Notes under the pieces: model-generated
The model's input: only the letters and a program-made list of their open reading frames with translations
Database searches by the model: none
Told to the model about the DNA's origin: nothing
Shown here: positions 1-64,000 of the stretch, one piece after another
Layout of the letters: each line of letters opens with the position of its first letter
Position numbering within the stretch: the first letter of the stretch is position 1
Program-made: the position numbers and the translations under genes
NCBI GenBank assembly: GCA_964503625.1
Contig: CAZDAU010000002.1
Location: forward strand, 32,768-96,767
Length of the DNA stretch: 64,000 nt
Direction of reading: 5' to 3'
Origin: an uncultured Anaerolinea sp.
GTDB taxonomy: Bacteria > Chloroflexota > Anaerolineae > Anaerolineales > UBA4823

Positions 1-969
1 CTGCGCATCCCGGCGGGCCGGCGCTCGCTTTACAAGGCCAGCCTTGTAGAAATGCTTTGCTATGTTGTTGCGAGCATCTGGTACGGAATGCGATCTTTGC
101 GCACATGGCGACCGGATGTCATCCATGTCCATTTTGCTGTCCCGACTGGGCCAGCCGCCTGGGTGCTCTCCCGGCTTAGCGGCATCCCCTATGTATTGAC
201 GGTTCATCTGGGCGATGTCCCGGGTGGCGTGCCGGATAAGACGGCTCGTTGGTTTCGCTGGGTTTACCCATTTACGCCTGCGATCTGGCGTGATGCTGCC
301 CGGGTGGTGGCGGTCAGCAACCACACGCGCCAACTGGCGTTGCAACACTATCCGGTGGATATCCAGGTGATTCACAACGGTGTGGATCGAGGGCATCTTG
401 ATCCGGGTGAGTTGCACCTGAACCAGCCAGCCCGAATTTTTTTTGCCGGGCGGTTTGTGACTCAGAAGAATCCGCTGCAAATTATTGCCACATTGGCGGC
501 TGTGAAAGACCTGGAATGGGATTGCGTGTTGGTGGGGGACGGCCCTTTGCGTGAAAAGATGATTGAGCATATTCGGGCTGCCGGGTTGGAGAACCGCGTC
601 CAGTTGCCCGGTTGGATCACACCGGATAAAGTTATCCATTGGATGCGCACCAGCGATATCCTGTTCATGCCTTCAATATCAGAAGGCCTGCCGGTGATGG
701 GTGTGCAGTCTCTGGCAATGGGCCTGGCAATCATCGCCACACACTTGGGGGGATTCATCGATCTGGTGGACGAAGGAATCAATGGCTATCTGATCGATGT
801 TAACCGGCCGGAAGGTTATGCGCGCGCCCTGCGGGAGCTGCTCTCAAATCCTGACAAACTGCTACGCGCTCGCCAGGCCAGCTATGCCAAAGCTGAGGAT
901 TTCGATTTGCAGGCCATTGTCTGTACTTACCAGGATTTATTTGTTGGGGTGAAGCGGGGCAGAGGTTAA
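1..969 (+). CDS. Glycosyltransferase, GT4/group-1 family (5' end truncated by window edge)
   Basis: Frame 1 is open from nt 1 (LRIPAGRRSLYKASLVEM...) into the 52..969 ORF. It has a GT-B group-1 look: VIHVHFAVPTGPAAWVLSRLSGIPYVLTVHLGDV in the N-domain and SDILFMPSISEGLPVMGVQSLAMGLAIIATHLGGFIDLVDEGINGYL in the donor-binding C-domain. Confidence 0.85.
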   Translation: MRIPAGRRSLYKASLVEMLCYVVASIWYGMRSLRTWRPDVIHVHFAVPTGPAAWVLSRLSGIPYVLTVHLGDVPGGVPDKTARWFRWVYPFTPAIWRDAARVVAVSNHTRQLALQHYPVDIQVIHNGVDRGHLDPGELHLNQPARIFFAGRFVTQKNPLQIIATLAAVKDLEWDCVLVGDGPLREKMIEHIRAAGLENRVQLPGWITPDKVIHWMRTSDILFMPSISEGLPVMGVQSLAMGLAIIATHLGGFIDLVDEGINGYLIDVNRPEGYARALRELLSNPDKLLRARQASYAKAEDFDLQAIVCTYQDLFVGVKRGRG

Positions 970-970
970 G

Positions 971-3094
971 ATGCTGTATTGGAGCCGCACGGGGAGTATC
1001 TTTGATCTCCTGGCCTGGTTGTTGCTCTCCGGCTTGAGCTTTTTGGGCGGATGGCTGTTGTGTGTGCACCAATTTAACCTGCGCTCACGCGAGCGACTGT
1101 TCGCCGGCATTACCCTGGGAACGATGCTCCTGATGTTCACGAGCAATCTCCTGGCCCAGATCATTTCGCTCAGAGCTGCTTTCTGGGCCAGCGCAATGGT
1201 GATCCTGGGGCTGGGCTTTTTGGCCGCCTGGCGGTCTTCCCAAAGACCGCGTTTTCCGCTGGGCGACTTTTGGGTCTGGAGTCAATGGCTGGCTTTCCTG
1301 GGAATATTTTTATTCTTCATCCTGGTCAATCGGGGCCTGGCAATCTTTGATGACTTTGTCAATCTACCCATGGTGGCGGCCCTTGCCACTGGCGATGTGC
1401 CGCCGCATTTCTACCTGAATCCGGAAAAGATGCTCGATCACCACTACGGCATGCATTTGCTGGCGGCCGGCCTGGTGGAAATTGGCGGTTTTTTCCCCTT
1501 CAGCGCTCTGGATGTTTACAAGGCCTTTTCGATGGCGCTTGGGCTGATCTTGCCCTGGTTGTGGTACCGACGGTTTATTGGCGATGGGCGGAGCTGGTTT
1601 TGGCTGGGTTTGTTCATTCTTTTCGCTGGCGGCACGCGCTGGATGTTGCTTCTCCTGCCGCAGCCGCAACTGGAGCTCATCAGCGCAGGCGTCCAAATGT
1701 TGGGTTCAGCCGCCCAGACAGCTCCCGATCTGGCAAGCGCGCTTTTGAAGGGTTGGGAGATTGCTGGCGATGGTCCATTGCCTTTCCCCTTTGCTTTCAT
1801 GAATGGCATCACCACACCGCTTCCTCTGGCAATGAGCAGCAAAGGAGGGTGGCCCACGCTGGCGCTGCTGTTGTTGCTGGCATCGCGCTCCTGGCGCCCC
1901 GTCCAGGGATTGCTCTTTGGCGTTCTGGTCGCCTCCACGGCATTGGTCTCCGAGACTGTGTTCGTCATGGCCTGGGGAGGGGTTGTTGCCGGCGTGGCAG
2001 TGGAAATCATCCGGCGTTGGTATCTCCACAGATCCTGGGATGGCCTTCTGGGCTGGCTCTGGGTCCTTCTGCCGGGAGCAATCCTGGCGCCCTTGATGGG
2101 AGGCGCGCTGACGGTTACCCTGCAAAATATCCTCCTTTCGGCACGCGGGGAAGAAGTGACTGCAATCATGGTCCCGCCCGTTGGTTTGCGTTGGCCCCCG
2201 GCGCTGCTTTCTGGGCATTTGGGCGCCCTTTCGATCGCAGACCCGGGGCAGTTGCTGATCGCTCTGCTGGAAATCGGTCCCCTGTTATTGCTCGGCCCGT
2301 GGGTGATCCTGGCGCTTCCGGGTTATTTCCGCTCGCGCAAGTTGTTTGCAGGCGGTTTGGTAATTCTGTCCATCGTAAGCTTCCTTGCCCCGATCTTGAT
2401 CCGTTTTGTGGATCGCGATCGGGATATTGCCCGTCTCACTGCCGAGACCCTGAAGGTCTGGATGCTTCTTGGCCTGCCCTATCTGTGGCTGGCTTATAAG
2501 CGCAGCGGTAAGCTGGTTCGTTCAGCAATTGGCACGGCCTATGTGCTGAGCATTTTGGGTGGGGTGGCATTGCTGCCGACTTTGCTGGTGGCAATGGCCC
2601 GGCCGCAGGTCTCGTCTTTTATTGGCCAACCGGATGTCATTCTCAGCCGAACCTATTGGGATCAATTGGAAGAAGATGCCTGGGTGCTGGATCCTCAGTA
2701 CCCCTATCGGCCAATTGTGCTCTTTGGCCGCAGCACCGGCCCAGCATTTGAAACGATCTACTACCGCTTGCCAGAGTTCAAAGCCCTGCTGGATTCGCCT
2801 GACCCGGTTGCAATGGCCCGTGCAGGTTACGATTATGTGTATTTGGATCGCGAGACCTGGCAAAAGTTCACCGGCGATCAGCGCCGTGCCTTTCAGCAGC
2901 CATGTGTCCGGTTGCGCGCCCAACAAAAAGCGGAGACAGGCGATTTTCGCCGGCTGCTCGATATCCGCAATTGTGGCAAGTCGGTTACCGGCTCAATTAG
3001 CGAAAGTCATCCTTTATTGGGTGCCGAGCAGGATTATAATTCAACGACTGAATTTTGGTCTGGTCTGTTTGGAAGAATATTTTTAAGGCTATGA
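971..3094 (+). CDS. Large polytopic membrane protein of unknown function (GT-C-like architecture)
   Basis: 707-aa ORF starting 2 nt after the upstream stop. It has many hydrophobic segments, then a roughly 130-aa soluble C-terminal region (YWDQLEEDAWVLDPQYPYRPIVLFG...). I recognise no family signature. Confidence 0.6.
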   Translation: MLYWSRTGSIFDLLAWLLLSGLSFLGGWLLCVHQFNLRSRERLFAGITLGTMLLMFTSNLLAQIISLRAAFWASAMVILGLGFLAAWRSSQRPRFPLGDFWVWSQWLAFLGIFLFFILVNRGLAIFDDFVNLPMVAALATGDVPPHFYLNPEKMLDHHYGMHLLAAGLVEIGGFFPFSALDVYKAFSMALGLILPWLWYRRFIGDGRSWFWLGLFILFAGGTRWMLLLLPQPQLELISAGVQMLGSAAQTAPDLASALLKGWEIAGDGPLPFPFAFMNGITTPLPLAMSSKGGWPTLALLLLLASRSWRPVQGLLFGVLVASTALVSETVFVMAWGGVVAGVAVEIIRRWYLHRSWDGLLGWLWVLLPGAILAPLMGGALTVTLQNILLSARGEEVTAIMVPPVGLRWPPALLSGHLGALSIADPGQLLIALLEIGPLLLLGPWVILALPGYFRSRKLFAGGLVILSIVSFLAPILIRFVDRDRDIARLTAETLKVWMLLGLPYLWLAYKRSGKLVRSAIGTAYVLSILGGVALLPTLLVAMARPQVSSFIGQPDVILSRTYWDQLEEDAWVLDPQYPYRPIVLFGRSTGPAFETIYYRLPEFKALLDSPDPVAMARAGYDYVYLDRETWQKFTGDQRRAFQQPCVRLRAQQKAETGDFRRLLDIRNCGKSVTGSISESHPLLGAEQDYNSTTEFWSGLFGRIFLRL
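3004..3056 (+). promoter_or_regulatory. 53-bp promoter/operator-like element, copy 1 (inside the 3' end of CDS 971..3094)
   Basis: aagtcatcctttattgggtgccgagcaggaTTATAATTCAACGACTGAATTTT. TATAAT at 3035-3040. Inverted repeat AATTCA(3038-3043)-N5-TGAATT(3049-3054). The last 27 nt match copy 2 at 25 of 27 positions. Confidence 0.5.
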
Positions 3095-4077
3095 GTGACA
3101 CGCCTGTGAGCAAGCAGCCCCTGTGGTCCAGGATCAATAAGACAACGGTGCTGCGGACTGCTGGCACTTTGATTTCCCTGATCTTGCTGGCCAATTTGCT
3201 TTTCCAGCAAGGCTGGGAGCAGATTTTAATGGTGATACGGCAGATTCCGCCCTGGCGGCTGGTTTTGGCTTTTCTACTGATGGTCGTTTCTCGCCTGGCT
3301 GTGGTTGCTCGATGGCAGGTGTTGCTGCGCAGTGGAGATGTGCCGATCACCTATCGCCAGACCTTGCGCATAACGTTTGCCGGTCTGTTTGCGTCGAATT
3401 TCCTCCCCACCACGGTTGGCGGCGACCTGGTTCGCTTTGCCGGTATCCTCCAGCATCACTTTGACGGCGCAGTGGGCGCAGCTTCTTTGATCGCCGATCG
3501 CCTGATCGGAATGGCTGGCATGATCATGGTCTTGCCATTTAGCTTCCCGGTGCTGCTGGCTGGGGATTGGACCGGTGCACAAAGTGGTCTTTTGCTAGGA
3601 AAGCAAACCTGGCTGCTGACCGGCGCGGTTTCTGTGCCGGGGAAATTGCTTCACCGGGCATGGGCGTTTGGACAGCGGGCTTTTCTGCGCATCTACGAGG
3701 CGCTTAAGACCTGGCTGAAGCAACCTCGAGCTTTGATCGTGTCATTGGCGTACACCTGGGTGAACATGCTTTGCCTGTTTGGCGTCCTGGAGATGGTGAT
3801 CGGCGGTGAAGGTATGCCGTTTTGGTTGATCGGAGGGTTGTACAGCCTGGTCTACTTTGTGACTTTGATCCCGATTTCGATCAATGGGTATGGATTGCAA
3901 GAATTTTCCATGACGCTGATCTTTTCAAACCTGGGTCGCGCCTCCATCAGCGAAGGGCTGGCTGCGGCGCTGCTCTTCCGCACGTTGATGGTTTTGGTCA
4001 GTCTGCCGGGTGCGTTGTTTTTGCCCGATATTCTGGCTGCAAAACGCAACCCCTCAGAGCAGGAAGCTCAACTATGA
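3091..4077 (+). CDS. Flippase-like membrane protein (lysylphosphatidylglycerol-synthase TM region / UPF0104-like)
   Basis: The ATG at 3091 overlaps the upstream stop (ATGA, 3091-3094); the ORF-track TTG start at 3055 is in the same frame. Multiple TM segments and the signature ITFAGLFASNFLPTTVGGDLVRF are typical of this family. Confidence 0.7.
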   Translation: MSDTPVSKQPLWSRINKTTVLRTAGTLISLILLANLLFQQGWEQILMVIRQIPPWRLVLAFLLMVVSRLAVVARWQVLLRSGDVPITYRQTLRITFAGLFASNFLPTTVGGDLVRFAGILQHHFDGAVGAASLIADRLIGMAGMIMVLPFSFPVLLAGDWTGAQSGLLLGKQTWLLTGAVSVPGKLLHRAWAFGQRAFLRIYEALKTWLKQPRALIVSLAYTWVNMLCLFGVLEMVIGGEGMPFWLIGGLYSLVYFVTLIPISINGYGLQEFSMTLIFSNLGRASISEGLAAALLFRTLMVLVSLPGALFLPDILAAKRNPSEQEAQL

Positions 4078-4105
4078 ATTCGTCTTTTATGGGAAACCTT
4101 AGATT

Positions 4106-5980
4106 TTGAAACGCACCGTTTTATTCATTCTATTTATTGTTGTTACCCTTGCTGGCCCGGCCTTGATTTTTGGGCCGCTTTCACAAGTCATGCAAAACCA
4201 ACTGGCGCGCCAGTTGCTGTTTTGGACGGTGGCCCTGCTGGGTGGGGCAGTCCTGAAGATTTGGGCAGGCGACGGGAAACCGCATCCATTTCTGGATCAG
4301 TGGTGGAAATGCGTATTGGCTGCAACGATCCTCGAAACCTGTGCTTACGTAGCTGGTTCGCACCTGCCAGATATTTCGGTTTATCCGCTGACCATGGGCT
4401 GGTCGGAAACCAGCCGCTACTATAACGCCTCTTTGTTCTTTTCCGAGCGCATTTATGGCGTATCTGCCCCACCGACAGTTCTGCACCCCAGTCGTTATCT
4501 GATGCAGGCGGTCCCCTTTTTAATCCATGGCACGCCCTTATGGCTGCACAGGGCCTGGCAGGTGCTTCTGTGGCTTGCTATGCCCCTTTTGACGGCGTTA
4601 ATCCTGGTTCGGCGTTTTTTGGGCTGGAAACAGGTTGAAGCCTGGCTGCTTGCGGGGGTTGTGTTTGTGTATCTGATGATTGGGCCGGTTTACTATCACT
4701 TGCTTGTGCCTGTGATCATCATTTTATGGGGTTTTCGCACGGGAGCAGAGCAGCAATGGACAGGTGATTGGGCGGGGTGGAGGCGTCTTGGGGGGTCCTT
4801 GCTTGCTTTGCTGGTTGCCTCAGCCTGGGCTGGGATCAGCCGGGTCAACTGGTTTCCGGTGCCAGGTCTGCTGGCTGCAGCGCTGATCCTGATGGAGCGA
4901 CCGGTCTACTTCAGCGACCGCCAGAGCAATCCAGGCGACAAACTACCCTGGCGGCCTGCGCTTGTCTATATTTTGCGCCTGTCAGGTTGGGTGCTGTTGG
5001 GCACAGCCACGGCTTTGGCTTCTCAGGCGCTATATATTTACTGGTCAGGCAACGAGGCATCCCAATTCACCACCAGCTTTAGCTCGGATTTGCTTTGGCG
5101 GCGGTTGTTGCCCAACGCCTCCTACTCGCTGGGTCTGCTCCCCGCCATTTTCTTGGTTTCATTGCCCATTCTGCTGGTGATCCTGGGCCGGTTGTTGGAA
5201 ACCCAATCTGGCGCCGCTCTTTGGAAGCGCGGTCATTGGTTGCGGTGGTTGGGCCTGGCAGGTGAGCTGTTGGTGCTATTCGTGGGCGGAATGGTGGTGA
5301 GCGTAAAGATTGGCGGCGGCAGCAATTTGCACAACATGGATGCCTACCTGGTCCTGCTGCTGGTGATTGGGGTGTATTTTTACCTGGATAAAGTTGCCAT
5401 TGATTTTCCTGGCCTCTCAGCCGGTGGGCTGTCTGAGAAAAGCTCACAGCCCTCAGTTTCACGCGCATTGCTCAACAGCGGGGTTATCCTGATGGTGGTG
5501 ATCTCGGCGTTCTTCACCGTGTTTTCTCGAACGCCGCCCACACCGCTTCCCGATCCAGCGGTGGTGCAAAGTGGGCTGGATGCCGTCCTGACGCGCGTCC
5601 AGAAAGCCAGCCAGCAGGGAGGGGAAGTGCTGTTTCTTACCAACCGCCACCTGCTGACTTTTGGGATGGTGGAGGGCGTTGAGCTGGTTTCAGAGTACGA
5701 GCGGGTCTTCTTGATGGAAGCGGCCATGGCCAATGCCCCAGAATACCTGGAGCGCTTTCGCCAGGACATGAAGGACCACCGCTTTGCCCTGATCATCAGC
5801 GAGCCGCTTTCGACGCGTTACAAAAGCCCGCAGGCTTCCTTTGGAGCAGAAAACAATGCCTGGGTCCGGCGCGTGTCTCAGGTGGTCCTGTGCTATTACT
5901 ATCCTGTTGAGACCTTGCGCGAGCTCCAGATTCAGGTTTTGGTCCCCCGAGCCAAAGACCGCAAGAATTGTCCAGAATGA
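4106..5980 (+). CDS. Large polytopic membrane protein of unknown function (GT-C-like architecture)
   Basis: 624-aa ORF with a TTG start. It has about 12 or more hydrophobic segments, then a soluble C-terminal domain (GGEVLFLTNRHLLTFGMVEGVELVSEYERVFLMEAAMANAPEYLERFRQD...). Confidence 0.6.
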   Translation: MKRTVLFILFIVVTLAGPALIFGPLSQVMQNQLARQLLFWTVALLGGAVLKIWAGDGKPHPFLDQWWKCVLAATILETCAYVAGSHLPDISVYPLTMGWSETSRYYNASLFFSERIYGVSAPPTVLHPSRYLMQAVPFLIHGTPLWLHRAWQVLLWLAMPLLTALILVRRFLGWKQVEAWLLAGVVFVYLMIGPVYYHLLVPVIIILWGFRTGAEQQWTGDWAGWRRLGGSLLALLVASAWAGISRVNWFPVPGLLAAALILMERPVYFSDRQSNPGDKLPWRPALVYILRLSGWVLLGTATALASQALYIYWSGNEASQFTTSFSSDLLWRRLLPNASYSLGLLPAIFLVSLPILLVILGRLLETQSGAALWKRGHWLRWLGLAGELLVLFVGGMVVSVKIGGGSNLHNMDAYLVLLLVIGVYFYLDKVAIDFPGLSAGGLSEKSSQPSVSRALLNSGVILMVVISAFFTVFSRTPPTPLPDPAVVQSGLDAVLTRVQKASQQGGEVLFLTNRHLLTFGMVEGVELVSEYERVFLMEAAMANAPEYLERFRQDMKDHRFALIISEPLSTRYKSPQASFGAENNAWVRRVSQVVLCYYYPVETLRELQIQVLVPRAKDRKNCPE

Positions 5981-6042
5981 CCCCTGCCGGTTGATCTGTG
6001 ATCCACACGGTCGCCCTGCAATGCCGGTTGGCGCCCTGGATA

Positions 6043-6095
6043 AAATCATCCTTGACCGATCTGGTGTTAGGGTTATAATTCAACGGCTGAATTTT
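6043..6095 (+). promoter_or_regulatory. 53-bp promoter/operator-like element, copy 2 (upstream of the MarR-type regulator)
   Basis: TTGACC (6052-6057), 16-nt spacer, TATAAT (6074-6079). Inverted repeat AATTCA(6077-6082)-N5-TGAATT(6088-6093). The regulator ATG is at 6100. Confidence 0.6.
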
Positions 6096-6099
6096 AGAT

Positions 6100-8441
<2,342 letters not shown>

Positions 8442-8442
<1 letters not shown>

Positions 8443-9803
8443 TGACTGACATTGCCATTCGGGTCGAGGATTTGGGGAAGTGGTACCGCTTGGGCGCTGG
8501 AGTGGGAGCTGGGCGCCCGCGGCAGGAGTATCGCACGCTGCGCGACTCGCTCGCTGTGGCGCTGTCCAACCCATTCCGTCGCAAACCCGGACGAAAAGAC
8601 TCCCCACATGCGGGCTCACCCCCGGAAGAACCGGACGATGAATTCATCTGGGCGCTGCGCAATGTCTCATTTGATGTGCGCAAAGGCCAGGTGATTGGTG
8701 TGATTGGGCGCAACGGCGCCGGCAAGAGCACATTGTTGAAAATTCTCTCCCGCGTCACTGAGCCAACCGAAGGATATGCCGAGGTGCATGGACGGGTCGG
8801 CTCGCTGCTCGAGGTGGGCACCGGCTTTCACCCAGAGCTGACAGGGCGCGAGAATATCTACCTGAACGGCGCTATCCTGGGCATGAAACGCACGGAGATC
8901 GACCGTAAATATGGTGAGATTGTGGACTTCTCGGGCGTGGAAAAATTCATCGACACACCGGTCAAGCGCTATTCCAGCGGCATGTATCTGCGGCTGGCAT
9001 TTGCCGTGGCAGCCCACCTGGAGCCAGAGATCCTGGTTGTAGACGAGGTCCTGGCGGTTGGCGATGCCGAGTTCCAGCGCAAGTGCCTGGGCAAGATGAG
9101 CGATGTGGCCCAGGAAGGGCGGACGGTGCTTTTTGTCAGCCATAACATGTCCGCTATCCTGCACCTGACGGAAGAGGCCATCGTGCTGGATAAGGGTCAT
9201 GTGGTGCACCGAGCCGCTACGGCTGAAGCGGTGGACTTTTATATGTCCTCCGGCCTGGCGCAGATTGGCGAGCGCATGTGGGCGTCTGATGAAGTGCCCG
9301 CTGAAGCCGCTCCTTTCCGCCCCCTGGCGATGCGCCTGAAGAACCGGGCGGGCCAGATTGTAGAGACAATTCGTTCTACCGAAGCCGTCTCAATCGAGGT
9401 GGAGTACGTCTTGGATGCGCCAATCTCTGGCCTGCGTGTGGGCCTCTACCTGCAAACTGCCCGCGGCGAGTATGTCTGGACCTCTTTTGACACGGACGAC
9501 CTGGAGCAGTTTGAGAATTATCCCGTGCGACAGGCGGGTCATTACATTAGCCGCTGCACCATCCCTGCCGATTTCCTCAATGAGGGTCGTTACATTCTGG
9601 GCGTTAACGCCAGCGCCTTCCGGGTGCGGCGTTATTTCCAGGAGGAACAAGCGTTATCTTTCACCGTGGATACCACCAATGCTCCTGGCTCGCAGTGGCC
9701 AGAAGCGCGCCTGGGTCCGGTTCGGCCGCGCCTGGCCTGGCAAATCCAGGCTGAGGAGCAGGCTGGGGAAGCCATTTGGGCCGGGAAAGGCGGAATATCA
9801 TGA
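8442..9803 (+). CDS. wzt: Polysaccharide ABC exporter ATPase with C-terminal carbohydrate-binding domain (Wzt type), copy 1
   Basis: The ATG at 8442 overlaps the wzm stop (TGATG). Walker A GRNGAGKST, signature YSSGMYLRLAFA, Walker B ILVVDE. An extra C-terminal beta-rich domain of about 190 aa (VSIEVEYVLDAPISGLRVGLYLQTARGEYVWTSFDTD...GRYILGVNA) is consistent with a Wzt_C glycan-cap-binding domain. The 8139 start in the ORF track is an upstream read-through of the same frame. Confidence 0.9.
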
Positions 9804-11455
9804 TCGGCAAGCGTACCGTGAAGAAAGTCCTGGGTAAATTGCCATTCACGGCAGAGATCTACTGGCGCTTCATCCAGCAGGGTAAAGCGCCGGCCAAGAA
9901 CTTTTCTTTGCGCAAGCTGGAGAGAAGCCTGCCAGACTGGTGCGCGCAGGCGCAGGCAGCTCGGACCAGCCGCCGGCCTGAGGAGCCCGCTCGCCGCATT
10001 TTGGTCTTTGCCACGCTGCGGTATTGGATTGAGCATGCCGCGCTGTTGAGCGTCTCTCTTGCCGGGCTTGGACACCAGGTAACGCTGGCTTACCTGCCCT
10101 ATGCCAACTGGCGCCGCCCGTACCAGCTATTTGACATTCGCCGCCAGAATGCCTATGCGCGCAATGTTTTACAGATGGCCCACCCGATCATTCAAACGGT
10201 CTCGCTATTGGATGTCAAGCCGGCTTCGGGGCGGGTATTCTCCGCAAATTTATTCCACAACCTGCAGCGGGTCTCGATCCGGGATACGCAGTATACCTTG
10301 CAGATCGAAGACGTCGATCTTAGCGGTGAGAGTGAATCAGCACGCCTGTACCACTTGCGTCTGGAGAGGAACCTGCAAGCAGCCGCAGCTCTCATGGGTT
10401 GGGTTCAATCCATTGACCCGGAACGACGGCCTGAACTGCTCATCACTCCCAACGGCAGTATTTTGGAGATGGGCGCGATCTACCAGGCTGTGCGTTCCCA
10501 GGGCATTCCTGCGGTGACGTATGAATTTGGCGAGCAGCGTGAGCGGATCTGGTTTGCTCAGAACAGCGAAGTGATGCTCCAGGAGACCGATGACCTTTGG
10601 GCGGCGCGCAAGGATCAGCCATTGAACGAGAGTCAGTGGGCCCAGATCAGGGCGCTTTATGCTTCGCGCCAGAACGGTCGTCTTTGGGAGAATTTCGCCC
10701 GCCTGTGGCAGGGGATCCCCAGCCAGGGCGGTGAGCAAGTTCGCCAGGCGCTGGGGTTGGATTCTCGGCCCATTGTGCTGCTGGCTGCGAACGTAATTGG
10801 CGATAGCCTGACCCTGGGACGACAGATCTTCTCTCGCAACATGACCAACTGGCTGGAGCGCAGCGTGCAGTTTTTTGCCCAAAAACCGGATGTCCAGTTG
10901 GTGGTGCGTATCCATCCTGGTGAGCGATATTTGAAAGGCCCCTCGGTCGCCGAGGTTGTGCGCAACGCGTTGCCGCAGATTCCGGCGCACATTCACCTGA
11001 TTGAAGCAGCCGATCCAATCAACACCTACGATCTGGTGCAAATTGCAGACCTGGGACTTGCCTACACCACCACCGTGGGCATGGAAATGCCCATGAGCGG
11101 CGTGCCGGTTGTGCTGGGCGGCAGGACGCATTACCGCGGCAAAGGTTTCACCTATGACCCACAAACCTGGGAAGATTACTTCCGCATGGTGGAGCTGGCT
11201 TTGTCCGAGCCAGGACAGCGCCGCTTGAGCCGCCCCCAGGTGGAGTTGGCCTGGAAATATGCTTATCACTTCTTCTTTGAGTATCCCACACCCTTCCCCT
11301 GGCATCTGCTGAAATTTTGGGAAGAACTGGAAAATTGGCCGGTGGCGCGTGTCCTGTCCAGCGAGGGCCAGGCCATCTTCGGCGACACCTTCCGTTGGTT
11401 AGCAGGTGCGCCGCGCACCTGGAACGCAGCGAGTTCGCCGGATGTTGAGAGATGA
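9800..11455 (+). CDS. Capsule-synthesis family (KpsC/KpsS-like) putative ulosonic-acid glycosyltransferase, paralog 1
   Basis: ATGA overlap with the wzt stop. Motif order resembles KpsS/KpsC: IVLLAANVIGDSLTL ... VQLVVRIHPGERY ... LGLAYTTTVGMEMPMSGVPVVLGG (compare E. coli KpsS LAVLQVYNDSQI ... LVIKHHPMDRG ... VVTINSTAGISALIHNKPL). Paralogous to 28092..29777. Confidence 0.6.
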   Translation: MIGKRTVKKVLGKLPFTAEIYWRFIQQGKAPAKNFSLRKLERSLPDWCAQAQAARTSRRPEEPARRILVFATLRYWIEHAALLSVSLAGLGHQVTLAYLPYANWRRPYQLFDIRRQNAYARNVLQMAHPIIQTVSLLDVKPASGRVFSANLFHNLQRVSIRDTQYTLQIEDVDLSGESESARLYHLRLERNLQAAAALMGWVQSIDPERRPELLITPNGSILEMGAIYQAVRSQGIPAVTYEFGEQRERIWFAQNSEVMLQETDDLWAARKDQPLNESQWAQIRALYASRQNGRLWENFARLWQGIPSQGGEQVRQALGLDSRPIVLLAANVIGDSLTLGRQIFSRNMTNWLERSVQFFAQKPDVQLVVRIHPGERYLKGPSVAEVVRNALPQIPAHIHLIEAADPINTYDLVQIADLGLAYTTTVGMEMPMSGVPVVLGGRTHYRGKGFTYDPQTWEDYFRMVELALSEPGQRRLSRPQVELAWKYAYHFFFEYPTPFPWHLLKFWEELENWPVARVLSSEGQAIFGDTFRWLAGAPRTWNAASSPDVER

Positions 11456-11456
11456 T

Positions 11457-12362
11457 ATGAGCGAAGTGAAGCAGGAAGTTCAACGCTTTTACGATCAGGT
11501 GGGCTGGAAGCTGATCAGTGAGGATGTGTACCAGAACGCGCGCTACGAAGATCTGCGCCCGGTCTCTCGCCGATATATCCACGACTGCCATATGCGGGTG
11601 GCGCGTCACCTGAGAGTCCAGGGGCGGTACTTGCTTGACGCCGGTTCTGGTCCTGTGCAATACCCCGAATATCTGGAGTATTCGCGCAACTATAATTTTC
11701 GTGTATGCGCCGATATTTCTATCACCGCCTTGAAAGAGGCTCGTAAGCGCGTCGGTGAGCAAGGCCTTTTTGTCGTTGCGGATATTGCCAGCCTGCCCTT
11801 CAAGCCAGGCGTGTTCGATGGTGTGGTCACTCTGCATACCATCCATCACCTGCCCGAGGCGGAGCACCTGCCTGCCTTTGTGGAACTGTTCCGCGTGCTT
11901 GCGCCTGGCTGTTCGGCTGTGGTGGTTAACGGTTGGGATCACTCAAGCCTGATGGCGTTGGCCGAGCCTTTCGTGCGGTTGGGCAATTCCTTGCGCTACT
12001 TGTTTGACCGACTGGGCAGGCAGGAAAAACAGCCGGCGGCCGGCGAGATGCAACAACGCCGCGATCCAGCCAAGAGCAAAAAAACTCACAAGATTGAAAC
12101 GGGCAAGGGCACCTTCACCGAAAAGCACGACGCTGCCTGGATCAAGACCCAGGTGGGCCAGCACATGCCTATTGAGATCCTGGTCTGGCGCAGTGTGACC
12201 GTGCGCTTCATGCGTGCGCTGATCCATCCTCGCCTGGGTGGTCGCGCTGCGCTGGGCTTGCTGTTCTGGCTGGAGGAGCGCTTTCCACATTTCTTTGGCG
12301 AGAAGGGCAAGTATCCACTGATTGTGATTCGCAAACCCGAGGAGGCAACCGTCGCTCCATGA
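11457..12362 (+). CDS. Class I SAM-dependent methyltransferase
   Basis: Motif I LLDAGSGPVQ, then FVVADIASLPFKPGVFDGVVTLHTIHHL. The start is ATG 11457 or possibly ATG 11442, immediately after the upstream stop. Confidence 0.85.
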   Translation: MSEVKQEVQRFYDQVGWKLISEDVYQNARYEDLRPVSRRYIHDCHMRVARHLRVQGRYLLDAGSGPVQYPEYLEYSRNYNFRVCADISITALKEARKRVGEQGLFVVADIASLPFKPGVFDGVVTLHTIHHLPEAEHLPAFVELFRVLAPGCSAVVVNGWDHSSLMALAEPFVRLGNSLRYLFDRLGRQEKQPAAGEMQQRRDPAKSKKTHKIETGKGTFTEKHDAAWIKTQVGQHMPIEILVWRSVTVRFMRALIHPRLGGRAALGLLFWLEERFPHFFGEKGKYPLIVIRKPEEATVAP

Positions 12363-13357
12363 ACTGGAATCAAAAAGTCGTGCTGGTCACTGGCGGCACG
12401 GGATCGTTTGGCAAGAAATTTATCGAAATCATGCTGCGGGAGTACCGGCCAGCTAAATTGATTGTCTTCAGCCGGGACGAGCTCAAGCAGCATGAGATGC
12501 GCACCAGCGGCTTCGACCACCCCAGCCTGCGCTATTTCATTGGGGATGTGCGCGATCTACAGCGCCTGCGCCGCGCCATGCATGGGGTAGATGTGGTGAT
12601 CCATGCTGCGGCGCTCAAACAGGTGCCTGCCTGTGAATATAACCCCATGGAAGCCATCAAGACCAATATCCTGGGCAGCGGCAACGTGATCGATGCCGCT
12701 CTGGATGCTGGAGTCGAGAAGGTCATGGCCCTCAGCACCGATAAAGCCGTCAGCCCGGTCAATCTTTATGGGACGACCAAGCTGGCTGCAGAGAAGCTCT
12801 TTGTGCAGAGCAACTCCTACGCTGCCGGGACAAATACTCGCTTTAGCTGCGTGCGCTACGGGAATGTGGTTGGCAGCCGCGGCAGCGTGGTGCCTCTTTT
12901 CATCAAGCAGCGCGCTTCTGGCAAGCTGACGGTCACGGACCTGCGGATGACTCGCTTCTGGCTCACGCTGGAACAGGGTGTGCGGTTTGTTATCCGTTGT
13001 ACCGAGCTGATGCAGGGCGGCGAGGTCTTCGTGCCCAAGATTCCATCAACCCGCATTGTAGATCTGGCCAACGTGATTGCGCCGGACGCCGAGCTGGAAG
13101 TCATCGGCATTCGCCCCGGAGAAAAACTTCACGAATTGTTGATAAACGAAGACGAAGCCCGTTCCACCCTCGAGCGTCCGGATATGTTTGTTGTCACGCC
13201 CACGGCTACTCTGTGGCAGCGTGATCTAAAGTATGAAGGCAGTCCCCTTCCGGAGGGGTTTCGCTACGCCAGCGATACCAATCCGGAATGGTTGAGTGTG
13301 GAGCAAATCCGCGAATTTGTAGCGCCATTTGAAGAGAGTAACCTGATTGAAGTTTAG
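12359..13357 (+). CDS. pseB: UDP-N-acetylglucosamine 4,6-dehydratase (PseB/CapD-short type)
   Basis: KVVLVTGGTGSFGKKFIEIML...LIVFSRDELKQHEMR...LRYFIGDVRD...IHAAALKQVPACEYNPMEAIKTNILGSGNVIDAA...STDKAVSPVNLYGTTKLAAEKLF. This is closest to the PseB pattern. ATGA overlap with the upstream gene. Confidence 0.8.
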   Translation: MNWNQKVVLVTGGTGSFGKKFIEIMLREYRPAKLIVFSRDELKQHEMRTSGFDHPSLRYFIGDVRDLQRLRRAMHGVDVVIHAAALKQVPACEYNPMEAIKTNILGSGNVIDAALDAGVEKVMALSTDKAVSPVNLYGTTKLAAEKLFVQSNSYAAGTNTRFSCVRYGNVVGSRGSVVPLFIKQRASGKLTVTDLRMTRFWLTLEQGVRFVIRCTELMQGGEVFVPKIPSTRIVDLANVIAPDAELEVIGIRPGEKLHELLINEDEARSTLERPDMFVVTPTATLWQRDLKYEGSPLPEGFRYASDTNPEWLSVEQIREFVAPFEESNLIEV

Positions 13358-13416
13358 CCTGCCCTGAAAGGCAAAAAGATCAGGGTTTATCCTTGCCCCA
13401 ATTTGGGAGGCAGTCC

Positions 13417-14358
13417 GTGCGGAGTCGCCGCATCTTGGTCACCGGAGCCAGCGGACTGCTCGGCCTGAACACGGCGTTGGAGGCAGCCAAAGAACACGAT
13501 GTAGTTGGGCAGGTGAACAGCCACCCGCTACGCACCGATGCCTTTGACACGGTTCAAGCCGACCTTCTGGCTCCTGGCGCGCTCGAGCGCCTGCTGGACC
13601 AGGCCCAACCCGAGTGGGTCATCCACTGCGCTGCGCTGGCAAACGTGGACGCCTGTGAGACCGATCCGTTTCGGGCGCGCCAATTGAATAGTGAAATCCC
13701 CCGCCAACTGGCTGAGCTTGTCGCCAGGGGCGGAGCGCGCCTGTTGCACGTTTCTACCGATGCCGTGTTTGATGGCCAGCGCGGCGACTATACCGAAACA
13801 GACGCTCCCAACCCCCTGGGAATCTATGCCCAAACCAAGCTGGATGGCGAGCAAGGCGTGTTGGCCGCCAACCCAAAGGCGATTGTCGCCCGGGTCAACC
13901 TGTTCGGTTGGAGCCTGTCTGGCAAACGCAGCCTGGCTGAGTTCTTCTTCAGCAAGCTCTCGGCTGGCGAATCTTGCATGGGTTTTACCGATGTCTTCTT
14001 CTGCCCGATGCTGGCCAATGACCTGGGACAGGTGTTTTTGAGGATGCTTGACGCCGGTTTGAGCGGTTTGTATCATGCTGTTGGCAGCGAATGCATCAGC
14101 AAATACCAGTTTGGCCTGCGCATCGCCCGCCAGTTTGGGTTGGATGAGCGCCTGATCGCTCCCAAATCGGTTCAGGAGGGCGGCCTGAAAGCTGCCCGCT
14201 CTCCGAACCTCACCCTGCGCACGGCGAAGCTCTCCCAGGCTCTGGGAGAGCCTCTCCCAGGCTTATCCACCGGGCTGGAGAAGTTTTACAGGCTCTATCA
14301 ACAGGGTTATCCTGGTTGGATCAGCCAATTGCGGGAAAGCGGTGCACACCAAAAGTGA
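13417..14358 (+). CDS. RmlD-fold NAD(P)-dependent sugar-nucleotide reductase
   Basis: RILVTGASGLLG...VIHCAALANVDACETDP...LLHVSTDAVFDGQRGDYTETDAPNPLGIYAQTKLDGE. A GTG start at 13417 lies 6 nt after a GGGAGG Shine-Dalgarno; the ORF-track TTG start is 13393. Confidence 0.8.
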   Translation: MRSRRILVTGASGLLGLNTALEAAKEHDVVGQVNSHPLRTDAFDTVQADLLAPGALERLLDQAQPEWVIHCAALANVDACETDPFRARQLNSEIPRQLAELVARGGARLLHVSTDAVFDGQRGDYTETDAPNPLGIYAQTKLDGEQGVLAANPKAIVARVNLFGWSLSGKRSLAEFFFSKLSAGESCMGFTDVFFCPMLANDLGQVFLRMLDAGLSGLYHAVGSECISKYQFGLRIARQFGLDERLIAPKSVQEGGLKAARSPNLTLRTAKLSQALGEPLPGLSTGLEKFYRLYQQGYPGWISQLRESGAHQK

Positions 14359-14433
14359 ATCCTTGGTGATGATTGATCTCTTTGCGAACTTTGTGTTTTA
14401 CTCTAAATCTCTGCCCGGAGGCCTAAAGCTAGT

Positions 14434-15501
14434 ATGGAAATCCAAATTGGTTCACGCCTGATCGGTCCCAATCACCCTACCTACTTCATCGCCGACATTG
14501 CTGCCAACCATGACGGCGACCTGGAGCGCGCCAGGATGCTCATCCGCCTGGCAAAAGAAGCCGGGGCCGATGCCGCTAAGTTCCAGAATTTCAGCGCCCC
14601 CAAGATTGTCTCTGACTACGGTTTTCGACAGATGGGGGGTCAGGTCTCCCACCAGGCATCCTGGAAGAAGTCGGTCTTTGAGGTGTACCAGGCCGCCTCA
14701 ATCCCCTTCGAGTGGACCCTGGACCTGGGAGAGGAGTGCCAGAAGGTTGGCATCGATTATTTTTCCTCCCCATATGACTTTGAAGCCATCGATTGGCTGG
14801 ATCCCTACGTCAGGATGTACAAAGCCGGCTCGGGCGAGATCGACTGGATCGAAGCCCTGGAGCGCATGGCAAGCAAAGGCAAGCCGTTCTTTGTTGCCAC
14901 TGGCGCCTCAACCATCGGAGAGGTGCAGCGCGCCGTGCATGCCATCCTGAAGCTCAACAAGCAGCTGGTGCTTATGCAATGCAACACCAACTACACCGCC
15001 AGCCCCGATAATTATGATCACCTGCACCTGAATGTGCTCAAGACCTATGCTGCCATGTTTCCCGATGTGATCTTGGGTCTATCGGATCACACCCACGCCT
15101 TGGCCCCTGTGCTGGGCGCTGTGACGCTGGGGGCGCGGGTGATTGAGCGCCACTTTACCGACAGCAACGACCGCGAAGGCCCAGATCACAAGTTTGCCAT
15201 GAACCCGGAGAATTGGGCGCGGATGGTTGAAGAGACCCGCCTGCTGGAGCGCGCCCTCGGCTCTGGCGATAAATTCATCACCCCCAACGAAACCGAAACC
15301 GCCGTGGTCCAGCGCCGTTGCCTGCGCGCCGCCCGAGATATCCGCGCTGGTGAGGTCTTCACCCGGGATATGATCGACGTGCTGCGCCCTGCCACCCCCG
15401 GGGCGATCAAGCCTTCAGAGATCGACGCCGTGATTGGGACGAGGGCCTTGCACGAGTTGCCTTTTGGCAAGGAATTGCGCTGGACAGATTTAGGGGCATG
15501 A
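14434..15501 (+). CDS. NeuB-family ulosonic (nonulosonic) acid synthase with C-terminal SAF domain
   Basis: IGPNHPTYFIADIAANHDGDLERARMLIRLAKEAGADAAKFQNF, then LGLSDHT and VIERHFT, then SAF-like CLRAARDIRAGEVFTRDMIDVLRP. The family is NeuB/PseI/LegI; the substrate cannot be assigned. Confidence 0.85.
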   Translation: MEIQIGSRLIGPNHPTYFIADIAANHDGDLERARMLIRLAKEAGADAAKFQNFSAPKIVSDYGFRQMGGQVSHQASWKKSVFEVYQAASIPFEWTLDLGEECQKVGIDYFSSPYDFEAIDWLDPYVRMYKAGSGEIDWIEALERMASKGKPFFVATGASTIGEVQRAVHAILKLNKQLVLMQCNTNYTASPDNYDHLHLNVLKTYAAMFPDVILGLSDHTHALAPVLGAVTLGARVIERHFTDSNDREGPDHKFAMNPENWARMVEETRLLERALGSGDKFITPNETETAVVQRRCLRAARDIRAGEVFTRDMIDVLRPATPGAIKPSEIDAVIGTRALHELPFGKELRWTDLGA

Positions 15502-15548
15502 TGCTGTGTTTTTGTTGATGCGGGCCGGGCGAAAAAACCAAACCGCTG

Positions 15549-16706
15549 ATGAAAATTTTATACTTCACCCGCGACTATACCAGCCATGATTACCGCTTCC
15601 TGGACAGGCTGGCAAAGTCGGGCCATGCAATCTACTACTTGCGGCTCGAGCGGCGTGGGCATGTTTTGGAAGATCGCCCGCTGCCGCCAGAGGTGGAAAT
15701 TGTGCATTGGATGGGGGGGCAGTCACCGGCTCGCTTATCCAACGGCCCGCGCCTTCTATTGGGTTTGAGGCGAGTCATCCGCAACCTGCAACCGGACATC
15801 CTGCATGCAGGGCCCTTGCAGCGCTCGGCTTTCCTGGCCGCGCTGACCGGCTTCCAGCCGCTGGTGAGCATGTCTTGGGGCTATGACTTGCTCCAAGACG
15901 CGCAGCGCAACGCCGCCTGGCGCTGGGCAACGCGTTACACCCTGCAGCACAGCGCGGCCCTGGTTGGCGACTGCGAAACCATCCGCCAGTTGGCGATCTC
16001 TTATGGTATGCCTGCTGATCGGATTGTCACCTTCCCCTGGGGGGTGGACCTGGAGCACTTTTCACCTGGGGATCGTTGGACCAGGCCAAACCAACCGCAG
16101 CCGGAGGCTATTGAAAAGCCCTTTACCCTGCTCTCCACCCGCAATTGGGAGCCAATCTATGGTGTGGAGACCATTGCCCGGGCCTTTGTGCAGGCCGCCC
16201 GCCAGCAGCCGGAGTTGCAGTTGGTCATGTTGGGCAACGGCTCGCAGGCAGGTTTGTTGCGCCAGGTCTTATCCCGAGAGGGTTTGCTGGATGGGCCAGG
16301 CGCAGGCAATTACCCTCGGGTATTGTTGCCCGGCCAGGTGACCTATGCCGACCTGCCGCGGTTTTATCGCCTGGCTGATTTATATGTTGCTGCAACCCAC
16401 AGCGACGGCACATCCATATCTCTATTGGAAGCGATGGCTTGCGGCTGCCCGGCGCTGGTCTCGGATATCCCAGGCAACCGTGAGTGGATTGCGCCAGGCG
16501 AAAATGGCTGGCTCACGCCGGTTGGGAATGTGGATGCCCTGGCGCAAGCGATGCTGCGGGCTGTGGAAACACGCCGCAACCTGCCCGAGATGGGGCGTGC
16601 TGCCCGGGCCCTGGCAGAGCAGCGCGCCGACTGGAACGCGAATTTCCCCCGGCTTTTTGAGGCTTATCGGCTTGCCCGCACAATTGGCATGAAACACAGG
16701 CGATGA
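15549..16706 (+). CDS. Glycosyltransferase, GT4/group-1 family
   Basis: N-terminus MKILYFTRDYTSHDYRF. C-domain ADLYVAATHSDGTSISLLEAMACGCPALVSDIPGNREWIAPGENGWL (E-x7-E region). Confidence 0.85.
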   Translation: MKILYFTRDYTSHDYRFLDRLAKSGHAIYYLRLERRGHVLEDRPLPPEVEIVHWMGGQSPARLSNGPRLLLGLRRVIRNLQPDILHAGPLQRSAFLAALTGFQPLVSMSWGYDLLQDAQRNAAWRWATRYTLQHSAALVGDCETIRQLAISYGMPADRIVTFPWGVDLEHFSPGDRWTRPNQPQPEAIEKPFTLLSTRNWEPIYGVETIARAFVQAARQQPELQLVMLGNGSQAGLLRQVLSREGLLDGPGAGNYPRVLLPGQVTYADLPRFYRLADLYVAATHSDGTSISLLEAMACGCPALVSDIPGNREWIAPGENGWLTPVGNVDALAQAMLRAVETRRNLPEMGRAARALAEQRADWNANFPRLFEAYRLARTIGMKHRR

Positions 16707-17521
16707 AATTGTCCCAGACTGTTGCTATCATACAAGCCCGAATGGGTTCCTCCCGCCTGCCTGGCAAAGTGCTGCTCGATATTGCCGGGCAACCGATGCT
16801 GGGCCGCGTGGTTGAGCGGACGCGCCAGGCAAAGACCATCGATCAGGTGATTGTTGCCACAACCGTCGAGCCAGGCGACGACCCGGTGGCTGACTATTGT
16901 GACGCCCACGGATACCCGGTCTATCGCGGCAGCCTGCACGACGTGCTCGATCGTTACTACCAGGCGGCCCGTTGGTCCGCAGCAGAAACTGTGGTGCGCA
17001 TCACCGCCGATTGTCCTCTAATCGATCCTGAGGTTGTCGACCGGACTGTCCAGGCTTTTCATGGGGCAGATCTGCCGCATTTGCAATGCCTGAACCCTGG
17101 TTTGCCGGGCGGCTACGCGTTTTGCGCCAACCGCTTGCCGCCGCCCTGGGGGCGCACCTACCCCATTGGCCTGGATACAGAGGTTTGCGCATTCACCGAC
17201 CTGGAGACTATTTGGAAAGAAGCCCAGGAGCCGCATCAACGCGAGCATGTGATGCCCTTTTTTTATGATCACCAGGAACGCTTTAAGATCCTGCTGGTGC
17301 ATCACGAAACGGATTACGGCGCTTTGCGGCTGACCGTCGATACTGCTCAAGATTTAGAGCTGGTTCGTCAGGTCTTTGCCCGCTTTCCTGGGCGCGACGA
17401 CTTCTCCTGGCTGGATGTTGTGGCTTTGCTTGAGCGCGAGCCTGCTCTGCTGGCCATCAATGCCCAGGTGCAGCACAAACATTATCGCCAGGTGGATGAG
17501 CGGCGCGCTCACCTCGGATAA
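16703..17521 (+). CDS. SpsF-type cytidylyltransferase (CMP-Kdo-synthetase homolog)
   Basis: VAIIQARMGSSRLPGKVLLDIAGQPMLGRVVERTRQAKTIDQVIVATT...YRGSLHDVLDRYYQAA...VVRITADCPLIDP. ATGA overlap with the upstream gene. Confidence 0.8.
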   Translation: MKLSQTVAIIQARMGSSRLPGKVLLDIAGQPMLGRVVERTRQAKTIDQVIVATTVEPGDDPVADYCDAHGYPVYRGSLHDVLDRYYQAARWSAAETVVRITADCPLIDPEVVDRTVQAFHGADLPHLQCLNPGLPGGYAFCANRLPPPWGRTYPIGLDTEVCAFTDLETIWKEAQEPHQREHVMPFFYDHQERFKILLVHHETDYGALRLTVDTAQDLELVRQVFARFPGRDDFSWLDVVALLEREPALLAINAQVQHKHYRQVDERRAHLG

Positions 17522-17526
17522 AGACC

Positions 17527-18438
17527 ATGCCTGGAAAAACACCTTTTCTGGCTCTGTTTTCTGCTCCCAAACCTTTCACCAACCCCCATATCGCCATCAT
17601 CCAGCGCAACGCAGTTCAGTCCTGGCTGCACCTGGGCCCGGACGTGGAAGCGATGCTGGTTGGCGAAGAGGCCGGGATGGCCGAAGTTGCCCGGGAGTAT
17701 GGTATCCGCTGGTTGGCGGATGTGCAACGCACGGAATCTGGGACGCCATTGGTCAGCTCGATCTTTGCCCTGGCGCGCCAGGCGAGCGATTGTCCATTTT
17801 TGGGTTATGTCAATGGCGATATTCTGGTCTTGCCGGATATTTTGGAAGCCACCCGCCAGATTTCCGCTCAGGTCAGCGGGCCGTTCCTGCTGATCGGCCA
17901 GCGCTGGGATCTCGATGTGATCGAGCTGCTCGATTTTTCACCAGGCTGGGAGGCGCGACTGCGCGCCGATGTCAGGGCGCGCGGCCGGTTGCACCGCCCG
18001 GCTGGCAGTGATTACTTTGTCTTTCCCCGCTCGGCATTTACCGAGATGCCCGACTTCGCTATTGGGCGCGCCGGCTGGGACAACTGGATGATCTACCATG
18101 CCCGCCGGCAGAGCTGGCCGGTGATCGATGGCACGCCTTCCGTAATGATTGTGCACCAGAGCCACGACTACAGTCACCTGCCCGGCGGTAAGCCGCATTA
18201 TAACCACCAGGAAAGCCAGCAAAACATGGCTAAGGCGGGCGGACAGGCGAATATGTACATGGTGCTGGATTCGGATCGTCAATTGAAAGGCGGCCGGGTG
18301 CAGCGCCCCCCATTGACCACCTTGCGGGCTTTGCGCACAGTTGAGCGCTGGCTGATGCCCAGCGACGGCAGTCTGCGCGGGATGCGCGGCGCCCTCACCC
18401 GGCAATTTCGCCGTATGCGCAGAAGGTTATACGGATAG
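17527..18438 (+). CDS. Hypothetical protein, possibly a GT-A-fold glycosyltransferase
   Basis: 303-aa ORF in an operonic position. FLGYVNGDILVLPD (DxD-like) and GSDYFVFPRSAF...GRAGWDNWMIYHA suggest a nucleotide-sugar transferase fold. Family not recognised. Confidence 0.45.
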   Translation: MPGKTPFLALFSAPKPFTNPHIAIIQRNAVQSWLHLGPDVEAMLVGEEAGMAEVAREYGIRWLADVQRTESGTPLVSSIFALARQASDCPFLGYVNGDILVLPDILEATRQISAQVSGPFLLIGQRWDLDVIELLDFSPGWEARLRADVRARGRLHRPAGSDYFVFPRSAFTEMPDFAIGRAGWDNWMIYHARRQSWPVIDGTPSVMIVHQSHDYSHLPGGKPHYNHQESQQNMAKAGGQANMYMVLDSDRQLKGGRVQRPPLTTLRALRTVERWLMPSDGSLRGMRGALTRQFRRMRRRLYG

Positions 18439-18440
18439 CT

Positions 18441-19451
18441 ATGGCGCGAATAGGCATCAACCCGGCGCGTGGCAAGGTAACCGATCGCCGCCCGGAGCGC
18501 GTGACGGTGGCAATGGTGACCTATATCCCAAATCTTTCGGGCTACTTCGAGCACCGCCTGGATGTGCTCAAGCTGGTGTTTGCCAGTTTGGCGGCGCACA
18601 CCGAACCACCGCATGACGTGATGATCTTCGACAACGCCAGTTGCCCGCAGGTGGTGGCCTACTTGCGCCAGATGCAAGAGCAAGGCCTGATCGACTACCT
18701 GATCCTCTCTCAGCGCAACATTGGCAAGATCGATGCGCTGCGTGTACTTTTCAACGCTGCGCCGGGCGAGATCATTGCTTACAGCGACGATGATATCCTG
18801 TTCTACCCCGGTTGGTTGGAGGCGCACCTGGAAGTGTTGGAAAGTTTTCCCAATGTGGGTATGGTGAGCGGTGTTGCTGTGCGCAATGCCGCCGGACATG
18901 CCCACCGAAGCCTGGATCGCCTGGCTGACCAGGGCGCGCCGGGATTGGCTGCTTCCCGCCAACGGCGCATTCCCGACGCCTGGGAAGCCGATTGGGCTGC
19001 CAGCACTGGGCGCGACCCAGAAGTTCATCTTCAGGCCACCCGGGAGCACCTCGACCTGGTTTTTCGCCTGGAAAAACCGGCTGGTGGGGTGTGCGAAGCC
19101 ATCGGTTCGGCCAACCATTTCCAGTTTGTCACCCCCAAGCGCGTGATCTTGCAGGCTTTGCCCTCCAACTGGACGGGCAAGCTGATGGGTTCCATGATCG
19201 AACTGGATGAGGCCGTGGATGAGCTGGGCTGCCTGCGCCTTTCCACCGTGGGGCGTTATGTCCGCCACCTGGGCAATGCGCTCAGCGCAGATGTCATTGC
19301 CGATGCCCAGGCGTTGGGGCTGGCGGTCCAGGCTGGCGCTGTGCTGGTCCCTGGAAAACGCAGGCGCAAGCACTGGTTTCTGCGCCTGCCCGGCGGCCGG
19401 CGGCTGCTGTCAGGGCTGTACCAGCGCCTGTTTAAGATCCTGTACGCCTGA
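18441..19451 (+). CDS. Glycosyltransferase family 2
   Basis: VTVAMVTYIPNL...DVMIFDNASCPQVVAYL...IIAYSDDDILFYPGWLEAH (GT-A with DDD motif). Confidence 0.8.
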   Translation: MARIGINPARGKVTDRRPERVTVAMVTYIPNLSGYFEHRLDVLKLVFASLAAHTEPPHDVMIFDNASCPQVVAYLRQMQEQGLIDYLILSQRNIGKIDALRVLFNAAPGEIIAYSDDDILFYPGWLEAHLEVLESFPNVGMVSGVAVRNAAGHAHRSLDRLADQGAPGLAASRQRRIPDAWEADWAASTGRDPEVHLQATREHLDLVFRLEKPAGGVCEAIGSANHFQFVTPKRVILQALPSNWTGKLMGSMIELDEAVDELGCLRLSTVGRYVRHLGNALSADVIADAQALGLAVQAGAVLVPGKRRRKHWFLRLPGGRRLLSGLYQRLFKILYA

Positions 19452-19453
19452 AA

Positions 19454-20476
19454 ATGGCTGCCGAGCTGCGCGATTCCCCGGTCTTCATCTGCGGTCATCC
19501 CAAGGCGGGCACCAGCCTGCTGCGAGCGATCTTTGATTCCCATCCGCAGCTGGTAGTTTATCCGGAGGAGACCGTGTTCTTCCGCCGATTCCTTCCCCGT
19601 TCTAAAGATCTGGATTTGCAGGGGCTGCTGGCGCTGGCGGAGGAGACTTTGATCCACATTTTCCGCTGGCGTCGAGATAAGCCGGATGCCAGCCAGTCCG
19701 GTTTTCCTGATCGGGACTATTCGACGATCTCGTATGATCAGGTCAACCGGGCGATGCGCCGGTTGGCAGGCGAGCGCTGCCGGCACGCTGGCGATATTCT
19801 TTCGGCGGCGGTGCTGGCTTATGGGCAGGTGAGCGATTTGGCGACCCCATCCACTCGCGCCTGGGTGGAAAAATCGCCCTACAACGAATATTATGCTGAG
19901 CAGATTTTTGCCTGGTGGCCCGGGGCGCTGTGTATTCATATCCTGCGCGACCCGCGGGATAACTACGTCTCTTACCGCCGCAAGCACCCTGACTGGCGGG
20001 CGGAATTTTTTGCTGCCAACTGGCGGCGCTCCACCCGCGTCGGTCAGGTGAACCAGCAGCGCTTTGGTTCGCAGCGTTATCACATGCTTCGCTACGAAGA
20101 CCTGGTGCAATCGCCTGAAGTGACGCTGAGCAAGTTGGCCGCCTTTCTGGGAATTGAATGGGATCCATCTTTGGCCGACCCAACCCGTGCTGGCGAGCAA
20201 TGGGCTGGTAATTCGATGTTTGCCGACCAGTTCCGAGGCATCAGCGCAGCGCCGGTGGCGCGCTGGCATGAGAAGCTTTCCCTGGAAGATGCGGCGGTTA
20301 TTGAGCAAATGGCGGGCCAACAGATGGAAATCTATGGTTACGCACGTGAAATTGCCGGCGCTGCCGCGCTGGTTGCCCGCGGGCGCGCCCTTGCCTGGCC
20401 ATTGCGCCGCCGGCTTTCCCGCTTGTTGCAGCCGGCGCCCACGCTGGACCACTCAAACGATCGCACGGATGAGTGA
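19454..20476 (+). CDS. Sulfotransferase (ST1)
   Basis: 5'-phosphosulfate-binding loop ICGHPKAGTSLL and 3'-phosphate-binding region HILRDPRDNYVSYRRK. Confidence 0.85.
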   Translation: MAAELRDSPVFICGHPKAGTSLLRAIFDSHPQLVVYPEETVFFRRFLPRSKDLDLQGLLALAEETLIHIFRWRRDKPDASQSGFPDRDYSTISYDQVNRAMRRLAGERCRHAGDILSAAVLAYGQVSDLATPSTRAWVEKSPYNEYYAEQIFAWWPGALCIHILRDPRDNYVSYRRKHPDWRAEFFAANWRRSTRVGQVNQQRFGSQRYHMLRYEDLVQSPEVTLSKLAAFLGIEWDPSLADPTRAGEQWAGNSMFADQFRGISAAPVARWHEKLSLEDAAVIEQMAGQQMEIYGYAREIAGAAALVARGRALAWPLRRRLSRLLQPAPTLDHSNDRTDE

Positions 20477-20488
20477 TCATCACCGTGC

Positions 20489-21556
20489 TTGAGCAGCGCG
20501 AATCCGGATCAAGAGACTGGTATGCCCTATTCCCTTAGTCAACGTATTGCCCTGGCTTTGCGCATCCTGCGCCGGGGTGATGCTCCGCCATCTGCCCGTC
20601 GGGAGGTGCCGCCCATCACCCTGGATGAGATTTCCGAAGTCAGGACATTCTTCCCGCTGGACAAGTTCTTTGTTTTCGGCCACGCTCGCTCGGGGACGAC
20701 GATGCTGACGCGCCTGGTCCGTCTGCACCCAGAAGTGCATTGCGATTACCAGGCCCATTTCTTCACCCGTTCTCCGCTGCTTGAGAGCCTGGTGGCGGAT
20801 GCCGAAGTGGGCGAATGGCTCTCGCGCGGCAGCAACCGCTGGAACCGTGGCAAAGATCTGTCGCCGGTTGTTTTGCGCGTTGCTGCCGATTACATCCTGG
20901 AGCGCGAGGCGCGCCGGGAAGGCAAGCGCATTGTCGGTGATAAGAGCCCCAACAGTCTGCTGGATGGCGAAGCAGTGCGCCTGATGCACAAGGTATATCC
21001 AGATGCCCGACTGATCTATATCGTGCGCGACGGGCGGGATGCCGTGGTTTCGCACCGTTTTCAGTCTTTTATTGAATTTCCGGAGCGGCTTTCCAAGGAA
21101 GACCAGCAGTTGCGCGCCCGGTTTGCTCGCGCCCCGCAGCCTTTCTTATCTGGGGAGCAGTCGATATTTACCCAGGCGGCCATCACCCGCGCCGCCCAGG
21201 GCTGGGTCCGCAACGTCACTCAGACCGACCAGGAGGGGCGGGAGCTGTTCGGCGAACGCTACCTTTCCCTGCGTTACGAAGACCTGCTCCACCAGCCCTG
21301 GGAGCAGATGCGCCGGGTATGGGAATTCTTGGGCGCTTCTCCGGCGGACGAAGATCTGCACCAGGCGTTGCTGGCTGAAATGACCCGCAATCCCGACGCC
21401 GATTGGCAGCAGCAAAAAGCCAAAGATATTGCCCAATCGCTGCAGAAAGGCAAGCGGGGTTCCTGGCGCGAGCTGTTCACCCCTCGCGACCGGCAAATCT
21501 TTCGCCAGTTTGCTGATGAAACGCTGCTTGCCTGGGGATACGAGGCCACGCCTTGA
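20489..21556 (+). CDS. Sulfotransferase (ST2)
   Basis: VFGHARSGTTML, YIVRDGRDAVVSHRF and GSWRELFTPRDRQIF. TTG start at 20489 from the ORF track; the first ATG is at 20522. Confidence 0.85.
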   Translation: MSSANPDQETGMPYSLSQRIALALRILRRGDAPPSARREVPPITLDEISEVRTFFPLDKFFVFGHARSGTTMLTRLVRLHPEVHCDYQAHFFTRSPLLESLVADAEVGEWLSRGSNRWNRGKDLSPVVLRVAADYILEREARREGKRIVGDKSPNSLLDGEAVRLMHKVYPDARLIYIVRDGRDAVVSHRFQSFIEFPERLSKEDQQLRARFARAPQPFLSGEQSIFTQAAITRAAQGWVRNVTQTDQEGRELFGERYLSLRYEDLLHQPWEQMRRVWEFLGASPADEDLHQALLAEMTRNPDADWQQQKAKDIAQSLQKGKRGSWRELFTPRDRQIFRQFADETLLAWGYEATP

Positions 21557-22539
21557 AGATCCTTATCGCAGGCTTTGGCTCAATTGGCCGCCGCCATTTC
21601 CATAACCTGCTGGCGCTGGGCGAGCGGGACATTCTGTTTTATCGCAGCGGGCGCAGCACGCTCCCCGATGATGAATTGAGAGACTATCCGCTGGAAACTG
21701 ATCTGCAGGCTGCGTTAGCGCGCCGCCCACAAGCAGTGATTGTTGCCAACCCGACTGCGTTGCACCTACAGGTGGCCATTCCGGCTGCAGCCGCGGGATG
21801 TAGCCTGCTGCTTGAGAAACCGGTCTCCCACACGTTGGATGGGCTCACCGAGCTTCAAGAAGCTGTGCAGAAAAGCGGGGCAAAGGTCCTGGTGGGTTAT
21901 CAATTTCGCTTTCATCCGGGCCTGCGCCAGGTGAAACAGCTGTTTGATGGCGGGATGATCGGCCGCATGGTCTCGGTTCGCGCCCATTGGGGCGAATACC
22001 TTCCTGGCTGGCACCCCTGGGAGGACTACCGCCAGGGTTACAGTGCCAGGCAAGACCTGGGGGGCGGCGTGGTTTTGACCCTGTGCCATCCGCTGGATTA
22101 CCTGCGCTGGTTGTTTGGGGAGATTACCGCTCTCTGGGCTTTTACTGGTCAATTGAGCGGTTTGGAGCTGAGCGTTGAAGACACTGCTGAGATTGGACTG
22201 CGCTTTGCCGGTGGCGCCCTGGGAAGCCTGCACCTGGATTTCTGCCAGCGCCCACCTTCCCACTACCTGGAAGCAATTGGCACCCAGGGCACGATCCGCT
22301 GGGATAACTCGGATGGCGCTGTTCATCTCTACCGCGCTGGTCCAGATCAGTGGATGAATTTTCCTGCCCCGGAAGGGTTTGAGCGCAACAGCATGTTTCT
22401 TGACCAGATGCGCCATTTTCTGGCGGTTGTTCGTGGCGAAGCTGAGCCGTCTTGCACCCTGCACGACGGTCTTCAAGCGCTGCGACTGGTCCTGGCAGCC
22501 GGCCTATCGCAATCGCAAGGACGGTGCATTGATCTGTGA
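21553..22539 (+). CDS. Gfo/Idh/MocA-family NAD(P)-dependent oxidoreductase
   Basis: MKILIAGFGSIGRRHFHNLL...LLEKPVSHTL. TTGA overlap with the upstream stop. Confidence 0.8.
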   Translation: MKILIAGFGSIGRRHFHNLLALGERDILFYRSGRSTLPDDELRDYPLETDLQAALARRPQAVIVANPTALHLQVAIPAAAAGCSLLLEKPVSHTLDGLTELQEAVQKSGAKVLVGYQFRFHPGLRQVKQLFDGGMIGRMVSVRAHWGEYLPGWHPWEDYRQGYSARQDLGGGVVLTLCHPLDYLRWLFGEITALWAFTGQLSGLELSVEDTAEIGLRFAGGALGSLHLDFCQRPPSHYLEAIGTQGTIRWDNSDGAVHLYRAGPDQWMNFPAPEGFERNSMFLDQMRHFLAVVRGEAEPSCTLHDGLQALRLVLAAGLSQSQGRCIDL

Positions 22540-22544
22540 AAAAC

Positions 22545-22553
22545 TGCTATAAT
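22545..22553 (+). promoter_or_regulatory. Extended -10 promoter element TGCTATAAT upstream of sat-cysC
   Basis: Exact TGnTATAAT in the 69-nt spacer between 22539 and 22608. Confidence 0.5.
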
Positions 22554-22592
22554 TGCCGCTTGTGCTATCAAGCGAACTATTGAACTATTTGA

Positions 22593-24389
<1,797 letters not shown>

Positions 24390-24412
24390 GAATCTTTGGT
24401 TTGGTCTATTTC

Positions 24413-24452
24413 CCCAGGTCTGGCGGTTGCCCTGGTTGCTGCCAGGCCTGGG
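24413..24452 (+). terminator. Strong GC-rich hairpin downstream of sat-cysC (terminator-like, no U-tract)
   Basis: CCCAGGTCTGGC (24413-24424) pairs with GCCAGGCCTGGG (24441-24452). That is 12 bp including one G-U pair, with a 16-nt loop, starting 24 nt after the stop codon. Confidence 0.35.
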
Positions 24453-24491
24453 TCACTGCCAGAGACCGCCCTTCTGGTGGATAATTTCATC

Positions 24492-25364
24492 ATGGCCCCC
24501 AACTTGTCTCAAACGAATCCTGCCTCCACCCGCTCGGCGCTTGATCTTTTCAGCTTGTCTGGCCGGGCGGCGATCGTCACTGGCGGCGCAGGGCTGCTGG
24601 GTGCGCAATTCTGTCGCACCCTGGCCCAGGCCGGTGCTAAGGTTGCGGTTGCCGACATCGATGGACCTGCCGGGGACGCTCTGGCCCAGGACCTGATGAA
24701 CCAGGGCCATCAGGCTATTGCGGTGCGCGCCGACGTCACCGATCCAGCGTCTGTCCGGCAGATGGTGGCTGCGACGGTCAATGCGTTTGGCCGGTTAGAC
24801 ATCCTGGTCAACAGCGCCGCCCTGGACCCAAAGTTCGACCCCAAGCAAGTCGCCAACGAGTTCACGTATTCTGAATCGGGCGCGTTCGAAGACTTTCCGC
24901 TGGCTGCCTGGGAGCAGGCGCTGGCGGTCAACCTGACCGGCGCTTTTCTGTGTTGCCAGGCCGGCGTGGAGCCCATGCTCAGGCAGGGCGGCGGCGTGAT
25001 CATCAACCTTTCGTCCATTTATGGCCTGGCAGGCCCCGACCAGCGCATCTATCAGCGGGCGGGTCAACCACCGCGCTACAAGCCGGTCTATTACTCTGTA
25101 ACCAAGGCGGGAATCTTGGGGTTGACCCGTTACCTGGCGACCTATTACGCCGGGCGAAACATTCGCGTCAACACCCTCACCCCTGGCGGGGTGTTCAATG
25201 GGCACGAAGATACCTTCGTGCAGGCATACTCTGCCCGGGCTGTGCTGGGGCGGATGGCTGATAGAAATGAACTGAACGGCGCGCTCCTCTTCCTGGCTTC
25301 CGATGCTTCCGCTTACATGACCGGGGCCAATCTGGTGGTGGATGGTGGCTGGACGGCCTGGTAG
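24492..25364 (+). CDS. Short-chain dehydrogenase/reductase (SDR)
   Basis: AAIVTGGAGLLG, NSAA, SSIYG and YSVTKAG (YxxxK). The start is moved to ATG 24492; the ORF-track start 24396 lies in the hairpin-containing spacer. Confidence 0.85.
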   Translation: MAPNLSQTNPASTRSALDLFSLSGRAAIVTGGAGLLGAQFCRTLAQAGAKVAVADIDGPAGDALAQDLMNQGHQAIAVRADVTDPASVRQMVAATVNAFGRLDILVNSAALDPKFDPKQVANEFTYSESGAFEDFPLAAWEQALAVNLTGAFLCCQAGVEPMLRQGGGVIINLSSIYGLAGPDQRIYQRAGQPPRYKPVYYSVTKAGILGLTRYLATYYAGRNIRVNTLTPGGVFNGHEDTFVQAYSARAVLGRMADRNELNGALLFLASDASAYMTGANLVVDGGWTAW

Positions 25365-26102
25365 ATGACCGAGACGCTTGCCTTGATCCCGGCCCGCGGC
25401 GGCTCGAAAAGCATCCCGCGCAAGAATATCCGCCCGTTTGCCGGGCATCCCTTGATTGCCTACAGCATTGCCGCCGGCCTGGCTGCGGAAATGGTCACCC
25501 GGGTGGTTGTTTCCACCGATGATGAGGAGATTGCGGCAGTTGCTCGGCGGTACGGCGCAGAGACGCCTTTCTTGCGCCCGGCTGCGCTATCCCAGGACCA
25601 CACGGCCGACTTGCCGGTCTTCCAGCATGCCCTGGAATGGTTGGGCGAGAACGAGGGCTACCAGCCCGAGATTGTTGTTCAGTTGCGCCCAACTTCGCCT
25701 TTCCGGCGGGTGAGCCATATTGATCAGGCAATCTATCGCTTACTCGAGCGTCCGGAGGCCGACTCGGTGCGCACAGTATGCGTGCCCTTTCAGAATCCTT
25801 TCAAGATGTGGCGCATCGATTCGAGTGGGTTCATGCAGCCATTGCTTGGGGCAGAATACCCTGAGCCATATAATATGCCTCGCCAGCTTTTGCCCCAGGT
25901 GTATTGGCAGACCGGTTATGTGGATGTCGCCTGGACGGATACAATTTTGCAGAAGGGTTCAATGACTGGCGATCGCATCCTGCCCCTGGTCATCGATTCC
26001 AGCGAATGGATTGACATCGACTCACCCGACGATTGGCGCCGGGCCGAGCGCTTGCTGGAAAGCGGCGAAATAACGCTGGAGGACCTGGGTTTCCAATTCT
26101 AA
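25365..26102 (+). CDS. neuA: Acylneuraminate (nonulosonate) cytidylyltransferase, NeuA/CMP-sugar synthetase family
   Basis: ALIPARGGSKSIPRKNIRPFAGHPLIAYSIAAG...VVVSTDDEEIAAVARRYGAETPFLRPAALSQDHTADLPVFQHAL...QLRPTSPFR. Confidence 0.88.
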   Translation: MTETLALIPARGGSKSIPRKNIRPFAGHPLIAYSIAAGLAAEMVTRVVVSTDDEEIAAVARRYGAETPFLRPAALSQDHTADLPVFQHALEWLGENEGYQPEIVVQLRPTSPFRRVSHIDQAIYRLLERPEADSVRTVCVPFQNPFKMWRIDSSGFMQPLLGAEYPEPYNMPRQLLPQVYWQTGYVDVAWTDTILQKGSMTGDRILPLVIDSSEWIDIDSPDDWRRAERLLESGEITLEDLGFQF

Positions 26103-26146
26103 GAACGCGGCCTTTGGCTGGCGGATAGACCCGAGGAGATTAATGA

Positions 26147-28099
26147 ATGCCTGTAATAAAAATTGGTGACCGGCTGGTAGGCGATGGACAGCCAACCTAT
26201 ATCATCGCTGAGATTGGCGTCAACCATAATGGTTTCCTGGATCTGGCTTTGAAGCTGATCGATGTGGCGGTTGACTCCGGCGCCGACGCGGTCAAGTTCC
26301 AGAAGCGCAAGTTGGAAAAGCTGTACGCTAAAAAATACCTGGAGAACGCCAACGCTGGCGAGAAGACGCTGCGCTACCTGCTGCCCATCTTGCAGCAGGT
26401 TGAGCTGGCGGACGAAGAATATTACCGCATTGTTGAGTATTGCCAGAAAAAAGGGATTACCTTTCTGTGCTCGGCTTTTGACGCCGATAGCGCCGATTTC
26501 CTGGAAGAGCTTGGAGTGCCAGCCTATAAAGTCGCCTCGGCTGACTTGACCAACCTGCCGCTGCTGGATCACCTGATCAAGAAAGGCAAACCGCTTATCC
26601 TGTCCACCGGGATGTCCCATATGCACGAGGTCGAGCTGACCGTGGAGTTCTTGAAGGAGCGCCACGCGGAGTTTGCCTTGCTGCACTGCAACAGCACTTA
26701 CCCGGCGGCGTTTGAGGATATCAACCTGCGCTTCATGGATCAACTGCGCCGCTTCGGCGTGCCGGTGGGCTACTCTGGGCACGAGCGCGGCATTGCGGTC
26801 TCCACCGTGGCTTCGGTGTTGGGCGCCAGCATCATTGAGCGCCACCTGACCCTGGACCGGACAATGGAAGGGCCAGACCATGCCGCCAGCCTGGAGCCTC
26901 AGGGTTTCAAGAAGATGGTGCGCGATATTCACCAGGTCGCCCTCTCGTTGGGCACCGGTGAAGAGAAGTACATCTCTCGCGGCGAGATCCTCAATCGAGA
27001 GGTGCTTGGCAAAAGCCTTGTGGCGGCGCGCCGGATCCAGCCTGGCGAAGTGATCACCGCCAACATGGTGGCAGTGAAAGGCCCGGCTTTGGGTCTTTCG
27101 CCCCAGAACTACACCCGCCTGGTTGGCCGTACTGTTGAGCGGGTGATCGAAGAAGACGAGCCGTTTCTGGATCGCGACCTGGGCATAAGGATCGAGCTGG
27201 ATGTTGAGCATGTTTTGCCCATGGAATATGGTTTCACCGTCCGCTTTCGCGATTTTAGCAGTCTGCTGGCTTACCGGCCGCGCATGCTGGAATTTCACTT
27301 TACGGATCAGGATCTGGATGAGCGCTATCCTGGCGATGACTTCAGCGCCGGCTCGGCTCTGCCGCTCAAGCTGGTGGTTCACGCTCCAGAATTTTGGGAC
27401 CGCTCCTTGGTTGACCTGTGCGCTCTGGATGAGCGGCATCGCAGAGCCTCGTGTGATCTGCTCCAGAAGACGATTGACCTGACCCGCGCAATGGCGCCTT
27501 ATTTTGTTGGCATGCCCAAGGTGGTCATTCATCCTGGCGCGATGAGCCTGGATCATCCGATCCGGGAAAAACAAGTGTTGTACGATAGGCTTCGCCGCTC
27601 GATGAGCGAGCTGGAAGCACAGGGTGTTGAGCTGCTGCTGGAAAATTTGCCGCCCCATCCGTGGTATTTTGGCGGGCAGTGGCTGACCAACGCATTTATG
27701 GACGCCGAGGAAATTCGAGATTTCATCGTACCGCTGGGGCTCAAATTCTGTTACGACTCATCCCATCACAAGCTGTACTGTAACTGGGCGCATGTCGATT
27801 TTTATGATCAACTGGCAACAATATTGCCGCACATTGGTCACCTGCACCTTTCGGACGGCGCTGGGCTGGATGGCGAGGGTCTTCAGATTGGCGAGGGCGC
27901 AATCGATTGGGTGCGTTTCTTCCGTGTTTTGGGCGAGTATCATGGCACGATGATCCCCGAGATTTGGCGCGGCCACCAGCGAGGTGGAGAGGGTTTCTTA
28001 ATCGCCATACAACGCCTGAGCGACGCTTATTTTGCCAGCCAGTCCGAAATTGCCAGCGGACACGGCGTCTTTGGAGCTGCAAAAGACCTCTATGCCTAA
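26147..28099 (+). CDS. Fusion protein: NeuB-family synthase + SAF domain + xylose-isomerase-like TIM barrel (sugar-phosphate isomerase/epimerase family)
   Basis: N-terminus QPTYIIAEIGVNHNGFLDLALKLIDVAVDSGADAVKFQKR...GYSGHERG...IIERHLTLDR. SAF region SLVAARRIQPGEVITANMVAVKGP. C-terminal region of about 300 aa: LEFHFTDQD...LVVHAPEFW...VVIHPGAMS...LLLENLPP...CYDSSHHKLY...IGHLHLSDGAGLDGEGLQIGEGAIDWVRFF. Confidence 0.85.
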   Translation: MPVIKIGDRLVGDGQPTYIIAEIGVNHNGFLDLALKLIDVAVDSGADAVKFQKRKLEKLYAKKYLENANAGEKTLRYLLPILQQVELADEEYYRIVEYCQKKGITFLCSAFDADSADFLEELGVPAYKVASADLTNLPLLDHLIKKGKPLILSTGMSHMHEVELTVEFLKERHAEFALLHCNSTYPAAFEDINLRFMDQLRRFGVPVGYSGHERGIAVSTVASVLGASIIERHLTLDRTMEGPDHAASLEPQGFKKMVRDIHQVALSLGTGEEKYISRGEILNREVLGKSLVAARRIQPGEVITANMVAVKGPALGLSPQNYTRLVGRTVERVIEEDEPFLDRDLGIRIELDVEHVLPMEYGFTVRFRDFSSLLAYRPRMLEFHFTDQDLDERYPGDDFSAGSALPLKLVVHAPEFWDRSLVDLCALDERHRRASCDLLQKTIDLTRAMAPYFVGMPKVVIHPGAMSLDHPIREKQVLYDRLRRSMSELEAQGVELLLENLPPHPWYFGGQWLTNAFMDAEEIRDFIVPLGLKFCYDSSHHKLYCNWAHVDFYDQLATILPHIGHLHLSDGAGLDGEGLQIGEGAIDWVRFFRVLGEYHGTMIPEIWRGHQRGGEGFLIAIQRLSDAYFASQSEIASGHGVFGAAKDLYA

Positions 28100-29777
28100 A
28101 CCTAACCTCTGGTCCCGGATTTCTGGTTGGCGTAACCACCTGCGGGTGTTTCGCATGGCGCGCCAGGTTGCGGCGCACATTCCCAAGACATCCATTGCCC
28201 AGCCGGTGGTTTTCTTCAACGCATCCACACGCATCACCGGGCTGAGCCAGAACGCTGCGTTCACCCTGCTCACAAGCTGGGCATTGCGCCTTTCGGGAGT
28301 GCCGGTGAGTCATTTTGTCTGCCAGTCGGGGATGAGCCATTGTGTGCTTGGCACCAACCGGGAGAACTACCATAAGGCGCCGCCTTGCCGGGCTTGCCTG
28401 CGCCAATCCCGCCGCCTTTATAAAGACGCAGAAGTGTACTGGTTTCCCTATCATCCAGACCCTGAGCTGGCTGCCGAACTCAAGGGGTTGAGCGTGGACG
28501 AGCTGAGCGCCTTTGAGTACAACACCATCAAAGGTTCCTTGGTCACTCCGGGGCTCTCGACGCCCCTGGGTTGGTTGGTGCTTCCATCAGTCCGTTGGGC
28601 TTTGCGCCGCCATACTCTGCCTAACGATGAAGAGACGCGCTATCTGCTTCGCTCGTATATCCTCTCGGCTTACAATGTTGCTCAGGAATTTTCGGCTTTC
28701 CTGGATCAGACCAGGCCATCGGCTGCGGTGATTTTCAATGGAATCATGTATCCAGAAGCCACTGCTCGTTGGGTGGCCCAGACCCGCGGCCTGCGCGTGA
28801 TCACTTACGAAGTGGGCTTTCAGCGCCATTCGGCTTTTTTCACCGAAGGAGAAGCCACGGCCTACCCCATTTACATCCCCAAAGATTTTGAGCTGAACGA
28901 GAGGCAAAACGCCCGCCTGGACGAATATCTGCAAAAGCGTTTCCAGGGTCATTTCACCATGGCAGGGATCCGTTTCTGGCCTGAAATGCATGGCCTGGAC
29001 CAGGCCTTCTTAAATAAAGCCGCTCGTTTCCGCCAGATCGTGCCGGTTTTCACCAATGTCGTCTACGACACCAGTCAGGTTCACGCCAACAAAATCTTCC
29101 CGCACATGTTTGCCTGGTTGGATAGCGTTTTGGAGCTTATCCGCTCGCACCCCGAAACACTGTTTGTCATCCGGGCTCACCCGGATGAGATGCGCCCGGG
29201 CACGGCCAAGCAAAGCAGAGAAAGCGTGCGTGATTGGGTGGCAGCCAATGGCCTGAAGAAGATGGCCAATGTGGTTTTCATCGATTCGCAGGAGTACGTC
29301 AGCTCCTACGAGTTGATCCAGCGGGCCAAATTTGTCATGGTCTACAACTCATCGATTGGCATGGAGGCAGTGCTGCAAGGCAAACCGGTGCTTTGCGGCG
29401 GCAAGGCGCGTTACACGCAGTACCCCATGGTCTTCTTCCCCGAGACGCCCGCCGCTCACCAGGAGATGGCGCAGGCGTTTCTGGCCGCTGAAAAGATCGA
29501 TGTCCCGGATGAATTTCGCAGCAATGCCCGCCGTTTTCTGTATTACCAGCTTTTCCGCTCTTCGCTGAGCTTTGAGCCCTATCTCCAGGATGTGCGCCGC
29601 AAGGGCTATGTGCAGTTGGCTCCCTTTTCCTGGCAAGATTTGTTGCCGGAGAACGCCCCCACCTTGCAAGTGCTGGTGAATGGCATCGTTGGTGAGCATC
29701 TGGAACGCCAGGCTCGCTTGCGCAGCACAGCAGGCGCTGGTGAGCTTCCTCTATTCTTGGCGGAGGATGAAGCATGA
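28092..29777 (+). CDS. Capsule-synthesis family (KpsC/KpsS-like) putative ulosonic-acid glycosyltransferase, paralog 2
   Basis: The ATG at 28092 overlaps the upstream gene by 8 nt. VPVFTNVVYDTSQV...TLFVIRAHPDE...FVMVYNSSIGMEAVLQGKPVLCGG aligns by eye with 9800..11455. It contains a Cys cluster, CQSGMSHC...CRAC, absent from paralog 1. Confidence 0.6.
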   Translation: MPKPNLWSRISGWRNHLRVFRMARQVAAHIPKTSIAQPVVFFNASTRITGLSQNAAFTLLTSWALRLSGVPVSHFVCQSGMSHCVLGTNRENYHKAPPCRACLRQSRRLYKDAEVYWFPYHPDPELAAELKGLSVDELSAFEYNTIKGSLVTPGLSTPLGWLVLPSVRWALRRHTLPNDEETRYLLRSYILSAYNVAQEFSAFLDQTRPSAAVIFNGIMYPEATARWVAQTRGLRVITYEVGFQRHSAFFTEGEATAYPIYIPKDFELNERQNARLDEYLQKRFQGHFTMAGIRFWPEMHGLDQAFLNKAARFRQIVPVFTNVVYDTSQVHANKIFPHMFAWLDSVLELIRSHPETLFVIRAHPDEMRPGTAKQSRESVRDWVAANGLKKMANVVFIDSQEYVSSYELIQRAKFVMVYNSSIGMEAVLQGKPVLCGGKARYTQYPMVFFPETPAAHQEMAQAFLAAEKIDVPDEFRSNARRFLYYQLFRSSLSFEPYLQDVRRKGYVQLAPFSWQDLLPENAPTLQVLVNGIVGEHLERQARLRSTAGAGELPLFLAEDEA

Positions 29778-30745
29778 ATCCGGACGCAAGGCAGGTGTCG
29801 GTCTCGGATTGGCCTGCTGTCAACCGCCTGGCCACGGACCGGATCGAGATCCTGTCGGTGGAGCTTTTGGATCAAAATCGGGTCGTTGTGGAGGATCTTA
29901 AACGCCTGGCAAGAACCCTTGGACTGGAGTTTGGCTGGCATTACCTGTTGGACCTGAGCTGGATCTTGAGCTTGTTAGGGAATGTTAATGGGTTACGCCT
30001 GATGGACGCGGGCGCCGGCACGGGCATCCTGCAGTGGTACCTGGCCAGAGGTGGCGCCCAGGTGATCAGCGTGGATCGCCTGAGCCGCGCCACGCTGCCG
30101 CTGCGCTTTCGCCGGCGATTTCGGGTGAAGGGCCTGCGTGGCAAGGTGGATTTGCTGCCAGCCGGCCAGGCATTTGTGCGCAACTTTAATCGCCCGGCAA
30201 GCGGGTCATGGGCGCGCCGGTGGGCTTTGCGCGTTGCTGCCCAGGCGAAGGATGTGTGGGGTTGGCTGCAGCCGCCCTATGGCAAGGGCAGCGTGCTGAT
30301 TTACAACCGGGATTTAGCAAACCTGGCGGATGTTGTTGAAAACTCGCTGGACGCGGTGGTGGCTGTGTCGGCTCTGGAACACAACACCCCAGAAGGTCTG
30401 AAAGCGGTGGTCCAGGAGCTGATGCGGGTGCTCAAGCCGGGAGGGGTTTTGTTGGCCACTCTGACGGCTGGGAAAGATCAGGATTGGTGGCACGAGGCTT
30501 CCAGTGGTTGGTGCTACACTGACCGGACCTTGCGCCAGCTCTTCGATCTGCCAAAGGACGCGCCATCGAATTATGATCGTTATGATGAGTTGTTTGCTGC
30601 CTTGAAGGACTGCGCCGAGCTGCGGGATAACCTGGCGAGCTTTTATTTTCAGTCCAAAGATAAGGGTATGCCCGGTGGGGTTTGGGATCCCCAATACCAG
30701 CCAGTGGGTGTTTGCAAAGTAAAAACGACTGGTATGAAAGCGTAA
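29774..30745 (+). CDS. Class I SAM-dependent methyltransferase
   Basis: LRLMDAGAGTGILQWYLARGGAQVISVDR (motif I) and AVVAVSALEHNTPEGLKAVVQELMRVLKPGGVLLATL. ATGA overlap with the upstream gene. Confidence 0.85.
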   Translation: MNPDARQVSVSDWPAVNRLATDRIEILSVELLDQNRVVVEDLKRLARTLGLEFGWHYLLDLSWILSLLGNVNGLRLMDAGAGTGILQWYLARGGAQVISVDRLSRATLPLRFRRRFRVKGLRGKVDLLPAGQAFVRNFNRPASGSWARRWALRVAAQAKDVWGWLQPPYGKGSVLIYNRDLANLADVVENSLDAVVAVSALEHNTPEGLKAVVQELMRVLKPGGVLLATLTAGKDQDWWHEASSGWCYTDRTLRQLFDLPKDAPSNYDRYDELFAALKDCAELRDNLASFYFQSKDKGMPGGVWDPQYQPVGVCKVKTTGMKA

Positions 30746-30761
30746 AAGCAAGGAGTCAGGT

Positions 30762-31013
30762 ATGAGTTCAAATCCATCGTTGACTGCCCAGGTGCAGGCT
30801 TTGCTGGCAGAAGCCATCCAGGCACCACCGGAACTGGTGACCGCTGACCTGGCCTTTGGTGATCTGCCGCAGTGGGATTCGCTGGGCCATATGGAAGTGA
30901 TGTTGCGTTTGGAAGAGCAGTATGGGATTGCCATCGACGCAGAGATCATCGCCCACCTGGTCAGCATCCCCGAAATCTGCAAGTACCTGGAGGCAAACGG
31001 CCATGTCCACTGA
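30762..31013 (+). CDS. Acyl/aminoacyl carrier protein (phosphopantetheine attachment site)
   Basis: 83 aa. LAFGDLPQWDSLGHMEVMLRLEEQYGIAI carries the DSLG serine motif of ACP/PCP-type carriers. Confidence 0.85.
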   Translation: MSSNPSLTAQVQALLAEAIQAPPELVTADLAFGDLPQWDSLGHMEVMLRLEEQYGIAIDAEIIAHLVSIPEICKYLEANGHVH

Positions 31014-32214
31014 GCCGGCAGCCTTCTCCACCAGGATTGAATTTGAGCCAGCTACACCGATCCCCGATTACCTGACGGGCGAGATCCAATCCAAGCTGGC
31101 CTACGTGGATGAGCGAATCCTCCAGGCCCAGGTGCACACAGACCGGATCATCCTGGAGGTGCGGTCCTGGGAGGCAAACCAGCCTGCGCCAGGGCTGGAA
31201 GAGAAGGTCCAGCGCGTCGTCCTTTCCATGGCAAAAGGGGCGATCAAGCCCAGGCTACAGGTGCTGGAAGATCATCTGGACCGCCCCGTTCCCTTTGGCG
31301 ACGACCCGATGGCTGAGTTGCTGGCCTCCGGCCAGGTCAGCCAGGAAGCCAATGGCATCTACGTCTTGGGCCCATTAGTCACTCGCTTGATTGATTTCTT
31401 TGAAGGCCAATTTCTTGCCCTGGCGGAGTCGTTTGGTGCGTCGCCATATCGATTCCCCACCTTGATCCCGGCGCGCTATCTGGAGCGGGTGAACTACTTT
31501 CGCGCTTTTCCGCACTCTTTAACGTTTGTCACTCATCTGCGCGAAGACCTGGATGTGATTGATGAATTTTCCCAGCACGCAGCCTGCGATCGTGAAGGGC
31601 TGACAACCCCGCTGGACTCGTTTGCCTCTATCCAGGCTTTGCTCTCACCCGCGGTGTGCTATCACCTGTATTTTGCCCTGGCCGACCAGCCGCTGCCCGG
31701 AGGCCAGGCGGTGGCCACGGCGGTGGGCAACTGCTTTCGCTACGAGGCGATCAATCTGACCTCCCTGGAGCGCATGTGGAACTTCACCATGCGGGAAGTT
31801 ATCTTTATGGGGCCAAAGGATTTTGTGCTGGAAAATCGAGAAATCGCCCGCCAGCGCATGGCGAAATTCTTTGAACAGATTGGTTTAGCGTACCGAGTTG
31901 AGAGCGCCAACGATCCCTTTTTCATCGGTGAATTCCGCAAGCAGGCGGCTTTTCAAAGCGCCTTTCAATTGAAATTTGAAATCCGCGCCCTTCTGCCCTT
32001 TAAGAGCGCCACCCTGGCGATTGGCTCATATAACTACCATCAGGATTTCTTTGGGCGCAGTCTGAATATCAGCCTGCCGGATGGTTCACCCGCCCACACG
32101 GGGTGTGTGGCCTTTGGACTGGAGCGGGTCGCTTTTGCCTTCCTGGCACAGTTTGGCCTGGACCCTGCAGGCTGGCCGGCGCATGTCCGTGAGCATCTTG
32201 CAAAACCAAAGTGA
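31003..32214 (+). CDS. Amino acid:[carrier protein] ligase, class-II (seryl-tRNA-synthetase-like) catalytic core
   Basis: The ATG at 31003 overlaps the carrier-protein gene. Class II motif 2-like GNCFRYEA and motif 3-like GCVAFGLERVAFAFLAQFG. Candidate Zn ligands lie in SPAVCYH and HTGCVAFG, as in methanogen-type SerRS and the rhizobial aa:CP ligases. No SerRS-like long coiled-coil tRNA arm is apparent in the first 130 aa. Confidence 0.7.
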   Translation: MSTEPAAFSTRIEFEPATPIPDYLTGEIQSKLAYVDERILQAQVHTDRIILEVRSWEANQPAPGLEEKVQRVVLSMAKGAIKPRLQVLEDHLDRPVPFGDDPMAELLASGQVSQEANGIYVLGPLVTRLIDFFEGQFLALAESFGASPYRFPTLIPARYLERVNYFRAFPHSLTFVTHLREDLDVIDEFSQHAACDREGLTTPLDSFASIQALLSPAVCYHLYFALADQPLPGGQAVATAVGNCFRYEAINLTSLERMWNFTMREVIFMGPKDFVLENREIARQRMAKFFEQIGLAYRVESANDPFFIGEFRKQAAFQSAFQLKFEIRALLPFKSATLAIGSYNYHQDFFGRSLNISLPDGSPAHTGCVAFGLERVAFAFLAQFGLDPAGWPAHVREHLAKPK

Positions 32215-32253
32215 CATCACAGTAATGCAATTCAGATTTCGGAGCGTCAAACC

Positions 32254-32748
32254 ATGAATGAAGATGACGTCATCTATCGCCAGGCCACCGAAGCGGATTT
32301 CCCCGTCGTGGCATCGATGTATGCCAAGCTGGATCAGCTGCTTCGTCAGCACACCTACACTTTTCCTGAGGTTGAAAACGTGGGTGAGCTTTGGCTGGAA
32401 ATGTTCCGCCGCACGCTAGGACGCTTTAGTGTGCTGTACGTGGCAGAGCACCAGGGTGAAGTGGTGGGATTCATCGTTGCCCGGGTGAAGCGAGTGCCGG
32501 AATACCTGGGTGGAGTGATGGTTGGTGAGTTGAAAGACATGTGGGTTGAGCACAAAGTGCGCCGCCTGGGAATTGGAGAAAAGCTGCTCCGTATGGCCAT
32601 CGAGTGGTGCCGCGAGCAAAAGGTCTATTCTGTTGAAGCCCAAATCCTGCTTGGCAACGAGCCAATCATCAAGCTGGTTGAGCATCTGGGGATGAAGAAA
32701 GAGCTTTACCAGCTGCGCATGATGTGGGAAGACTATAACGAGGGATAG
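32254..32748 (+). CDS. GNAT-family N-acetyltransferase
   Basis: 164 aa. GEVVGFIVARV...WVEHKVRRLGIGEKLLRMAIEWCRE matches the Q/RxxGxG/A acetyl-CoA motif. Confidence 0.8.
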   Translation: MNEDDVIYRQATEADFPVVASMYAKLDQLLRQHTYTFPEVENVGELWLEMFRRTLGRFSVLYVAEHQGEVVGFIVARVKRVPEYLGGVMVGELKDMWVEHKVRRLGIGEKLLRMAIEWCREQKVYSVEAQILLGNEPIIKLVEHLGMKKELYQLRMMWEDYNEG

Positions 32749-32815
32749 GAAATCAGGATTTATCCTCTCATGGGTAATGGTTAAGCATCCCTGATTCCCA
32801 GAATCCTGAATTTGC

Positions 32816-33580
32816 ATGCAAGAAGTCACCAAAGATCAAGTGGTTGCCTGCCTGACCAGCCTGGGTGTCTGCCCTGGCGATGGCCTGCTGGTGCATTCGG
32901 CGGTGCAATATCTGGGCCTGCCACGGGGAGGCGTGGGAATGTACCTGGAAGCCATCCAGGATGTGATTGGCCCCGAGGGCACGTTGGTGGTGCCGGCTTT
33001 CAATTTTGGCTTTGCCAGGGGCGAGCGTTACGACCCCGGTGAAACGCCCTCCCAGGGCATGGGTGCCTTCTCGGAGTATGTCCGCCGGCTGCCTGGGGCG
33101 CGGCGCACGCTGCATCCGATGCAGTCGGTGGTGATTCTAGGGCGCTATGTTGACGATTTGTCAGGCCGCGACACCTTTTCGGCCTTCGACCCGGGCTCGG
33201 CATTTGAGCGCATGTTGGAATTGGACTTCAAGCTGCTGCTATTGGGCGCCGACTCACGGGCAATCGCTATGTTCCACTACTGTGAACAGCGGGCCAAAGT
33301 GCCTTACCGCTACTGGAAGGATTTCACCGGCGAAGTGCGCACCCCCGATGGTTGGCAGACTCGCACATACCGCATGTTCGTCCGCGATCTGGAACTGGAT
33401 CCTCAGCTCACATTGGAACCGGTGGTCGCTTACCTGGAAGCGCGTGGTCAGTGGCTATCCACCTGGCTGAACTACGGACAGATCACAGTTTGCCGCCTGG
33501 CCGATTTTGTTGCCGCCGCCGACCGTTTCCTGGCGGATGATCCCTGGTCGTTGGTCAAGAATCGTCCCCCCATGAAATAG
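32816..33580 (+). CDS. AAC(3)-family N-acyltransferase (aminoglycoside N3-acetyltransferase fold)
   Basis: LTSLGVCPGDGLLVHSAVQYLGLPRGGVGMYLEAIQDVIGPEGTLVVPAFNF...TLHPMQSVVILG is the typical AAC(3)/Antibiotic_NAT N-terminal pattern. Confidence 0.75.
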   Translation: MQEVTKDQVVACLTSLGVCPGDGLLVHSAVQYLGLPRGGVGMYLEAIQDVIGPEGTLVVPAFNFGFARGERYDPGETPSQGMGAFSEYVRRLPGARRTLHPMQSVVILGRYVDDLSGRDTFSAFDPGSAFERMLELDFKLLLLGADSRAIAMFHYCEQRAKVPYRYWKDFTGEVRTPDGWQTRTYRMFVRDLELDPQLTLEPVVAYLEARGQWLSTWLNYGQITVCRLADFVAAADRFLADDPWSLVKNRPPMK

Positions 33581-33824
33581 GCGTTCTTTGGAATGAGATT
33601 TTGAAGACCGCAACCCAAAGTTCAGGTCTTTTACTATTGGCAACCATATTGGCGGTTTTGCTTTCATTCTGGCGGCAACTATCCAATTTTTCCCTTTTGC
33701 GGTTCTACCTGGCAGCTACCTGCCCCGGCCTTTTTGGGCTGCTTTCGCCAGCGAAGGTCTTGGAATAAACCAGCGTTGGCGAACAGTCCGTAGGCCATAG
33801 CACCATGCTACTGATGAATGTCCG

Positions 33825-35132
33825 ATGAGTGATCCGATTGAATTGATCCATGCGCTCTGGTTCCTCCAGCGGAACCTCGTTTCTGATGAATATGACCAGG
33901 CGTTGTACCGCCTGCGCGATGAAATGGGGGGGCGTATGGTGATCCACGAATACGCCACTGGAGAAACCTGCTGGACCTGGCGCATTCCGGAAAAGTGGAC
34001 CTGTGACCAGGCCTATCTGGAGGCGTTGGATGGTCGCCGTCTGGTGGATGCTGCAAACCACCCTCTCCACGTGGTGTCTTATTCGCTGCCGTTTGAAGGT
34101 ATTGTGTCGCGTTCCGAGTTGCTTCAGCACCTGCACGTTCACCCACGCCTCCCTGAAGCCATTCCATTCGTGTTTAAGTATTACCAGCGCGATTGGGGGT
34201 TGTGCCTGACGCAGGTTCAGCGGGATGCACTGACCGATGAATCCTATCGGGTCGTCATCCGCTCACGTTTTGAGCCGGGCGCGCTGAAGGTGGGCGAAGT
34301 GGTCATCCCCGGCGAGAGTGATGAAACCTTTGTCCTGGTTGCCCATCTGTGCCATCCAGCGATGGTGAACGACGACCTGACCGGGGTGGTGGTGGGCCTG
34401 GAGGTGGCCCGGGAGCTGCTGGCAGGCCCTCGGCCCTATTACACCTACCGCTTGCTGATCTTGCCGGAGACAATTGGCTCTGTTGCTTACTTGAGCCATC
34501 ATGAAAATCTGATCTCCAGGATGATTGGTGGGCTGTTTCTGGAAATGCTGGGCAACGACTCGCCCCACGCCCTGCAAGGATCTTTCACGCCGCACAGCCA
34601 GCCCGACCGTTGCTTTGTCTCTGCTTTGCCTGGCCTCGACCCGCAGAGCTACCATGCCCCTTATCGGATGGTGATTAACAACGATGAGCGCCAGTTCAAT
34701 GCCCCAGGCGTGCGTGTGCCCATGCTTTCGCTCTCCAGGGTGCTGCGGCGCGATTCGCCCGAGTGGCCTTACCCGGAGTATCATTCCAGCCTGGATACCC
34801 CTGCAATCATCACTTCAGAGCGCCTGGAGGCTTCAAAACAGGTGGTTTTGGGCTTGATCCATGCCTTTGAGCGCAACCAGTATGTGGTTAATTTATTTAA
34901 GGGTGAGGTCTTCTGCTCTGGTTACGGCATCTGGATTGATTACCGGGTAAACCCGGAGGGCCATCGCCGCCTGTTTGATATCATGGAACGTTGTGATGGC
35001 GAGCGCACCATCGCCGATATTGCTGCTGACTTGGGCGTCACCTTCCAGGCGGTCTGGCAAGTGGTCGACCTGCTCCAGCAGAAAGGTTTGGTGAGGTTTA
35101 GCCGTACGCCTGCCCCCACCTCCCCGCGCTAA
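33825..35132 (+). CDS. Aminopeptidase-like domain protein (DUF2172/DUF4910 type) with C-terminal winged helix
   Basis: VIHEYATGETCWTWRIPEKW...FVLVAHLCHPAMVNDDLTGVVVGLEVAREL...YTYRLLILPETIGSVAYLSHHE. C-terminal CDGERTIADIAADLGVTFQAVWQVVDLLQQKGLV. Matches my recollection of the COG4310 family common in glycan loci. Confidence 0.65.
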   Translation: MSDPIELIHALWFLQRNLVSDEYDQALYRLRDEMGGRMVIHEYATGETCWTWRIPEKWTCDQAYLEALDGRRLVDAANHPLHVVSYSLPFEGIVSRSELLQHLHVHPRLPEAIPFVFKYYQRDWGLCLTQVQRDALTDESYRVVIRSRFEPGALKVGEVVIPGESDETFVLVAHLCHPAMVNDDLTGVVVGLEVARELLAGPRPYYTYRLLILPETIGSVAYLSHHENLISRMIGGLFLEMLGNDSPHALQGSFTPHSQPDRCFVSALPGLDPQSYHAPYRMVINNDERQFNAPGVRVPMLSLSRVLRRDSPEWPYPEYHSSLDTPAIITSERLEASKQVVLGLIHAFERNQYVVNLFKGEVFCSGYGIWIDYRVNPEGHRRLFDIMERCDGERTIADIAADLGVTFQAVWQVVDLLQQKGLVRFSRTPAPTSPR

Positions 35133-35153
35133 GCCAGCCTCAATAACACATCC

Positions 35154-36017
35154 TTGGACCTTTATTTCACCACCAAACACTTGCTCAAATCGGTTCGCTG
35201 GCAAGGCCGGCGGGCTATCGTTGCTCTGCGCTGGGGCCCGGCGGCCCTGCACAGAGCTCCAGCGGTGCTGGGCAACGCCATGCCCAAGTCTGGATCGCAC
35301 CTGATTAACCAGGTGGTGCAGGGGCTGACCCGCCTGGGCCCATTCGTCAACTCGGGCTTTCCCCCGGTCAATCGCGACGAAGTCAACGACAAGCTGCCCG
35401 AAGCTCAGGTGTTGGCCAACTTGAACCGCATGCGCCCCGGCGATATTGGCTATGGCTATATCAAGGCCCAGCAGCCCTTTGTTTCGTTGCTCACCCGGCC
35501 GGGATGGGCAACCATTTTTGTTTATCGTGACCCGCGGGACATGCTGATCTCGCATGTCTTTTACGCCACGCAGATGCACAAAGGCCACGGCATGCACCGC
35601 TATTACACCGAGACATTGCAGACGATGGAGGAGCGCATCAATGCCGCCATCCAGGGGGTGGAAGAGCCCGGCTCTCAGCTTTCGCCCGTGCGAGTCAAGT
35701 ACGAGGGTTATCTGGGCTGGCTGGAACAACCGGCTGTGCTCAGTTTGCGCTTTGAGGACCTGATCCTGGACCGCCCTGCAGCCCTGGGGCGCATTCTGGA
35801 TTATCTGGTCCAGCGTGGTTTTGTTCCCCACCTGCCCCGCGATCAGGAGATTGCCATATTGGAGCAGGCCATCGCCCCCAAAAAGTCCGGCACATTTCGC
35901 AAAGGACAGCCGGGCAACTGGAAAGATTATTTCACCCCTGCGAATAAGATTCTCTTCAAAGAGATGGCCGGCGATTTGTTGATCCAGTTGGGGTACGAAA
36001 GCGACCAGGATTGGTGA
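35154..36017 (+). CDS. Sulfotransferase (ST3)
   Basis: LGNAMPKSGSHLINQV, VYRDPRDMLISHVFY and GTFRKGQPGNWKDYF. Paralog of 36625..37524. Confidence 0.85.
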   Translation: MDLYFTTKHLLKSVRWQGRRAIVALRWGPAALHRAPAVLGNAMPKSGSHLINQVVQGLTRLGPFVNSGFPPVNRDEVNDKLPEAQVLANLNRMRPGDIGYGYIKAQQPFVSLLTRPGWATIFVYRDPRDMLISHVFYATQMHKGHGMHRYYTETLQTMEERINAAIQGVEEPGSQLSPVRVKYEGYLGWLEQPAVLSLRFEDLILDRPAALGRILDYLVQRGFVPHLPRDQEIAILEQAIAPKKSGTFRKGQPGNWKDYFTPANKILFKEMAGDLLIQLGYESDQDW

Positions 36018-36021
36018 AACA

Positions 36022-36609
36022 GTGAGCGCAAACCCCAAAAGGTCTCCTCTCAAAGGTTTGTTGAGCGGGTTTTTAACCCGCCAACGTTTTCAGGCGGTGT
36101 CGGCTTATATCCGCGGCGATGTTCTGGATATTGGTTGTGGCTATGGCAAGGTTTTGTCTCTTTTACCGCCCGGAATTTCCTATACAGGCGTGGATAGTGG
36201 CCCCGAGATAATTCAATACCTGCGAAAAACCTACCCCGGTCATGAGTTTTTTCTCCTGGATTTGGACAAGGGCGAGTTGCAGTTGGATCAACGGTTTGAT
36301 ACGATTTTGATGCTGGCTGTGGTTGAGCATCTCTCCCAGCCGCAGAAAGCCCTTTGTCAGGCTCTGGAACACCTCAAGGCGGATGGTTGCCTGCTTATCA
36401 CCACACCGTCTCCCTTTGGAGATCGGATCCATCGCCTGGGAGCGCGTTTGGGCCTGTTCTCGCAATTTGCCGCGGATGACCATGAAACCATTTTTACCCA
36501 GGCTTCGCTGCGTAGGCTGCTCGAAAACTGCGGCATTCAGATCGATCGCTATCGCCGCTTTCTTCTGGGAGGAAACCAGTTGTTTGTCTGCTCTCAAAGA
36601 AGGCGCTGA
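36022..36609 (+). CDS. Class I SAM-dependent methyltransferase
   Basis: VLDIGCGYGKVL (motif I), FFLLDLD and DTILMLAVVEHLSQPQKAL...DGCLLITTP. Confidence 0.85.
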   Translation: MSANPKRSPLKGLLSGFLTRQRFQAVSAYIRGDVLDIGCGYGKVLSLLPPGISYTGVDSGPEIIQYLRKTYPGHEFFLLDLDKGELQLDQRFDTILMLAVVEHLSQPQKALCQALEHLKADGCLLITTPSPFGDRIHRLGARLGLFSQFAADDHETIFTQASLRRLLENCGIQIDRYRRFLLGGNQLFVCSQRRR

Positions 36610-36624
36610 CCGAAACTCAAAGAA

Positions 36625-37524
36625 ATGCAGCCCACAGACAAAGCCAGGCTGAAAACTCGAGGCCTGCTCTCGGTTCGTTTGTTCCGTCGAGCCGCCCGCC
36701 GCGCCTGGAAAACTGTGCGCAATGGCTCTCTCTCTGCCTCGCCAGTTTTCTTCGCCAACTCTTTTCCCAAGAGCGGCACGCATCTGCTCACCCAGGTGAT
36801 GCAGGGCTTCACCCGCCTGGGTCCAGCGGTGGATAGCGGGCTGCCTGCGGTGGTCACCTTCGATGGTTTCACGGGTCGCCAGCGCAGGGTCGAAGAGATC
36901 ATGGCTGATCTTTGGCGTTTCTTGCCCGGCGATATCGGCTATGGACATGTGCACGCTTTTCCCCCGGCGGTTGAATGGTTTTGCCGGACGGGAGTGGCAG
37001 CTTATTTCATTCTTCGCGATCCCCGGGATGTGGTGGTCTCGCATGTGCATTACGTGGCAGAGATGGCGCCTTCTCATATCCATCACCGCTATTATCACGA
37101 TGTGCTCCAGACCTTCGACGAAAGGCTACGCGCCAGCATCACCGGGGTTTCGGTTGAGGAGCTGGCTGGGGCCAGCGATGGAAAGCTGGTTTACGAGCCT
37201 TTGCCGGATATCCGAGCGCGCTTCTCGCCTTACCTTGGCTGGCTGGAACATCCTCAGGTGCTTGTCTTGCGGTATGAGGACTTCATCCGCGAGCGGAGCA
37301 TGACGCTGGGCCGTGTCCTTGATCACGCAGTGAACCGTGGCTTTCAGTTGGCGGTTGGCCGTCAGGAGGCCCTGCGAATATTAGAAGAAAGCATCAATCC
37401 GGCTCGCTCGCCGACCTTCCGCAGCGGCACGATTGGGGGTTGGCGGAAGAGCTTCACGGCTGAGCACAACGCGCTGTTTGCAGATGTAGCCGGAGATCTG
37501 TTATCTGGCCTGGGCTATGAGTAA
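36625..37524 (+). CDS. Sulfotransferase (ST4)
   Basis: FANSFPKSGTHLLTQV, ILRDPRDVVVSHVHY and PTFRSGTIGGWRKSF. Confidence 0.85.
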   Translation: MQPTDKARLKTRGLLSVRLFRRAARRAWKTVRNGSLSASPVFFANSFPKSGTHLLTQVMQGFTRLGPAVDSGLPAVVTFDGFTGRQRRVEEIMADLWRFLPGDIGYGHVHAFPPAVEWFCRTGVAAYFILRDPRDVVVSHVHYVAEMAPSHIHHRYYHDVLQTFDERLRASITGVSVEELAGASDGKLVYEPLPDIRARFSPYLGWLEHPQVLVLRYEDFIRERSMTLGRVLDHAVNRGFQLAVGRQEALRILEESINPARSPTFRSGTIGGWRKSFTAEHNALFADVAGDLLSGLGYE

Positions 37525-38485
37525 GGAACCCAATCAGCCGGTTTCGATAATCGTTCGGGCCTACAATGAGGCTCGCTATATTGGCCGCCTGTTGGATGGC
37601 ATACTGCAGCAGCGTATCAGGGACATCGAGATTATCCTGGTCGATTCTGGCTCAACGGACGGCACGCTCGAAACCGCCGCGCGCTACCCAGTGCGCGTGG
37701 TGCGCATCTCCCCTGCTGAATTCACCTTTGGCCGCTCGCTTAACCGCGGCCTGGCTGTGGCAACTGGTGACTACGCGGTGATTGCCAGCGCCCATGTTTA
37801 TCCCGTTTACCCGGACTGGCTGGAGCGCCTGTTGGCGCCGTTTGCTGATCCGCAGGTCGGCCTGACCTATGGCAAGCAGCGCGGCGCCCCAAACAGTCGT
37901 TTCTCTGAGCAGCAAATCTTTGCTCATTGGTTCTCGGATATCTCTCAGCCTCGCCAGCCGCACCCGTTTTGCAACAATGCCAATGCAGCCATACGCCGCG
38001 CCCTGTGGAAAAGCCGGCCTTATGACGAAACCCTGACCGGACTGGAAGACCTGGCCTGGGCAAAGGATATCCAGGAAGCCGGCTATGCTGTCGCTTATGT
38101 CGCAGAAGCGGAAGTGATCCACGTCCACGATGAGACGCCGCGGGGGGTGTACAACCGTTACCGTCGAGAGGCAATGGCGCTGAAGCAGATTTTTCCCAAG
38201 CAGCGCTTTACTCTCCTGGACTTCCTGCGCCTGTACCCGGGCAACGTGGTCAGCGATATCTGGCATGCTGCTCACCAGGGCGTTTTGTTTCCCAACTTGA
38301 AGAGCATTTTCTGGTTTCGCCTGGCACAGTTTTGGGGTGCGTACCAGGGCTTTCGTCACCCTGGCCCGGTAACTGAACAGCTTCGCCAGACATTTTATTA
38401 TCCGCCCAACTTGCACAAACCTGTGATTAAGTTGGACCGAGATGTCAGTCCCATTAACTATGATCAAGCCAACCCGGATCATTAG
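37517..38485 (+). CDS. Glycosyltransferase family 2
   Basis: VSIIVRAYNEARYIGRLLDGILQQRIRDIEIILVDSGSTDGT. Overlaps the ST4 stop by 8 nt. Confidence 0.85.
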   Translation: MSKEPNQPVSIIVRAYNEARYIGRLLDGILQQRIRDIEIILVDSGSTDGTLETAARYPVRVVRISPAEFTFGRSLNRGLAVATGDYAVIASAHVYPVYPDWLERLLAPFADPQVGLTYGKQRGAPNSRFSEQQIFAHWFSDISQPRQPHPFCNNANAAIRRALWKSRPYDETLTGLEDLAWAKDIQEAGYAVAYVAEAEVIHVHDETPRGVYNRYRREAMALKQIFPKQRFTLLDFLRLYPGNVVSDIWHAAHQGVLFPNLKSIFWFRLAQFWGAYQGFRHPGPVTEQLRQTFYYPPNLHKPVIKLDRDVSPINYDQANPDH

Positions 38486-38578
38486 GAAGACTTGCATGCC
38501 TGGTGGCTCTTGATCAGAACGCATGGAGATCGAACTTGAGATGGTTCACAAAATTTTGAAGAAAGTGGTTCAAACTGG

Positions 38579-39244
38579 ATGACCCGCCTCGTCGCCCTCG
38601 TCCCGATGCGGCATCACTCGCAGCGTGTGCCGGGCAAAAATTACCGCCTGCTGGCAGGTAAGCCGCTCTATCAGCACATCATCGTTACCCTGCTCGCCTG
38701 CCCGGAGATTGCCCAGGTGGTTGTGGACACGGATAGCCCGCCAATCATCCAGGGGCTGCAGCGTGATTTTCCTCAGGTGCTCGTCCTGGAACGGCCGGAG
38801 CGCCTGCGCGCGGATCATATCCCAATGAATGAGATCCTGATCTATGACACAAGCCAGGTGCAGGCCGATCTTTACCTGCAAACTCACACCACCAACCCTT
38901 TGCTGCGCCCGCAAACGATCTCATCTGCGATCCAGTCCCTCCTGGCGAGCTACCCGGCTCACGACTCGCTCTTCTCTGTTACCCGGTTGCAGACCCGCCT
39001 GTGGGATCAACTTGGCCGAGCAATCAACCACAACCCGGCGATCTTGCTCCAGACACAGGACCTGCCGCCGGTCTTTGAAGAGAACTCCTGCCTGTATATC
39101 TTCACCCGTCAGGTGCTCTTGGAACGGCGCAATCGTCTGGGTGAGCGCCCGATGATGTTTGAGATTGATGCTGCCGAAGCCTGGGACATCGATGAAGAAC
39201 TGGATTTTGAGATCACTAATTTCCTGATGAGCCGAGCAAAATAA
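38579..39244 (+). CDS. Cytidylyltransferase, CMP-NeuAc-synthetase-like family (third copy in the locus)
   Basis: LVALVPMRHHSQRVPGKNYRLLAGKPLYQHIIVTLLACPEIAQVVVDTDS...THTTNPLLRP. Confidence 0.75.
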   Translation: MTRLVALVPMRHHSQRVPGKNYRLLAGKPLYQHIIVTLLACPEIAQVVVDTDSPPIIQGLQRDFPQVLVLERPERLRADHIPMNEILIYDTSQVQADLYLQTHTTNPLLRPQTISSAIQSLLASYPAHDSLFSVTRLQTRLWDQLGRAINHNPAILLQTQDLPPVFEENSCLYIFTRQVLLERRNRLGERPMMFEIDAAEAWDIDEELDFEITNFLMSRAK

Positions 39245-39247
39245 ACT

Positions 39248-40204
39248 ATGCCCACTGTCCTTGTATCTGCCCCTTACATGATCCCTGTGATCGACCGCTA
39301 CCGACCGTTATTGGAAAGCTATGGAATTGAGCTGGTCATTGCGCCGGTGAAAGAGCGCTTGAACGAAGAGGCGCTGCTTGCCCTGGCGGGCACCTTTGAT
39401 GGCACGCTTTGCGGCGACGACCGCTACACCGAGCGTGTCCTGGAAGCCTGCGCCCCGCGACTGAAGGTGATCTCCAAGTGGGGTACAGGCATCGATTCGA
39501 TTGACCAGCAAGCCTGCAACCGCCTGGGGATTATGATTGGGCGCACGCCCAATGCGTTCACGTTGCCCGTCGCCGATACAATCTTTGGCTATATGCTGGC
39601 TTTTGCTCGCCGCCAGCCGTGGATGGATCGCGCTATGAAGAGCGGCGTCTGGGATAAACTGCCCGGGCGCTCCCTGAGCGAGTGCACGTTAGGTGTGGTT
39701 GGCGTGGGAAACATTGGCAAGGCGGTCATCCGCCGGGGGCGCGCCTTCGGTATGCACATCCTGGGCAACGATATCGTCGAGATTGCACCGGATTTCATCC
39801 GCGAAAACGAATTTGAGATGACCACCCTGGATGACCTGCTGAGCCGCTCGGACTTTGTCAGCCTGAGTTGTGACCTGAACCCAACCAGCTTCCATTTGAT
39901 GAACTCCCGCACCTTTGCCTTGATGCAACCCACAGCGATCCTGATCAATGCAGCGCGCGGGCCGGTTGTGGATGAGAAGGCGCTGGTCGCGGCTTTACAG
40001 GGTGGCGTCATTGCCGGGGCCGCTCTGGATGTGTATGAGACAGAGCCGTTGCCGGTGGACAGCCCGCTCATGAAGATGGACAACGTATTGCTGGCGCCGC
40101 ACAACGCCAATTCCAGCCCAGCAGCCTGGGAGCGCGTGCATCGCAACACGGTGCGCAACCTGCTGATTGGGCTGGGCTTCAAACCTCCTGAAAAGATAGC
40201 TTAG
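39248..40204 (+). CDS. D-isomer-specific 2-hydroxyacid dehydrogenase (phosphoglycerate-dehydrogenase-like)
   Basis: LGVVGVGNIGKAVIRRGRAFGMHILGND (NAD motif), LINAARGPVVDEKAL and LDVYETEP...LLAPHNA. Confidence 0.85.
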   Translation: MPTVLVSAPYMIPVIDRYRPLLESYGIELVIAPVKERLNEEALLALAGTFDGTLCGDDRYTERVLEACAPRLKVISKWGTGIDSIDQQACNRLGIMIGRTPNAFTLPVADTIFGYMLAFARRQPWMDRAMKSGVWDKLPGRSLSECTLGVVGVGNIGKAVIRRGRAFGMHILGNDIVEIAPDFIRENEFEMTTLDDLLSRSDFVSLSCDLNPTSFHLMNSRTFALMQPTAILINAARGPVVDEKALVAALQGGVIAGAALDVYETEPLPVDSPLMKMDNVLLAPHNANSSPAAWERVHRNTVRNLLIGLGFKPPEKIA

Positions 40205-40371
40205 CGTTCTGTCCAGTTTGCTGCCAGAATTTGGCAACCTCACCGACGGAAATCTTCGAGCTTTGTTCAGGCTGCTGGGCAATTGATATCGAACCTTGCT
40301 CAATGGATGGACAAAGCAACAGCCCGGCTGCTTTTGAAGGCCTGGCAACCGGATCACAGAAAGAGGAATAC

Positions 40372-41145
40372 ATGCCAGAACATGACATCAACCCACGGAC
40401 GATGTTGATCACCGGCGCGGCGGGGGGCATTGGCCGGGCAACCGTCCATCTTTTTGCCCAAAAGGGCTGGCGGGTGATTGGCGTGGATCGTTCTCCTTTT
40501 GGCGATGACTTTCCAGCCAATGGCCTGTTTATCCAATCGGATATTTCAGTTGGCGAGAACCTGGAATCCATTTTCCGCCAGGCCCGGGGATTCACCGACC
40601 GGCTTCACACCCTGGTGAACAATGCCGCCGTGCAGATCGCCAAGCCCTTGGTGGAGACCAGCGTGGCCGAATGGGACGCTGTAATGGCCTCCAATCTGCG
40701 CTCGGTCTTTCTGGGTATCAAGCTGGCGCATCCACTGCTGCTGGCTGCTGGCGGAGGCGCGATTGTCAATGTCTCATCAGTCCACGCCATTGCCACCTCA
40801 GCCAATATCGCTGCCTATGCCGCCAGTAAGGGCGGCCTGTTGGCGCTGACCCGGGCAGTTGCAATTGAGTTTGCTGCTGACAACATCCGCTGCAACGCCA
40901 TTCTGCCCGGTGCAGTGGATACCCCCATGTTGCGCGCGGGTCTGAATCGCGGCCATGTCAGCGGGGATGATATCCTGCAGCGGCTGGACAACCTGGCCCG
41001 CAAGACGGTCAATGGGAGGGTGGGGCAGCCGGTGGAGATCGCTCATGCGATCTACTTTCTGGCAGATCACGACCAATCTTCCTTCATGACCGGCCAGGCT
41101 CTGGTGGTGGATGGCGGCGCTACCGCACGGCTGAGCACGGAATAG
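40372..41145 (+). CDS. Short-chain dehydrogenase/reductase (SDR)
   Basis: The ATG at 40372 follows an AAGAGGA Shine-Dalgarno. MLITGAAGGIGRA, NNAA, SSVHA and YAASKGG. The ORF-track start 40231 would run through a 168-nt spacer. Confidence 0.85.
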   Translation: MPEHDINPRTMLITGAAGGIGRATVHLFAQKGWRVIGVDRSPFGDDFPANGLFIQSDISVGENLESIFRQARGFTDRLHTLVNNAAVQIAKPLVETSVAEWDAVMASNLRSVFLGIKLAHPLLLAAGGGAIVNVSSVHAIATSANIAAYAASKGGLLALTRAVAIEFAADNIRCNAILPGAVDTPMLRAGLNRGHVSGDDILQRLDNLARKTVNGRVGQPVEIAHAIYFLADHDQSSFMTGQALVVDGGATARLSTE

Positions 41146-41170
41146 TCTTGCAGCAATTGCCAGGAAGGAT

Positions 41171-41983
41171 ATGGCTGAAATCAAAGAGACTCTGAAGCGT
41201 GTCACCCCGCGCCCGATCTGGCAGGCTGCCCGCAGCGCCTGGAATGGCCTGCAGAACGCTGCGCTCTGGCCCGAAGCGACCTTTCATCCCTGGCGGCGCG
41301 CCAGCATCCGTCGCCTGGGCGAATTGAAAGACATCCATCGCGGCCAGCGTTGTTTTATCATCGGCAACGGGCCAAGCCTGAAACAGACCGATCTGACATT
41401 GCTCAAAGACGAATTCACCTTTGGGATGAATCGCATCTACCTTGGCTTCCCAGAGATGGGTTTTCAGACCACTTATTTCCTCACGGTCAACAGCCTGGTG
41501 ATCGAACAGTGTGCAGAGGACATTCGTTCCCTGACCATGCCGCGCTTTGTCTGCTGGCGCTCACACCGGTTGATTGGCACGGCTCCGGACCTGAATTTCC
41601 TGCACACCACTTACACCGGGCCAAAATTTGCCACCGATGCCCGCGGCCGCCTGTGGGAGAGCGCAACCGTCACTTATGTGGCGTTGCAACTGGCTTACCA
41701 CATGGGCTTTGAAAAAGTCATCCTGATTGGCGTTGACCATAGTTACTCTGCCCAGGGCAAGCCTAACACCACGGTTGTTTCGCAAGGCGACGACCGTGAT
41801 CACTTTAATCCCAGTTATTTTGGTAAGGGCTTTCGCTGGCAGCTGCCCGACCTGGAAACCTCTGAGCGCGGTTATCATATGGCGCGCCAGGCCTATGAAA
41901 AAGCTGGCCGCCAGGTGCTGGATGCCACCATTGGAGGAAAACTAACAATCTTCCCCAAGGTGGATTACAAAACCCTGTTCTGA
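41171..41983 (+). CDS. DUF115/Maf-like or GT42-like putative nonulosonic-acid transferase
   Basis: CFIIGNGPSLKQTDLTLLKDEFTFGMNRIY. The GNGPSL motif is shared by Campylobacter Cst sialyltransferases (GT42) and motility-associated-factor/DUF115 proteins. Confidence 0.55.
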   Translation: MAEIKETLKRVTPRPIWQAARSAWNGLQNAALWPEATFHPWRRASIRRLGELKDIHRGQRCFIIGNGPSLKQTDLTLLKDEFTFGMNRIYLGFPEMGFQTTYFLTVNSLVIEQCAEDIRSLTMPRFVCWRSHRLIGTAPDLNFLHTTYTGPKFATDARGRLWESATVTYVALQLAYHMGFEKVILIGVDHSYSAQGKPNTTVVSQGDDRDHFNPSYFGKGFRWQLPDLETSERGYHMARQAYEKAGRQVLDATIGGKLTIFPKVDYKTLF

Positions 41984-41989
41984 AAGCCA

Positions 41990-43594
41990 ATGCCCGGGAT
42001 GACACCGCCTTTGTTGAAGAATCTCTTTGCGTGGGGTGTGATTGCTCTGCTGGTCTTGGGTGCAGCCCTGCGTTTGTACGACCTGACCGATCAACCGATC
42101 GATTTCCATGCCACGCGCCAGTTGCGTGGCGCCATCGTCGCCCGCGGCATGTACTATCAGATGCTCCCCGATGCTGACCCGGCCATGCGCCAGCGGGCGC
42201 AGGCTTACTCAGATTCCACCGGCCAGTATGAGCCCCCGATCTTAGAGGGGATTGTCGCTGCAACCTACTTTCTCCTTGGTTATGAAGCCTTTTGGATTGC
42301 CCGCATCTACAACACGCTGTTCTGGCTGGTTGGTGCTCTGGCGGTTTTTCTTCTGGCGAAGCGCATGGCTCTCTCGGCGGGCGCGTCTGATGGCGATCCC
42401 TCCAGCCTTGCCCTGGTCTGGGTTCCTGCGTTGGTTTCCCTGGCCTATGTCCTGGTCCTTCCTTTCGGCGTCCAGGCCAGCCGCTCTTTCCAGCCCGACC
42501 CGGCGATGACCATGTGGCTCAGTCTCTCGGCGCTGGCGCTTTACCGCTGGTCGGAGGAGCAGGGGCAGCCGAAGCCTGGATGGAAATGGACTCTGCTGGC
42601 TGGATTGTTCTCTGGCCTGGCTGTGTTGACCAAGGCAGTGGCAATTTTTATTATTGGCGGCGCATTTCTGGCGCTGGCCCTGCATGCCCATTTGACCTCT
42701 GGTAAACCGTCCATGGCTGCCTCCCTGATGAAACTGTTGCGCTCTCCCCGGGTTTGGGTCATCGGGCTTTTGATGGTGGCCCCGACCGCGATCTATTATT
42801 TCTCTCGCCAGGGGAGGGCGGCGGAATATTTTTCAACCTGGACGCTCTCACTTTCTCACTTGCTGATTCAGCCGCGCTTTTACCTGGGCTGGCTGAATCT
42901 GGTGCAGGAGTTGCTCACCCCGGTTGCTCTCCTGGCGGCTCTGGCGGGCGTCTGGATGGCGCGCGGGCGGAATCGCTGGCTTCTGGCTGGCCTGTGGGCC
43001 GGCTATCTGGTTTACGGTCTGTTCTTGCCTTATCAGATGGATACCCACAGCTACTATCACTTGATGCTGGTGCCGATTGTTGCCCTTTCGCTTGTCCCGT
43101 TGGCGCAGCGCGTGGTCCGTTTTTTGCTCACAAAGTCGCGCCTGTGGCAGGCCTCAGCAGCGGGGTTGGCTGTGCTGGCACTGGCTTTTCTGTCCTGGCA
43201 GGCGCTCATCCCCCTCTATTCCCAGGATTACCGTGATGAGCCGGCTTACTGGCAGGAAATTGCTTCCCACCTGCCAGCGGACGGCAAAATCATCGCCCTG
43301 ACTCAGGACTACGGTTATCGACTGATGTATTATGGCTGGCGCAAAGTGACCCTTTGGCCTAACCGTGGCGAGATCCGCCTGAACAATTTGCGCGGCAGCA
43401 GCAAAGAGTTTGATCAATTCTTTGCCAAGCGCACCCAAGATAAAAGCTATTTCCTGATCACGGCCTTCCGGCAGTATGAAGATCAGCCGGCGCTTCAGCA
43501 AACCCTTAGCCAGCGATATCCGATTCTGGTTCAAACGCCGGGTTATATCATCTTTGACCTGACCCGCCCTCTTCAGGCTGGAGCTGCGCCATGA
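41990..43594 (+). CDS. GT-C-fold membrane glycosyltransferase (ArnT/PMT, GT39/GT83-like)
   Basis: 534 aa. N-terminal ALRLYDLTDQPIDFHATRQLRGAIVARGMYY, then more than 10 TM segments and a soluble C-terminal domain. Confidence 0.6.
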   Translation: MPGMTPPLLKNLFAWGVIALLVLGAALRLYDLTDQPIDFHATRQLRGAIVARGMYYQMLPDADPAMRQRAQAYSDSTGQYEPPILEGIVAATYFLLGYEAFWIARIYNTLFWLVGALAVFLLAKRMALSAGASDGDPSSLALVWVPALVSLAYVLVLPFGVQASRSFQPDPAMTMWLSLSALALYRWSEEQGQPKPGWKWTLLAGLFSGLAVLTKAVAIFIIGGAFLALALHAHLTSGKPSMAASLMKLLRSPRVWVIGLLMVAPTAIYYFSRQGRAAEYFSTWTLSLSHLLIQPRFYLGWLNLVQELLTPVALLAALAGVWMARGRNRWLLAGLWAGYLVYGLFLPYQMDTHSYYHLMLVPIVALSLVPLAQRVVRFLLTKSRLWQASAAGLAVLALAFLSWQALIPLYSQDYRDEPAYWQEIASHLPADGKIIALTQDYGYRLMYYGWRKVTLWPNRGEIRLNNLRGSSKEFDQFFAKRTQDKSYFLITAFRQYEDQPALQQTLSQRYPILVQTPGYIIFDLTRPLQAGAAP

Positions 43595-44670
43595 ACTCAC
43601 TCTTTGACAGCCGGAAGAGTCTGGAATCGCGCGGCGCACTGGTTTCCATTGTCACCCCTTCCTTCAATCAGGCGGATTACCTGGAACAGACCATACAGTC
43701 CGTCCTGGCTCAGGACTATCCCCGGATTGAATACATCATTGTGGATGGCGCTTCCACAGATGGCAGCGTGGAGATTATTAAGCGCTATGATGACCGGTTA
43801 GCCTGGTGGGTCTCGGAGCCGGATCGCGGCCAGGCTGATGCAATTAACAAAGGGTTGCAACGAGCCAACGGTGAGATTGTCGCCTGGCTTAATTCCGATG
43901 ATCTGTACCTGCCTGGCGCGGTGGAGCGCGCTGTGGCTGCCCTGCAAGCCAATCCTGCCATGGGTTTGGTCTATGGCGATGCGCTGACCATTGATTCGCA
44001 AGGCCGGCCAATTCACCCGCTGGTGTTTGGGAAATGGGGCCTGGCTGAGCTGATCCGCTTTCGGATTATCTGTCAGCCGGCGGTGTTCATGCGCCGCTCG
44101 ATTCTGGAGCAGGCCGGTTATCTGGATCCGTCTTACCACATGATGCTGGATCATCACCTGTGGATTCGCATGGCGCTAAAATCGCCAGTCCAATACATTG
44201 GCCAATCTGGGATATTTGTCCCTATGGCCGCGGCGCGCCATCATCCCCAGGCGAAGAACGCCTCCCAGCCGGAGAAATTCGCCCAGGAGACTCTGCGAGT
44301 GTTGACCTGGATGCAGGAACAGCCCGAATTGCAGACGCTCATCCTGCAAGGGCGCAGGCAGGTCAGGGGGGGCGCCTATCGCCTGGTGGGGCGGTATTTG
44401 TTGGATAGCGGCTCTTATGCCGGCTCGCTGCGCGCCTATCGCCAGGCGCTTCTGGCCTGGCCGTCTTACACCCTCAAACACTGGCGCCGTATCCTCTACG
44501 CTGCACTCAGTTTGGCGGGATTGTCAGATCCCCTGGATCGCATGCGCGAGCGAGATTTGATTCGCCAGCGCGCTCGCCTGGTTGAACAGCTCAAAAATCT
44601 GTCGCCAGGATTATCCGGCGCAGCTTTTGGGCCAGACCTGGCGCACTGGCCTGGGTTATGTCTCCAGTGA
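43591..44670 (+). CDS. Glycosyltransferase family 2
   Basis: VSIVTPSFNQADYLEQTIQSVLAQDYPRIEYIIVDGASTDGS...AWLNSDDLYLPGA. ATGA overlap upstream. Paralog of 45619..46416. Confidence 0.88.
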   Translation: MNSLFDSRKSLESRGALVSIVTPSFNQADYLEQTIQSVLAQDYPRIEYIIVDGASTDGSVEIIKRYDDRLAWWVSEPDRGQADAINKGLQRANGEIVAWLNSDDLYLPGAVERAVAALQANPAMGLVYGDALTIDSQGRPIHPLVFGKWGLAELIRFRIICQPAVFMRRSILEQAGYLDPSYHMMLDHHLWIRMALKSPVQYIGQSGIFVPMAAARHHPQAKNASQPEKFAQETLRVLTWMQEQPELQTLILQGRRQVRGGAYRLVGRYLLDSGSYAGSLRAYRQALLAWPSYTLKHWRRILYAALSLAGLSDPLDRMRERDLIRQRARLVEQLKNLSPGLSGAAFGPDLAHWPGLCLQ

Positions 44671-45614
44671 CCGGTCTCCCATCTGACTCAACGCCGATCC
44701 TGGTGACGGGGGCTCACCGCACTGGAACCACCTGGGTGGGTAAGATGCTGGCAGCAAACTCACAGGCGGCGTACATCAGCGAGCCGCTGAACATCTGGCA
44801 TCGCCAAGGCGTACTGCGCGCCCCGGTGCAACATTGGTATACCTACATCTGCCCGCAGAATGAGACTCAATACCTGTCCGCTTTCCAGCAGACATTGGGC
44901 TTTCGCTATCATTTGCTGGCGGAAATTTTATCCTTGCGGTCACTCAAAGACGCTGGCCGCATGGGGCGTGATGTTGGCATCTTCTTGGGCGGTCGAGTGC
45001 GCCGCAAGCGCCCGCTGCTCAAAGATCCCTTTGCGGTTTTCTCGGCCCCCTGGTTCGCCGGGCGCTTGAACTGCCAGGTGGTGATCACTGTGCGCCACCC
45101 GGCGGCATTTGCCAGCAGCCTCAAGAGGCTGGATTGGCCTTTTGATTTCAATCACTTGCTATCGCAGCCCTTGCTGATGCAAGATTGGCTCGAGCCTTAT
45201 CGAGACCTGATGCTGCAGATGTCACAGGCATCAACTGGAGGGGATGTCATTGATCAGGCCAGCTTGCTGTGGCGCATGGTCTACCAGGTTGTGGAAAGTT
45301 ACTGCAAGAAGTACCCACAGTTTAAAGTTGTGCGACACGAGGACCTTTCGTTGGACCCGCTGGGCGGCTTTCAGCAGCTCTATGCCAGCCTGGGATTAAA
45401 GTTCACCCCCCAAGTCCAAGAAAATATCCTGGCTGCCAGCAGTTCAGACAACCCCCATGAACTGTCCAGCCGATCGGTGCATTCGGTGCGCCTGGACAGC
45501 CGGGCCAACCTGCACAATTGGAGACGACGCCTGACCGGTGATGAAATTAACCGGGTGCGCCGCCTGACCGAAGAAACGGCTGGCCTCTTTTACCCAGAGA
45601 TGGATTGGGAGTAG
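44658..45614 (+). CDS. Sulfotransferase (ST5)
   Basis: [19 protein letters not shown] (PAPS loop), [18 protein letters not shown] and [11 protein letters not shown]. Confidence 0.75.
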
Positions 45615-45618
45615 CTGC

Positions 45619-46416
45619 ATGGCTGTTGCCTCCTCAACTCCGATGCCGTTAGTCTCGATTGTCACCCCCTCATACAACCAGGCGCGGTTTCTGGAGATAA
45701 CGATCCGCTCGGTGTTAGAGCAAGATTACCCCAACCTGGAATATATCGTTGTCGATGGCGGTTCGACTGACGGCAGCCGGGAGATCATCGAACGCTACGC
45801 TGACCGGCTGTCTTGGTGGGTCTCGGAGCGCGATCAAGGCCAGACGGATGCGATAAACAAGGGTTTTGCTCGCGCCCAGGGTGAAATCCTGGCCTGGCTG
45901 AACTCCGATGACACCTACCAACCCCAGGCGATCTCCCAGGCAGTGGCTTTCCTGCAGGCGAATCCTGAGGTGGGGTTGGTCTATGGGGACGCAAACTTGA
46001 TCGATGAGTCTGGGCGGGTGATTGGCAAATTCCCGGCCCGGCAGACAAGCTACCAAAGATTGAGACGTGGTTATGTGCATATCCCGCAGCAAGCCGCATT
46101 TTTTCGGGCCAGCCTTTGGCGGCAGGTCGGCCCGCTTGACCCGACCTTCTATTTTGCCATGGATTACGACCTGTGGGTCAGACTGGCCCGCCTTGCGCCG
46201 ATTCAATACGAGCCCCGTCTATGGGCAAATTTTCGCCTGCACGATACTGGCAAGTCGGTGGTTGCCGACGACCGTTGCTGGCCGGAGATGCTGCGCGTCC
46301 ACTGGCGTGATGGGGGTAGCTGGTTTTCCTGGTTGGTATTTAAAGCGAAGATCAGGCCGCTGGTGTATGCCTGGCTGCCGCTGCGCTTGCGGCTCAGGTT
46401 GAGGCGTATGCTATAA
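45619..46416 (+). CDS. Glycosyltransferase family 2
   Basis: [42 protein letters not shown]...[13 protein letters not shown]. Confidence 0.88.
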
Positions 46417-46417
46417 T
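46409..46417 (+). promoter_or_regulatory. Extended -10 promoter element TGCTATAAT upstream of the second wzm/wzt pair
   Basis: Exact TGCTATAAT overlapping the last codons and stop of the GT2 gene, 10 nt before the wzm copy-2 start. Confidence 0.4.
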
Positions 46418-46426
46418 CAGCCCGCT

Positions 46427-47269
46427 GTGGACATAAAGCCTATGAGTAAAATCGACTCACTTAAAATATATGATTCCTCCCAGCGCGGCTTGCCGGCCAT
46501 GGAGGAGCTGCTTGAGTTGTTTCGCTATCGCAATCTCGTCTTCCAGACGGTGCGGCGCAACATTGTTGTGCGCTACAAACGCTCGGTCTTGGGGATTGCC
46601 TGGACGATGCTCAACCCGCTGGGCACCACCCTGATCTTGACTTTTGTCTTCTCTGGGGTGTTTGGGGGTCCCGCCAGCTATTCAGTTTATGTGTTGAGCG
46701 GCCTGATCTGCTGGACGTTTTTTTCCCAGGCCACCAATGACGCCATGCATAATCTGATCTGGGGAGGGGGCTTGCTCAAGCGCATTTATATCCCCCGCAC
46801 GGTGTTTGCGGTTTCTTCCGTCGCCACCGGGTTGGTGAATATGACCCTGGCCCTGGTGCCTTTGCTGGTCATCATGATGCTCACCAGCGTCACACCGCAA
46901 TGGAGCATGTTAATCCTGCCGGTCCCAGCTCTTTTCCTGGCTATGTTCGCCCTTGGAGTTGGCCTGCTGCTTTCAGCCATTGCCATTTACTTCACCGATG
47001 TGACCGAGATGTACACCATCCTCCTGATGGCCTGGTTTTACCTGAGTCCGGTAATTTACATGAAGGAATTCTTGCCCGAAGACTATGCCTGGATTGTCCA
47101 GCTAAATCCAATGTATTACTTGATTAACCTGTTTCGAGCGCCTATCTATGATGGCAGGGTGCCCAGTCTTCAGGAATTCCTGGTGTCTGGTGCGATCGCG
47201 GTTATAACGCTTTTGATTGGCTGGTTTGTCTTTTCCCAAAAGGCAGATGAGTTCGCTTACCGTGTCTGA
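46427..47269 (+). CDS. wzm: Polysaccharide ABC-2 exporter permease (Wzm type), copy 2
   Basis: LVFQTVRRNIVVRYKRSVLGIAWTMLNPLGTTLILTFVF. Six TM segments. GTG start at 46427 or ATG at 46442. Confidence 0.88.
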   Translation: MDIKPMSKIDSLKIYDSSQRGLPAMEELLELFRYRNLVFQTVRRNIVVRYKRSVLGIAWTMLNPLGTTLILTFVFSGVFGGPASYSVYVLSGLICWTFFSQATNDAMHNLIWGGGLLKRIYIPRTVFAVSSVATGLVNMTLALVPLLVIMMLTSVTPQWSMLILPVPALFLAMFALGVGLLLSAIAIYFTDVTEMYTILLMAWFYLSPVIYMKEFLPEDYAWIVQLNPMYYLINLFRAPIYDGRVPSLQEFLVSGAIAVITLLIGWFVFSQKADEFAYRV

Positions 47270-48053
47270 AAACTTGAAGGCTGCTTCGCTCAGCGCGCCG
47301 GATCTCCCAAACAGGCCCGGGACCGAAGCTGTGCTCCTGGAGCAGGTAGGTGTGTGCTATCGCGCCCCAAGCGAGCGCATTCACTCCATCAAGGAGTACG
47401 CCATCCGTTGGGTGCAGGGCAAGATTAAGCACCGCGAATTCTGGGCTTTGAAGGATGTGAACTTATCTGTGGCGCAGGGAGAATCACTTGGCTTAATTGG
47501 CCACAATGGCGCCGGGAAGAGTACGCTGTTGAAGCTCATTGCGCGCGTGTTGCGCCCAACGCAAGGCCGTGTCCGAGTGCGTGGCAATGTTGCCCCCCTG
47601 CTCGAATTTGGTGCTGGCTTTCATCCTGAGCTCACCGGTCGTGAGAACGTCTATCTGAACGGCGCGCTGTTGGGTTTTAGCCGTAAAGAAATGGATGAAA
47701 AATTTCATCGCATTGTTGATTTTTCTGAGCTGTGGGATTTTATAGATGCTCCCATGCGCACCTATTCGTCCGGCATGTGGGCGCGCCTGGGCTTTGCGGT
47801 TGCCACCGACATCAAGCCAGATATCCTGATCATTGACGAAGTGCTTTCGGTGGGGGATGAAGCCTTTCAGCGCAAGAGCGCCGCTCGTATGCAGGAATTT
47901 CGCGATCAGGGTGCCACAATCTTGCTGGTCTCGCATAGTATGGAAGTGATCCTAAGTATGTGCCACCGTGCCGCCTGGCTGGATCATGGGCAGCTGAAGG
48001 CAGTTGGCGAACCTGAAGTTGTCATTCAGGCATACCGCCAGAGCCAGGCTTAA
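47247..48053 (+). CDS. wzt: Polysaccharide ABC exporter ATPase (Wzt/TagH type, no C-terminal binding domain), copy 2
   Basis: Walker A GHNGAGKST, signature YSSGMWARLGFA, Walker B ILIIDE. Only 268 aa, so it is a nucleotide-binding domain alone. Confidence 0.9.
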   Translation: MSSLTVSENLKAASLSAPDLPNRPGTEAVLLEQVGVCYRAPSERIHSIKEYAIRWVQGKIKHREFWALKDVNLSVAQGESLGLIGHNGAGKSTLLKLIARVLRPTQGRVRVRGNVAPLLEFGAGFHPELTGRENVYLNGALLGFSRKEMDEKFHRIVDFSELWDFIDAPMRTYSSGMWARLGFAVATDIKPDILIIDEVLSVGDEAFQRKSAARMQEFRDQGATILLVSHSMEVILSMCHRAAWLDHGQLKAVGEPEVVIQAYRQSQA

Positions 48054-48056
48054 TCT

Positions 48057-50966
48057 TTGAGATCTGGGGATCAGCGCATTAACAACATCCAACATCATAG
48101 AAATTTATCGCTGACAGGCGCATTGCTGATTTTGGTCTGCCTGTTGTCTGGCGCTGGCGGTATGGCGTATGCGGTGGGAAGTGACGCGCCCACGATGTTT
48201 CTTCCCTTGATCTTGCGCAGCATGCCAATCCAGTTCGATACACCCATTTGGGCGCATGATCACGTGCCGGCTGCGCATGAAGTCGTTTTGTTTCGCCGCT
48301 CCTTTCGCTTGAGCAGATCGTTGGAGGCTGCAGAGCTGGAAATCTTCGCCGATACACGCTACGAAGCCTGGCTGGATGGCGTCTGGCTGGGGCGCGGCCC
48401 GGCGCGTTTTTCACGGACTTTGCGCGAGTATGATACATTGCCTTTGGGCACGCTTGCGCCTGGGGATCACACGATTGCTGTCCTGGTGCAGTGGGCGCCC
48501 AATAATCGCCGCTCGGAATCTGTCACACCCATGCTGTTGGCTCACGTGCAAGGCCGGATCGAAGGCAGGCTGGTCAACCTGGTGCAGACCGGCTCTGATT
48601 GGAAAGTTTATCTCTCCAGCGCCTGGAATGCCTCCGCCCAACCGGTCGATACGCGTTTGTTGATCGGGCCGACCGAATTGCTGGACTTCCGTCTATTGCC
48701 CATCGATTGGAACCGGCCTGGCTATCGCGATAGCCATTGGTCCCAGGCCACCCCCCGCAGCGCTGCATCCCAACCAGCTCAGCCAGTCACATATGCGCCG
48801 CGCTCGATCTTGCCGCTTGAAAATATCGCTGTGCCGATAGCAATCCATGACGCCGGCTTGCTTTCGCCTGGGTTCTTGGTTGGGGAGTTGGTCCCACCGC
48901 TGACCACCCCTTTTGTTTTGCAGTTTTCAACCGCGCAGACCCTGGGATGGGTGATCGAGACGCTCTCGGCTCAGGCCCCGGAAATTGGGCTTTTCAAGCT
49001 GGATGGTCAGGATCTGGATTGGGCAGCGGCTGGCTCTGCTCGCCCGGATGTTTACTATGCTTCGACCCAACTGAATGCTGGCGACCATCGCCTGGTGATC
49101 AGCGCGATCCCGGCCAATGGGCTTACATTTAGCGTGTCTGGATCGGGAGTCGCCTACCGCAACTTTCCGTTCCAGCAAGGCTGGCATGCTGGCAGGCGCC
49201 TGCTGCTGGCTGAGCCACGCAGCGACCCTGGACAGGTTCAAACGGTTCAAGCGCCAGGTGGATGGAGCCTGGCGCTCAATGCCCTCCCTGCCTATGTTGT
49301 TCTGGATCTGGGCCGGACGGTTCACGGCAGAATCGCCGCCGAGGTGAGCGGCGCAGCGGGTTCGGTTGTGGATATGGGCTGGGATGAGCGGCTAAGAACG
49401 AGCACAGGGCGCCCGTTGCCCTTTCCCGGCTCGATGTACCCAGAATGGAATCAAGTCGATTCTTGGGTGCTTGATGGCCAAAATCGCCAGCTCACCACGC
49501 TGGATGCCCGGGCTGGGCGTTACATCCTGGTTGCTGCCTGGGGTCAGGGTCCAGTGCAAATCAATGATCTGCGCGTCCTGGAAGAGCGTTATCCTCTGGT
49601 GCAGGTTGGAGAGTTTCACTCCCCTGACCCATTGCTCAACCGCATCTGGCAGACGGGCGTGGATACGCTATGGCTGAATATGACGGATGCTCTGACCGAT
49701 ACGCCCTGGCGCGAGCGCGGGCAATGGTGGGGAGATGCCTTTGTTGAAGATCGGGTGAGCCGGATTGCTTTTGGCGATACAGCTTTAATCCGACGCGGTT
49801 TGATCTATATGGCGGATGCAATGGCTAAAGATCCATCGCCGGCAATGGTCCCCAATAATGACGGGTTGCATATACTGGATTACACGATGCTGTGGGTGCA
49901 CACCCTGGCTTCTGATTTGGATGCGACCAACGACACAGACCTGGCGCGGCGACTCTTCCCATTGGTAAAGCAGTTTATGGAGCATTTGCAGGGTTTTGAA
50001 AACCCGCAGAGCCGGCTGTTGGACTTGCCTCGCCAGCATTGGACAAATACGGCTTATATCGATATTTTAGGCTTTGAAAGTCGCTCCGGTCAATCAGCAG
50101 CGTTGAATGCTTTGTATATCCAGACATTGTCTGAAGCTGCGCGCATCGCGGATTGGGTTGGAGATGCAGACCTGGCAGCTTTGTGGAGAACGCGCGCCTC
50201 AGAGACACAGGCCAGTCTGAACGCAGTTCTGTATCAACCGCTTGAGGGACATTATCTCAGCAGCATTTATGATGGGTTGCCAGTGCCTCCCACGGTTCAT
50301 GCCCAGGCCTGGCCCTTGGCATATAACCTTGCGCCGCAGGGCGAAGCGCCCCGGGCGGTGCAGGCGATGCTGGGTTTGCTTTCTGCTCAGCCTTCTGAAG
50401 CGAATCTGGGTGTCTATGGAATGTACTGGCTGCTGGAGGCGCTGGGCCAGGCGGGCTATATTGAAGAGGCCCTGCAGGTCATTCGCTTGTATTATGGCTA
50501 CTTATTGGACGCCGGCGCTACCACCTGGTGGGAAAGTTTCTCGGCTGAATCTCGCCCCGATGCCAGCTATTCGCATGGTTGGGGCGGCGCGCCCACCTGG
50601 TTCTTAACCACTTATGTGCTGGGTGCACAACGAATTGGTCCGGATGCGTGGCAGGTAAAGCCGGCATTTCATAGCGTTGATTCAGCCTCAGGGGTCTTGC
50701 CGCTTGCCGATGGCGTGTTGGAAGTCGCCTGGGATTGGGCTTCGTGCGATGAGTTTCACCTGCGCCTGCAGGCCGCGAAAGGCTCAAAAGGCCGGATTGT
50801 TGTTCCAAACCTGCACCCGGACCTGACCCTGGTCCTCGATGGAATCACCGTCTGGGAAAACGGCGCTGCGTTGACAGATCGCGTCGTTGCCCAAGAAGCA
50901 GAATTAGCTCTGGCGGTTGAGGCTGGTCAACATGAGGTGATTGGGCAGCTCCCGTGTTCGCCCTGA
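48057..50966 (+). CDS. Secreted GH78-like alpha-L-rhamnosidase family protein
   Basis: N-terminal hydrophobic signal or anchor. FRRSFRLSRSLEAAELEIFADTRYEAWLDGVWLGRGP is like the rhamnosidase N-domain. TDTPWRERGQWWGDAF matches the D-x-P-x-RER-x-GW-x-GD pattern, and YSHGWGGAPTWFLTTYVLG matches the six-hairpin domain. Confidence 0.7.
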   Translation: MRSGDQRINNIQHHRNLSLTGALLILVCLLSGAGGMAYAVGSDAPTMFLPLILRSMPIQFDTPIWAHDHVPAAHEVVLFRRSFRLSRSLEAAELEIFADTRYEAWLDGVWLGRGPARFSRTLREYDTLPLGTLAPGDHTIAVLVQWAPNNRRSESVTPMLLAHVQGRIEGRLVNLVQTGSDWKVYLSSAWNASAQPVDTRLLIGPTELLDFRLLPIDWNRPGYRDSHWSQATPRSAASQPAQPVTYAPRSILPLENIAVPIAIHDAGLLSPGFLVGELVPPLTTPFVLQFSTAQTLGWVIETLSAQAPEIGLFKLDGQDLDWAAAGSARPDVYYASTQLNAGDHRLVISAIPANGLTFSVSGSGVAYRNFPFQQGWHAGRRLLLAEPRSDPGQVQTVQAPGGWSLALNALPAYVVLDLGRTVHGRIAAEVSGAAGSVVDMGWDERLRTSTGRPLPFPGSMYPEWNQVDSWVLDGQNRQLTTLDARAGRYILVAAWGQGPVQINDLRVLEERYPLVQVGEFHSPDPLLNRIWQTGVDTLWLNMTDALTDTPWRERGQWWGDAFVEDRVSRIAFGDTALIRRGLIYMADAMAKDPSPAMVPNNDGLHILDYTMLWVHTLASDLDATNDTDLARRLFPLVKQFMEHLQGFENPQSRLLDLPRQHWTNTAYIDILGFESRSGQSAALNALYIQTLSEAARIADWVGDADLAALWRTRASETQASLNAVLYQPLEGHYLSSIYDGLPVPPTVHAQAWPLAYNLAPQGEAPRAVQAMLGLLSAQPSEANLGVYGMYWLLEALGQAGYIEEALQVIRLYYGYLLDAGATTWWESFSAESRPDASYSHGWGGAPTWFLTTYVLGAQRIGPDAWQVKPAFHSVDSASGVLPLADGVLEVAWDWASCDEFHLRLQAAKGSKGRIVVPNLHPDLTLVLDGITVWENGAALTDRVVAQEAELALAVEAGQHEVIGQLPCSP

Positions 50967-51001
50967 GGAAAGAAAATTGGATCAATGTTGTATGATAGAA
51001 T

Positions 51002-52480
51002 ATGATGACTGAACCTCTATGGACCTGCCGGGGAATGGAAATCATGACAGATTTTGTTAACTTGAAAGCATCCTTGCGGGTGCTGCTGGCAGTGCTCATC
51101 TTGCTGGCATTACTGCCTGCCTGGAATGCTGGCGAAGCCTCCACCCGGCCATCCACGCTCTATCAAACCGACCCGCCCTATGAGCTCTATCTGCCATTGA
51201 TTACTCGGAATTATCCGCGCCTGCCGAGCATCTTTGGCGTTGAAATGACCTCTCTGGATACGACCAAGGTCAATAATGCCAATAACGCCAACGCTTATTG
51301 GGCGCGTTATTTTAGCTTCTCCTGGGCAAGTATTGAGCCGGTGCGCACTGCAACCCCTACCTACAACTGGTCGGCTGTGGACGAGGCGGGTTTGATAAAC
51401 GCCTCTGCGAATGGTCTGAAAGTGGTGGCTACGGTCAAGTTTACCCCCAGTTGGGCGCAGAAATACCTGGGCGTTTCTTGTGGCCCAATGGCAGCCAATT
51501 CGATCGATGAGTTTGCCCAATTTATGCACAACCTGGTTGCGCGCTACAGCGTCCCTCCCTACAACATTAAGTATTGGGAAATTGGCAACGAAGTGGATAT
51601 CGATCCAGACCTGGTGCCACCCGATAGCATCTTCGGATGTTGGGGGGATGAGGCTGATTCCTATTATGGCGGCGGCTATTATGCGGATATGCTCCGGCAG
51701 GTTTATCCGGCCATGAAGTCGGCTGACGGCCAGGCGACCGTGATTATTGGCGGGCTTTTGCTGGATTGCGATCCGACGAACCCTCCACCCGGCAAGACTT
51801 GCAAGCCATCCCGTTTTCTGGAAGGTATTCTGCGCAATGGGGGCGGCGGATATTTTGATGCAGTCAGCTTTCACTCTTTTGCTTTATACCTGCCGGGGCA
51901 AATTTACGAGATGTCCGTGAGCTGGTCGGCGCGGGGCGGTGTTTTGTTGGGCAAGATCAGTTTCTTGCGCGAAGTGCTGGCAACCTATGGCTATAATAAG
52001 CCCTTGTACATCACCGAATCGTCTCTGGTGTGTCCGGAGTGGGTCGCAGAGTGCGGCGTTGTGAGCAGCGGCTTCCTGGAAGCTCAAGCAGATTACGTTG
52101 CCTGGTTGTATTTACGGAGCTGGGCGCAAGGACTCCCGGGAGTCATGTGGTACACCCTGGAAGATTCTGGCTGGCGCTCTTCGGGGCTGTATCTTTCCAG
52201 CACACCCAAGCCTGCTTATTACGCTTTGCAATTTGCTACCCGCGAATTGGACGAAGCACAGTTGGTTGGCTCTGTGAGTCAATATCCCACTCTGATTGGG
52301 TATGATTTTCGCTCCCCAGGGAAGCGCATCTGGGTGCTTTGGTCCCCCACTCGCACCGATACAGTGATCACTTTGCCGGCTGGCGTGGTGAATGTCTTTG
52401 ACAAATATGGCAACCCGCGCACGCCTGTAGCGGGCCAGCTCACGGTCAATTCTCCGGTTTATATTGAACTGACTCCTTAA
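51002..52480 (+). CDS. Secreted clan GH-A (beta/alpha)8 glycoside hydrolase-like protein
   Basis: Signal-like LRVLLAVLILLALLPAWNAGEAS. Acid/base-type motif YWEIGNEVD and nucleophile-type LYITESS. The true start may be ATG 51035 or 51044. Confidence 0.55.
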   Translation: MMTEPLWTCRGMEIMTDFVNLKASLRVLLAVLILLALLPAWNAGEASTRPSTLYQTDPPYELYLPLITRNYPRLPSIFGVEMTSLDTTKVNNANNANAYWARYFSFSWASIEPVRTATPTYNWSAVDEAGLINASANGLKVVATVKFTPSWAQKYLGVSCGPMAANSIDEFAQFMHNLVARYSVPPYNIKYWEIGNEVDIDPDLVPPDSIFGCWGDEADSYYGGGYYADMLRQVYPAMKSADGQATVIIGGLLLDCDPTNPPPGKTCKPSRFLEGILRNGGGGYFDAVSFHSFALYLPGQIYEMSVSWSARGGVLLGKISFLREVLATYGYNKPLYITESSLVCPEWVAECGVVSSGFLEAQADYVAWLYLRSWAQGLPGVMWYTLEDSGWRSSGLYLSSTPKPAYYALQFATRELDEAQLVGSVSQYPTLIGYDFRSPGKRIWVLWSPTRTDTVITLPAGVVNVFDKYGNPRTPVAGQLTVNSPVYIELTP

Positions 52481-53952
52481 TGCTGCATCACTGGTTAGTC
52501 CGCGCTCGCCGCAAGCCCTGGCTTCGCTATGCGGGAATCTTGCTGTACCTTAGCGTGGCGACGGGAGCCCTTTACGCTCGGTATGCTGATTGGGCTTATG
52601 ATGACGCTTACATTTCCTATCGCTATGTGCAGAATCTGATCCGTGGCGCAGGCTTCGTCTACAACCCTGGCGAGCAGGTCCTTAGCACCACGACGCCACT
52701 GTATGTTCTTGTTTTAGCAATCCTGTCGCCTTTCTCAAGAGATCTGCCACACCTTTCTAACCTGGTTGGTTCGTTCTGCCTGGCGTTGGGCGGTCTGTTG
52801 CTGTGGGATTTGGCGCGTTCCTGGAAAACCCCGCTGGCCGGTTGGACTGCGCTGGCATTGTATCCCGGTTTTCCTCTCCTGGTAGTTACCCTGGGATCTG
52901 AAATGCCGTTGTATTTGGCGCTGTGCCTGGCAGCCCTGGCGGGTTATGGGCGCGCCCGTTATAACCTGGCTGCGGCTTTGGTCGCCCTTGCCACCCTGGC
53001 GCGCCCGGACGGGGCGCTATTGGCCTTGATCCTGGCGGCGCATTATTTGTTTTGGTTGCGCAAGCCAATACCCTGGCAGGCCGCTGGCTGGTATGCAGTG
53101 ATTGTGCTTCCCTGGCTGGTTTTTGCCTGGGTTTATTTTGGCTCGCCAGTCCCAGTGACCCTGGCGGCCAAACAGGCCCAGGGCTCGATGGTCATCAGCC
53201 AGCGCTTTGCGGCTGGTTTTTTCACCACGATCAACCCATTGATGCGCTGGCTTGTCTTTTGGCTTGAAATTATCCTGGCTGGCATAGGTTTCTTGCTTTC
53301 CTTTTGGATTTGGAAGCGCTGGAGGCTGCTCTGGGCCTGGACGGCGCTATATTTTGTGGGTTACAGCCTGCTGGGCGTGAGCCGCTATTTCTGGTATTAT
53401 GCCCCTTTGGTGCCTGGATTTATAGCTGCAATTGGACTGGGCGTTGCCACTCTGGATCGACTGGCTTCATTCTGGCGCCGCGCTTCACCTGCGGTGGGCT
53501 ATGCTGCAAACCTGCTGGTTGGCCTGGTCTTTCTAACCCTGGTGGTGGGGCAGGCGCAAAAAACATGGCGGCAGGCGCAATTGAACGATGTGCGATACAC
53601 GGTCTTTCGAAAGGTGGGAGAATGGTTGGCGATGAACACTCCCCAGGATGCCTCGGTGGCCGCCCTGGAAATTGGCGTGATCGGTTATTATGCTGGCCGG
53701 CCGGTGGTTGATTTTGCCGGGCTGGTGCAGCCGGAGGTGGCATCCCTGTTGCTTGGGGCCAACACCTACGAAGGCGCAGCCCAATGGGCCATGGAACGCT
53801 ACCGGCCAGACTATTTGGTTTTGCGCGAGATGGTATTTCCCAATTTAGAGGCGGGTTACATTGCGCGTTCCTGTCGTGAAGTGAAATATTTTTCTGCCAC
53901 CGCTGCCTATCCTTACTCATATTCAATTTATGCCTGTGATTCAGACAGTTGA
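52480..53952 (+). CDS. GT-C-like polytopic membrane protein (putative polyprenyl-phosphate-sugar dependent glycosyltransferase)
   Basis: 490 aa. First-loop motif WAYDDAYISYRYVQNL, more than 10 TM segments and a short soluble C-terminus. Confidence 0.55.
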   Translation: MLHHWLVRARRKPWLRYAGILLYLSVATGALYARYADWAYDDAYISYRYVQNLIRGAGFVYNPGEQVLSTTTPLYVLVLAILSPFSRDLPHLSNLVGSFCLALGGLLLWDLARSWKTPLAGWTALALYPGFPLLVVTLGSEMPLYLALCLAALAGYGRARYNLAAALVALATLARPDGALLALILAAHYLFWLRKPIPWQAAGWYAVIVLPWLVFAWVYFGSPVPVTLAAKQAQGSMVISQRFAAGFFTTINPLMRWLVFWLEIILAGIGFLLSFWIWKRWRLLWAWTALYFVGYSLLGVSRYFWYYAPLVPGFIAAIGLGVATLDRLASFWRRASPAVGYAANLLVGLVFLTLVVGQAQKTWRQAQLNDVRYTVFRKVGEWLAMNTPQDASVAALEIGVIGYYAGRPVVDFAGLVQPEVASLLLGANTYEGAAQWAMERYRPDYLVLREMVFPNLEAGYIARSCREVKYFSATAAYPYSYSIYACDSDS

Positions 53953-53963
53953 CAGCCAGGATT

Positions 53964-53972
53964 TGCTATAAT
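53964..53972 (+). promoter_or_regulatory. Extended -10 promoter element TGCTATAAT upstream of rmlCBAD
   Basis: Exact TGCTATAAT in the spacer 53953-54009, about 38 nt before the rmlC ATG. Confidence 0.5.
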
Positions 53973-54009
53973 CGGGTGGATTGGACAAAAGCATAGATAT
54001 GGAGTCTTG

Positions 54010-54558
54010 ATGCAGTTTCTGCCCACTGAAATCCCTGATGTTCTGATTATTGAGCCTGCCTTGTTTGGAGATGAGCGCGGCTTTTTCATGGAAACGTATC
54101 GGGAAGAGCGTTTCGCCCAAATGGGCATCGGGGTGCGTTTTGTGCAAGACAATCACTCAGGATCGAGGCAGGGCGTTTTGCGCGGCTTGCACTACCAGGT
54201 TGTTCAGCCGCAGGGTAAGCTGGTGCGCGTCGTTGTTGGTGAAGTGTTTGATGTGGCCGTGGATATCCGGCGCAGTTCGCCCACATTTGCACGCTGGGTA
54301 GGAGCGCGCTTGTCAGCTCAGAATCGGCGCCAGATCTGGATTCCGCCCGGCTTTGCTCATGGCTTTTACGTTTTGAGCGAGTGGGCTGAGATCATTTATA
54401 AAGCCAGTGATTACTACGCACCTCAAGGTGATCGCACCTTGCTTTGGAATGATCCCACCGTCGGGATTGATTGGCCTTTATTGCAAGGATTGCCTCCCGC
54501 GCTCTCGCCCAAGGATCTCAAGGGCTCGGTTTTGGAAGAAGCAGAATTGTTTGATTGA
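54010..54558 (+). CDS. rmlC: dTDP-4-dehydrorhamnose 3,5-epimerase
   Basis: FLPTEIPDVLIIEPALFGDERGFFMETY...RGLHYQ...GKLVRVVVGEVFDVAVDIR. A GGAG Shine-Dalgarno lies 5 nt upstream of ATG 54010. Confidence 0.93.
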   Translation: MQFLPTEIPDVLIIEPALFGDERGFFMETYREERFAQMGIGVRFVQDNHSGSRQGVLRGLHYQVVQPQGKLVRVVVGEVFDVAVDIRRSSPTFARWVGARLSAQNRRQIWIPPGFAHGFYVLSEWAEIIYKASDYYAPQGDRTLLWNDPTVGIDWPLLQGLPPALSPKDLKGSVLEEAELFD

Positions 54559-54577
54559 GGGAAGAAAATTGAGAAAC

Positions 54578-55690
54578 ATGCGCAATGTTTTAGTCACCGG
54601 GGGTGCCGGTTTCATTGGCTCAAATTTTATCCGCTACCTGTTATCGGCCGACCCGCAGGTGCAGATCTTTAATTTGGATGCGCTGACCTATGCAGGCAGC
54701 CTGGAAAACCTGAAAGACTTACCAGATCCGAAACGCCATCACTTTATCCAGGGTGATATTTGTGACCGAGACCTGGTGACCAGCCTGTTAACGCAATATC
54801 AGGTCGATACGATCGTCCATTTTGCCGCCGAGACGCACGTTGATCGCTCAATTCTGGGACCGGAGCAGTTCATCCGCACCAACGTTCATGGCACCTTCAC
54901 ACTGTTGGAGGCGTCGCGCCGTTATTGGTTAGTCGACCGGGCTTTCCCTGATGTCCAGAGAGCGGTGCGTTTTCATCACATTTCCACCGATGAAGTGTTT
55001 GGCACGCTTGGGCCGGATGATCCACCCTTTTCGGAAACCACCCCCTATGCGCCTCGCTCGCCCTATGCTGCTTCCAAAGCCGCCAGCGACCACCTGGTGC
55101 GCGCTTACGGTCACACCTATGGCTTGCCGTATACGATCACCAATTGCTCGAATAACTATGGACCTTACCAGTTTCCGGAGAAGCTCATCCCACTGATGAT
55201 CCTGAACGCTTTGCATGGCCGCCCGCTGCCGGTGTATGGAGACGGCCAGCAGATACGCGATTGGCTGTATGTTGAAGATCATTGCGAGGCAATTCTTTCC
55301 GTTTTGCGAGACGGGCAGGTCGGCAAAGCTTATATTGTGGGCGGCGGCAACCAGCCCACCAACTTAAGCGTGGTTCACGAGATCTGCGATATTTTAGACG
55401 AGCTCCAGCCGAATTCGCCTTATAACCCCCATGAACAACTGATTCAGTATGTGCAAGATCGTCCCGGCCATGACCGGCGCTACGCCATGGATATCACTCA
55501 CATCCAGCGTGAGCTGGGCTGGCAACCGCGCCAGTCTCTGGCAAGCGGGCTGGCCAGGACTGTCCAGTGGTACTTGAAAAACCCATCCTGGGTCGATGCC
55601 ATCCGCCAGCAGCAGGATTATCAAGGCTGGCTGGCGAAGAATTATGACGGCCGGGATACAACTTCCGGGCAAGGCCAGGTGCAAAGATGA
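54578..55690 (+). CDS. rmlB: dTDP-glucose 4,6-dehydratase
   Basis: [14 protein letters not shown]...[11 protein letters not shown]...STDEVFG...[16 protein letters not shown]. Start at ATG 54578; the ORF-track start 54407 overlaps rmlC. Confidence 0.93.
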
Positions 55691-56574
55691 AAGGTATTAT
55701 TTTGGCTGGCGGGCACGGCACCCGCCTGTATCCACTCACGCTGGGCATCAGCAAGCAGATGCTGCCGGTATATGACAAGCCAATGATTTACTACCCGCTA
55801 TCCATGCTGATGCTGGCGGGCATCCGCCAAATCCTGGTCATCAGCACCCCAGAAGCTTTGCCAGTATTTGAAGCAATGCTGAGCGATGGCAGCCAGTGGG
55901 GTTTGCGTTTTTCTTACACGGCCCAAAACGAGCCGCGTGGCCTGGCGGAGGCGTTCCTGGTTAACCCGGAATTCATTGGCCAGGACCCGGTCTGCTTGAT
56001 CCTTGGAGACAATATCTTCTATGGCCAGGGGCTGCCGGCCAAGTTGCAAAAAGCTGCACAATTGGAGCAAGGGGCGCTCATTTTTGCCTACCCGGTGCGC
56101 GACCCTGAGCGTTACGGTGTGGTGGAGTTTGACGAGACTGGCAAAGCGCTGAGCATTGAAGAGAAACCCTTGAAGCCGCGTTCCCACTATGCTGTGCCAG
56201 GTCTGTATTTTTATGATAACAGCGTGGTAGAGATTGCCCGTAACCTTAAACCATCTCCGCGCGGCGAGCTGGAGATCACCGACGTGAACCAGGTGTACCT
56301 GGATCGCGGTGAGCTGCGGGTAGATGTGATGGGGCGCGGCGTTGCCTGGCTGGATGCAGGGACGCATGAGTCGCTGCTTCAGGCAGCCAACTTTGTCCAG
56401 GCGGTGGAAGAGCGCCAGGGGATGATGATCTCTTGCCCGGAAGAAATCGCCTACCGCCGGGGTTTTATTACCAGGCAGGATCTGCGTAACCTGGCAGAGC
56501 GCTATCGGGGCAACCAATATGGCAACTACCTGTTGCGCCTGGCGCAAGACGACCTGCCCTTCCTCAACAGCTAA
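55687..56574 (+). CDS. rmlA: Glucose-1-phosphate thymidylyltransferase
   Basis: [57 protein letters not shown] overlap with rmlB. Confidence 0.95.
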
Positions 56575-56627
56575 ATGCTTCCCGGGTTGAGAGCATTAGA
56601 ACAAGCCTTGCCGTCAATACCTTCACC

Positions 56628-57512
56628 ATGAATGTGATTCTCTTGTTGGGCAAACAGGGTCAGTTAGGTTGGGAGCTTAACCGGGCTTTGCTTCCGCTGG
56701 GTAGAATAATTGCTCTGGATATGCCGGAGATCGATGTTTCGGACCGCTCTGCAATGGATCGTCTGGTTAAAGATCTGCGTCCGGCTGTGATCTTGAATGC
56801 TACGGCTTACACCGCAGTTGACCGCGCCGAAAGCGAGCCGGAGCTGGCGCTGGCGGTGAACGGCAGCGCGCCCGGTGTTTTGGCCGAAGCCGCAGTTGCT
56901 GTTGGCGCGGCCGTGATCCATGTTTCCACCGATTACGTCTTTGATGGCGTCAAAGGCGCACCCTATGTTGAGACAGACGAGCCAAACCCGCTGAGCGTTT
57001 ACGGGCAGAGTAAGCTGGCCGGTGAGCAGGCGATTGCTCAGGTGGATGGAGCTTACATCATCCTGCGCACAAGCTGGCTGTACAGCCTGCGACGCGACAG
57101 CTTCGTAACCAAGGTTCTGGGTTGGGCTCGTCAACAGGCCTCTCTGCGGGTAGTTTCTGATCAGATTGGCAACCCAACCTGGGCGCGGCCCTTTGCAGAG
57201 GCCATTGCCCAACTGCTTGCGATGGGCAGCCGTGACATTGCAGCCTGGTTGCGGGAGCGCAAGGGCATCTACCACCTGGCGGGAGATGGTTACGCCAGCC
57301 GTCTTGAGTGGGCGCAGCAGATCCTGCGCTGCGATCCGCACCCCGAAGAGCAAGTGGTTCAGGAACTCTTGCCTGCGCTGACGGCTGAATTTCCTACCCC
57401 TGCTAAGCGGCCGTTGTTCTCTGCCCTGGATTGCAGACGGTTTACCGACACGTTTGGATTACGCCTGCCGCCCTGGCAGCTGGCTCTAAAACTGGCGATG
57501 CAAATGGAATGA
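56628..57512 (+). CDS. rmlD: dTDP-4-dehydrorhamnose reductase
   Basis: ILNATAYTAVDRAESEPELALAVNGSAPGVLAEAA...VIHVSTDYVFDG...PYVETDEPNPLSVYGQSKLAGE. Confidence 0.92.
   Translation: MNVILLLGKQGQLGWELNRALLPLGRIIALDMPEIDVSDRSAMDRLVKDLRPAVILNATAYTAVDRAESEPELALAVNGSAPGVLAEAAVAVGAAVIHVSTDYVFDGVKGAPYVETDEPNPLSVYGQSKLAGEQAIAQVDGAYIILRTSWLYSLRRDSFVTKVLGWARQQASLRVVSDQIGNPTWARPFAEAIAQLLAMGSRDIAAWLRERKGIYHLAGDGYASRLEWAQQILRCDPHPEEQVVQELLPALTAEFPTPAKRPLFSALDCRRFTDTFGLRLPPWQLALKLAMQME

Positions 57513-64000: not shown

Follow-up and report, generated by a model that had tools for sequence, protein, structure and literature searches.

A repeated promoter element with a putative dyad operator for an adjacent winged-helix regulator at envelope-glycan genes of Anaerolineales

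Analysis of a 64-kb stretch of Anaerolineales DNA (the window) showed two copies of an element that is constrained at the level of DNA, one ahead of the gene for a small winged-helix (wHTH) regulator and one ahead of a flippase-like gene; each copy is probably a sigma-70-type promoter with a dyad operator for a dimer of that regulator, providing negative autoregulation and the co-control of envelope-glycan genes. In the mechanism that we propose, the -10 hexamer and the predicted transcription start are embedded in a dyad of 17 to 21 bp, AATTCA-RYNRY-TGAATT, which would be the operator of the adjacent 170-aa regulator; a regulator homodimer would bind the two half-sites, one helical turn apart, and block RNA polymerase. 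Copy 2 would mediate negative autoregulation of the regulator together with control of the co-directional epimerase, Wzm, and Wzt glycan genes, and copy 1 would subject the flippase-like gene and a gene for a 624-aa membrane protein to the same regulation. Elsewhere in the Anaerolineales, the operator may also govern gmd (encoding GDP-mannose 4,6-dehydratase) and genes for a GtrB/ArnC-like polyprenyl-phosphate glycosyltransferase and GT-C-like membrane proteins, and the targets together would form a small envelope-glycosylation regulon; the repressor would be released by some signal, for which the C-terminal alpha/beta domain of the regulator is the probable sensor. We infer binding of the regulator to the dyad from their co-occurrence only, and repression from the position of the operator.

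Segments 3004-3056 and 6043-6095 align without gaps and are identical at 37 of 53 positions, rising to 25 of 27 in the blocks at their ends (3030-3056 and 6069-6095), in agreement with a sequence-only reading of this DNA that had described a 53-bp element in two copies, each with TATAAT and the inverted repeat AATTCA-N5-TGAATT. With up to three mismatches, the 27-nt block occurs exactly twice in the 64-kb window and in none of 100 dinucleotide shuffles; with up to one mismatch, the palindrome occurs only in the two copies, against 0.12 occurrences expected. A weight matrix derived from 74 orthologous sites scored the two copies at 47.6 and 40.0, the same two palindromes on the reverse strand at 19.6 and 10.7, and the next-best site in the window at -3.9; neither the matrix nor a palindrome search allowing up to three mismatches found further sites in the window. 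The motif search that the sequence-only reading had proposed was run on the window, on the loci of relatives, and on metagenomes, and the genuine sites recovered precede the regulator gene and a few glycan genes.

The predicted promoter/operator element of copy 2 (6043..6098; forward strand, as are copy 1 and the genes between 971 and 9803) lies upstream of the regulator gene and is conserved at 80 of 80 genome loci. Its -35 hexamer TTGACC (6052..6057) and its -10 hexamer TATAAT (6074..6079), the latter with a G at -14 ahead of it, are separated by 16 nt, as had been noted before, within the 16- to 18-nt range of sigma-70 promoters, and match the sigma-70 consensus at 11 of 12 positions; TTGAC is kept in 61 of 78 orthologous sites. 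The 17-bp dyad AATTCA-ACGGC-TGAATT (6077..6093), the putative operator, overlaps both the -10 hexamer and the predicted start, which we place at about 6086-6087 because transcription usually starts 7 nt downstream of the -10 hexamer. With copy 2 running to 6095 and the regulator starting with the ATG at 6100, the predicted mRNA leader measures about 13-14 nt and has no Shine-Dalgarno sequence, a sequence that many regulator genes at related loci also lack; a transcript previously thought nearly leaderless would thus have a short leader.

Copy 1 (3004..3059) is composed, in order, of an upstream block AAGTCATCCTT, a degraded -35 element, a spacer, the -10 hexamer, the dyad, and TTTTGG. Its -10 hexamer TATAAT (3035..3040) is perfect, but the -35 position (TTTATT, 3013..3018, placed by alignment with relatives) matches TTGACA at only three of six bases and A replaces G at -14, so that copy 1 in the window is possibly a weak promoter; the -35 element is intact, CCTTGACC, in two relatives (L202 and L203). 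Alternatively, the main role of copy 1 may be that of an operator or a roadblock inside a read-through transcript. Its own 17-bp dyad, AATTCA-ACGAC-TGAATT (3038..3054), likewise a putative operator, has half-site centers 11 bp apart. The copy runs to 3056, ahead of the flippase-like ATG at 3091, and the site is kept upstream of the flippase-like gene in three relatives (L001, L202, and L203), which is consistent with an earlier proposal that a second regulated promoter serves the genes from 3091 onward. Copy 1 had been described as lying inside a coding region, and it does fall within the open reading frame at 971..3094, which encodes a 707-aa polytopic membrane protein, but only within a nonconserved C-terminal tail (about 2960-3094): homology to orthologues stops at FRRLLDIxxC, about 45 codons ahead of the stop. 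The orthologous copies are intergenic in L202 and L203, and the one in L001 is crossed by an open reading frame whose frame differs from that in the window. The coding context of copy 1 is thus a nonconserved tail, and it is the DNA that is under selection. Other species have orthologues of each of the two copies, distinguished by spacer sequences particular to that copy; the duplication is therefore old and both copies have been maintained.

The first gene after copy 1 encodes the flippase-like membrane protein (LPG_synthase_TM / TIGR00374; 3091..4077), whose start, ATGAG(C/T)GA, is conserved in the alignment with relatives; the second gene of the unit encodes the 624-aa polytopic membrane protein (4106..5980), with orthologues in L001 and L202, and neither this protein nor the 707-aa one belongs to a family in Pfam or NCBIfam. 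Behind copy 2, co-directional genes for an NAD-dependent epimerase, a Wzm ABC-2 permease, and a Wzt ATPase (6605..9803) overlap the regulator gene and begin a long co-directional glycan cluster that reaches about 62.7 kb. As for gmd, the window holds only a 24%-identical dehydratase paralogue (54.6-55.5 kb), which has no motif upstream.

Phylogenetic footprinting in 80 species-level Anaerolineales genomes, fetched via the regulator protein alone, supports the view that the element is an autoregulated operator of the adjacent wHTH gene, as had been suggested from the window. In all 80, the transcription unit of the regulator is preceded by (C)TTGAC(C)-N16-gTTATAATTCA-RYNRY-TGAATTTTGRA; the motif stands within the 160 nt ahead of the regulator in 75 genomes and upstream of a gmd-regulator operon in 3, and 2 loci are truncated at contig ends but retain the right arm or the dyad. 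No mismatch is found in 17 fixed bases of 70 of the 78 complete sites, and the TATAAT hexamer is invariant in 74 of 74 orthologous sites; because both the matrix and the metagenome scan are built on pattern matches, degenerate sites are missed and such invariance is somewhat overstated. Near-total invariance over about 22 nt is stronger than is usual for a transcription factor site and suggests added constraints from the -10 hexamer, the start site, and the 5' leader. The metagenome scan, which used the DNA pattern only and is independent of the protein, returned 123 matches: 67 lie ahead of regulator homologues and 25 ahead of gmd, 5 more are truncated matches read as gmd or regulator starts, 3 precede genes of the GtrB/ArnC-like GT2 class, a few precede genes for large GT-C-like membrane proteins, and about 18 of the 123 are AT-rich chance matches without the flanking signature. 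A regulator homologue thus directly follows 67 of about 105 genuine sites, and all genuine sites are oriented toward the downstream gene, whose start is about 10-130 nt away.

The regulator (170 aa; 6100..6612) passes the gathering thresholds for a MarR-family wHTH (PF01047 / PF12802), scoring 34.5 bits for MarR_2 (cut-off 27) and 31.1 for MarR (cut-off 24.6), along with 49.2 for HTH_24. In an AlphaFold model (pLDDT 87), the wHTH occupies residues 1-67 and is followed by a single long helix of 38 residues (68-105) and a small C-terminal alpha/beta domain with conserved GxGxxA and CxxxC. The label of a MarR-type regulator, given before, therefore holds for the wHTH but not for the predicted architecture as a whole: canonical MarR proteins (about 140-150 aa) have the wHTH sandwiched between N- and C-terminal dimerization helices, whereas the model places it at the extreme N terminus. 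A PDB sequence search gave only weak wHTH matches, to FabT and MarR proteins, and structural matches in the PDB span only about 100 residues (TM 0.33-0.45, normalized to the query), the best for the N-terminal 100 residues being HcaR, FabT-DNA, MexR, and MepR-DNA. For the isolated C-terminal domain, Foldseek gave nothing significant, the best match reaching only E = 0.08 (LptE-like proteins and PRTase fragments). The best NCBIfam match is TIGR04176, "MarR family EPS-associated transcriptional regulator," over residues 9-104 and the full 105-position model (E = 3.1e-19), at 69 bits against a curated cut-off of 88; by its sequence, the regulator is related to TIGR04176 but falls short of the curated criterion for membership.

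It is unlikely that the dyad is bound by a different transcription factor and that the wHTH gene is merely one member of the regulon. In favor of such an arrangement, the site also stands ahead of gmd, GT2, and other genes, so that the regulator gene could formally be just another target. However, among the genes with the site, only the wHTH gene has it in all of the 80 genomes, and no DNA-binding protein other than its product recurs consistently at the loci. The recognition helix and wing of the regulator do not vary among 54 homologues that share 68-91% identity (G33...N40, R45, K49-R56, Y64-G70); these predicted DNA-contact residues are thus as invariant as the site itself, a match that we count in favor of pairing the two. 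Finally, the dyad lies over the regulator's own promoter, and a dyad beside its own transcription factor gene is a classical signature of autoregulation, which we take here as a sign pointing to the regulator.

Considerably less probable is a specialized strong promoter only, with a particular sigma factor, a conserved discriminator, or a conserved initially transcribed sequence, in which the symmetry would be incidental. Conservation of the -35, the -10, and G-14 would agree with this, as would the invariant TTTTGRA downstream of the dyad, which falls outside the symmetry. Conservation is nonetheless mirror-symmetric, including the degenerate R-Y-N-R-Y core (R9/Y13 and Y10/R12): the arms are invariant and the center is degenerate, and we know of no promoter model that predicts mirror-symmetric conservation about a center. 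Moreover, the hexamers are of the housekeeping type, yet the element is confined to a handful of gene families.

The same symmetry bears on the slightly more improbable explanation that the element acts in RNA, as a hairpin or leader motif in the 5' UTR (for copy 1, in a read-through mRNA) controlling stability or translation. In its favor, a 6-bp stem can form from the inverted repeat, copy 1 folds with z = -2.5, and the half that is transcribed, UGAAUUUUGRA, does not vary in front of genes that often lack a Shine-Dalgarno sequence. Against it, the left arm overlaps the -10 hexamer, and the promoter's own transcript therefore cannot contain the hairpin; the stems are weak (-2.9 and -6 kcal/mol), and copy 2 folds no better than shuffled sequence (z = -0.95). 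The arms never vary and so offer no compensatory change, and the inner positions are nonpairs in 28-30% of cases. Variation at dyad position 9 is independent of that at position 13 (chi-square p=0.14), and 25% of sites carry A.C there. A weak association of center positions 2 and 4 (odds ratio of about 2.4) was considered as pairing and rejected, since it would leave a 1-nt loop and is explicable by sequence relatedness. Rfam gave no match at the gathering threshold in the whole window and nothing relevant at E<=1 in 2900-6300. A symmetric center that does not covary fits two equivalent protein half-sites, not base pairing, and of the DNA- or RNA-level function envisaged earlier it is the DNA level that applies: the constraint does not act at the level of protein or RNA. 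The last alternative is a chance match, a remnant of recent local duplication, or a dispersed or mobile repeat without regulatory role, to which the presence of just two window copies as direct repeats 3,039 bp apart might point; a common dispersed repeat had been raised by the sequence-only reading itself. It is effectively refuted by a 27-nt match far beyond chance, by the old and maintained pair of copies, and by sites that number only 1-2 per 20-kb locus beyond the window, always face gene starts, and precede a restricted gene set. A dispersed or mobile repeat would instead be numerous, would face both ways, and would bear no relation to where genes start.

The autoregulated operator that we favor has partial counterparts among known systems. 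The wHTH DNA-reading head is shared with MarR, MepR, OhrR, FabT, and HcaR, and MarR/marO-type autorepressors likewise have a dyad over their own -10/+1 region plus extra copies at target genes; unlike in those systems, the targets here are glycan-biosynthesis genes and the site hardly varies throughout a whole order. TIGR04176 proteins are also encoded in exopolysaccharide loci, but the regulator described here has about 65 extra C-terminal residues and comes from Chloroflexota; literature searches turned up no operator for members of that family, nor do we know of one. Residues 1-95 match in fold the wHTH plus long coiled-coil helix of Sso10a (PDB 4hw0; TM 0.77 normalized to the target, rmsd 2.7 A), an archaeal chromatin or general DNA-binding protein, with which the model shares a wHTH followed by a long, likely dimerizing helix; Sso10a differs in having 21% sequence identity and no C-terminal alpha/beta domain. 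JUMPstart/ops with RfaH and the UpxY systems of Bacteroides are transcribed-leader elements that recruit NusG-like antiterminators and act on elongation. These resemble the present case in that a short repeated DNA element heads surface-polysaccharide operons and is tied to a dedicated regulator, whereas here the promoter itself, with its putative dyad operator, is the element, and a wHTH protein accompanies it. The ARG box (the ArgR operator, TGAAT-N4-ATTCA) has the pentamers TGAAT and ATTCA in common with the dyad; identity is rejected because the half-sites are reversed (ATTCA-N5-TGAAT), the spacing differs, and no arginine genes lie downstream, and half-site arrangement and gene content rule out identity with other known operators. 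Literature searches on MarR_EPS/TIGR04176, on Anaerolinea regulons and operators, and on Chloroflexi regulon reconstruction turned up neither the regulator nor the motif.

More tentatively, and with the balance against it, we speculate that the regulator-operator pair might be a master switch, operating across the order or the class, for envelope glycosylation in the Anaerolineae, sensing a nucleotide(-sugar) or redox signal via the undescribed C-terminal alpha/beta domain. Such a switch would cover GDP-sugar supply, polyprenyl-phosphate sugar synthesis, flipping, and GT-C transfer, and the near-invariance of about 27 nt would then reflect three overlapping codes, those of the -10/start site, the operator, and the 5' leader without a Shine-Dalgarno sequence.

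Sediments, digesters, and activated sludge harbor members of the Anaerolineae in abundance, but few of them have been cultured; to our knowledge, none has genetic tools and almost nothing is known of their transcription regulation. As read here, the element is a conventional self-regulating switch hitherto undescribed in Anaerolineales (Chloroflexota). Because the circuit is a standard autoregulated repressor-operator pair, the gain lies in annotation and tractability and not in a new principle. The finding offers a concrete promoter and putative operator, identical across the group, together with a candidate surface-glycan regulon, and the defined candidate protein-DNA pair is suited to in vitro work and to the annotation of thousands of metagenomic contigs.

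The repeated element preceding the regulator gene is probably the operator of the adjacent 170-aa winged-helix (wHTH) regulator (6100-6612, plus strand), as the sequence-only reading had proposed, and its conservation, position, orientation, co-occurrence with the regulator, and DNA-level constraint make this the best-supported interpretation. Inspection of the sequence confirmed the two segments, copy 1 (3004-3056) before a flippase-like gene and copy 2 (6043-6095) before the regulator gene, which are identical at 37 of 53 positions in an ungapped alignment and at 25 of 27 positions in the 3' 27 nt (3030-3056 versus 6069-6095). Matches to the inverted repeat AATTCA-N5-TGAATT are confined within the window to these two copies. 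In copy 2, TTGACC-16 nt-TATAAT agrees with the sigma-70 consensus at 11 of 12 positions and is the top promoter-like site of the first 12 kb; copy 1 shares the -10 and the dyad but reads TTTATT at the -35 position. We suggest that a strong housekeeping-type promoter would have its -10/+1 region covered by the operator, resulting in negative autoregulation of the regulator and coregulation of a few envelope-glycan operons; copy 1 would serve the flippase-like/624-aa gene pair and copy 2 the regulator-epimerase-Wzm/Wzt unit.

With about 8,000 matches, of which the best 120 are 71 to 91% identical, the regulator's family is very large and tightly conserved. The relatives of the regulator all come from Anaerolineales/Anaerolineae metagenome-assembled genomes (MAGs); the identical sequence is present on one JGI metagenome contig. 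When 80 species-level genome loci were retrieved via the regulator protein alone and their upstream DNA was then inspected, (C)CTTGAC(C)-N16-gGTTATAATTCA-N5-TGAATTTTGRA was found directly 5' of the start codon in essentially all of them. The core (at most 2 mismatches in 17 fixed bases, at most 160 nt from the gene) was present in 75 of the 80 loci, 68 times with no mismatch; in three more it precedes gmd, the GDP-mannose 4,6-dehydratase gene, with the regulator gene immediately after, and two contigs (L044 and L080) start within the motif, so that all 80 loci carry it. Chance expectation in the 1.26 Mb of loci is about 0.2 matches, assuming uniform base composition. One contig labeled as a Syntrophothermus sp. 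MAG (L042; JBLNAU010000033.1) has both regulator and motif in the form typical of Anaerolineales and is probably misbinned. In another locus (L022), two tandem regulator paralogs with nearly identical N termini each have their own motif (8015-8036 and 9950-9971), and in L041 (9927-9990) a second, degenerate copy (GATACAATTCGTCCATTGAATTATGG) lies about 20 nt after the canonical motif, immediately 5' of the start codon, and the pair may be a tandem operator. Across loci L001 to L200, most regulator genes begin 4 to 20 nt past TGAATTTTGRA without a recognizable Shine-Dalgarno sequence, whereas a clear AGGAG is found for gmd genes that follow this motif. The transcribed half of the element, which is invariant, may thus have a second role in translation initiation of the regulator.

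Residues 6 to 58 of the regulator match the MarR/HTH_24 winged-helix families of Pfam. TIGR04176 ("MarR family EPS-associated regulator") is the best NCBIfam model; the match spans the entire model, yet scores 69 bits against a curated cutoff of 88. The AlphaFold model (pLDDT, 87) comprises an N-terminal wHTH, a 38-residue helix, and a small beta-alpha-beta-beta-beta domain. Foldseek retrieved MarR-family structures, including the DNA complexes of FabT, MepR, and ZitR, with which the fold is shared over about 100 residues only; Sso10a-2 ranked highest by target-normalized TM score, and the C-terminal domain alone gave no significant PDB match. The DNA-reading head of the protein is thus MarR-like, and its architecture is not. 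No variation occurs across 54 homologs in the recognition helix and wing or at G115, D118, I119, C123, and C127 of the C-terminal domain, and almost none occurs at G117 and A120, which defines GxGxxA and CxxxC motifs. This alpha/beta domain (6412-6579; residues ~105 to 160) presents a Rossmann-like G115-x-G117-x-x-A120 loop, with C123 and C127 on one helix; it could be a sensor of a nucleotide or nucleotide sugar, redox state, or metal, and the regulator would respond to such an effector. Binding of the regulator to the element is predicted, and its action would be repression rather than activation; that another transcription factor binds the dyad instead is unlikely.

Within the 80 loci there are 22 further copies, always on the strand of the next gene. 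Fourteen precede gmd (MPTALITGITGQDGSYL...), excluding the three gmd-regulator operons, and three precede genes for 320- to 340-aa GT2 proteins of the GtrB/ArnC type with C-terminal transmembrane helices; single copies precede a second regulator paralog, a PMT_2-like 634-aa membrane protein, a DUF2268 protein (doubtful, with 2 mismatches), and the flippase-like gene in locus L001. To be independent of the regulator as a starting point, the bare pattern TTATAATTCA-N5-TGAATTTT was also scanned against metagenome contigs, giving at least 123 matches on at least 120 contigs. Among the 123 listed matches, 67 lie directly before a regulator homolog, 25 before gmd, 3 before the GT2 class, and a few before large membrane proteins or a 310-aa protein without known family; 5 are at contig ends readable as gmd or regulator starts, and about 18, taken to be chance, fall in AT-rich DNA that has neither the R...Y center nor the GRA tail. 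On this distribution, the element is not a generic promoter or a dispersed repeat and marks a small regulon.

A promoter without operator function is quite improbable. In a weight matrix of 74 sites, conservation is mirror symmetric (AATTCA/RYNRY/TGAATT) and extends, with one mismatch, to A-x-AATTCA...TGAATT-x-T. Of 186 nonredundant genuine sites, 72 have G-C, 47 A.C, 43 G.T, and 16 A-T at central positions 1 and 5 (the outer pair), where the two bases vary independently of each other (P = 0.14). At the inner pair, 30% of sites are nonpairing, and pairing there would leave a loop of 1 nt. Three bases of the left arm also belong to the -10 hexamer. An RNA element, which an inverted repeat might otherwise suggest, is highly improbable: the predicted stems of the two copies are weak (-2.9 and -6 kcal/mol), no Rfam family matches, compensatory changes are absent across the sites examined because the arms never change, and a transcript starting about 7 nt past the -10 would lack the hairpin, as its start falls inside the dyad. 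The symmetric conservation, independent center, weak stems, and left arm overlapping the -10 fit reading by a dimeric protein at two equivalent half-sites with centers 11 bp apart. Chance or a dispersed repeat is negligible as an explanation of the copies, since the 27-nt block (at most 3 mismatches) occurs twice in the window and in none of 100 dinucleotide-preserving shuffles, and the downstream genes are so restricted.

The sequence-only reading had also placed copy 1 in a coding region. The open reading frame (ORF) at 971-3094 does span the site, but its tail is not conserved: homology among four orthologous membrane proteins does not extend past FRRLLDIxxC, about 45 codons short of the stop in the window, and the upstream ORF crosses copy 1 in different frames in the window (...EQDYNSTTEFW...) and L001 (...SRVIIQRLNFG...). 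The site is kept in the closest relatives having the flippase-like gene, namely, L001 (regulator 84% identical; 3,060 nt between copies versus 3,039 nt in the window), L202, and L203, and in the latter two it is intergenic with an intact CCTTGACC at -35. The coding context is thus a nonconserved ORF extension across an ancestrally intergenic promoter, with the constraint acting on DNA. Copies 1 and 2 have separate lineage-specific spacers (GAGCAGGrT and CTGGATAGGGT, respectively), so the duplication is old and both copies are maintained. As the -35 of copy 1 has decayed in L001 as well as in the window and all copy 1 sites have A in place of G-14, copy 1 may be a weaker promoter or partly an operator inside read-through transcription. 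In the close relative L201 (4894-7513, corresponding to 971-6612; regulator 89% identical), the 707-aa ORF ortholog, a single motif, and the regulator adjoin directly, with neither the flippase-like nor the 624-aa gene present, exactly as expected for a deletion between direct-repeat copies or, conversely, for an insertion on the lineage leading to the window.

The whole window is taken up by a single, very large surface-glycan locus with nearly all genes codirectional. A GT1 glycosyltransferase (52-969) is followed by the 707-aa polytopic membrane ORF (971-3094), the flippase-like LPG_synthase_TM/TIGR00374 protein (3091-4077), a 624-aa polytopic membrane protein (4106-5980), the regulator, and an epimerase overlapping the regulator stop; then come, up to 12.4 kb, Wzm/Wzt ABC transporter genes, a capsule synthesis-like protein, and a methyltransferase. 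The 707-aa and 624-aa proteins have no Pfam or NCBIfam match and may be divergent GT-C glycosyltransferases, since in related loci PMT_2-like or GT-C-like proteins are encoded behind the motif. Farther downstream lie PMT_2 and several more glycosyltransferases and, at 12359-32214, two NeuB-type nonulosonic acid synthases, a CMP-sugar synthetase-like cytidylyltransferase, a fused ATP sulfurylase/APS kinase, and sulfotransferases; this content suggests a sulfated glycan with nonulosonic acid, exported via the Wzm/Wzt transporter, which is unusual for Chloroflexota. Two pairs of direct repeats (families D2 and D3; 66 to 70 nt, 73 to 74% identity, offset by about 1.5 kb) at 35273-35773 and 36756-37295 indicate two adjacent paralogous genes.

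An autoregulated repressor-operator circuit is of a textbook type; our literature search turned up no account of the regulator, its motif, or the regulon. Although regulators within the order are down to 58% identical, the element of about 27 nt hardly varies across it, and it gives experimenters ready access to transcriptional control in a group that is abundant but genetically intractable.

Follow-up and report, generated by a model that had tools for sequence, protein, structure and literature searches.

The window analysed here, a 64-kb stretch of DNA from an uncultured Anaerolinea sp., carries on its plus strand five genes that together span positions 12359 to 17521. They encode a PseB-type UDP-GlcNAc 4,6-dehydratase (inverting; 12359–13357), an RmlD-fold NAD(P)H-dependent SDR (Red; open reading frame 13393–14358), a NeuB-family PEP-condensing synthase (14434–15501), an atypical GT4-fold protein with Glycos_transf_1 and Glyco_transf_4 domains (15549–16706) and an SpsF-like CTP_transf_3 cytidylyltransferase (16703–17521). 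The initial annotation had given the same gene order, and Pfam and NCBIfam profiles placed all five genes where it had put them. The GTG at 13417, which is preceded by a GGGAGG Shine-Dalgarno sequence, is most likely the real start of Red. Upstream on the same strand lie genes for a GDP-fucose-synthase-like epimerase/reductase (Fcl-like; 6605–7555), the ABC-2 permease Wzm and the ATPase Wzt (7552–9803; ABC2_membrane, ABC_tran and a C-terminal Wzt_C domain), a protein that resembles KpsS/KpsC and BFO_1060 and has an HP motif (Kps559; 9776–11455; weak Capsule_synth and BFO_1060 matches) and a SAM-dependent methyltransferase (11406–12362). An AAC(3)-like N-acetyltransferase (32816–33580; Antibiotic_NAT, 128 bits) and a Cj1295-like aminopeptidase-fold protein (33825–35132; DUF4910 and DUF2172) are encoded further downstream, also on the plus strand.

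Synteny was compared across 86 Chloroflexota loci, comprising six metagenome loci and the best 80 genome loci, all of which are from Anaerolineae and include the cultured Anaerolinea thermolimosa IMO-1. Nearly all 86 keep the order Kps559, methyltransferase, PseB, Red, NeuB, GT4, (insert), cytidylyltransferase. More than 80 Anaerolineae species have the series PseB–reductase–NeuB without an aminotransferase nearby, as does an Acidobacteriota MAG (L092), where all five orthologues are contiguous (identities of 67, 44, 61, 36 and 53%) and none of the other window genes, including a Kps559 homologue, is present. Rearranged loci keep Red–NeuB–GT4 (L079 and L089), cytidylyltransferase–Red–NeuB (L088) or PseB–Red (L087 and L091), and no PseB orthologue was found within 10 kb in L088 and L089; Red thus stays beside either PseB or NeuB, exactly as a linear pathway from PseB through a reductase to NeuB predicts. 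The recurrence of the five-gene arrangement in about 85 independent genomes and a second phylum is far beyond chance. The five genes are one portable biosynthetic cassette, and the locus in its entirety is found lineage-wide in Anaerolineae.

The dehydratase matched Polysacc_synt_2 at 336 bits and passed the NCBIfam PseB equivalog TIGR03589 (493.7 bits; cut-off 407.75), whereas the FnlA model gave only 245 bits against a cut-off of 730. Among solved structures, H. pylori FlaA1/PseB (2GN4, 363 bits) comes closest, ahead of CapE (237) and PglF (138), and its catalytic motif STDK...Y-x3-K has Tyr where CapE and FnlA have Met. Its 77 orthologues are 66–94% identical, with 47% of positions invariant. 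Assigned at the equivalog level, it is a true PseB-type enzyme.

Red matched RmlD_sub_bind at 192 bits and the rmlD equivalog at 181.8, below the cut-off of 224, and is only 31% identical to the window's own true RmlD. The window has a separate, genuine rmlCBAD operon at 54007–57512, so Red is not the rhamnose enzyme. The GxxGxxG motif and the T110/Y133/K137 triad of Red are invariant in 82 orthologues. Red is a subfamily of its own within the RmlD fold, in that the best 150 clusters (50% identity) all score above 200 bits. In a control set of 28 loci with generic RmlD homologues, none had a NeuB, GT4 or cytidylyltransferase neighbour. We propose that Red is a C4 ketoreductase acting on the PseB product. 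Homologues with 38–43% identity, however, adjoin a PseC-like gene (L087), a cytidylyltransferase::class-III aminotransferase fusion (L088) and a DegT gene (L089), and since three distant lineages pair relatives of Red with aminotransferases, members of the family do not simply stand in for transamination.

The synthase has a NeuB domain (227 bits) and a SAF domain, scored below both equivalog cut-offs (NeuB 260 vs 400; PseI 239 vs 340) and is roughly equidistant from SpsE, NmNeuB and PseI, with SpsE as its closest solved relative (165 bits). Judged by these scores, it is a distinct NeuB-family clade that is neither NeuB nor PseI, and it is proposed to be a nonulosonate synthase. Its identity remains 60–94% across Chloroflexota, Acidobacteriota, L088 and L089, and neither its S72-H73-Q74...W77 loop nor its YKAGSGE motif varies. 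PseI has Phe (YKIASFE) where the synthase has Gly, at a position that PMC7371886 proposes as a reader of C2 configuration; that marker therefore gives no support to a substrate with a Pse-type configuration at C2. The cytidylyltransferase (PF02348, 116 bits), whose gene shares its first 4 nt with the end of the GT4 gene, is an equivalog of neither PseF (31.5 vs 205.7 needed) nor KdsB. Its 61 orthologues are 45–82% identical, the Acidobacteriota copy 53% and the L088 copy, one half of the CTP_transf_3::Aminotran_3 fusion, 48%. It is proposed to be an SpsF-like CMP-nonulosonate synthetase.

The absence of canonical partners noted in the initial annotation (aminotransferase, PseG/NeuC and PseH) was upheld for the 64-kb window. 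When 56 ORFs of the plus strand and 11 long ones of the minus strand were scanned against Pfam, no DegT_DnrJ_EryC1, Aminotran_3, Epimerase_2 or Glyco_tran_28 domain and no recognisable UDP-sugar hydrolase came up. Six-frame tblastn searches of the window with two DegT probes (one of them verified, 304 bits to PF01041), a class-III aminotransferase, an Epimerase_2 protein and a fragment resembling PseC gave only noise (E ≥ 0.4), and the sole small GNAT of the window (32254–32748) had no PseH match. Among the 86 loci together with L090, L092 and L093, DegT occurs only in L065, within a GFO–cytidylyltransferase–DegT insertion.

The only conserved candidate for the missing hydrolase is the cassette GT4, a role suggested by its conservation, portability and altered motifs; alternatively, it could transfer either the 6-deoxy-HexNAc or the nonulosonate. 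It accompanies the cassette in the unrelated Acidobacteriota locus and Red–NeuB in L079 and L089. The canonical R-x5-K-G is changed to R198-x5-Y204-G and EGFG to S-D286-G-S/T-S, so that the Lys and Glu canonical in GT4 transferases are missing, and an invariant H13-D14-x-R16-F stands in for the N-terminal Gly-rich loop. Cross-phylum orthologues share these three changes, which are absent from other GT4s near Red homologues.

Kps559, which directly follows Wzt in nearly all related loci, has a paralogue at 28032–29777 (E 9e-21) that matches BFO_1060 at 41.6 bits; the BFO_1060 family is that of the T. forsythia Pse/Leg transferases, which have been demonstrated genetically (PMC5420450), and Kps559 is a candidate CMP-nonulosonate transferase. 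The methyltransferase (Methyltransf_11, 57 bits) lies between Kps559 and PseB in 64 loci, is translationally coupled to PseB (4-nt overlap of its stop with the PseB start) and possibly modifies the nonulosonate or the chain terminus. Wzm/Wzt, directly upstream of Kps559 in related loci as well, is the predicted exporter of the glycan; the Wzt ORF is listed from 8139, and its true start is probably near 8442. At the locus head, the Fcl-like protein is kept at 62–84% identity; it scored 294.7 bits with NF047922 (cut-off 500), no Gmd was found in the 64-kb window, and it is a second candidate reductase that could act on a 4-keto-6-deoxy nucleotide sugar. Thirteen related loci have the genes for the AAC(3)-like and Cj1295-like proteins inside the cassette, between GT4 and cytidylyltransferase, and L079 has them after GT4. 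Cj1295 is required for 5-N-(di-O-methylglyceroyl) pseudaminic acid in C. jejuni (PMC3068675), where genes of both kinds are linked to N5-acyl exchange on that sugar; the pair probably serve as accessory enzymes for swapping the N5 acyl group. Their presence in 13 cassettes argues that the product is related to Pse and carries an acyl group at N5.

From gene content and synteny, we consider it an even chance that the cassette makes a CMP-activated 5-acetamido-3,5,9-trideoxy-non-2-ulosonic acid, a pseudaminic/fusaminic-type sugar with a C7 hydroxyl replacing the NHAc group. PseB would convert UDP-GlcNAc to UDP-2-acetamido-2,6-dideoxy-beta-L-arabino-hex-4-ulose (UDP-4-keto-6-deoxy-L-AltNAc), and Red, because of its fold, intact catalytic triad and position, would use NAD(P)H to reduce the C4 keto group, giving UDP-6-deoxy-L-AltNAc or the epimer at C4. 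The sugar would then be released from UDP, maybe by the cassette GT4 with water as acceptor, as in PseG, before the synthase joins the free 6-deoxy-HexNAc to PEP and the cytidylyltransferase forms the CMP-sugar; genes and steps both number five once one reductase replaces PseC and PseH. Kps559 would place the sugar on a glycan, the methyltransferase may modify it and Wzm/Wzt would export the chain; because Wzt has a glycan-binding C-terminal domain, the nonulosonate may be a non-reducing terminal cap that licenses export. The initial annotation's proposal that reduction takes the place of transamination is thus partly supported, being favoured by the gene content, the non-rhamnose reductase and the linkage of PseB, Red and NeuB, and weakened by the relatives of Red beside aminotransferases and the lack of a recognisable hydrolase in the window. 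Further points against the five-step reading are the lack of a PseB orthologue near Red in L088 and L089, the Gly of the synthase, the conserved Fcl-like protein as a second candidate reductase, and the non-orthologous GT4s beside PseB–Red in L087 and L091.

It is possible, though rather unlikely, that two functions are interleaved, with PseB and Red making a UDP-6-deoxy-L-HexNAc (e.g. UDP-6-deoxy-L-AltNAc) for transfer by the GT4, and the synthase and cytidylyltransferase making an unrelated Neu5Ac-, Kdn- or Kdo-like ulosonic acid from an aldose of central metabolism. Dehydratase, RmlD-like reductase and GT4 are the classical layout of UDP-2-acetamido-2,6-dideoxy-L-hexose loci, such as those of the L-FucNAc/L-QuiNAc type (WbvB/WbvR, Qnl/Fnl plus WbuB). 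L091 (PseB–Red–GT4, no NeuB in 20 kb) and L087 (GT4–PseB–Red) resemble this layout, but their GT4s are not orthologous to that of the cassette, which is without the canonical transferase residues. The synthase carries the Gly of ManNAc-using NeuB, yet no NeuC or other ManNAc source is encoded in the window or 90 related loci. Although the window ORF scans revealed no hydrolase connecting the two halves, and F. nucleatum has 6-deoxy-L-AltNAc as a glycan residue in its own right according to the secondary citation given below, Red remains beside NeuB without PseB in the neighbourhood in L079, L088 and L089, and the five genes move en bloc into the unrelated locus L092.

We regard it as improbable that the product is a standard 5,7-diamino nonulosonate, either Pse-like or epimeric, for which aminotransferase, N-acetyltransferase and hydrolase would be encoded elsewhere and Red would serve another step, e.g. 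oxidation/reduction epimerisation of the hexose or CMP-nonulosonate. Such a role would be like the Acinetobacter Aci/Ela proposal, in which SDR modification at the CMP-sugar level is suggested for acinetaminic acid (PMC5595891). The absence of canonical genes covers the 64-kb window; on this reading PseC, PseH and PseG would all need to be sited outside a compact, translationally coupled operon in more than 80 species and the Acidobacteriota copy. A Red homologue adjoins or is fused with a PseC-like gene (P0215/L087), but the PseC-like part breaks off at a strand switch, possibly as an artefact of assembly or decay; others lie beside the aminotransferase fusion of L088 and opposite a DegT operon in L089, although in both L065 and L089 the DegT is accompanied by a GFO oxidoreductase and an additional cytidylyltransferase, which has the look of a separate module. 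A cassette for synthesis, activation and transfer, with the GT4 as transferase of the nonulosonate itself and the hydrolase elsewhere, is very unlikely: the Acidobacteriota locus has the cassette and no Kps559 homologue, and the Lys-to-Tyr change, which removes the residue that binds the second (beta) phosphate of NDP donors in PimA and other GT4 enzymes, would fit a CMP donor, but we know of no GT4-family enzyme that uses CMP-ulosonates, the Anaerolineae loci already hold a BFO_1060/KpsS-like candidate transferase with an HP motif, and the hydrolase step is left unexplained.

The preferred reading, a reductive route to a 7-hydroxy nonulosonate, shares features with several known systems. As in UDP-2-acetamido-2,6-dideoxy-L-hexose pathways (WbvB/WbvR/WbvD of V. 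cholerae O37; FnlABC/QnlABC), a Polysacc_synt_2 dehydratase precedes an RmlD-like C4 reductase, and a GT4 transferase is frequently their neighbour; here, however, the dehydratase is PseB-type rather than FnlA/CapE, there is no 2-epimerase, and a NeuB synthase and a cytidylyltransferase are interleaved and co-moving. The legionaminic acid genes of B. subtilis (SpsM, C, D, G, E, F) have in common with the cassette the SpsE-related synthase, the SpsF-kind cytidylyltransferase and UDP-linked precursors, but their SpsC aminotransferase, SpsD acetyltransferase and SpsG are all absent from it. Like the Helicobacter/Campylobacter CMP-pseudaminic acid pathway (PseB, PseC, PseH, PseG, PseI, PseF), the cassette begins with a bona fide inverting PseB and ends in NeuB-family PEP condensation and CTP_transf_3 activation, and the associated Cj1295-like and AAC(3)-like genes recall the Campylobacter flagellar glycosylation locus; it differs in lacking PseC, PseH and PseG, with an RmlD-fold reductase in the place of PseC and PseH, in a synthase and cytidylyltransferase that fail the PseI and PseF cut-offs, in its integral atypical GT4 and in the predicted C7 hydroxyl. 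The 9-deoxy, 7-hydroxy class foreseen in the initial annotation remains the predicted one and is not an unseen class, being chemically known from the O-antigen of F. nucleatum 25586, in which 6-deoxy-L-AltNAc and a 5-amino-3,5,9-trideoxy-nonulosonic acid occur together (Vinogradov 2017, as cited in PMC7371886). That nonulosonic acid and our predicted product are both 9-deoxy and 7-hydroxy with one amino group, at C5, with C4 and C7 stereochemistry left unspecified in our prediction, and the 6-deoxy-L-AltNAc of that polymer is the presumed hexose precursor here, whereas the F. nucleatum sugar bears a 5-acetimidoyl group and a PseA-type amidotransferase is absent from the window. The F. nucleatum nonulosonate is known as a structure only, and we found no description of its biosynthetic genes; if our reading is correct, the cassette would provide the first genes tied to a 9-deoxy, 7-hydroxy nonulosonate.

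Domain and equivalog scores confirmed the gene order given in the initial annotation (PseB-like, RmlD-like, NeuB, GT4, cytidylyltransferase) for the five co-oriented, tightly spaced genes of the cassette at window positions 12359–17521, with 4-nt overlaps between the upstream methyltransferase gene and gene 1 and between genes 4 and 5. Gene 1 (12359–13357, +) encodes a PseB-type inverting UDP-GlcNAc 4,6-dehydratase, which scored 493.7 bits against the PseB equivalog TIGR03589 (cut-off 407.75 bits). Its nearest solved structure is FlaA1/PseB of H. pylori (2GN4, 363 bits; CapE 237, PglF 138), and its catalytic motif (STDK...Y-x3-K) is of the Tyr type, not the Met type. An FnlA/CapE-type identity was ruled out by the Tyr motif, the CapE score and the FnlA model (244.8 bits, cut-off 730), and the LegB model reached 71.7 bits (cut-off 475). 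Gene 2 (13417–14358, +; probable GTG start at 13417 downstream of GGGAGG) encodes an RmlD-fold SDR, here termed Red (RmlD_sub_bind, 192 bits), which has kept the RmlD fold; its nucleotide-binding motif and catalytic T/Y/K triad are invariant among 82 orthologues. Red was rejected as a true RmlD because it remained below the cut-off of the rmlD equivalog TIGR01214 (181.8 vs. 224.05 bits) and because the window contains a true rmlCBAD operon elsewhere (54007–57512), whose RmlD is 31% identical to Red. Gene 3 (14434–15501, +) encodes a protein with NeuB and SAF domains, the proposed nonulosonate synthase, which is roughly equidistant from SpsE, NmNeuB and PseI and scored below the cut-offs of both the NeuB (259.8 vs. 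399.65 bits) and PseI models (238.9 vs. 340.25 bits). Genes 4 (15549–16706, +) and 5 (16703–17521, +) encode a protein with Pfam GT4 domains and a CTP_transf_3 cytidylyltransferase, which is neither PseF (31.5 bits, cut-off 205.7) nor KdsB. The scores define the families; the substrates named for the enzymes below are predictions.

The absence of an aminotransferase, a PseG/NeuC-type enzyme and PseH from the 64 kb, noted in the initial annotation, was borne out by a Pfam scan of 56 plus-strand and 11 long minus-strand ORFs and by a six-frame tblastn search of the window with five probes (two DegT proteins, one of them verified with 304 bits to PF01041, a PseC-like fragment, a class-III aminotransferase and an Epimerase_2 protein). 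None of the scanned ORFs matched PF01041, and the three DegT/PseC-like probes returned only noise. Neither method found a class-III aminotransferase or a NeuC/LegG-type epimerase in the window; the scanned ORFs contained no Epimerase_2 domain, and the Epimerase_2 probe was negative. There was also no TIGR03585/TIGR03590-type or Glyco_tran_28 match in the window that would indicate PseH or PseG, and the only GNAT protein of the window (32254–32748) matches other GNAT families. The minus-strand ORFs (237–519 aa) were considered as hidden aminotransferase or hydrolase genes; none had a Pfam match, and they were therefore classified as shadow ORFs. The window encodes no recognisable UDP-sugar hydrolase.

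If PseC and PseH were replaced by a single ketoreductase, the six-step route to pseudaminic acid would become one of five steps, a number equal to that of the cassette genes. PseB would form UDP-4-keto-6-deoxy-L-AltNAc, which Red would reduce to UDP-6-deoxy-L-AltNAc or its C4 epimer. After release of UDP from the sugar, NeuB would join the free sugar and PEP to yield 5-acetamido-3,5,9-trideoxy-nonulosonate, and the cytidylyltransferase would activate it. We rate the chances as even that the product is such a 7-hydroxy-9-deoxy nonulosonate. To our knowledge, all established bacterial routes to 9-deoxy nonulosonates go via C4 transamination.

Close homologues of Red (69–90% identity) are plentiful in metagenomes. 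The best 80 loci, with one genome per species, were all from Anaerolineae (Chloroflexota; Red identity 50–85%) and included that of the cultured Anaerolinea thermolimosa IMO-1 (L052); the cassette locus was present in essentially every Anaerolineae genome retrieved. The closed MAGs OY969938.1 and OW818655.1 also carry the cassette. The window proteins were mapped onto these 80 genome loci and six metagenome loci, and nearly all 86 shared the order MarR, Fcl-like epimerase, Wzm, Wzt, Kps559 (a KpsS/KpsC- and BFO_1060-like protein), methyltransferase, followed by PseB, Red, NeuB, GT4, a variable insert, cytidylyltransferase, an ORF of unknown function and GT2. Clustering of the gap ORFs yielded methyltransferases, membrane proteins, restriction-modification genes and, in 13 loci, a Cj1295-like/AAC(3)-like pair. 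The one DegT protein among them, in locus L065, belongs to a GFO-cytidylyltransferase-DegT insertion. Such a trio of a GFO-family oxidoreductase, a second cytidylyltransferase and a DegT protein stands beside the cassette twice, in the unrelated loci L065 (10948–13888) and L089 (5028–8015); on one reading, it would oxidize and transaminate a hydroxyl group of a sugar, perhaps one already linked to CMP, and could so convert a 7-hydroxy into a 7-amino nonulosonate.

The Fcl-like enzyme kept at the head of the locus is a second possible 4-keto-sugar reductase, which counts against the proposed route. It is a GDP-L-fucose-synthase-like epimerase/reductase (6605–7555; 295 bits, cut-off 500) encoded after the MarR-type regulator. 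No GDP-mannose dehydratase was found in the window, and either the PseB product or a dTDP-4-keto sugar may be the substrate of the Fcl-like enzyme. An LPG_synthase_TM-family membrane protein (3055–4077) is kept upstream of the locus in Anaerolineae (L001, L052) and also adjoins the Red-NeuB cluster of the unrelated locus L088; it may have to do with lipid anchoring of the glycan. The conserved ORF at 17527–18438 (303 aa), which in Anaerolineae-type loci is always followed by the GT2 gene, has no Pfam or NCBIfam match and a GT-A-like sequence (e.g. GYVNGD). It is absent from an Acidobacteriota copy of the cassette and was thus assigned to glycan assembly, not to the portable pathway; lack of a family match, its GT-A-like appearance and this absence make it an unlikely hydrolase.

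The Red subfamily is broad: the best 150 clusters at 50% identity all scored above 200 bits (solved RmlDs, 50–110 bits). In the locus of an Acidobacteriota MAG (L092; GCA_012103255.1), PseB, Red, NeuB, GT4 and cytidylyltransferase are contiguous (67, 44, 61, 36 and 53% identity, respectively), with no aminotransferase within 10 kb, and the rest of this polysaccharide locus has nothing else in common with the window. The whole Anaerolineae-type locus is repeated in L093 (Red identity 45%). Other distant loci contain Red-NeuB-GT4 (L079), a divergent cytidylyltransferase followed by Red-NeuB-GT4 (L089), an aldo-keto reductase, a cytidylyltransferase::class-III aminotransferase fusion, Red and NeuB (L088), a GT4, PseB, Red and a truncated PseC-like segment (L087), and PseB-Red-GT4 with no NeuB within 20 kb (L091). 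The aminotransferase-containing type of cluster is represented by L088 (7908–10004; its class-III aminotransferase is GSA-like) and L087 (7141–8079). The apparent 546-aa fusion protein P0161 of the database (L089, 10001–10730) is a gene-calling artefact: its N-terminal 243 residues are a shadow translation of an SpsF-like cytidylyltransferase gene that lies on the other strand. As a control, a metagenome scan seeded with the Acidobacteriota Red returned the same contig and otherwise only generic RmlDs, and none of 28 such generic loci had a NeuB, GT4 or cytidylyltransferase neighbour. A plasmid collection searched with Red yielded only generic RmlD homologues (≤36% identity) and thus no usable gene context.

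The NeuB clade is 60–66% identical even where Red is only about 40% identical. Judged by the neighbourhoods of its distant members, Red is linked both to PseB and to this NeuB clade, as a linear pathway predicts, and the five cassette genes travel as one block. The proposal of the initial annotation that reduction replaces transamination stands in part: the ties of Red to PseB and NeuB and the fit of five genes to five steps support it, but distant Red homologues co-occur with aminotransferases (L087, L088, L089), so that membership of the Red family does not in itself imply a substitute for amination.

The main alternative is a split function, in which the cassette would make UDP-6-deoxy-HexNAc for the GT4 and, separately, an unrelated ulosonate. 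The position of the synthase proposed to read the C2 configuration of the substrate (PMC7371886) is occupied by Gly, as in NeuB, and not by Phe as in PseI, which counts against a single pathway. Position 184 is Thr, close to the Ser of PseI, and the Trp-containing loop resembles that of PseI, so that the published active-site markers give an ambiguous outcome for the substrate. We consider a split function the less likely of the two.

In the single pathway, the candidate for the hydrolase step is the GT4-fold protein of gene 4 (GT4*), the only conserved one, which forms a distinct subfamily. Three features set it apart. An invariant H-D-x-R-F takes the place of the Gly-rich N-terminal loop and, in alignment to PimA and GtfA, R-x5-K-G has lost its phosphate-binding Lys (K202 of PimA) to an invariant Tyr204, and E-x7-E its first Glu to an invariant Asp286. 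All three are common to the orthologues of Chloroflexota, Acidobacteriota, L079, L089 and L093; the ordinary GT4s adjoining Red homologues in L087, L088 and L091 do not have them. In PseG, a His in the equivalent first loop activates water. It is equally possible that GT4* transfers 6-deoxy-HexNAc or that it transfers the nonulosonate. Should GT4* turn out to be a hydrolase, it would add a further case in which a glycosyltransferase fold has been co-opted to release a sugar.

Transfer of the product would likely be the task of Kps559 (9776–11455, +). Its direct matches are weak (Capsule_synth, E = 4.6e-4; BFO_1060, E = 1e-4), but it is clearly paralogous to Kps581 (28032–29777; E = 9e-21), which matches both families more strongly, and an HP motif (RIHPGE/RAHPDE) is visible in their alignment. 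Because members of the BFO_1060 family are genetically proven Pse/Leg transferases of Tannerella forsythia (PMC5420450), this paralogy makes Kps559 a candidate CMP-nonulosonate transferase. The adjoining Wzt carries a glycan-binding Wzt_C domain, and we speculate that export may be licensed by the nonulosonate as terminal residue, perhaps after its methylation by the coupled methyltransferase. The region 32816–35132 encodes a Cj1295-like protein (435 aa, DUF4910/DUF2172) together with an AAC(3)-like acetyltransferase, and in 13 related loci this pair lies inside the cassette, between GT4 and cytidylyltransferase. Since Cj1295 of C. jejuni is needed to replace the N5 acetyl group of pseudaminic acid (PMC3068675), the embedded pair supports a Pse-related product. 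In the window, the pair belongs to a block (30922–35132) with a homologue of SerRS-like amino acid-[carrier protein] ligases (177 bits) and a GNAT; equivalent blocks occur in L079 (14063–16355) and L090 (14610–16324), in the latter with a formyltransferase as partner of the DUF4910 protein. The block suggests that the N5 acyl group of the nonulosonate may be removed and replaced.

The window contains further modules for acidic sugars. A second ulosonic-acid module (21553–29777) encodes a GFO/IDH/MocA oxidoreductase, a bifunctional ATP-sulfurylase/APS kinase, a PRK09186-like SDR, a PseF-like cytidylyltransferase (170 bits, cut-off 206), a 650-aa fusion of NeuB and SAF domains (NeuB model, 355 bits, cut-off 400) with a xylose-isomerase-like TIM barrel (AP_endonuc_2), and a BFO_1060/Capsule_synth-like transferase; no aminotransferase or NeuC was found in it. 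At 38579–41983, a third cytidylyltransferase (CTP_transf_3) is followed by a D-2-hydroxyacid dehydrogenase, an SDR and an MptE-like protein with faint similarity to PseD/Maf and the Kdo transferase WaaZ. With those of the cassette locus, the window thus has three enzymes that would activate CMP-linked acidic sugars and as many candidate transferases for them. The glycan locus also includes at least five sulfotransferase genes and a PAPS-synthesis gene (19454–21556, 22608–24389, 35154–37524, 44658–45614), which suggests a heavily sulfated polymer; related loci, and the Acidobacteriota locus too, likewise keep sulfotransferases downstream of the cassette. After a second Wzm/Wzt pair (46427–48053), whose Wzt has no C-terminal glycan-binding domain, come a 969-aa protein with an alpha-L-rhamnosidase six-hairpin domain (48057–50966), two 490-aa ORFs without family match and, downstream, rmlCBAD; this region looks like one for a second, rhamnose-containing, ABC-exported glycan.

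The predicted class of sugar is already known chemically. The O-antigen of Fusobacterium nucleatum 25586 contains 6-deoxy-L-AltNAc and 5-acetimidoylamino-3,5,9-trideoxy-gluco-nonulosonic acid, described as the single reported trideoxy case (PMC7371886). Our literature search found no paper on the genes of this sugar or on a nonulosonate pathway that includes a reductase. A bolder reading, which we hold less likely than not, is a five-enzyme, aminotransferase-free route, encoded by a portable cassette in at least two phyla, in which a GT4-fold UDP-6-deoxy-HexNAc hydrolase would be an independent analogue of PseG, the product would serve a sulfated envelope glycan shared by Anaerolineae, either as its export-licensing cap or in its core, and the cassette would provide the first genetic basis of the trideoxy, fusaminic-type class.

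Anaerolineae are filamentous and abundant in anaerobic digesters, granular sludge and sediments. Given the many sulfotransferases and the PAPS synthase at the locus, its product is probably a major envelope or matrix glycan of the group, acidic and sulfated. Nonulosonic acids affect the recognition of bacterial surfaces by hosts, phages and lectins, and their pathways are used in the genome-based prediction of surface chemistry. If true, the reducing cassette would be a fourth type of pathway to 9-deoxy nonulosonates and would provide candidate genes for a trideoxy sugar so far known only from F. nucleatum; predictors that expect PseC or LegC would need correction. Added interest comes from its lineage-wide presence in Anaerolineae, its portability across phyla and the possibility of testing it directly in a cultured species.

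Compared with the GT4 retaining glycosyltransferases, GT4* gave a mixed picture, with their Pfam domains but altered R-x5-K-G and E-x7-E motifs. The cassette differs from the dTDP-L-rhamnose pathway in that Red has neither an rmlD equivalog score nor rmlABC neighbours, and from the UDP-L-FucNAc/L-QuiNAc/L-RhaNAc pathways, with which it shares an RmlD-like reductase, in the absence of an FnlA/CapE-type dehydratase and a 2-epimerase. It has no NeuC or NeuB equivalog as in the CMP-Neu5Ac pathway, and no LegB/PglF-type retaining dehydratase, LegC or LegG as in the CMP-legionaminic acid pathway. With the CMP-pseudaminic acid pathway it has in common a bona fide PseB dehydratase, but PseC, PseH and PseG are missing from the window, and the PseI and PseF equivalog cut-offs are not reached. 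The cassette thus belongs to none of the Pse, Leg, Neu and FnlA-type L-HexNAc pathways, and would work most like the Pse pathway, with amination and acetylation replaced.

Follow-up and report, generated by a model that had tools for sequence, protein, structure and literature searches.

What is made by a protein in which a NeuB-type synthase runs into a second, xylose-isomerase-like TIM barrel is the question raised by a gene of an uncultured Anaerolinea species. Nonulosonic acids (sialic, legionaminic and pseudaminic acids, Kdn) decorate bacterial surfaces and shape host, phage and environment recognition, and predictions of how they are made usually rely on a fixed set of stand-alone enzymes. 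The gene resides in the window (the whole stretch of 64,000 nucleotides analyzed, to which all positions refer), and has the following parts.

26147..28099, plus strand: whole fusion gene, 650 aa, NeuB + SAF + putative metal-dependent TIM barrel (single ORF, Pfam domains, homolog architecture)
26135..26140, plus strand: GAGGAG Shine-Dalgarno-like motif, 6 nt 5' of the fusion ATG (read from sequence)
26255..26962, plus strand: NeuB-family PEP-condensing TIM-barrel domain, aa 37-272 (PF03102, E 1.8e-86)
27014..27181, plus strand: SAF / antifreeze-like domain, aa 290-345 (PF08666, E 7e-8)
27080..27082, plus strand: Gly312 codon, at the position of Arg314 of N. meningitidis NeuB (alignment to PDB 1xuu/4ipi)
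27182..27223, plus strand: short inter-domain linker, aa 346-359, in frame between the SAF end and barrel strand beta-1
27224..28054, plus strand: xylose-isomerase-like (beta/alpha)8 barrel, aa 360-636 (PF01261 and AlphaFold model)
27380..27976, plus strand: span of most putative metal/active-site residues, H412, H462, E499, D537, H540, H567, D570, E577, E605, H610 (conservation, strand-end position)

The fusion gene and its distribution

The fusion is a real gene, widely conserved. The ORF starts with ATG and has 0 internal stops. The junction (nt 27150-27300), where the earlier note had suggested that a stop or frameshift might be hidden, is in frame and encodes the short linker (pLDDT about 81-85 in the full-length AlphaFold model) without a stop. 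The same architecture is found in 120/120 best database homologs (80-90% identity, 629-656 aa), and at 70 of the 80 loci retrieved from GTDB species genomes both halves reside in one ORF (of at least 560 aa). An assembly artefact, a frameshift or a hidden junction stop was considered, and is ruled out by the continuous ORF and the conserved architecture. ORF, Pfam matches and homologs bear out the claim of the earlier note that a single 650-aa ORF joins NeuB, SAF and a xylose-isomerase-like barrel, and the second, unfused NeuB+SAF gene that it had placed at 14434-15501 is also found. An antisense ORF of 519 aa (26099..27658) overlaps the plus-strand gene, which has strong family matches, and is presumably a shadow ORF.

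The architecture is not rare, at least 581 GTDB species genomes encoding a relative of the barrel (7-sequence alignment as query). Hosts include, in addition to Anaerolineales, cultured Synechocystis, Crocosphaera and Cyanobacterium, methylotrophs and marine proteobacteria; a CBS-bearing version of about 750 aa is found in cultured cyanobacteria and proteobacteria. Searched exhaustively, the barrel on its own gave 732 clusters at 50% identity; of the best 150, the 66 representatives that reach at least 590 aa all have NeuB N-terminal to the barrel. The barrel occurs almost only fused to NeuB. Free-living relatives (about 270-310 aa) were set aside, being mostly fragments, on short or error-prone contigs; one 'standalone' barrel residing on a complete genome (P0326) is preceded by a 120-aa NeuB/SAF remnant.

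The annotation that the fusion carries in databases goes no further than 'N-acetylneuraminate synthase family protein'. It matches no characterized enzyme in the libraries searched, as the earlier note had supposed, and no description of the NeuB-SAF-barrel architecture was found in a literature search that covered the architecture, its Pfam and COG names, Chloroflexi NulOs and MJ1311. The fusion is an uncharacterized variant of a known enzyme kind, and apparently unstudied.

The NeuB and SAF half

The PF03102 match spans profile positions 1-240 of 241 (290 bits vs. a cut-off of 22.1). Residues E22, K50, K128, S131, S153, S210, H212, E231, H233 and D244 of the window protein correspond to E25, K53, K129, S132, S154, S213, H215, E234, H236 and D247 of N. 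meningitidis NeuB (NmeNeuB, or SiaC; PDB 1xuu), which are catalytic, metal-binding or PEP-binding, and equivalents are present in at least 64/66 fusions. By these positions, the catalytic residues with which PEP and an aldose are condensed have been retained in the NeuB+SAF half. E25, E134 and E234 of NmeNeuB have been confirmed as functional residues (PMC8208679).

NmeNeuB and the fusion both feature a NeuB TIM barrel followed by SAF, and have PEP and metal residues in common. The fusion is 33% identical, however, and carries an extra, catalytic-looking barrel of 300 aa, and the two differ at positions of sugar contact. Glu134 is replaced by Asp133 in the window (Asp in 63/66 fusions), and the Asn binding the C6-OH of ManNAc is not conserved in fusions. 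The Arg314 position is never Arg in 66 diverse fusions (Ser 49, Gly 5, Thr 5, Ala 2, Ile 1); the unfused paralog keeps Arg there. Arg314 contacts the N-acetyl carbonyl of ManNAc; every bacterial NeuS enzyme with an AFPL domain has it, and mammalian Neu5Ac-9-P synthase has no equivalent (PMC11339185). This SAF-domain residue is essential for catalysis in bona fide bacterial Neu5Ac synthases (PMC11339185, PMC8208679). The NeuB domain had been called complete; the catalytic core has been kept, but the essential Arg is missing.

Human NANS (NP_061819.2) is the closest of the three references compared (38.5% identity, 245 bits), NmeNeuB scoring 179 bits and the unfused paralog of the window 169, and is preferred by score over NmeNeuB in 60/67 fusions. 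NANS and the fusion share the NANS-type signature (no Arg314 equivalent, Asp at position 134, YSGHE motif) and a DHxASL motif. The equivalog cut-offs of NeuB_NnaB (TIGR03569, 354.7 bits vs. 399.65) and PseI (TIGR03586, 251.8 bits vs. 340.25) are not reached. In sequence terms, the NeuB half is a distinct NeuB sub-type. NANS uses ManNAc-6-P as substrate, and a phosphatase is needed afterwards (PMC8208679). Unlike the fusion, NANS is stand-alone (359 aa), and its phosphatase, NANP, is a separate HAD enzyme of unrelated fold; by analogy, the order of condensing a phospho-sugar and then dephosphorylating it may apply to the fusion.

The barrel half

The barrel matches PF01261 (AP_endonuc_2) at aa 407-610 (E 4.6e-26; 92.5 bits vs. 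a cut-off of 31.1), and its AlphaFold model (8 strand/helix repeats, mean pLDDT 93.1, pTM 0.91) agrees with the TIM barrel proposed earlier, the predicted structure being a well-folded member of the xylose-isomerase superfamily. The motifs HAPEFW, VIHPG, LENL and HLHLSDG, previously pointed out, are all found at C-terminal ends of predicted beta-strands, as are all putative metal/active-site residues, including E382, located upstream of the span listed above. E382, H412, D537, H540, H567, E577 and E605 are invariant in 101 diverse barrel domains, D570 is found in 100 and H610 in 98 of them; H462, E499 and N500 covary with N/Q/T in the other, CBS-bearing sub-type. The set formed by these seven residues, D570 and H610 exactly matches no characterized subfamily. 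A family-specific loop (PPxPWxFGGQ, aa 502-511) lies within the same span.

Because the invariant His/Asp/Glu cluster sits at the barrel mouth, the barrel is almost certainly a metal-dependent enzyme, not a spacer. It is highly improbable that the barrel is a structural or regulatory appendage with no catalysis of its own, or that the fusion is an artefact of assembly or annotation. Nothing positive favors either, a pTM of only 0.70 for the full-length monomer model aside; 7 invariant and 2 near-invariant His/Asp/Glu at strand ends, conserved across homologs about 30% identical, contradict the former, and the latter is effectively refuted by the ORF of the window, free of stops and frameshifts, and by recurrence of the architecture across hundreds of independent assemblies, as well as in cultured strains with complete genomes.

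In a profile search against solved structures the best match is MJ1311 of Methanocaldococcus jannaschii (PDB 3wqo, 'D-tagatose 3-epimerase-like protein'; E 1.3e-16). Four endonuclease IV sequences range from E 2.6e-9 to 1.9e-5, with one further at 1.6e-3, and sugar isomerases/epimerases are weaker (E 1e-4 or worse). The earlier description of the barrel as specifically isomerase/epimerase-like is not sustained, the closest relatives by sequence being MJ1311 and endonuclease IV. A Foldseek search of PDB gave 184 matches at E ≤1e-3, the 50 listed being xylose-isomerase-like barrels; the best match is again MJ1311, the best TM-score and rmsd are those of UlaE (TM 0.68-0.74), and ketose epimerases, xylose isomerases and MbnB structures are also in the list. 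As a pointer to the chemistry of the barrel this search was discarded; it confirms the superfamily alone.

An NCBIfam scan of 28 diverse barrels was not discriminating, weak matches being a mixture of phosphodiesterase, epimerase, isomerase and endonuclease IV models. Among the commonest is the CbiR phosphodiesterase (NF041277), a resemblance alone, as its cut-off is not reached (17.6-20.7 bits vs. 105). The nfo model (TIGR00587) has no match at E ≤0.01 in the window barrel and matches weakly 3/28 family members, and ketose / sugar-phosphate 3-epimerase models score 12-22 bits, against cut-offs of 200-350.

MJ1311 and the barrel share HAP, HPG, LEN, DxxH and HxHxxD motifs; MJ1311 is stand-alone, 19% identical, and features His where the fusion has the invariant Gly578. 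We know of no function for MJ1311, and the likeness therefore gives no functional transfer. Endonuclease IV (Nfo; PDB 5zhz, 8edd, 1xp3) has the same fold. Of the nine ligands of its trinuclear zinc site in the E. coli Nfo structure, seven are identical in the window barrel (H412, H462, E499, D537, H540, H567, E605). The full site is absent, the 'DRH' segment (Asp229/His231) being deleted or remodelled to DGEG, with Gly578 at the His231 position. Since this Gly is invariant, and two more ligand positions are Asn and Gln in the CBS-bearing class, a tri-metal phosphoesterase site is not intact. The barrel scores far below the family cut-offs of endonuclease IV and is fused to a sugar synthase, and there is no reason to expect DNA binding. 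Ketose/sugar-phosphate 3-epimerases (D-tagatose/D-psicose 3-epimerase, UlaE) and xylose isomerase belong to the same superfamily and fold (TM 0.51-0.74) at 11-17% identity, with profile E-values of only 1e-3 to 1e-1. The Glu-Asp-His-Glu metal site of ketose 3-epimerases, both Glu of which serve there as catalytic bases, is found in the window barrel as E499, D537, H567 and E605; Gln takes the place of the first Glu in all 34 CBS-class representatives, whose function is presumably the same. The additional His residues H412, H462 and H540 are, to our knowledge, not part of this single site.

Neighboring genes and the role of the barrel

Three genes flank the fusion in the window.

24396..25364, plus strand: classical SDR oxidoreductase, upstream (adh_short_C2 begins at aa 58-68; best NCBIfam model PRK09186)
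25365..26102, plus strand: CMP-type cytidylyltransferase, PseF/NeuA-like, 245 aa, upstream partner (PF02348)
28032..29777, plus strand: Capsule_synth (KpsS/KpsC-like) glycosyltransferase, downstream partner (PF05159)

The cytidylyltransferase gene is directly upstream of the fusion in 47/70 loci, the KpsS/KpsC-like gene directly downstream in 51/70, and an SDR gene no more than 5 kb away in 51/70; the conserved block also holds a Gfo/Idh/MocA oxidoreductase alongside the SDR. The cytidylyltransferase scores 170 bits with the PseF model TIGR03584, below its cut-off of 205.7, KdsB models being much weaker. CTP_transf_3 genes lie beside or near the fusion in distant lineages too, and are a recurrent partner in Chloroflexota, Desulfobacterota, Doudnabacteria, cyanobacteria and proteobacteria. 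The KpsS/KpsC-like product, weakly matching a BFO_1060-family glycosyltransferase model, is a candidate ulosonic-acid transferase. The true start of its gene is probably near 28092 or later (the 554-aa ortholog at locus L001 starts 21 nt past the fusion stop), and that of the SDR gene, whose ortholog at L001 measures 287 aa, probably lies about 35 codons past the TTG at 24396. The trio of Gfo/Idh/MocA, SDR and cytidylyltransferase genes is presumably akin to ptmF/ptmA/legF, a likeness based on PRK09186 and on the gene table in PMC4481668.

No recurrent NeuC-type, aminotransferase, HAD or PseG gene was found near the fusion in neighbor scans: NeuC-type Epimerase_2 occurs once among 75 scanned neighbors, HAD and DegT are missing among the 25 listed. 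A homolog of a single HAD query lies beside 2/25 unfused paralogs and 0/71 fusions, a difference too weak to speak for a complementary distribution of HAD phosphatases. At 8 Anaerolineales loci, and also in Desulforapulum, a GmhA phosphoheptose isomerase gene is found in the vicinity of the fusion. In Neptuniibacter the gene directly upstream of the fusion is a ManC gene that includes a mannose-6-P isomerase domain, and a GDP-mannose-dehydratase-family SDR adjoins the fusion in Desulfobacterales and Doudnabacteria. One locus (L081) has a kinase + nucleotidyltransferase gene and GmhA nearby. In the Desulfobacterales loci L080-L082 an orthologous gene of 316-328 aa is found downstream of the fusion, with no Pfam match and no similarity to KpsS-like or MptE-like genes.

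The best explanation is that the fusion gene encodes a bifunctional enzyme of a nonulosonic/ulosonic-acid pathway, and the earlier proposal that such a pathway is non-canonical is supported. Tentatively, we prefer the reading in which PEP and a phosphorylated aldose are condensed by the NeuB half and dephosphorylation is left to the barrel. The NeuB half would belong with animal NANS, not with the classical bacterial NeuB enzymes, and would form an ulosonate phosphate from PEP and a phosphorylated, or at least non-ManNAc-like, aldose. The endonuclease-IV/MJ1311-like metal centre would hydrolyse the phosphate ester, phosphoester hydrolysis by endonuclease IV being the model for this putative activity, and the barrel would do the work for which animal and Bacteroides routes have a separate HAD phosphatase. 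The upstream cytidylyltransferase would convert the free acid to its CMP form, and the KpsS-like enzyme encoded downstream would transfer it; together, fusion and cytidylyltransferase may constitute a self-sufficient module of three steps that draws directly on central sugar-phosphate pools. The Kdo pathway (KdsD-KdsA-KdsC-KdsB with KpsS/KpsC) is a functional analogy only. Both pathways would condense an aldose phosphate with PEP, remove the phosphate, activate the acid as its CMP form with a CTP_transf_3 enzyme and hand it to a Capsule_synth-family transferase; in the fusion pathway the condensing enzyme is NeuB-type, not KdsA-type, the cytidylyltransferase PseF/NeuA-like, not KdsB-like, and the putative phosphatase a TIM barrel, not a HAD enzyme.

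Removal of a phosphate by the barrel is favored by its tie to NeuB in all long representatives, by MJ1311 and endonuclease IV as nearest solved relatives, with most ligands of the latter identical, by the NANS-like departure from classical NeuB at sugar-contact positions, by the recurrence of CTP_transf_3 with no HAD among the listed neighbors, and by loci in which a separate enzyme (GmhA, or ManC with its isomerase domain) may supply the aldose phosphate. It is weakened by the incomplete tri-metal site and by the even mixture of weak NCBIfam matches. NANS likeness is no proof of phospho-sugar use, and loss of Arg314 fits equally a neutral sugar without a 2-acetamido group. A phosphatase could act in trans, because some fusion genomes hold an unfused NeuB with its own HAD neighbor, and the full-length model establishes no fixed inter-domain geometry for channelling. 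Small-molecule enzymes of the PF01261 superfamily are, moreover, mostly isomerases, epimerases or dehydratases, and the top Foldseek superpositions include UlaE, ketose epimerases and xylose isomerases. Nearly as likely as a phosphatase, though with the same reserve, is the idea of the earlier note, a metal-dependent sugar or sugar-phosphate isomerase or epimerase, which may provide the NeuB half with a correctly configured aldose, by turning a ketose into an aldose or a gluco into a manno sugar in a supply step like that of KdsD, NanE or NeuC, or may epimerise the ulosonate. Family membership and fold, the superfamily prior, the four core metal ligands, the superposition with UlaE, and weak matches to hydroxypyruvate isomerase, fructoselysine 3-epimerase and L-ribulose-5-P 3-epimerase speak for it. 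Profile similarity is, however, orders of magnitude below that to MJ1311/endonuclease IV, the first Glu of the two-Glu mechanism is replaced in the CBS class, dedicated isomerases already adjoin the fusion at several loci, and, if the substrate is a sugar phosphate, the pathway would still be without a phosphatase.

That the barrel is a phosphodiesterase or hydrolase acting before condensation, freeing the aldose from an NDP-sugar or a sugar-1-phosphate in the role of PseG or of the hydrolysing half of NeuC/LegG, is unlikely. Endonuclease IV and CbiR are phosphodiesterases, PseG or NeuC-type genes do not recur near the fusion, and the adjoining dehydratase-family SDR and the L081 genes suggest NDP-sugar intermediates just before condensation. 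Yet the Anaerolineales SDR, including that of the window, is a classical short-chain enzyme (PRK09186), not of the NDP-sugar dehydratase type, and the Anaerolineales module has no NDP-sugar nucleotidyltransferase. Slightly more doubtful still is a tailoring of the ulosonate, by dehydration/beta-elimination (as by IolE, AsbF or LgdB-type enzymes) or by oxidation at a multinuclear iron centre (MbnB/MNIO-like), which would yield a new kind of ulosonic acid. Weak matches include MbnB structures and a single MNIO model, the residue set of the barrel is that of no characterized subfamily, and Gfo/Idh/MocA-type oxidoreductases, found with an SDR in the conserved block, are often paired with PF01261 barrels acting on keto-sugars. 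An obligate, near-universal fusion would suit a step the pathway cannot do without better than an optional decoration, and dehydratase/MNIO matches are fewer and weaker than those of other classes.

Prediction schemes based on stand-alone enzymes would miss or mis-call the fusion, in which a second putative active site is present and the ManNAc-recognition residue is gone. Should the barrel prove to be the pathway phosphatase, bacteria would possess a phospho-sugar route similar to that of animals, with a different fold at its base, and two genes covering three steps would be a compact module, useful for glyco-engineering; if it carries out other chemistry, the product is probably a new sugar. 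The chemistry may be that of a phosphatase on a xylose-isomerase fold, or a new isomerisation, dehydration or oxidation. In clades with GmhA nearby the substrate could be a heptose 7-phosphate, from which a 3-deoxy-ulosonic acid of ten carbons would result, a class of sugars not known to us in bacteria. It is conceivable, if rather doubtful, that the fusion marks a widespread, unrecognized branch of ulosonic-acid biosynthesis, in which a NANS-like synthase acting on an aldose phosphate of central metabolism and a new second-step enzyme of xylose-isomerase fold yield a perhaps uncatalogued acid. With the fusion, bacteria may have a self-contained way of making an unusual acidic sugar for the cell surface.

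The fusion gene and its occurrence

The 650-aa reading frame in which the earlier note had seen three joined parts runs uninterrupted from 26147 to 28099 (+) in the ORF listing, begins with ATG, and has a GAGGAG motif 6 nt 5' of the start codon. All three parts were recognized by Pfam:

Domains of the fusion protein
aa 37-272, NeuB (E 1.8e-86)
aa 290-345, SAF (E 7e-8)
aa 407-610, AP_endonuc_2, a xylose-isomerase-like TIM barrel (E 4.6e-26; 92.5 bits vs. a cut-off of 31.1)

Every motif quoted in that note from the C-terminal domain is found in the protein, and the second, unfused NeuB homolog it mentioned exists as a NeuB+SAF gene at 14434-15501. An antisense ORF of 519 aa, at 26099-27658 (-), covers most of the fusion gene; it lies opposite a plus-strand gene with strong family matches, and a shadow ORF of the kind common in GC-rich DNA is its probable explanation.

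The best 120 matches to the fusion, out of 5.8 billion proteins searched, range from 629 to 656 aa and are 80-90% identical; NeuB and AP_endonuc_2 are present in all of them, SAF was called in 118. Those with a named source are metagenome-assembled genomes of Chloroflexota/Anaerolineales, the closest named relative among the matches listed being Chloroflexi bacterium RBG_16_57_11. When the barrel by itself (aa 352-650) was searched exhaustively with HMMER, relatives turned up in 732 clusters at 50% identity (E <=1e-3; 396 at E <=1e-10), and NeuB lies N-terminal to the barrel in all 66 proteins of at least 590 aa among the best 150 representatives. The survey of architectures that had been called for thus found the NeuB-barrel fusion to recur, barrel relatives occurring in at least 581 GTDB species (one genome per species); Desulfobacterales and one Candidatus Doudnabacteria genome are among the carriers, at ~45% identity. 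Of the 80 loci retrieved, 70 encode the two halves together in a single ORF no shorter than 560 aa. The fusion is neither an artefact nor rare.

Fusions fall into two size classes, one of ~620-680 aa (NeuB+SAF+barrel, as in the window), the other of ~730-770 aa, with an additional N-terminal CBS region. Complete genomes of cultured organisms also encode the CBS class, among them those of Synechocystis sp. PCC 7339, Cyanobacterium aponinum, Crocosphaera, Dolichospermum, Methylovorus glucosotrophus, Marinobacterium and Neptuniibacter. The sole names on its entries are 'N-acetylneuraminate synthase family protein' or 'sialic acid synthase SpsE/sugar phosphate isomerase/epimerase', and no description of the NeuB+SAF+barrel architecture was found in the literature.

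Shorter barrels that seem to stand alone are mostly fragmentary. On a complete 8.7-Mb genome, one such barrel comes directly after a 120-aa NeuB/SAF remnant, and is therefore read as a decayed fusion. Split or decayed forms, made up by a NeuB/SAF remnant and an intact barrel or by adjoining NeuB and barrel gene calls, were observed in some genomes, for example at the numbered loci L002/L003 (9602-10852), L085 (2854-4678) and L086 (9091-11248) around fusion homologs. At least some look like frameshifts in noisy assemblies, not natural two-gene forms.

The condensing half and the barrel

Aligned to Neisseria meningitidis NeuB (NmeNeuB, PDB 1xuu), the fusion retains E25, K53, K129, S132, S154, S213, H215, E234, H236 and D247. 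The SAF-domain Arg314 of NmeNeuB is replaced by Gly312 in the window fusion, and Arg is found at this position in none of 66 diverse fusions (Ser 49, Gly 5, Thr 5, Ala 2, Ile 1). Within the SAF domain, R314 alone is both catalytic and conserved (PMC8208679); according to PMC11339185, its contact is the N-acetyl carbonyl of ManNAc, and bacterial enzymes with a SAF domain conserve it without exception. Asp replaces Glu134 in 63 of the 66 fusions, and the position of the Asn that binds the C6-OH of ManNAc is not conserved across them. The unfused paralog in the window retains both Arg314 and Glu134.

The NeuB half is closer to the animal Neu5Ac-9-phosphate synthase NANS (human NP_061819.2, an exact sequence match; 38.5% identity, 245 bits) than to NmeNeuB (33%, 179 bits) or to the unfused paralog (31.6%, 169 bits), and NANS outscores NmeNeuB in 60 of 67 fusions. 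Y77, D133, Y209, E213, G215 and L249 are family-wide in fusions and shared with NANS only; Arg54, two residues past the sugar-contacting Gln, is fusion-specific. The NeuB half of the fusions represents a sub-type of its own. The animal enzyme takes ManNAc-6-P, and a separate phosphatase then dephosphorylates the product (PMC8208679).

The C-terminal domain was modelled by AlphaFold (aa 352-650, diverse 71-sequence alignment) as a (beta/alpha)8 barrel, the fold expected by the earlier note, with a mean pLDDT of 93.1 and a pTM of 0.91. Among 101 diverse domains, with identities down to ~30%, E382, H412, D537, H540, H567, E577, G578, G584 and E605 are invariant, and D570 (100/101), D389 and G609 (both 99/101) and H610 (98/101) nearly so. 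In the model all conserved residues are located at the C-terminal ends of strands, the usual active-site place in such barrels. After strand 5 comes a loop peculiar to the family, PPxPWxFGGQ. Positions 462/499/500, canonical metal-ligand positions, covary: one sub-type, that of the window, has H/E/N, the second N/Q/T. H/E/N is found in 18 of 25 representatives of ~630 aa; in the CBS class, Gln occurs at 499 in 34/34 representatives, His at 462 in 0/34, and N/Q/T in 29/34. The sub-type tracks architecture; the three window residues are encoded at nt 27530-27646.

Relatives of the barrel by sequence profile against PDB
MJ1311 (3wqo), E 1.3e-16
endonuclease IV, four sequences at E 2.6e-9 to 1.9e-5, one more at 1.6e-3
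putative sugar isomerase, E 1.4e-4
UlaE, E 9e-4
tagatose epimerases, E 1e-2

Foldseek against PDB also placed 3wqo on top, followed by ketose epimerases, endonuclease IV, UlaE, xylose isomerases and MbnB, all at 11-19% identity, the highest TM being that of UlaE (0.68/0.74). NCBIfam matches among 28 diverse barrels were spread over CbiR phosphodiesterase and L-ribulose-5-P 3-epimerase (7 each), fructoselysine 3-epimerase (6), hydroxypyruvate isomerase (5) and three endonuclease IV models (4, 3 and 2). Compared with the nine zinc ligands of endonuclease IV, as in the structure of E. coli Nfo, the barrel is identical at seven aligned positions (H412, H462, E499, D537, H540, H567, E605); the 'DRH' segment of endonuclease IV is DGEG in the barrel, with Gly578 at the His position. 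By these comparisons the barrel is a distinct, almost certainly metal-dependent family within the superfamily, whose chemistry is not fixed by homology. The fusion is a real bifunctional protein, with an intact condensing site and a second, conserved putative metal site. The full-length monomer model (mean pLDDT 88.9, pTM 0.70) does not fix the inter-domain geometry.

Neighbourhood and glycan locus

The window is one large glycan locus, nearly all on the plus strand (genes scanned up to 47217 and from 48053 to ~51 kb).

Genes around the fusion (start positions)
21553, Gfo/Idh/MocA oxidoreductase, upstream
24396, classical SDR (best NCBIfam model PRK09186)
25365, PseF/NeuA-like cytidylyltransferase, directly upstream
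28032, Capsule_synth (KpsS-like) transferase, weak BFO_1060-family match, directly downstream
29774, methyltransferase, downstream

Partners for CMP activation and transfer are thus present beside the fusion. In 70 Anaerolineales loci the cytidylyltransferase is immediately upstream in 47, the KpsS-like gene immediately downstream in 51, and an SDR within 5 kb in 51. In distant lineages a CTP_transf_3 gene is still beside or near the fusion, and most other neighbours differ; an NAD-dependent SDR-fold enzyme also adjoins it in L081 (Desulforapulum), L082 and L083. A further 75 neighbours within 4 kb, otherwise unlabelled, include a single Epimerase_2 (NeuC-type) gene, and the 25 families listed for them comprise neither HAD nor aminotransferase families.

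The commonest extra neighbour family is an SIS protein, clearly a GmhA phosphoheptose isomerase (E 7.6e-54 to PDB 2xbl). GmhA is found in eight Anaerolineales loci of one sub-clade (L038, L056, L060, L061, L063, L067, L072, L076), ~2-4 kb upstream of the fusion and beside a conserved ~598-aa protein with no PDB relative, and independently in Desulforapulum (11995-12477), where kinase + nucleotidyltransferase and split transketolase genes lie near GmhA and the fusion. It is absent from the window. Directly upstream of the Neptuniibacter fusion lies a ManC gene that includes a mannose-6-P isomerase domain. The Synechocystis fusion is followed by an MptE-like gene, from a Pfam family that includes the Maf proteins, which are associated with the transfer of nonulosonic acids to flagellin. 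A MarR/winged-helix regulator followed by an NAD-dependent epimerase/dehydratase is directly upstream of the fusion in Desulfobacterales (L081, 7203-8916; L082, 7210-8858); the window copy of this pair (6100-7555) is 19 kb from the fusion.

Other modules of the locus
Second ulosonic-acid-like module (12359-17521)
12359, PseB-like 4,6-dehydratase
13393, RmlD-like reductase
14434, unfused NeuB paralog
15549, GT4
16703, KdsB-like cytidylyltransferase
Block 38579-41983
38579, CTP_transf_3 cytidylyltransferase, third in the window
39248, D-2-hydroxyacid dehydrogenase
40231, SDR
41171, MptE-like protein
Aminoacyl-decoration cassette (30762-35132)
30762-31013, carrier protein, 83 aa, DSL motif
30922 (true start probably near 31003), amino acid-[carrier protein] ligase, kin of class II seryl-tRNA synthetase
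32254 and 32816, two acetyltransferases (GNAT and Antibiotic_NAT-family)
33825, DUF4910/M28 protein
Sulfation
22608, fused ATP sulfurylase/APS kinase
within 20489-24389, 35154-36017 and 44658-45614, three sulfotransferase genes
Export
8139-9803, Wzt-type ABC ATPase with Wzt_C domain
46427-47269, ABC-2 permease
48057-50966, 969-aa protein with alpha-L-rhamnosidase-like domain

The absence of an aminotransferase from module 12359-17521 hints at a 9-deoxy, non-amino ulosonic acid as its product. With the gene at 38579 the window holds three CMP-type activating enzymes and just two NeuB-type synthases; in many loci of Anaerolineales, homologs of the genes at 38579, 39248 and 40231 are again found downstream of the fusion. 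The decoration cassette is conserved in many of these loci, L001 included, and sulfatase genes were also found in several related loci. The product of the locus is probably a sulfated, ulosonic-acid-containing polysaccharide, and the last three genes listed indicate its export by an ABC-transporter-dependent route.

Possible reactions of the fusion

The leading, if tentative, proposal is that the NeuB half works as animal NANS does and takes an aldose that is phosphorylated, or at any rate unlike ManNAc, and that the barrel cleaves the phosphate off the condensation product, so that fusion and cytidylyltransferase would lead to a CMP-ulosonate straight from central sugar phosphates. This proposal draws on the near-exclusive tie of the barrel to NeuB, its endonuclease IV/MJ1311-like ligand set, the NANS-like signature of the NeuB half, the failure of NeuC, PseG and HAD genes to recur nearby, and the separate aldose-phosphate-forming isomerases held by some loci. 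The latter, as well as Gln499 in the CBS class, weaken the suggestion that the barrel is itself an isomerase or epimerase, as the earlier note had it, a reading in line with the superfamily prior and the UlaE superposition, and nearly as probable as the leading one. Loci with an adjoining GDP-mannose-dehydratase-type SDR would suit hydrolysis of an NDP-sugar or sugar-1-P ahead of condensation, which is unlikely; tailoring of the product by dehydration or oxidation, for which matches are fewer and weaker, is slightly less probable still. The conserved active-site residues make a dead domain, or an artefactual fusion, very improbable.

The protein belongs to the NeuB family and the PF01261 superfamily. 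It scores under the cut-off for Neu5Ac synthases sensu stricto, lacking Arg314, and does not qualify as PseI, nor its barrel as endonuclease IV or CbiR. Set against ketose 3-epimerases the picture is mixed: the window protein has their Glu-Asp-His-Glu metal set (E499, D537, H567, E605), the first Glu of which is Gln throughout the CBS-class representatives. The closest working likeness is a NANS-type synthase, from which the fusion would differ by a built-in second step. The family is plentiful in databases, and as far as found has no characterized member in the literature. The fusion, whose mechanism is a proposal, points to a clear gap in nonulosonic-acid biosynthesis, one reaching culturable organisms.

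Follow-up and report, generated by a model that had tools for sequence, protein, structure and literature searches.

Four closely packed genes in DNA from an uncultured Anaerolinea sp. form an autonomous, widely conserved unit that extends into neighboring genes for GT2, GT-C and ABC-transporter proteins. They lie on the + strand at positions 38579-41983 of the stretch analyzed here, which comprises 64,000 nucleotides and is further referred to as the window. We give about even chances to the proposal that this cassette makes, activates and transfers one acidic keto-sugar, i.e., a 2-ulosonic acid, which probably carries a hydroxyl and not an N-acyl group. The sugar is most likely installed on a sulfated surface glycan. 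The kinds of components are known; their four-gene combination is undescribed in the literature searched.

Organization and Distribution of the Cassette

All four open reading frames are present in the ORF listing, and Pfam matches to each of them bear out the family assignments of the initial annotation. The first gene encodes a cytidylyltransferase, a NeuA-like CMP-ulosonate synthetase from a subfamily of its own (38579..39244, 221 aa; PF02348 CTP_transf_3, E 1.9e-27). It is followed by genes for a D-isomer-specific 2-hydroxyacid dehydrogenase (39248..40204, 318 aa; PF02826 2-Hacid_dh_C, E 7e-58, and PF00389 2-Hacid_dh), a classical SDR (40372..41145; adh_short_C2, E 3e-52) and a single-domain MptE-like/DUF115 protein of the Maf fold (41171..41983, 270 aa; PF01973), which contains a GNGPSL motif and is a predicted CMP-ulosonate glycosyltransferase. 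The SDR gene was listed from a TTG at 40231, which is probably not the true start. The ATG at 40372 is preferred, because it is preceded by a ribosome-binding site, AAAGAGGAA, and because the resulting protein of 257 aa matches the lengths of the homologues, which are called at 244-269 aa. None of the cassette enzymes reaches an NCBIfam equivalog cut-off.

Of the 94 related loci that were fetched, 67 have all four genes in this order and, therefore, the cassette is no chance arrangement. It is conserved across the Anaerolineae (Chloroflexota), with Bellilinea caldifistulae GOMI-1 (L032) among the carriers, and is also present in a few more distant metagenomic contigs. In three divergent metagenomic contexts, L086, L088, and L092, each of the four proteins is 44-63% identical to its counterpart in the window, with values of 57-63% for the D-2-hydroxyacid dehydrogenase. 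In L089, the genes for the cytidylyltransferase and the MptE-like protein are adjacent in the absence of the dehydrogenase genes, which marks these two as the core pair; there, they adjoin a gene for a Wzt with a C-terminal carbohydrate-binding domain. In L012, L073, and L093, the transferase gene is present and the other three cassette genes are not nearby.

The genes flanking the cassette, all on the + strand, are largely conserved as well. A GT2 glycosyltransferase (37517..38485; PF00535, E 6e-24) is encoded directly 5' of the cytidylyltransferase in most Anaerolineae loci and in L092, with 48-74% identity; in L088, a homologue within this range is found upstream, one gene removed. Downstream, the cassette is followed by genes for a PMT_2/ArnT-like membrane glycosyltransferase of the GT-C type (41990..43594; PF13231, E 8e-9), of which relatives have one to three copies, a conserved GT2 enzyme (43591..44670; PF00535, E 5e-30), a sulfotransferase that is variably present in relatives (44658..45614; PF13469 and PF00685) and a small, highly conserved GT2 enzyme (45619..46416; PF00535, E 1e-30; 53-86% identity in relatives), with which the block ends. 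Next is the second ABC-2 transporter pair of the window (46427..48053; PF01061 and PF00005), consisting of a permease (46427-47269) and an ATPase (47217-48053). Such a pair also follows the block in L001, L006, L008, L009, and L074. The ATPase lacks a Wzt_C domain; the window also encodes a Wzt with a C-terminal carbohydrate-binding domain. None of the annotated ORFs in the window was identified as a flagellar gene.

The Transferase

The 41171 protein has the sequence CFIIGNGPSL at residues 61-70. The initial annotation had noted that this motif is common to DUF115/Maf proteins and to the GT42 sialyltransferases of Campylobacter, and HMM and structure comparison sustained the kinship with the former. 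The match to PF01973 (43.7 bits against a gathering score of 34.6, E 3.3e-11) extends well past the motif, covering residues 50-193 (~145 residues) and profile positions 16-169 of 171. Consistently, when the AlphaFold2 model (pLDDT 91.7) was compared with the PDB using Foldseek, the top match was the Maf flagellin nonulosonate transferase of Magnetospirillum magneticum (5mu5; E 4.9e-5, probability 1.00), although the fold match is moderate (TM 0.49 on the query, 13% identity). In contrast, membership of GT42 is at best weakly supported, since the similarity is marginal and limited to motif regions and no significant fold match was obtained. GT42 sialyltransferases are the best profile-to-sequence matches of the 41171 family, via GNGPSL, but the single sequence matched them with E-values of 0.5-0.9 and the profile matched those in the PDB with E-values of 0.006-0.03, over ~35 residues (GNGPSL...N) and a weak second motif. 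No GT42 chain, including those of Cst-I and Cst-II, was among the Foldseek matches with E ≤ 0.001. What the protein does have in common with Cst-I and Cst-II of Campylobacter jejuni is the N-terminal GNGPSL...N nucleotide-binding motif, a G-x-D motif after a hydrophobic strand, and a comparable size (~260-290 aa).

Residues G65-N66-G67-P68-S69-L70, which align with the GNGPSL of Cst-II, are invariant or nearly so in 22 homologues. G67, P68, S69, N87, D189, H190, H211, and Y216 are invariant. Candidates for equivalents of E324 and D415, the acidic catalytic residues of M. magneticum Maf, may be sought, as judged from the alignment, among the invariant D189, H190, and H211 and the nearly invariant D208, D227, and E232. 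In a low-confidence HMMER alignment, H190, H211, and Y216 are not reliably placed on the catalytic His188 and the phosphate-binding Tyr156/Tyr162 of Cst. A relationship to the Kdo-III transferase WaaZ (GT73; TIGR04437) was also considered and rejected, as the match reached 19.5 bits against a cut-off of 200 and was confined to residues 153-193.

Others have shown that Maf enzymes use CMP-linked Neu5Ac and Kdo as donors in transfer (bioRxiv 10.1101/2020.06.03.131540), and a CMP-ulosonate is presumably the donor of the 41171 protein as well. In relatives, the domain is also part of giant fusion proteins, one of which is encoded next to flagellin genes. However, the 5mu5 chain has 632 residues with flanking domains, whereas the 41171 protein consists of the catalytic core only. 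Furthermore, Maf proteins are linked to flagellin genes and have a protein as acceptor, whereas the 41171 gene is located in an ABC-transporter polysaccharide cluster, and the acceptor is presumably a lipid-linked glycan.

PF01973 is named after a pyrophosphokinase, and the archaeal MptE (8sd5) is the second-best structural match of the 41171 model (E 3e-4) and also a weak sequence match (E 0.21). Thus, the protein could be a kinase or pyrophosphokinase like MptE, in which case it would phosphorylate an intermediate from which the cytidylyltransferase would generate a CDP-linked alcohol or acid for a phosphodiester-type decoration. We regard this as very improbable: a Maf glycosyltransferase is the best structural match and GT42 enzymes are the best profile matches, and fusions of the domain to GT2 and GT4 domains recur among relatives, besides fusions to methyltransferase (FkbM or class-I) and TPR domains. 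In addition, for PF02348 enzymes as a family, it is the anomeric hydroxyl of the ulosonic acid that is activated, with no need for a phosphorylated substrate, and a CDP-alcohol phosphotransferase is absent from the block.

The Cytidylyltransferases

The 38579 protein is a member of PF02348 (96.9 bits, with a threshold of 22.6) and has the N-terminal motif P-x-R-x-x-S-x-R-x-x-x-K-N, of which P9, R11, S14, R16, K20, and N21 are kept in 58-61 of 61 orthologues. It scores below the NCBIfam equivalog cut-offs for PseF (65.2 against 205.7) and KdsB (17.5 against 155.2). Its best match in the PDB is the CMP-Kdn synthetase PpNeuA of Prymnesium parvum (9t4z), yet the E-value of this best solved relative is only 2e-15. 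In PpNeuA, Arg196 is the specificity determinant responsible for the preference for Kdn over Neu5Ac (PMC12934254). In a pairwise HMMER alignment, it is R186 of the 38579 protein that lines up with this residue, and the neighboring Tyr is shared too. R186, Y173, H103, and a TNP motif are invariant in the 61 orthologues. Since the invariant R186 sits at the position of Kdn preference, the alignment suggests that the substrate is a hydroxylated rather than an N-acylated acid, and the sugar of the cassette is more likely non-aminated. The resemblance to the CMP-Kdn pathway has its limits, however. Sialic-acid synthetases have a strictly conserved Gln, i.e., Gln110 in the Q-x-T-S-P motif of PpNeuA, of which an equivalent is absent here: the invariant H103 aligns there, in a distinct motif, LQTH(S/T)TNP. 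Moreover, a Kdn-9-phosphate synthase and the phosphatase are not part of the cassette.

The initial annotation had counted three cytidylyltransferases in the locus, with genes starting at 16703, 25365, and 38579, and Pfam matches confirm all three. They could be redundant for a single sugar, with the module being a duplicated spare, and their shared membership of one Pfam family is the only point in favor of this option, which we find scarcely credible. Their pairwise identity is only 26-31%, with two of the pairs aligning over only ~55 residues, and the residue at the sugar-pocket position is Arg, Met, and Arg, respectively. The 25365 protein is PseF-like and the 16703 protein is KdsB-like at its N-terminus, whereas the 38579 protein has no close family match. 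Because of this low mutual identity, the differing pocket residue and the different best family matches, the sequences fit with different substrates rather than redundancy, in line with the proposal of the initial annotation that up to three different CMP-activated acids may be made and installed. Also, each orthologue group is separately kept at 62-85% across the Anaerolineae, and the cassette is mobile by itself, as its occurrence in L086, L088, and L092 illustrates.

The Dehydrogenases and the Origin of the Sugar

The 39248 protein contains both domains of the 2-hydroxyacid dehydrogenases (PF02826, 195 bits; PF00389, 55 bits). Its best PDB match is 1wwk (E 9e-53), deposited as a phosphoglycerate dehydrogenase (PGDH), and the conserved Arg, Glu, and His in its segments NAARGP, YETEP, and APH line up with the same residues of 1wwk and 2dbq. 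In D-isomer-specific 2-hydroxyacid dehydrogenases, these positions form the catalytic triad. The scores are below the NCBIfam equivalog cut-offs for PGDH (187 against 454), glyoxylate reductase (189.5 against 455), and GhrB (168 against 492). The PDB relatives include 9m0t, deposited as a probable 2-ketogluconate reductase. Enzymes of this family act on 2-hydroxy and 2-keto acids, i.e., the functional group that defines ulosonic acids, and their usual direction is reductive. The SDR contains the cofactor motif ITGAAGGIG and the catalytic YAASK (adh_short_C2, 178 bits). Its best PDB match is 3vtz, deposited as a glucose 1-dehydrogenase (E 4.8e-40), and its best PDB and NCBIfam neighbors include glucose and aldose 1-dehydrogenases, although it is no closer to aldose dehydrogenases than to many unrelated SDRs.

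The similarity of the 39248 protein to PGDH and to glyoxylate/hydroxypyruvate reductases, which are its closest relatives, could mean that the dehydrogenases make a sugar substituent of the D-glycerate or D-lactate type, whilst the cytidylyltransferase and the transferase act on an ordinary nonulosonate. N-glyceroyl and lactyl substituents do occur on bacterial sugars. However, such a substituent is distinctly unlikely here, because the cassette has no acyl- or ether-forming enzyme: an acyltransferase, a ligase, an enolpyruvyl transferase and a carrier protein are all absent from the four-gene unit, and the acyl-type genes of the window (30922-35132) lie outside the cassette and have no counterparts in L086 and L088.

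Alternatively, the cassette may tailor a nonulosonic acid derived from a NeuB that is encoded elsewhere, an explanation that is possible though doubtful. The dehydrogenases would then epimerize, oxidize or reduce the free or CMP-linked nonulosonate, and the modified sugar would be passed to the dedicated cytidylyltransferase and the MptE-like transferase. This explanation resembles the scheme proposed for the aci genes of Acinetobacter baumannii, by which CMP-Leg5Ac7Ac would be turned into acinetaminic acids. Two NeuB genes are located within the window, and a NeuB gene lies near the cassette both here and in roughly half of the well-flanked loci. Many relatives have, directly upstream of the cassette, a module for a PtmA-like SDR, a PseF-like cytidylyltransferase, NeuB, and a KpsC/S-like protein, and minimal clusters have two cytidylyltransferases with only one NeuB. 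There is also precedent in SDRs encoded beside lga genes, for which C7/C8 epimers are predicted as products (PMC5595891). In nonulosonate tailoring modules such as aciABCD/aciE, dehydrogenases are likewise encoded beside CMP-ulosonate genes, with a predicted role in sugar diversification (PMC5595891). However, the aci modules come on top of a complete lga pathway, whereas the cassette can stand without a nearby synthase, and it has a D-2-hydroxyacid dehydrogenase. In L088, a 19-kb glycan cluster that lacks NeuB, and in 15 of the 30 loci with flanks of 6.5 kb or more to either side, no NeuB homologue lies within 10 kb of the cassette. Moreover, D-2-hydroxyacid dehydrogenases, as a family, act on the 2-hydroxy/2-keto acid and not on ring or side-chain alcohols of nonulosonates, and the invariant R186 of the cytidylyltransferase is an argument against N-acylation at the position equivalent to C5.

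For the preferred reading, in which the cassette itself provides a hydroxylated 2-ulosonic acid, the SDR and the D-2-hydroxyacid dehydrogenase would produce or modify the free acid, starting from a common metabolite. In the most economical scheme, the SDR would act as an aldose 1-dehydrogenase converting an aldose into an aldonate, which the 2-hydroxyacid dehydrogenase, working in the oxidative direction, would convert into a 2-keto-aldonate. Two oxidations would thus yield a 2-ulosonic acid without the PEP condensation of the NeuB or KdsA type. Against this reading, a CMP-activated ulosonic acid of the 3-hydroxy (non-3-deoxy) type is not known to us, and the usual direction of 2-hydroxyacid dehydrogenases is the reductive one. 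This new route as a whole, i.e., aldose via aldonate to 2-keto-aldonate without a PEP-condensing synthase, followed by CMP activation of a non-3-deoxy 2-ulosonic acid and its transfer by a Maf-fold enzyme, is a speculative proposal and, in this specific form, rather unlikely. If true, it would represent a new class of CMP-activated acidic sugars and give rise to a signature anionic envelope glycan across the Anaerolineae, a functional analogue of a teichulosonic acid.

Installation on a Surface Glycan

Family, fold and gene context support the proposed route of the acid to the cell surface. The NeuA-like cytidylyltransferase would join it to CTP, yielding a CMP-glycoside, from which the Maf-fold/MptE-like enzyme would transfer it, in the cytoplasm, to a lipid-linked glycan that the neighboring GT2 enzymes assemble. 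Export would then follow via an ABC transporter, and GT-C enzymes and sulfotransferases would decorate the glycan further. Since the transferase is a single, stand-alone enzyme, the arrangement suggests that one residue is added per repeat or chain, as a side branch or as a cap at the non-reducing end.

In ABC-transporter pathways, lipid-linked glycans also receive a residue from a CMP-ulosonate through WbbB (GT99), which adds a terminal β-Kdo cap in O-antigen synthesis, and through the β-Kdo transferases KpsC/KpsS (GT107). The fold of these transferases differs from that of the 41171 protein, and, whereas WbbB-type systems cap the glycan, the sugar of the cassette is only a putative cap. The KpsC-like proteins of the window are the 28032 and 9776 proteins. 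Together with the 41171 protein, they are the three candidate CMP-sugar transferases that the initial annotation had set against the three cytidylyltransferases, and genes for all three exist (9776-11455, 28032-29777, and 41171-41983). The 28032 protein matches PF05159 (Capsule_synth) and, weakly, KpsC structures (E 0.002). No Pfam match was found for the 9776 protein, which is 25% identical to the 28032 protein over 255 residues (E 6e-20).

The Four-Gene Cassette

The third CMP-activation module proposed in the initial annotation was found as four co-directional ORFs on the plus strand, each with a family match. It opens with a gene for a NeuA-like cytidylyltransferase of 221 amino acids (38579-39244), which matches PF02348 (CTP_transf_3) with an E-value of 1.9e-27. 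The next gene (39248-40204) encodes a protein of 318 amino acids that matches the two domains of D-2-hydroxyacid dehydrogenases (E 7e-58 and 7e-15), and is followed by a classical short-chain dehydrogenase/reductase (SDR; ORF 40231-41145; adh_short_C2, E 3e-52) and by an MptE-like/DUF115 protein of 270 amino acids (41171-41983). Judging from the sequence, the SDR probably starts at the ATG at 40372; AAAGAGGAA is located 5' of this codon, and the resulting protein counts 257 amino acids, with homologues being called at 244-269 amino acids.

The gaps between the genes range from 3 to about 170 bases. As a scan of the block gave no convincing promoter or terminator (6 promoter-like sites vs. 5.6 ± 2.1 in shuffled controls, and 21 terminator-like sites, somewhat above the 13.8 ± 3.7 in shuffled controls), and no site marking a boundary within the cassette, the simplest reading of the four genes is a single operon. 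ORFs on the opposite strand in 38570-42263 were taken as not real, given the strong family matches and conserved homologues of those on the plus strand. There was no signal of horizontal transfer into this genome, as the module and its flanks do not differ in GC content (0.57).

All parts of the cassette are of known kinds, and it is their conserved combination that appears to be new in the searched literature. No relevant work was found on DUF115 or MptE-like proteins together with cytidylyltransferase or CMP, on 2-hydroxyacid dehydrogenase in combination with acylneuraminate cytidylyltransferase, on hex-2-ulosonic acid as a constituent of polysaccharides, or on nonulosonic acid in Chloroflexi. 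A set made up of a NeuA-like synthetase, a D-2-hydroxyacid dehydrogenase, an SDR and, as the transferase, a minimal Maf-fold enzyme seems not to have been described there for polysaccharide clusters.

Conservation and Distribution

Close homologues of the 41171 protein are annotated as Chloroflexota or Anaerolineales. The best 80 genome loci are all from Anaerolineae and include Bellilinea caldifistulae GOMI-1 and metagenome-assembled genomes assigned to Anaerolinea, Leptolinea, Levilinea, Longilinea, Brevefilum, and Villigracilis. When all proteins of the window were compared by tblastn with 85 related loci, a block was found in almost every locus with enough flank, in which a GT2 enzyme (37517) precedes the cytidylyltransferase, the 2-hydroxyacid dehydrogenase, the SDR and the MptE-like transferase, in this order, and a further GT2 enzyme (43591), one to three GT-C copies (41990 in the window) and another GT2 enzyme (45619) follow. 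All four cassette genes are present in 67 of the 94 fetched loci. Within Anaerolineae, the cassette proteins are 53-89% identical to those of the window, as compared with only 30-78% for the GT-C enzyme and only 41-72% for the GT2 enzyme at 43591. Thus, the donor-side genes are the most constrained, and the far better conservation of the cassette, at 60-88% identity across the class, than of the flanking glycosyltransferases points to a putative core surface component of Anaerolineae. These bacteria, of whose envelope chemistry next to nothing is known, abound in sediments, digesters, and granular sludge.

The GT-C copies downstream of the cassette are PMT_2-like, arranged in tandem and divergent (30-45% identical to the copy in the window). 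Their number varies among Anaerolineae (L013, L020, L024, L027, L030, L031, L034, L035, and other loci) while the cassette itself is highly conserved. The presence of sulfotransferases on either side of the cassette also varies among the relatives.

Three much more distant metagenomic contigs (L086, L088, and L092) contain the cassette with its gene order unchanged, the stop codon of one gene often overlapping the start codon of the next; here, identity to the window amounts to 54-59% for the cytidylyltransferase, 57-63% for the 2-hydroxyacid dehydrogenase, 48-59% for the SDR and 44-56% for the transferase. Partial versions exist as well. In a Wzx/Wzy-type cluster (L094), the SDR and transferase genes lie at the contig edge, and in L093, L012, and L073 the transferase gene is present and the other three are not nearby. 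In another metagenomic locus, L089, the cytidylyltransferase and transferase genes are adjacent in the absence of the dehydrogenases, downstream of genes for a Wzt with a Wzt_C domain and an FkbM methyltransferase. From partial contexts such as the latter, the core pair is concluded to be the cytidylyltransferase and the transferase, the two dehydrogenases being a frequent, co-evolving addition. L089 (1-6218) derives from a low-GC bacterium (GC 0.32), and its cytidylyltransferase is of the cassette type (42% identical); the pair is preceded by the Wzt with its carbohydrate-binding domain, a GT2 enzyme, a small NT5C/HAD-like protein, a 272-amino-acid protein with no Pfam match, and the methyltransferase. 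Here, the same sugar could be supplied by another route, or the pair could serve to cap chains.

The Cytidylyltransferase and Its Paralogues

The cytidylyltransferase at 38579 reached the cut-off of none of the equivalog models; PseF scored 65 of the 205.7 needed, and the KdsB models scored lower. Its best solved relative (E 2e-15) is the CMP-Kdn synthetase PpNeuA (9t4z), in which Arg196 sets the preference for Kdn over Neu5Ac and the R196L substitution switches this preference (PMC12934254). Residues were mapped through the HMMER alignment, using an offset under which four of the five residues that the study names are recovered; position 109 is Ile in the chain, not Leu as published (PMC12934254). 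Arg196, Tyr183, and Gln110 of PpNeuA correspond to R186, Y173, and H103. These three residues and an LQTH(S/T)TNP motif do not vary among 61 orthologues of the cassette type, which are 42-85% identical and include the enzyme of L089. The paralogue at 25365 has a Met at the position of R186. These residues argue for a substrate with a hydroxyl in place of an N-acyl group at the equivalent sugar position, and for a pocket distinct from that of canonical sialate synthetases.

The three PF02348 cytidylyltransferases in the window are only 26-31% identical in pairs, and their best family matches differ, the enzyme at 25365 being PseF-like (170 bits) and that at 16703 KdsB-like at its N-terminus. 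Redundancy of the three for a single sugar is, therefore, unlikely. The numerical match with three candidate CMP-sugar transferases (28032, 9776, and 41171), which had been noted earlier, is real. The KpsC/S-like protein at 28032 has a Capsule_synth match and matches KpsC structures weakly. The 559-amino-acid protein encoded at 9776-11455 has no match in Pfam or among PDB sequences; it shares 25% identity with the 28032 protein over 255 residues and probably has the same transferase fold in a very divergent form. Minimal clusters, e.g., that of Bellilinea, contain two cytidylyltransferases, one NeuB and two candidate transferases.

The Transferase

The 41171 protein matches PF01973 over residues 50-193 with 43.7 bits (gathering score 34.6 bits), and its similarity to DUF115 thus extends beyond the short GNGPSL motif at residues 65-70. 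An AlphaFold2 model built on 22 homologues was confident (pLDDT 91.7, pTM 0.86), and its best solved fold match is the Magnetospirillum Maf glycosyltransferase 5mu5 (E 4.9e-5, TM 0.49 on the query), followed by the archaeal pyrophosphokinase MptE (8sd5, E 3e-4). The pyrophosphokinase function was rejected as the primary reading. Comparison of the family profile with the PDB gave Cst-II and Cst-I of family GT42 as the best sequences, at E-values of only 0.006-0.03, with the match spanning the GNGPSL...N motif and, weakly, a G-V-D motif. Thus, of the kinship to GT42 and DUF115 proposed in the initial annotation, the latter stands, and membership of GT42 is not supported. The WaaZ and PseD models matched only ~40 residues, far below their cut-offs. 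Invariant in the family are G67, P68, S69, N87, Q113, T166-V167-T168, G187, D189, H190, H211, F212, and Y216.

For Maf enzymes, transfer of both Neu5Ac and Kdo has been demonstrated, and the donor site of their DUF115 domain was likened to that of GT42 (bioRxiv 10.1101/2020.06.03.131540). Together with these donors, the domain and fold matches identify the 41171 protein as a member of the DUF115/Maf-fold family and make CMP-ulosonate transfer its most plausible function. Unlike the Maf flagellin enzymes, it lacks Maf's flanking domains and a flagellar context. Biochemical characterisation of the MptE-like subfamily outside flagellin Maf proteins was not found in the literature searched, and assignment of its donor would annotate thousands of glycan clusters.

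The family counts 6989 relatives among 1.84 billion representatives (at 50% clustering), 931 of them at E <= 1e-30. Many are 600-2400 amino acids long and contain the domain one to four times. A Pfam scan of 19 multi-domain relatives revealed fusions to GT2, GT4, FkbM or class-I methyltransferase, and TPR domains, and none to a cytidylyltransferase or to either dehydrogenase. One relative of 2193 amino acids (L090, 10001-16582) combines two MptE-like domains, three GT2 domains, one GT4 domain and TPRs, and is encoded just upstream of genes for flagellin, FliD, FlaG, and FliS; possibly, this is an enzyme for flagellin glycosylation with an unusually elaborate architecture.

The Dehydrogenases and the Origin of the Sugar

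Conserved Arg, Glu, and His positions of the 2-hydroxyacid dehydrogenase align with those of 1wwk and 2dbq. It reached no cut-off among the equivalog models, and neither these models nor the PDB pointed to one substrate: the neighbors span PGDH, glyoxylate/hydroxypyruvate reductases, a probable 2-ketogluconate reductase, and McyI. The SDR has the motifs TGxxxGxG and YxxxK; among its closest relatives in the PDB and NCBIfam are glucose and aldose 1-dehydrogenases, but many other SDRs score similarly.

2-Hydroxyacid dehydrogenases act on the 2-hydroxy/2-keto acid function, the defining feature of a 2-ulosonic acid, of which the cytidylyltransferase needs the cyclic hemiketal form. Given this chemistry, the absence of a synthase, aminotransferase, acyltransferase, and dehydratase from the conserved cassette, and the occurrence of the cassette with no NeuB nearby in the 19-kb glycan cluster of L088 and in 15 of 30 well-flanked loci, the preferred inference is that the dehydrogenase pair builds the keto-acid from a common sugar, which would be converted from aldose to aldonate and then to 2-keto-aldonate. 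The main alternative, tailoring of a NeuB-derived nonulosonate by the pair, would resemble that predicted for the aci genes of Acinetobacter (PMC5595891); it is favored by a module of a PtmA-like SDR, a PseF-like cytidylyltransferase, NeuB and a KpsC/S-like protein that is often adjacent to the cassette. The chance that the cassette as a whole makes a new CMP-activated keto-aldonic acid with no synthase involved is judged to be low but appreciable. If the pair does build the keto-acid, it would represent a new biosynthetic logic for ulosonic acids and offer a new CMP-sugar for glycoengineering, and the hypothesis is testable in the cultured carrier, B. caldifistulae GOMI-1. The initial annotation is confirmed in its observation and partly supported in its interpretation, by which up to three different acids would be made and installed.

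Other Modules in the Window

The window is nearly throughout one plus-strand array of glycan genes, including many GT2 and GT4 enzymes, several methyltransferases, at least six sulfotransferases and dTDP-rhamnose genes. Two ABC-2 transporter pairs are encoded, one (7552/8139) with and one (46427/47217) without a Wzt_C domain in the ATPase. A bifunctional ATP-sulfurylase/APS kinase (22608-24389) and at least five sulfotransferase genes (in regions 19454-24389, 35154-37524, and 44658-45614) indicate a heavily sulfated glycan.

In the module at 12359-17521, a PseB equivalog (UDP-GlcNAc 4,6-dehydratase, inverting; 493.7 bits, cut-off 407.75) is accompanied by an RmlD-like reductase, a NeuB homologue (14434), a GT4 enzyme, and the KdsB-like cytidylyltransferase. 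As no aminotransferase family matched among the scanned ORFs of the window, this module suggests a 9-deoxy nonulosonate that lacks the usual 7-amino group as its product. A second NeuB homologue (26147-28099; NeuB_NnaB 354.7 bits, cut-off 399.65) is fused to an AP_endonuc_2 (xylose-isomerase-like TIM) barrel; at its position, many relatives match only the 14434 type, at ~30% identity. Two further enzymes are encoded in its vicinity, an inositol-2-dehydrogenase-like GFO/IDH/MocA enzyme (21553) and an SDR (24396) whose best NCBIfam match is PRK09186, the flagellin-modification PtmA family.

The block at 30922-35132 encodes a class-II tRNA-synthetase-like protein, an Antibiotic_NAT-type N-acetyltransferase and a DUF4910/DUF2172/HTH_47 metallopeptidase-like protein. 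The same gene association, with a DUF115 protein as neighbor, is known for CA_C2195 of Clostridium acetobutylicum (PMC4000134), and relatives additionally contain an acyl carrier protein and a GNAT. Finally, region 46427-62728 starts with the second ABC-transporter system, followed by a 969-amino-acid protein with an alpha-L-rhamnosidase six-hairpin domain, and also encodes two 490-amino-acid proteins with no Pfam match, RmlB, RmlA, and RmlD homologues, and a 991-amino-acid methyltransferase-GT2-GT4 fusion; it looks like a locus for a separate, rhamnose-containing polymer.
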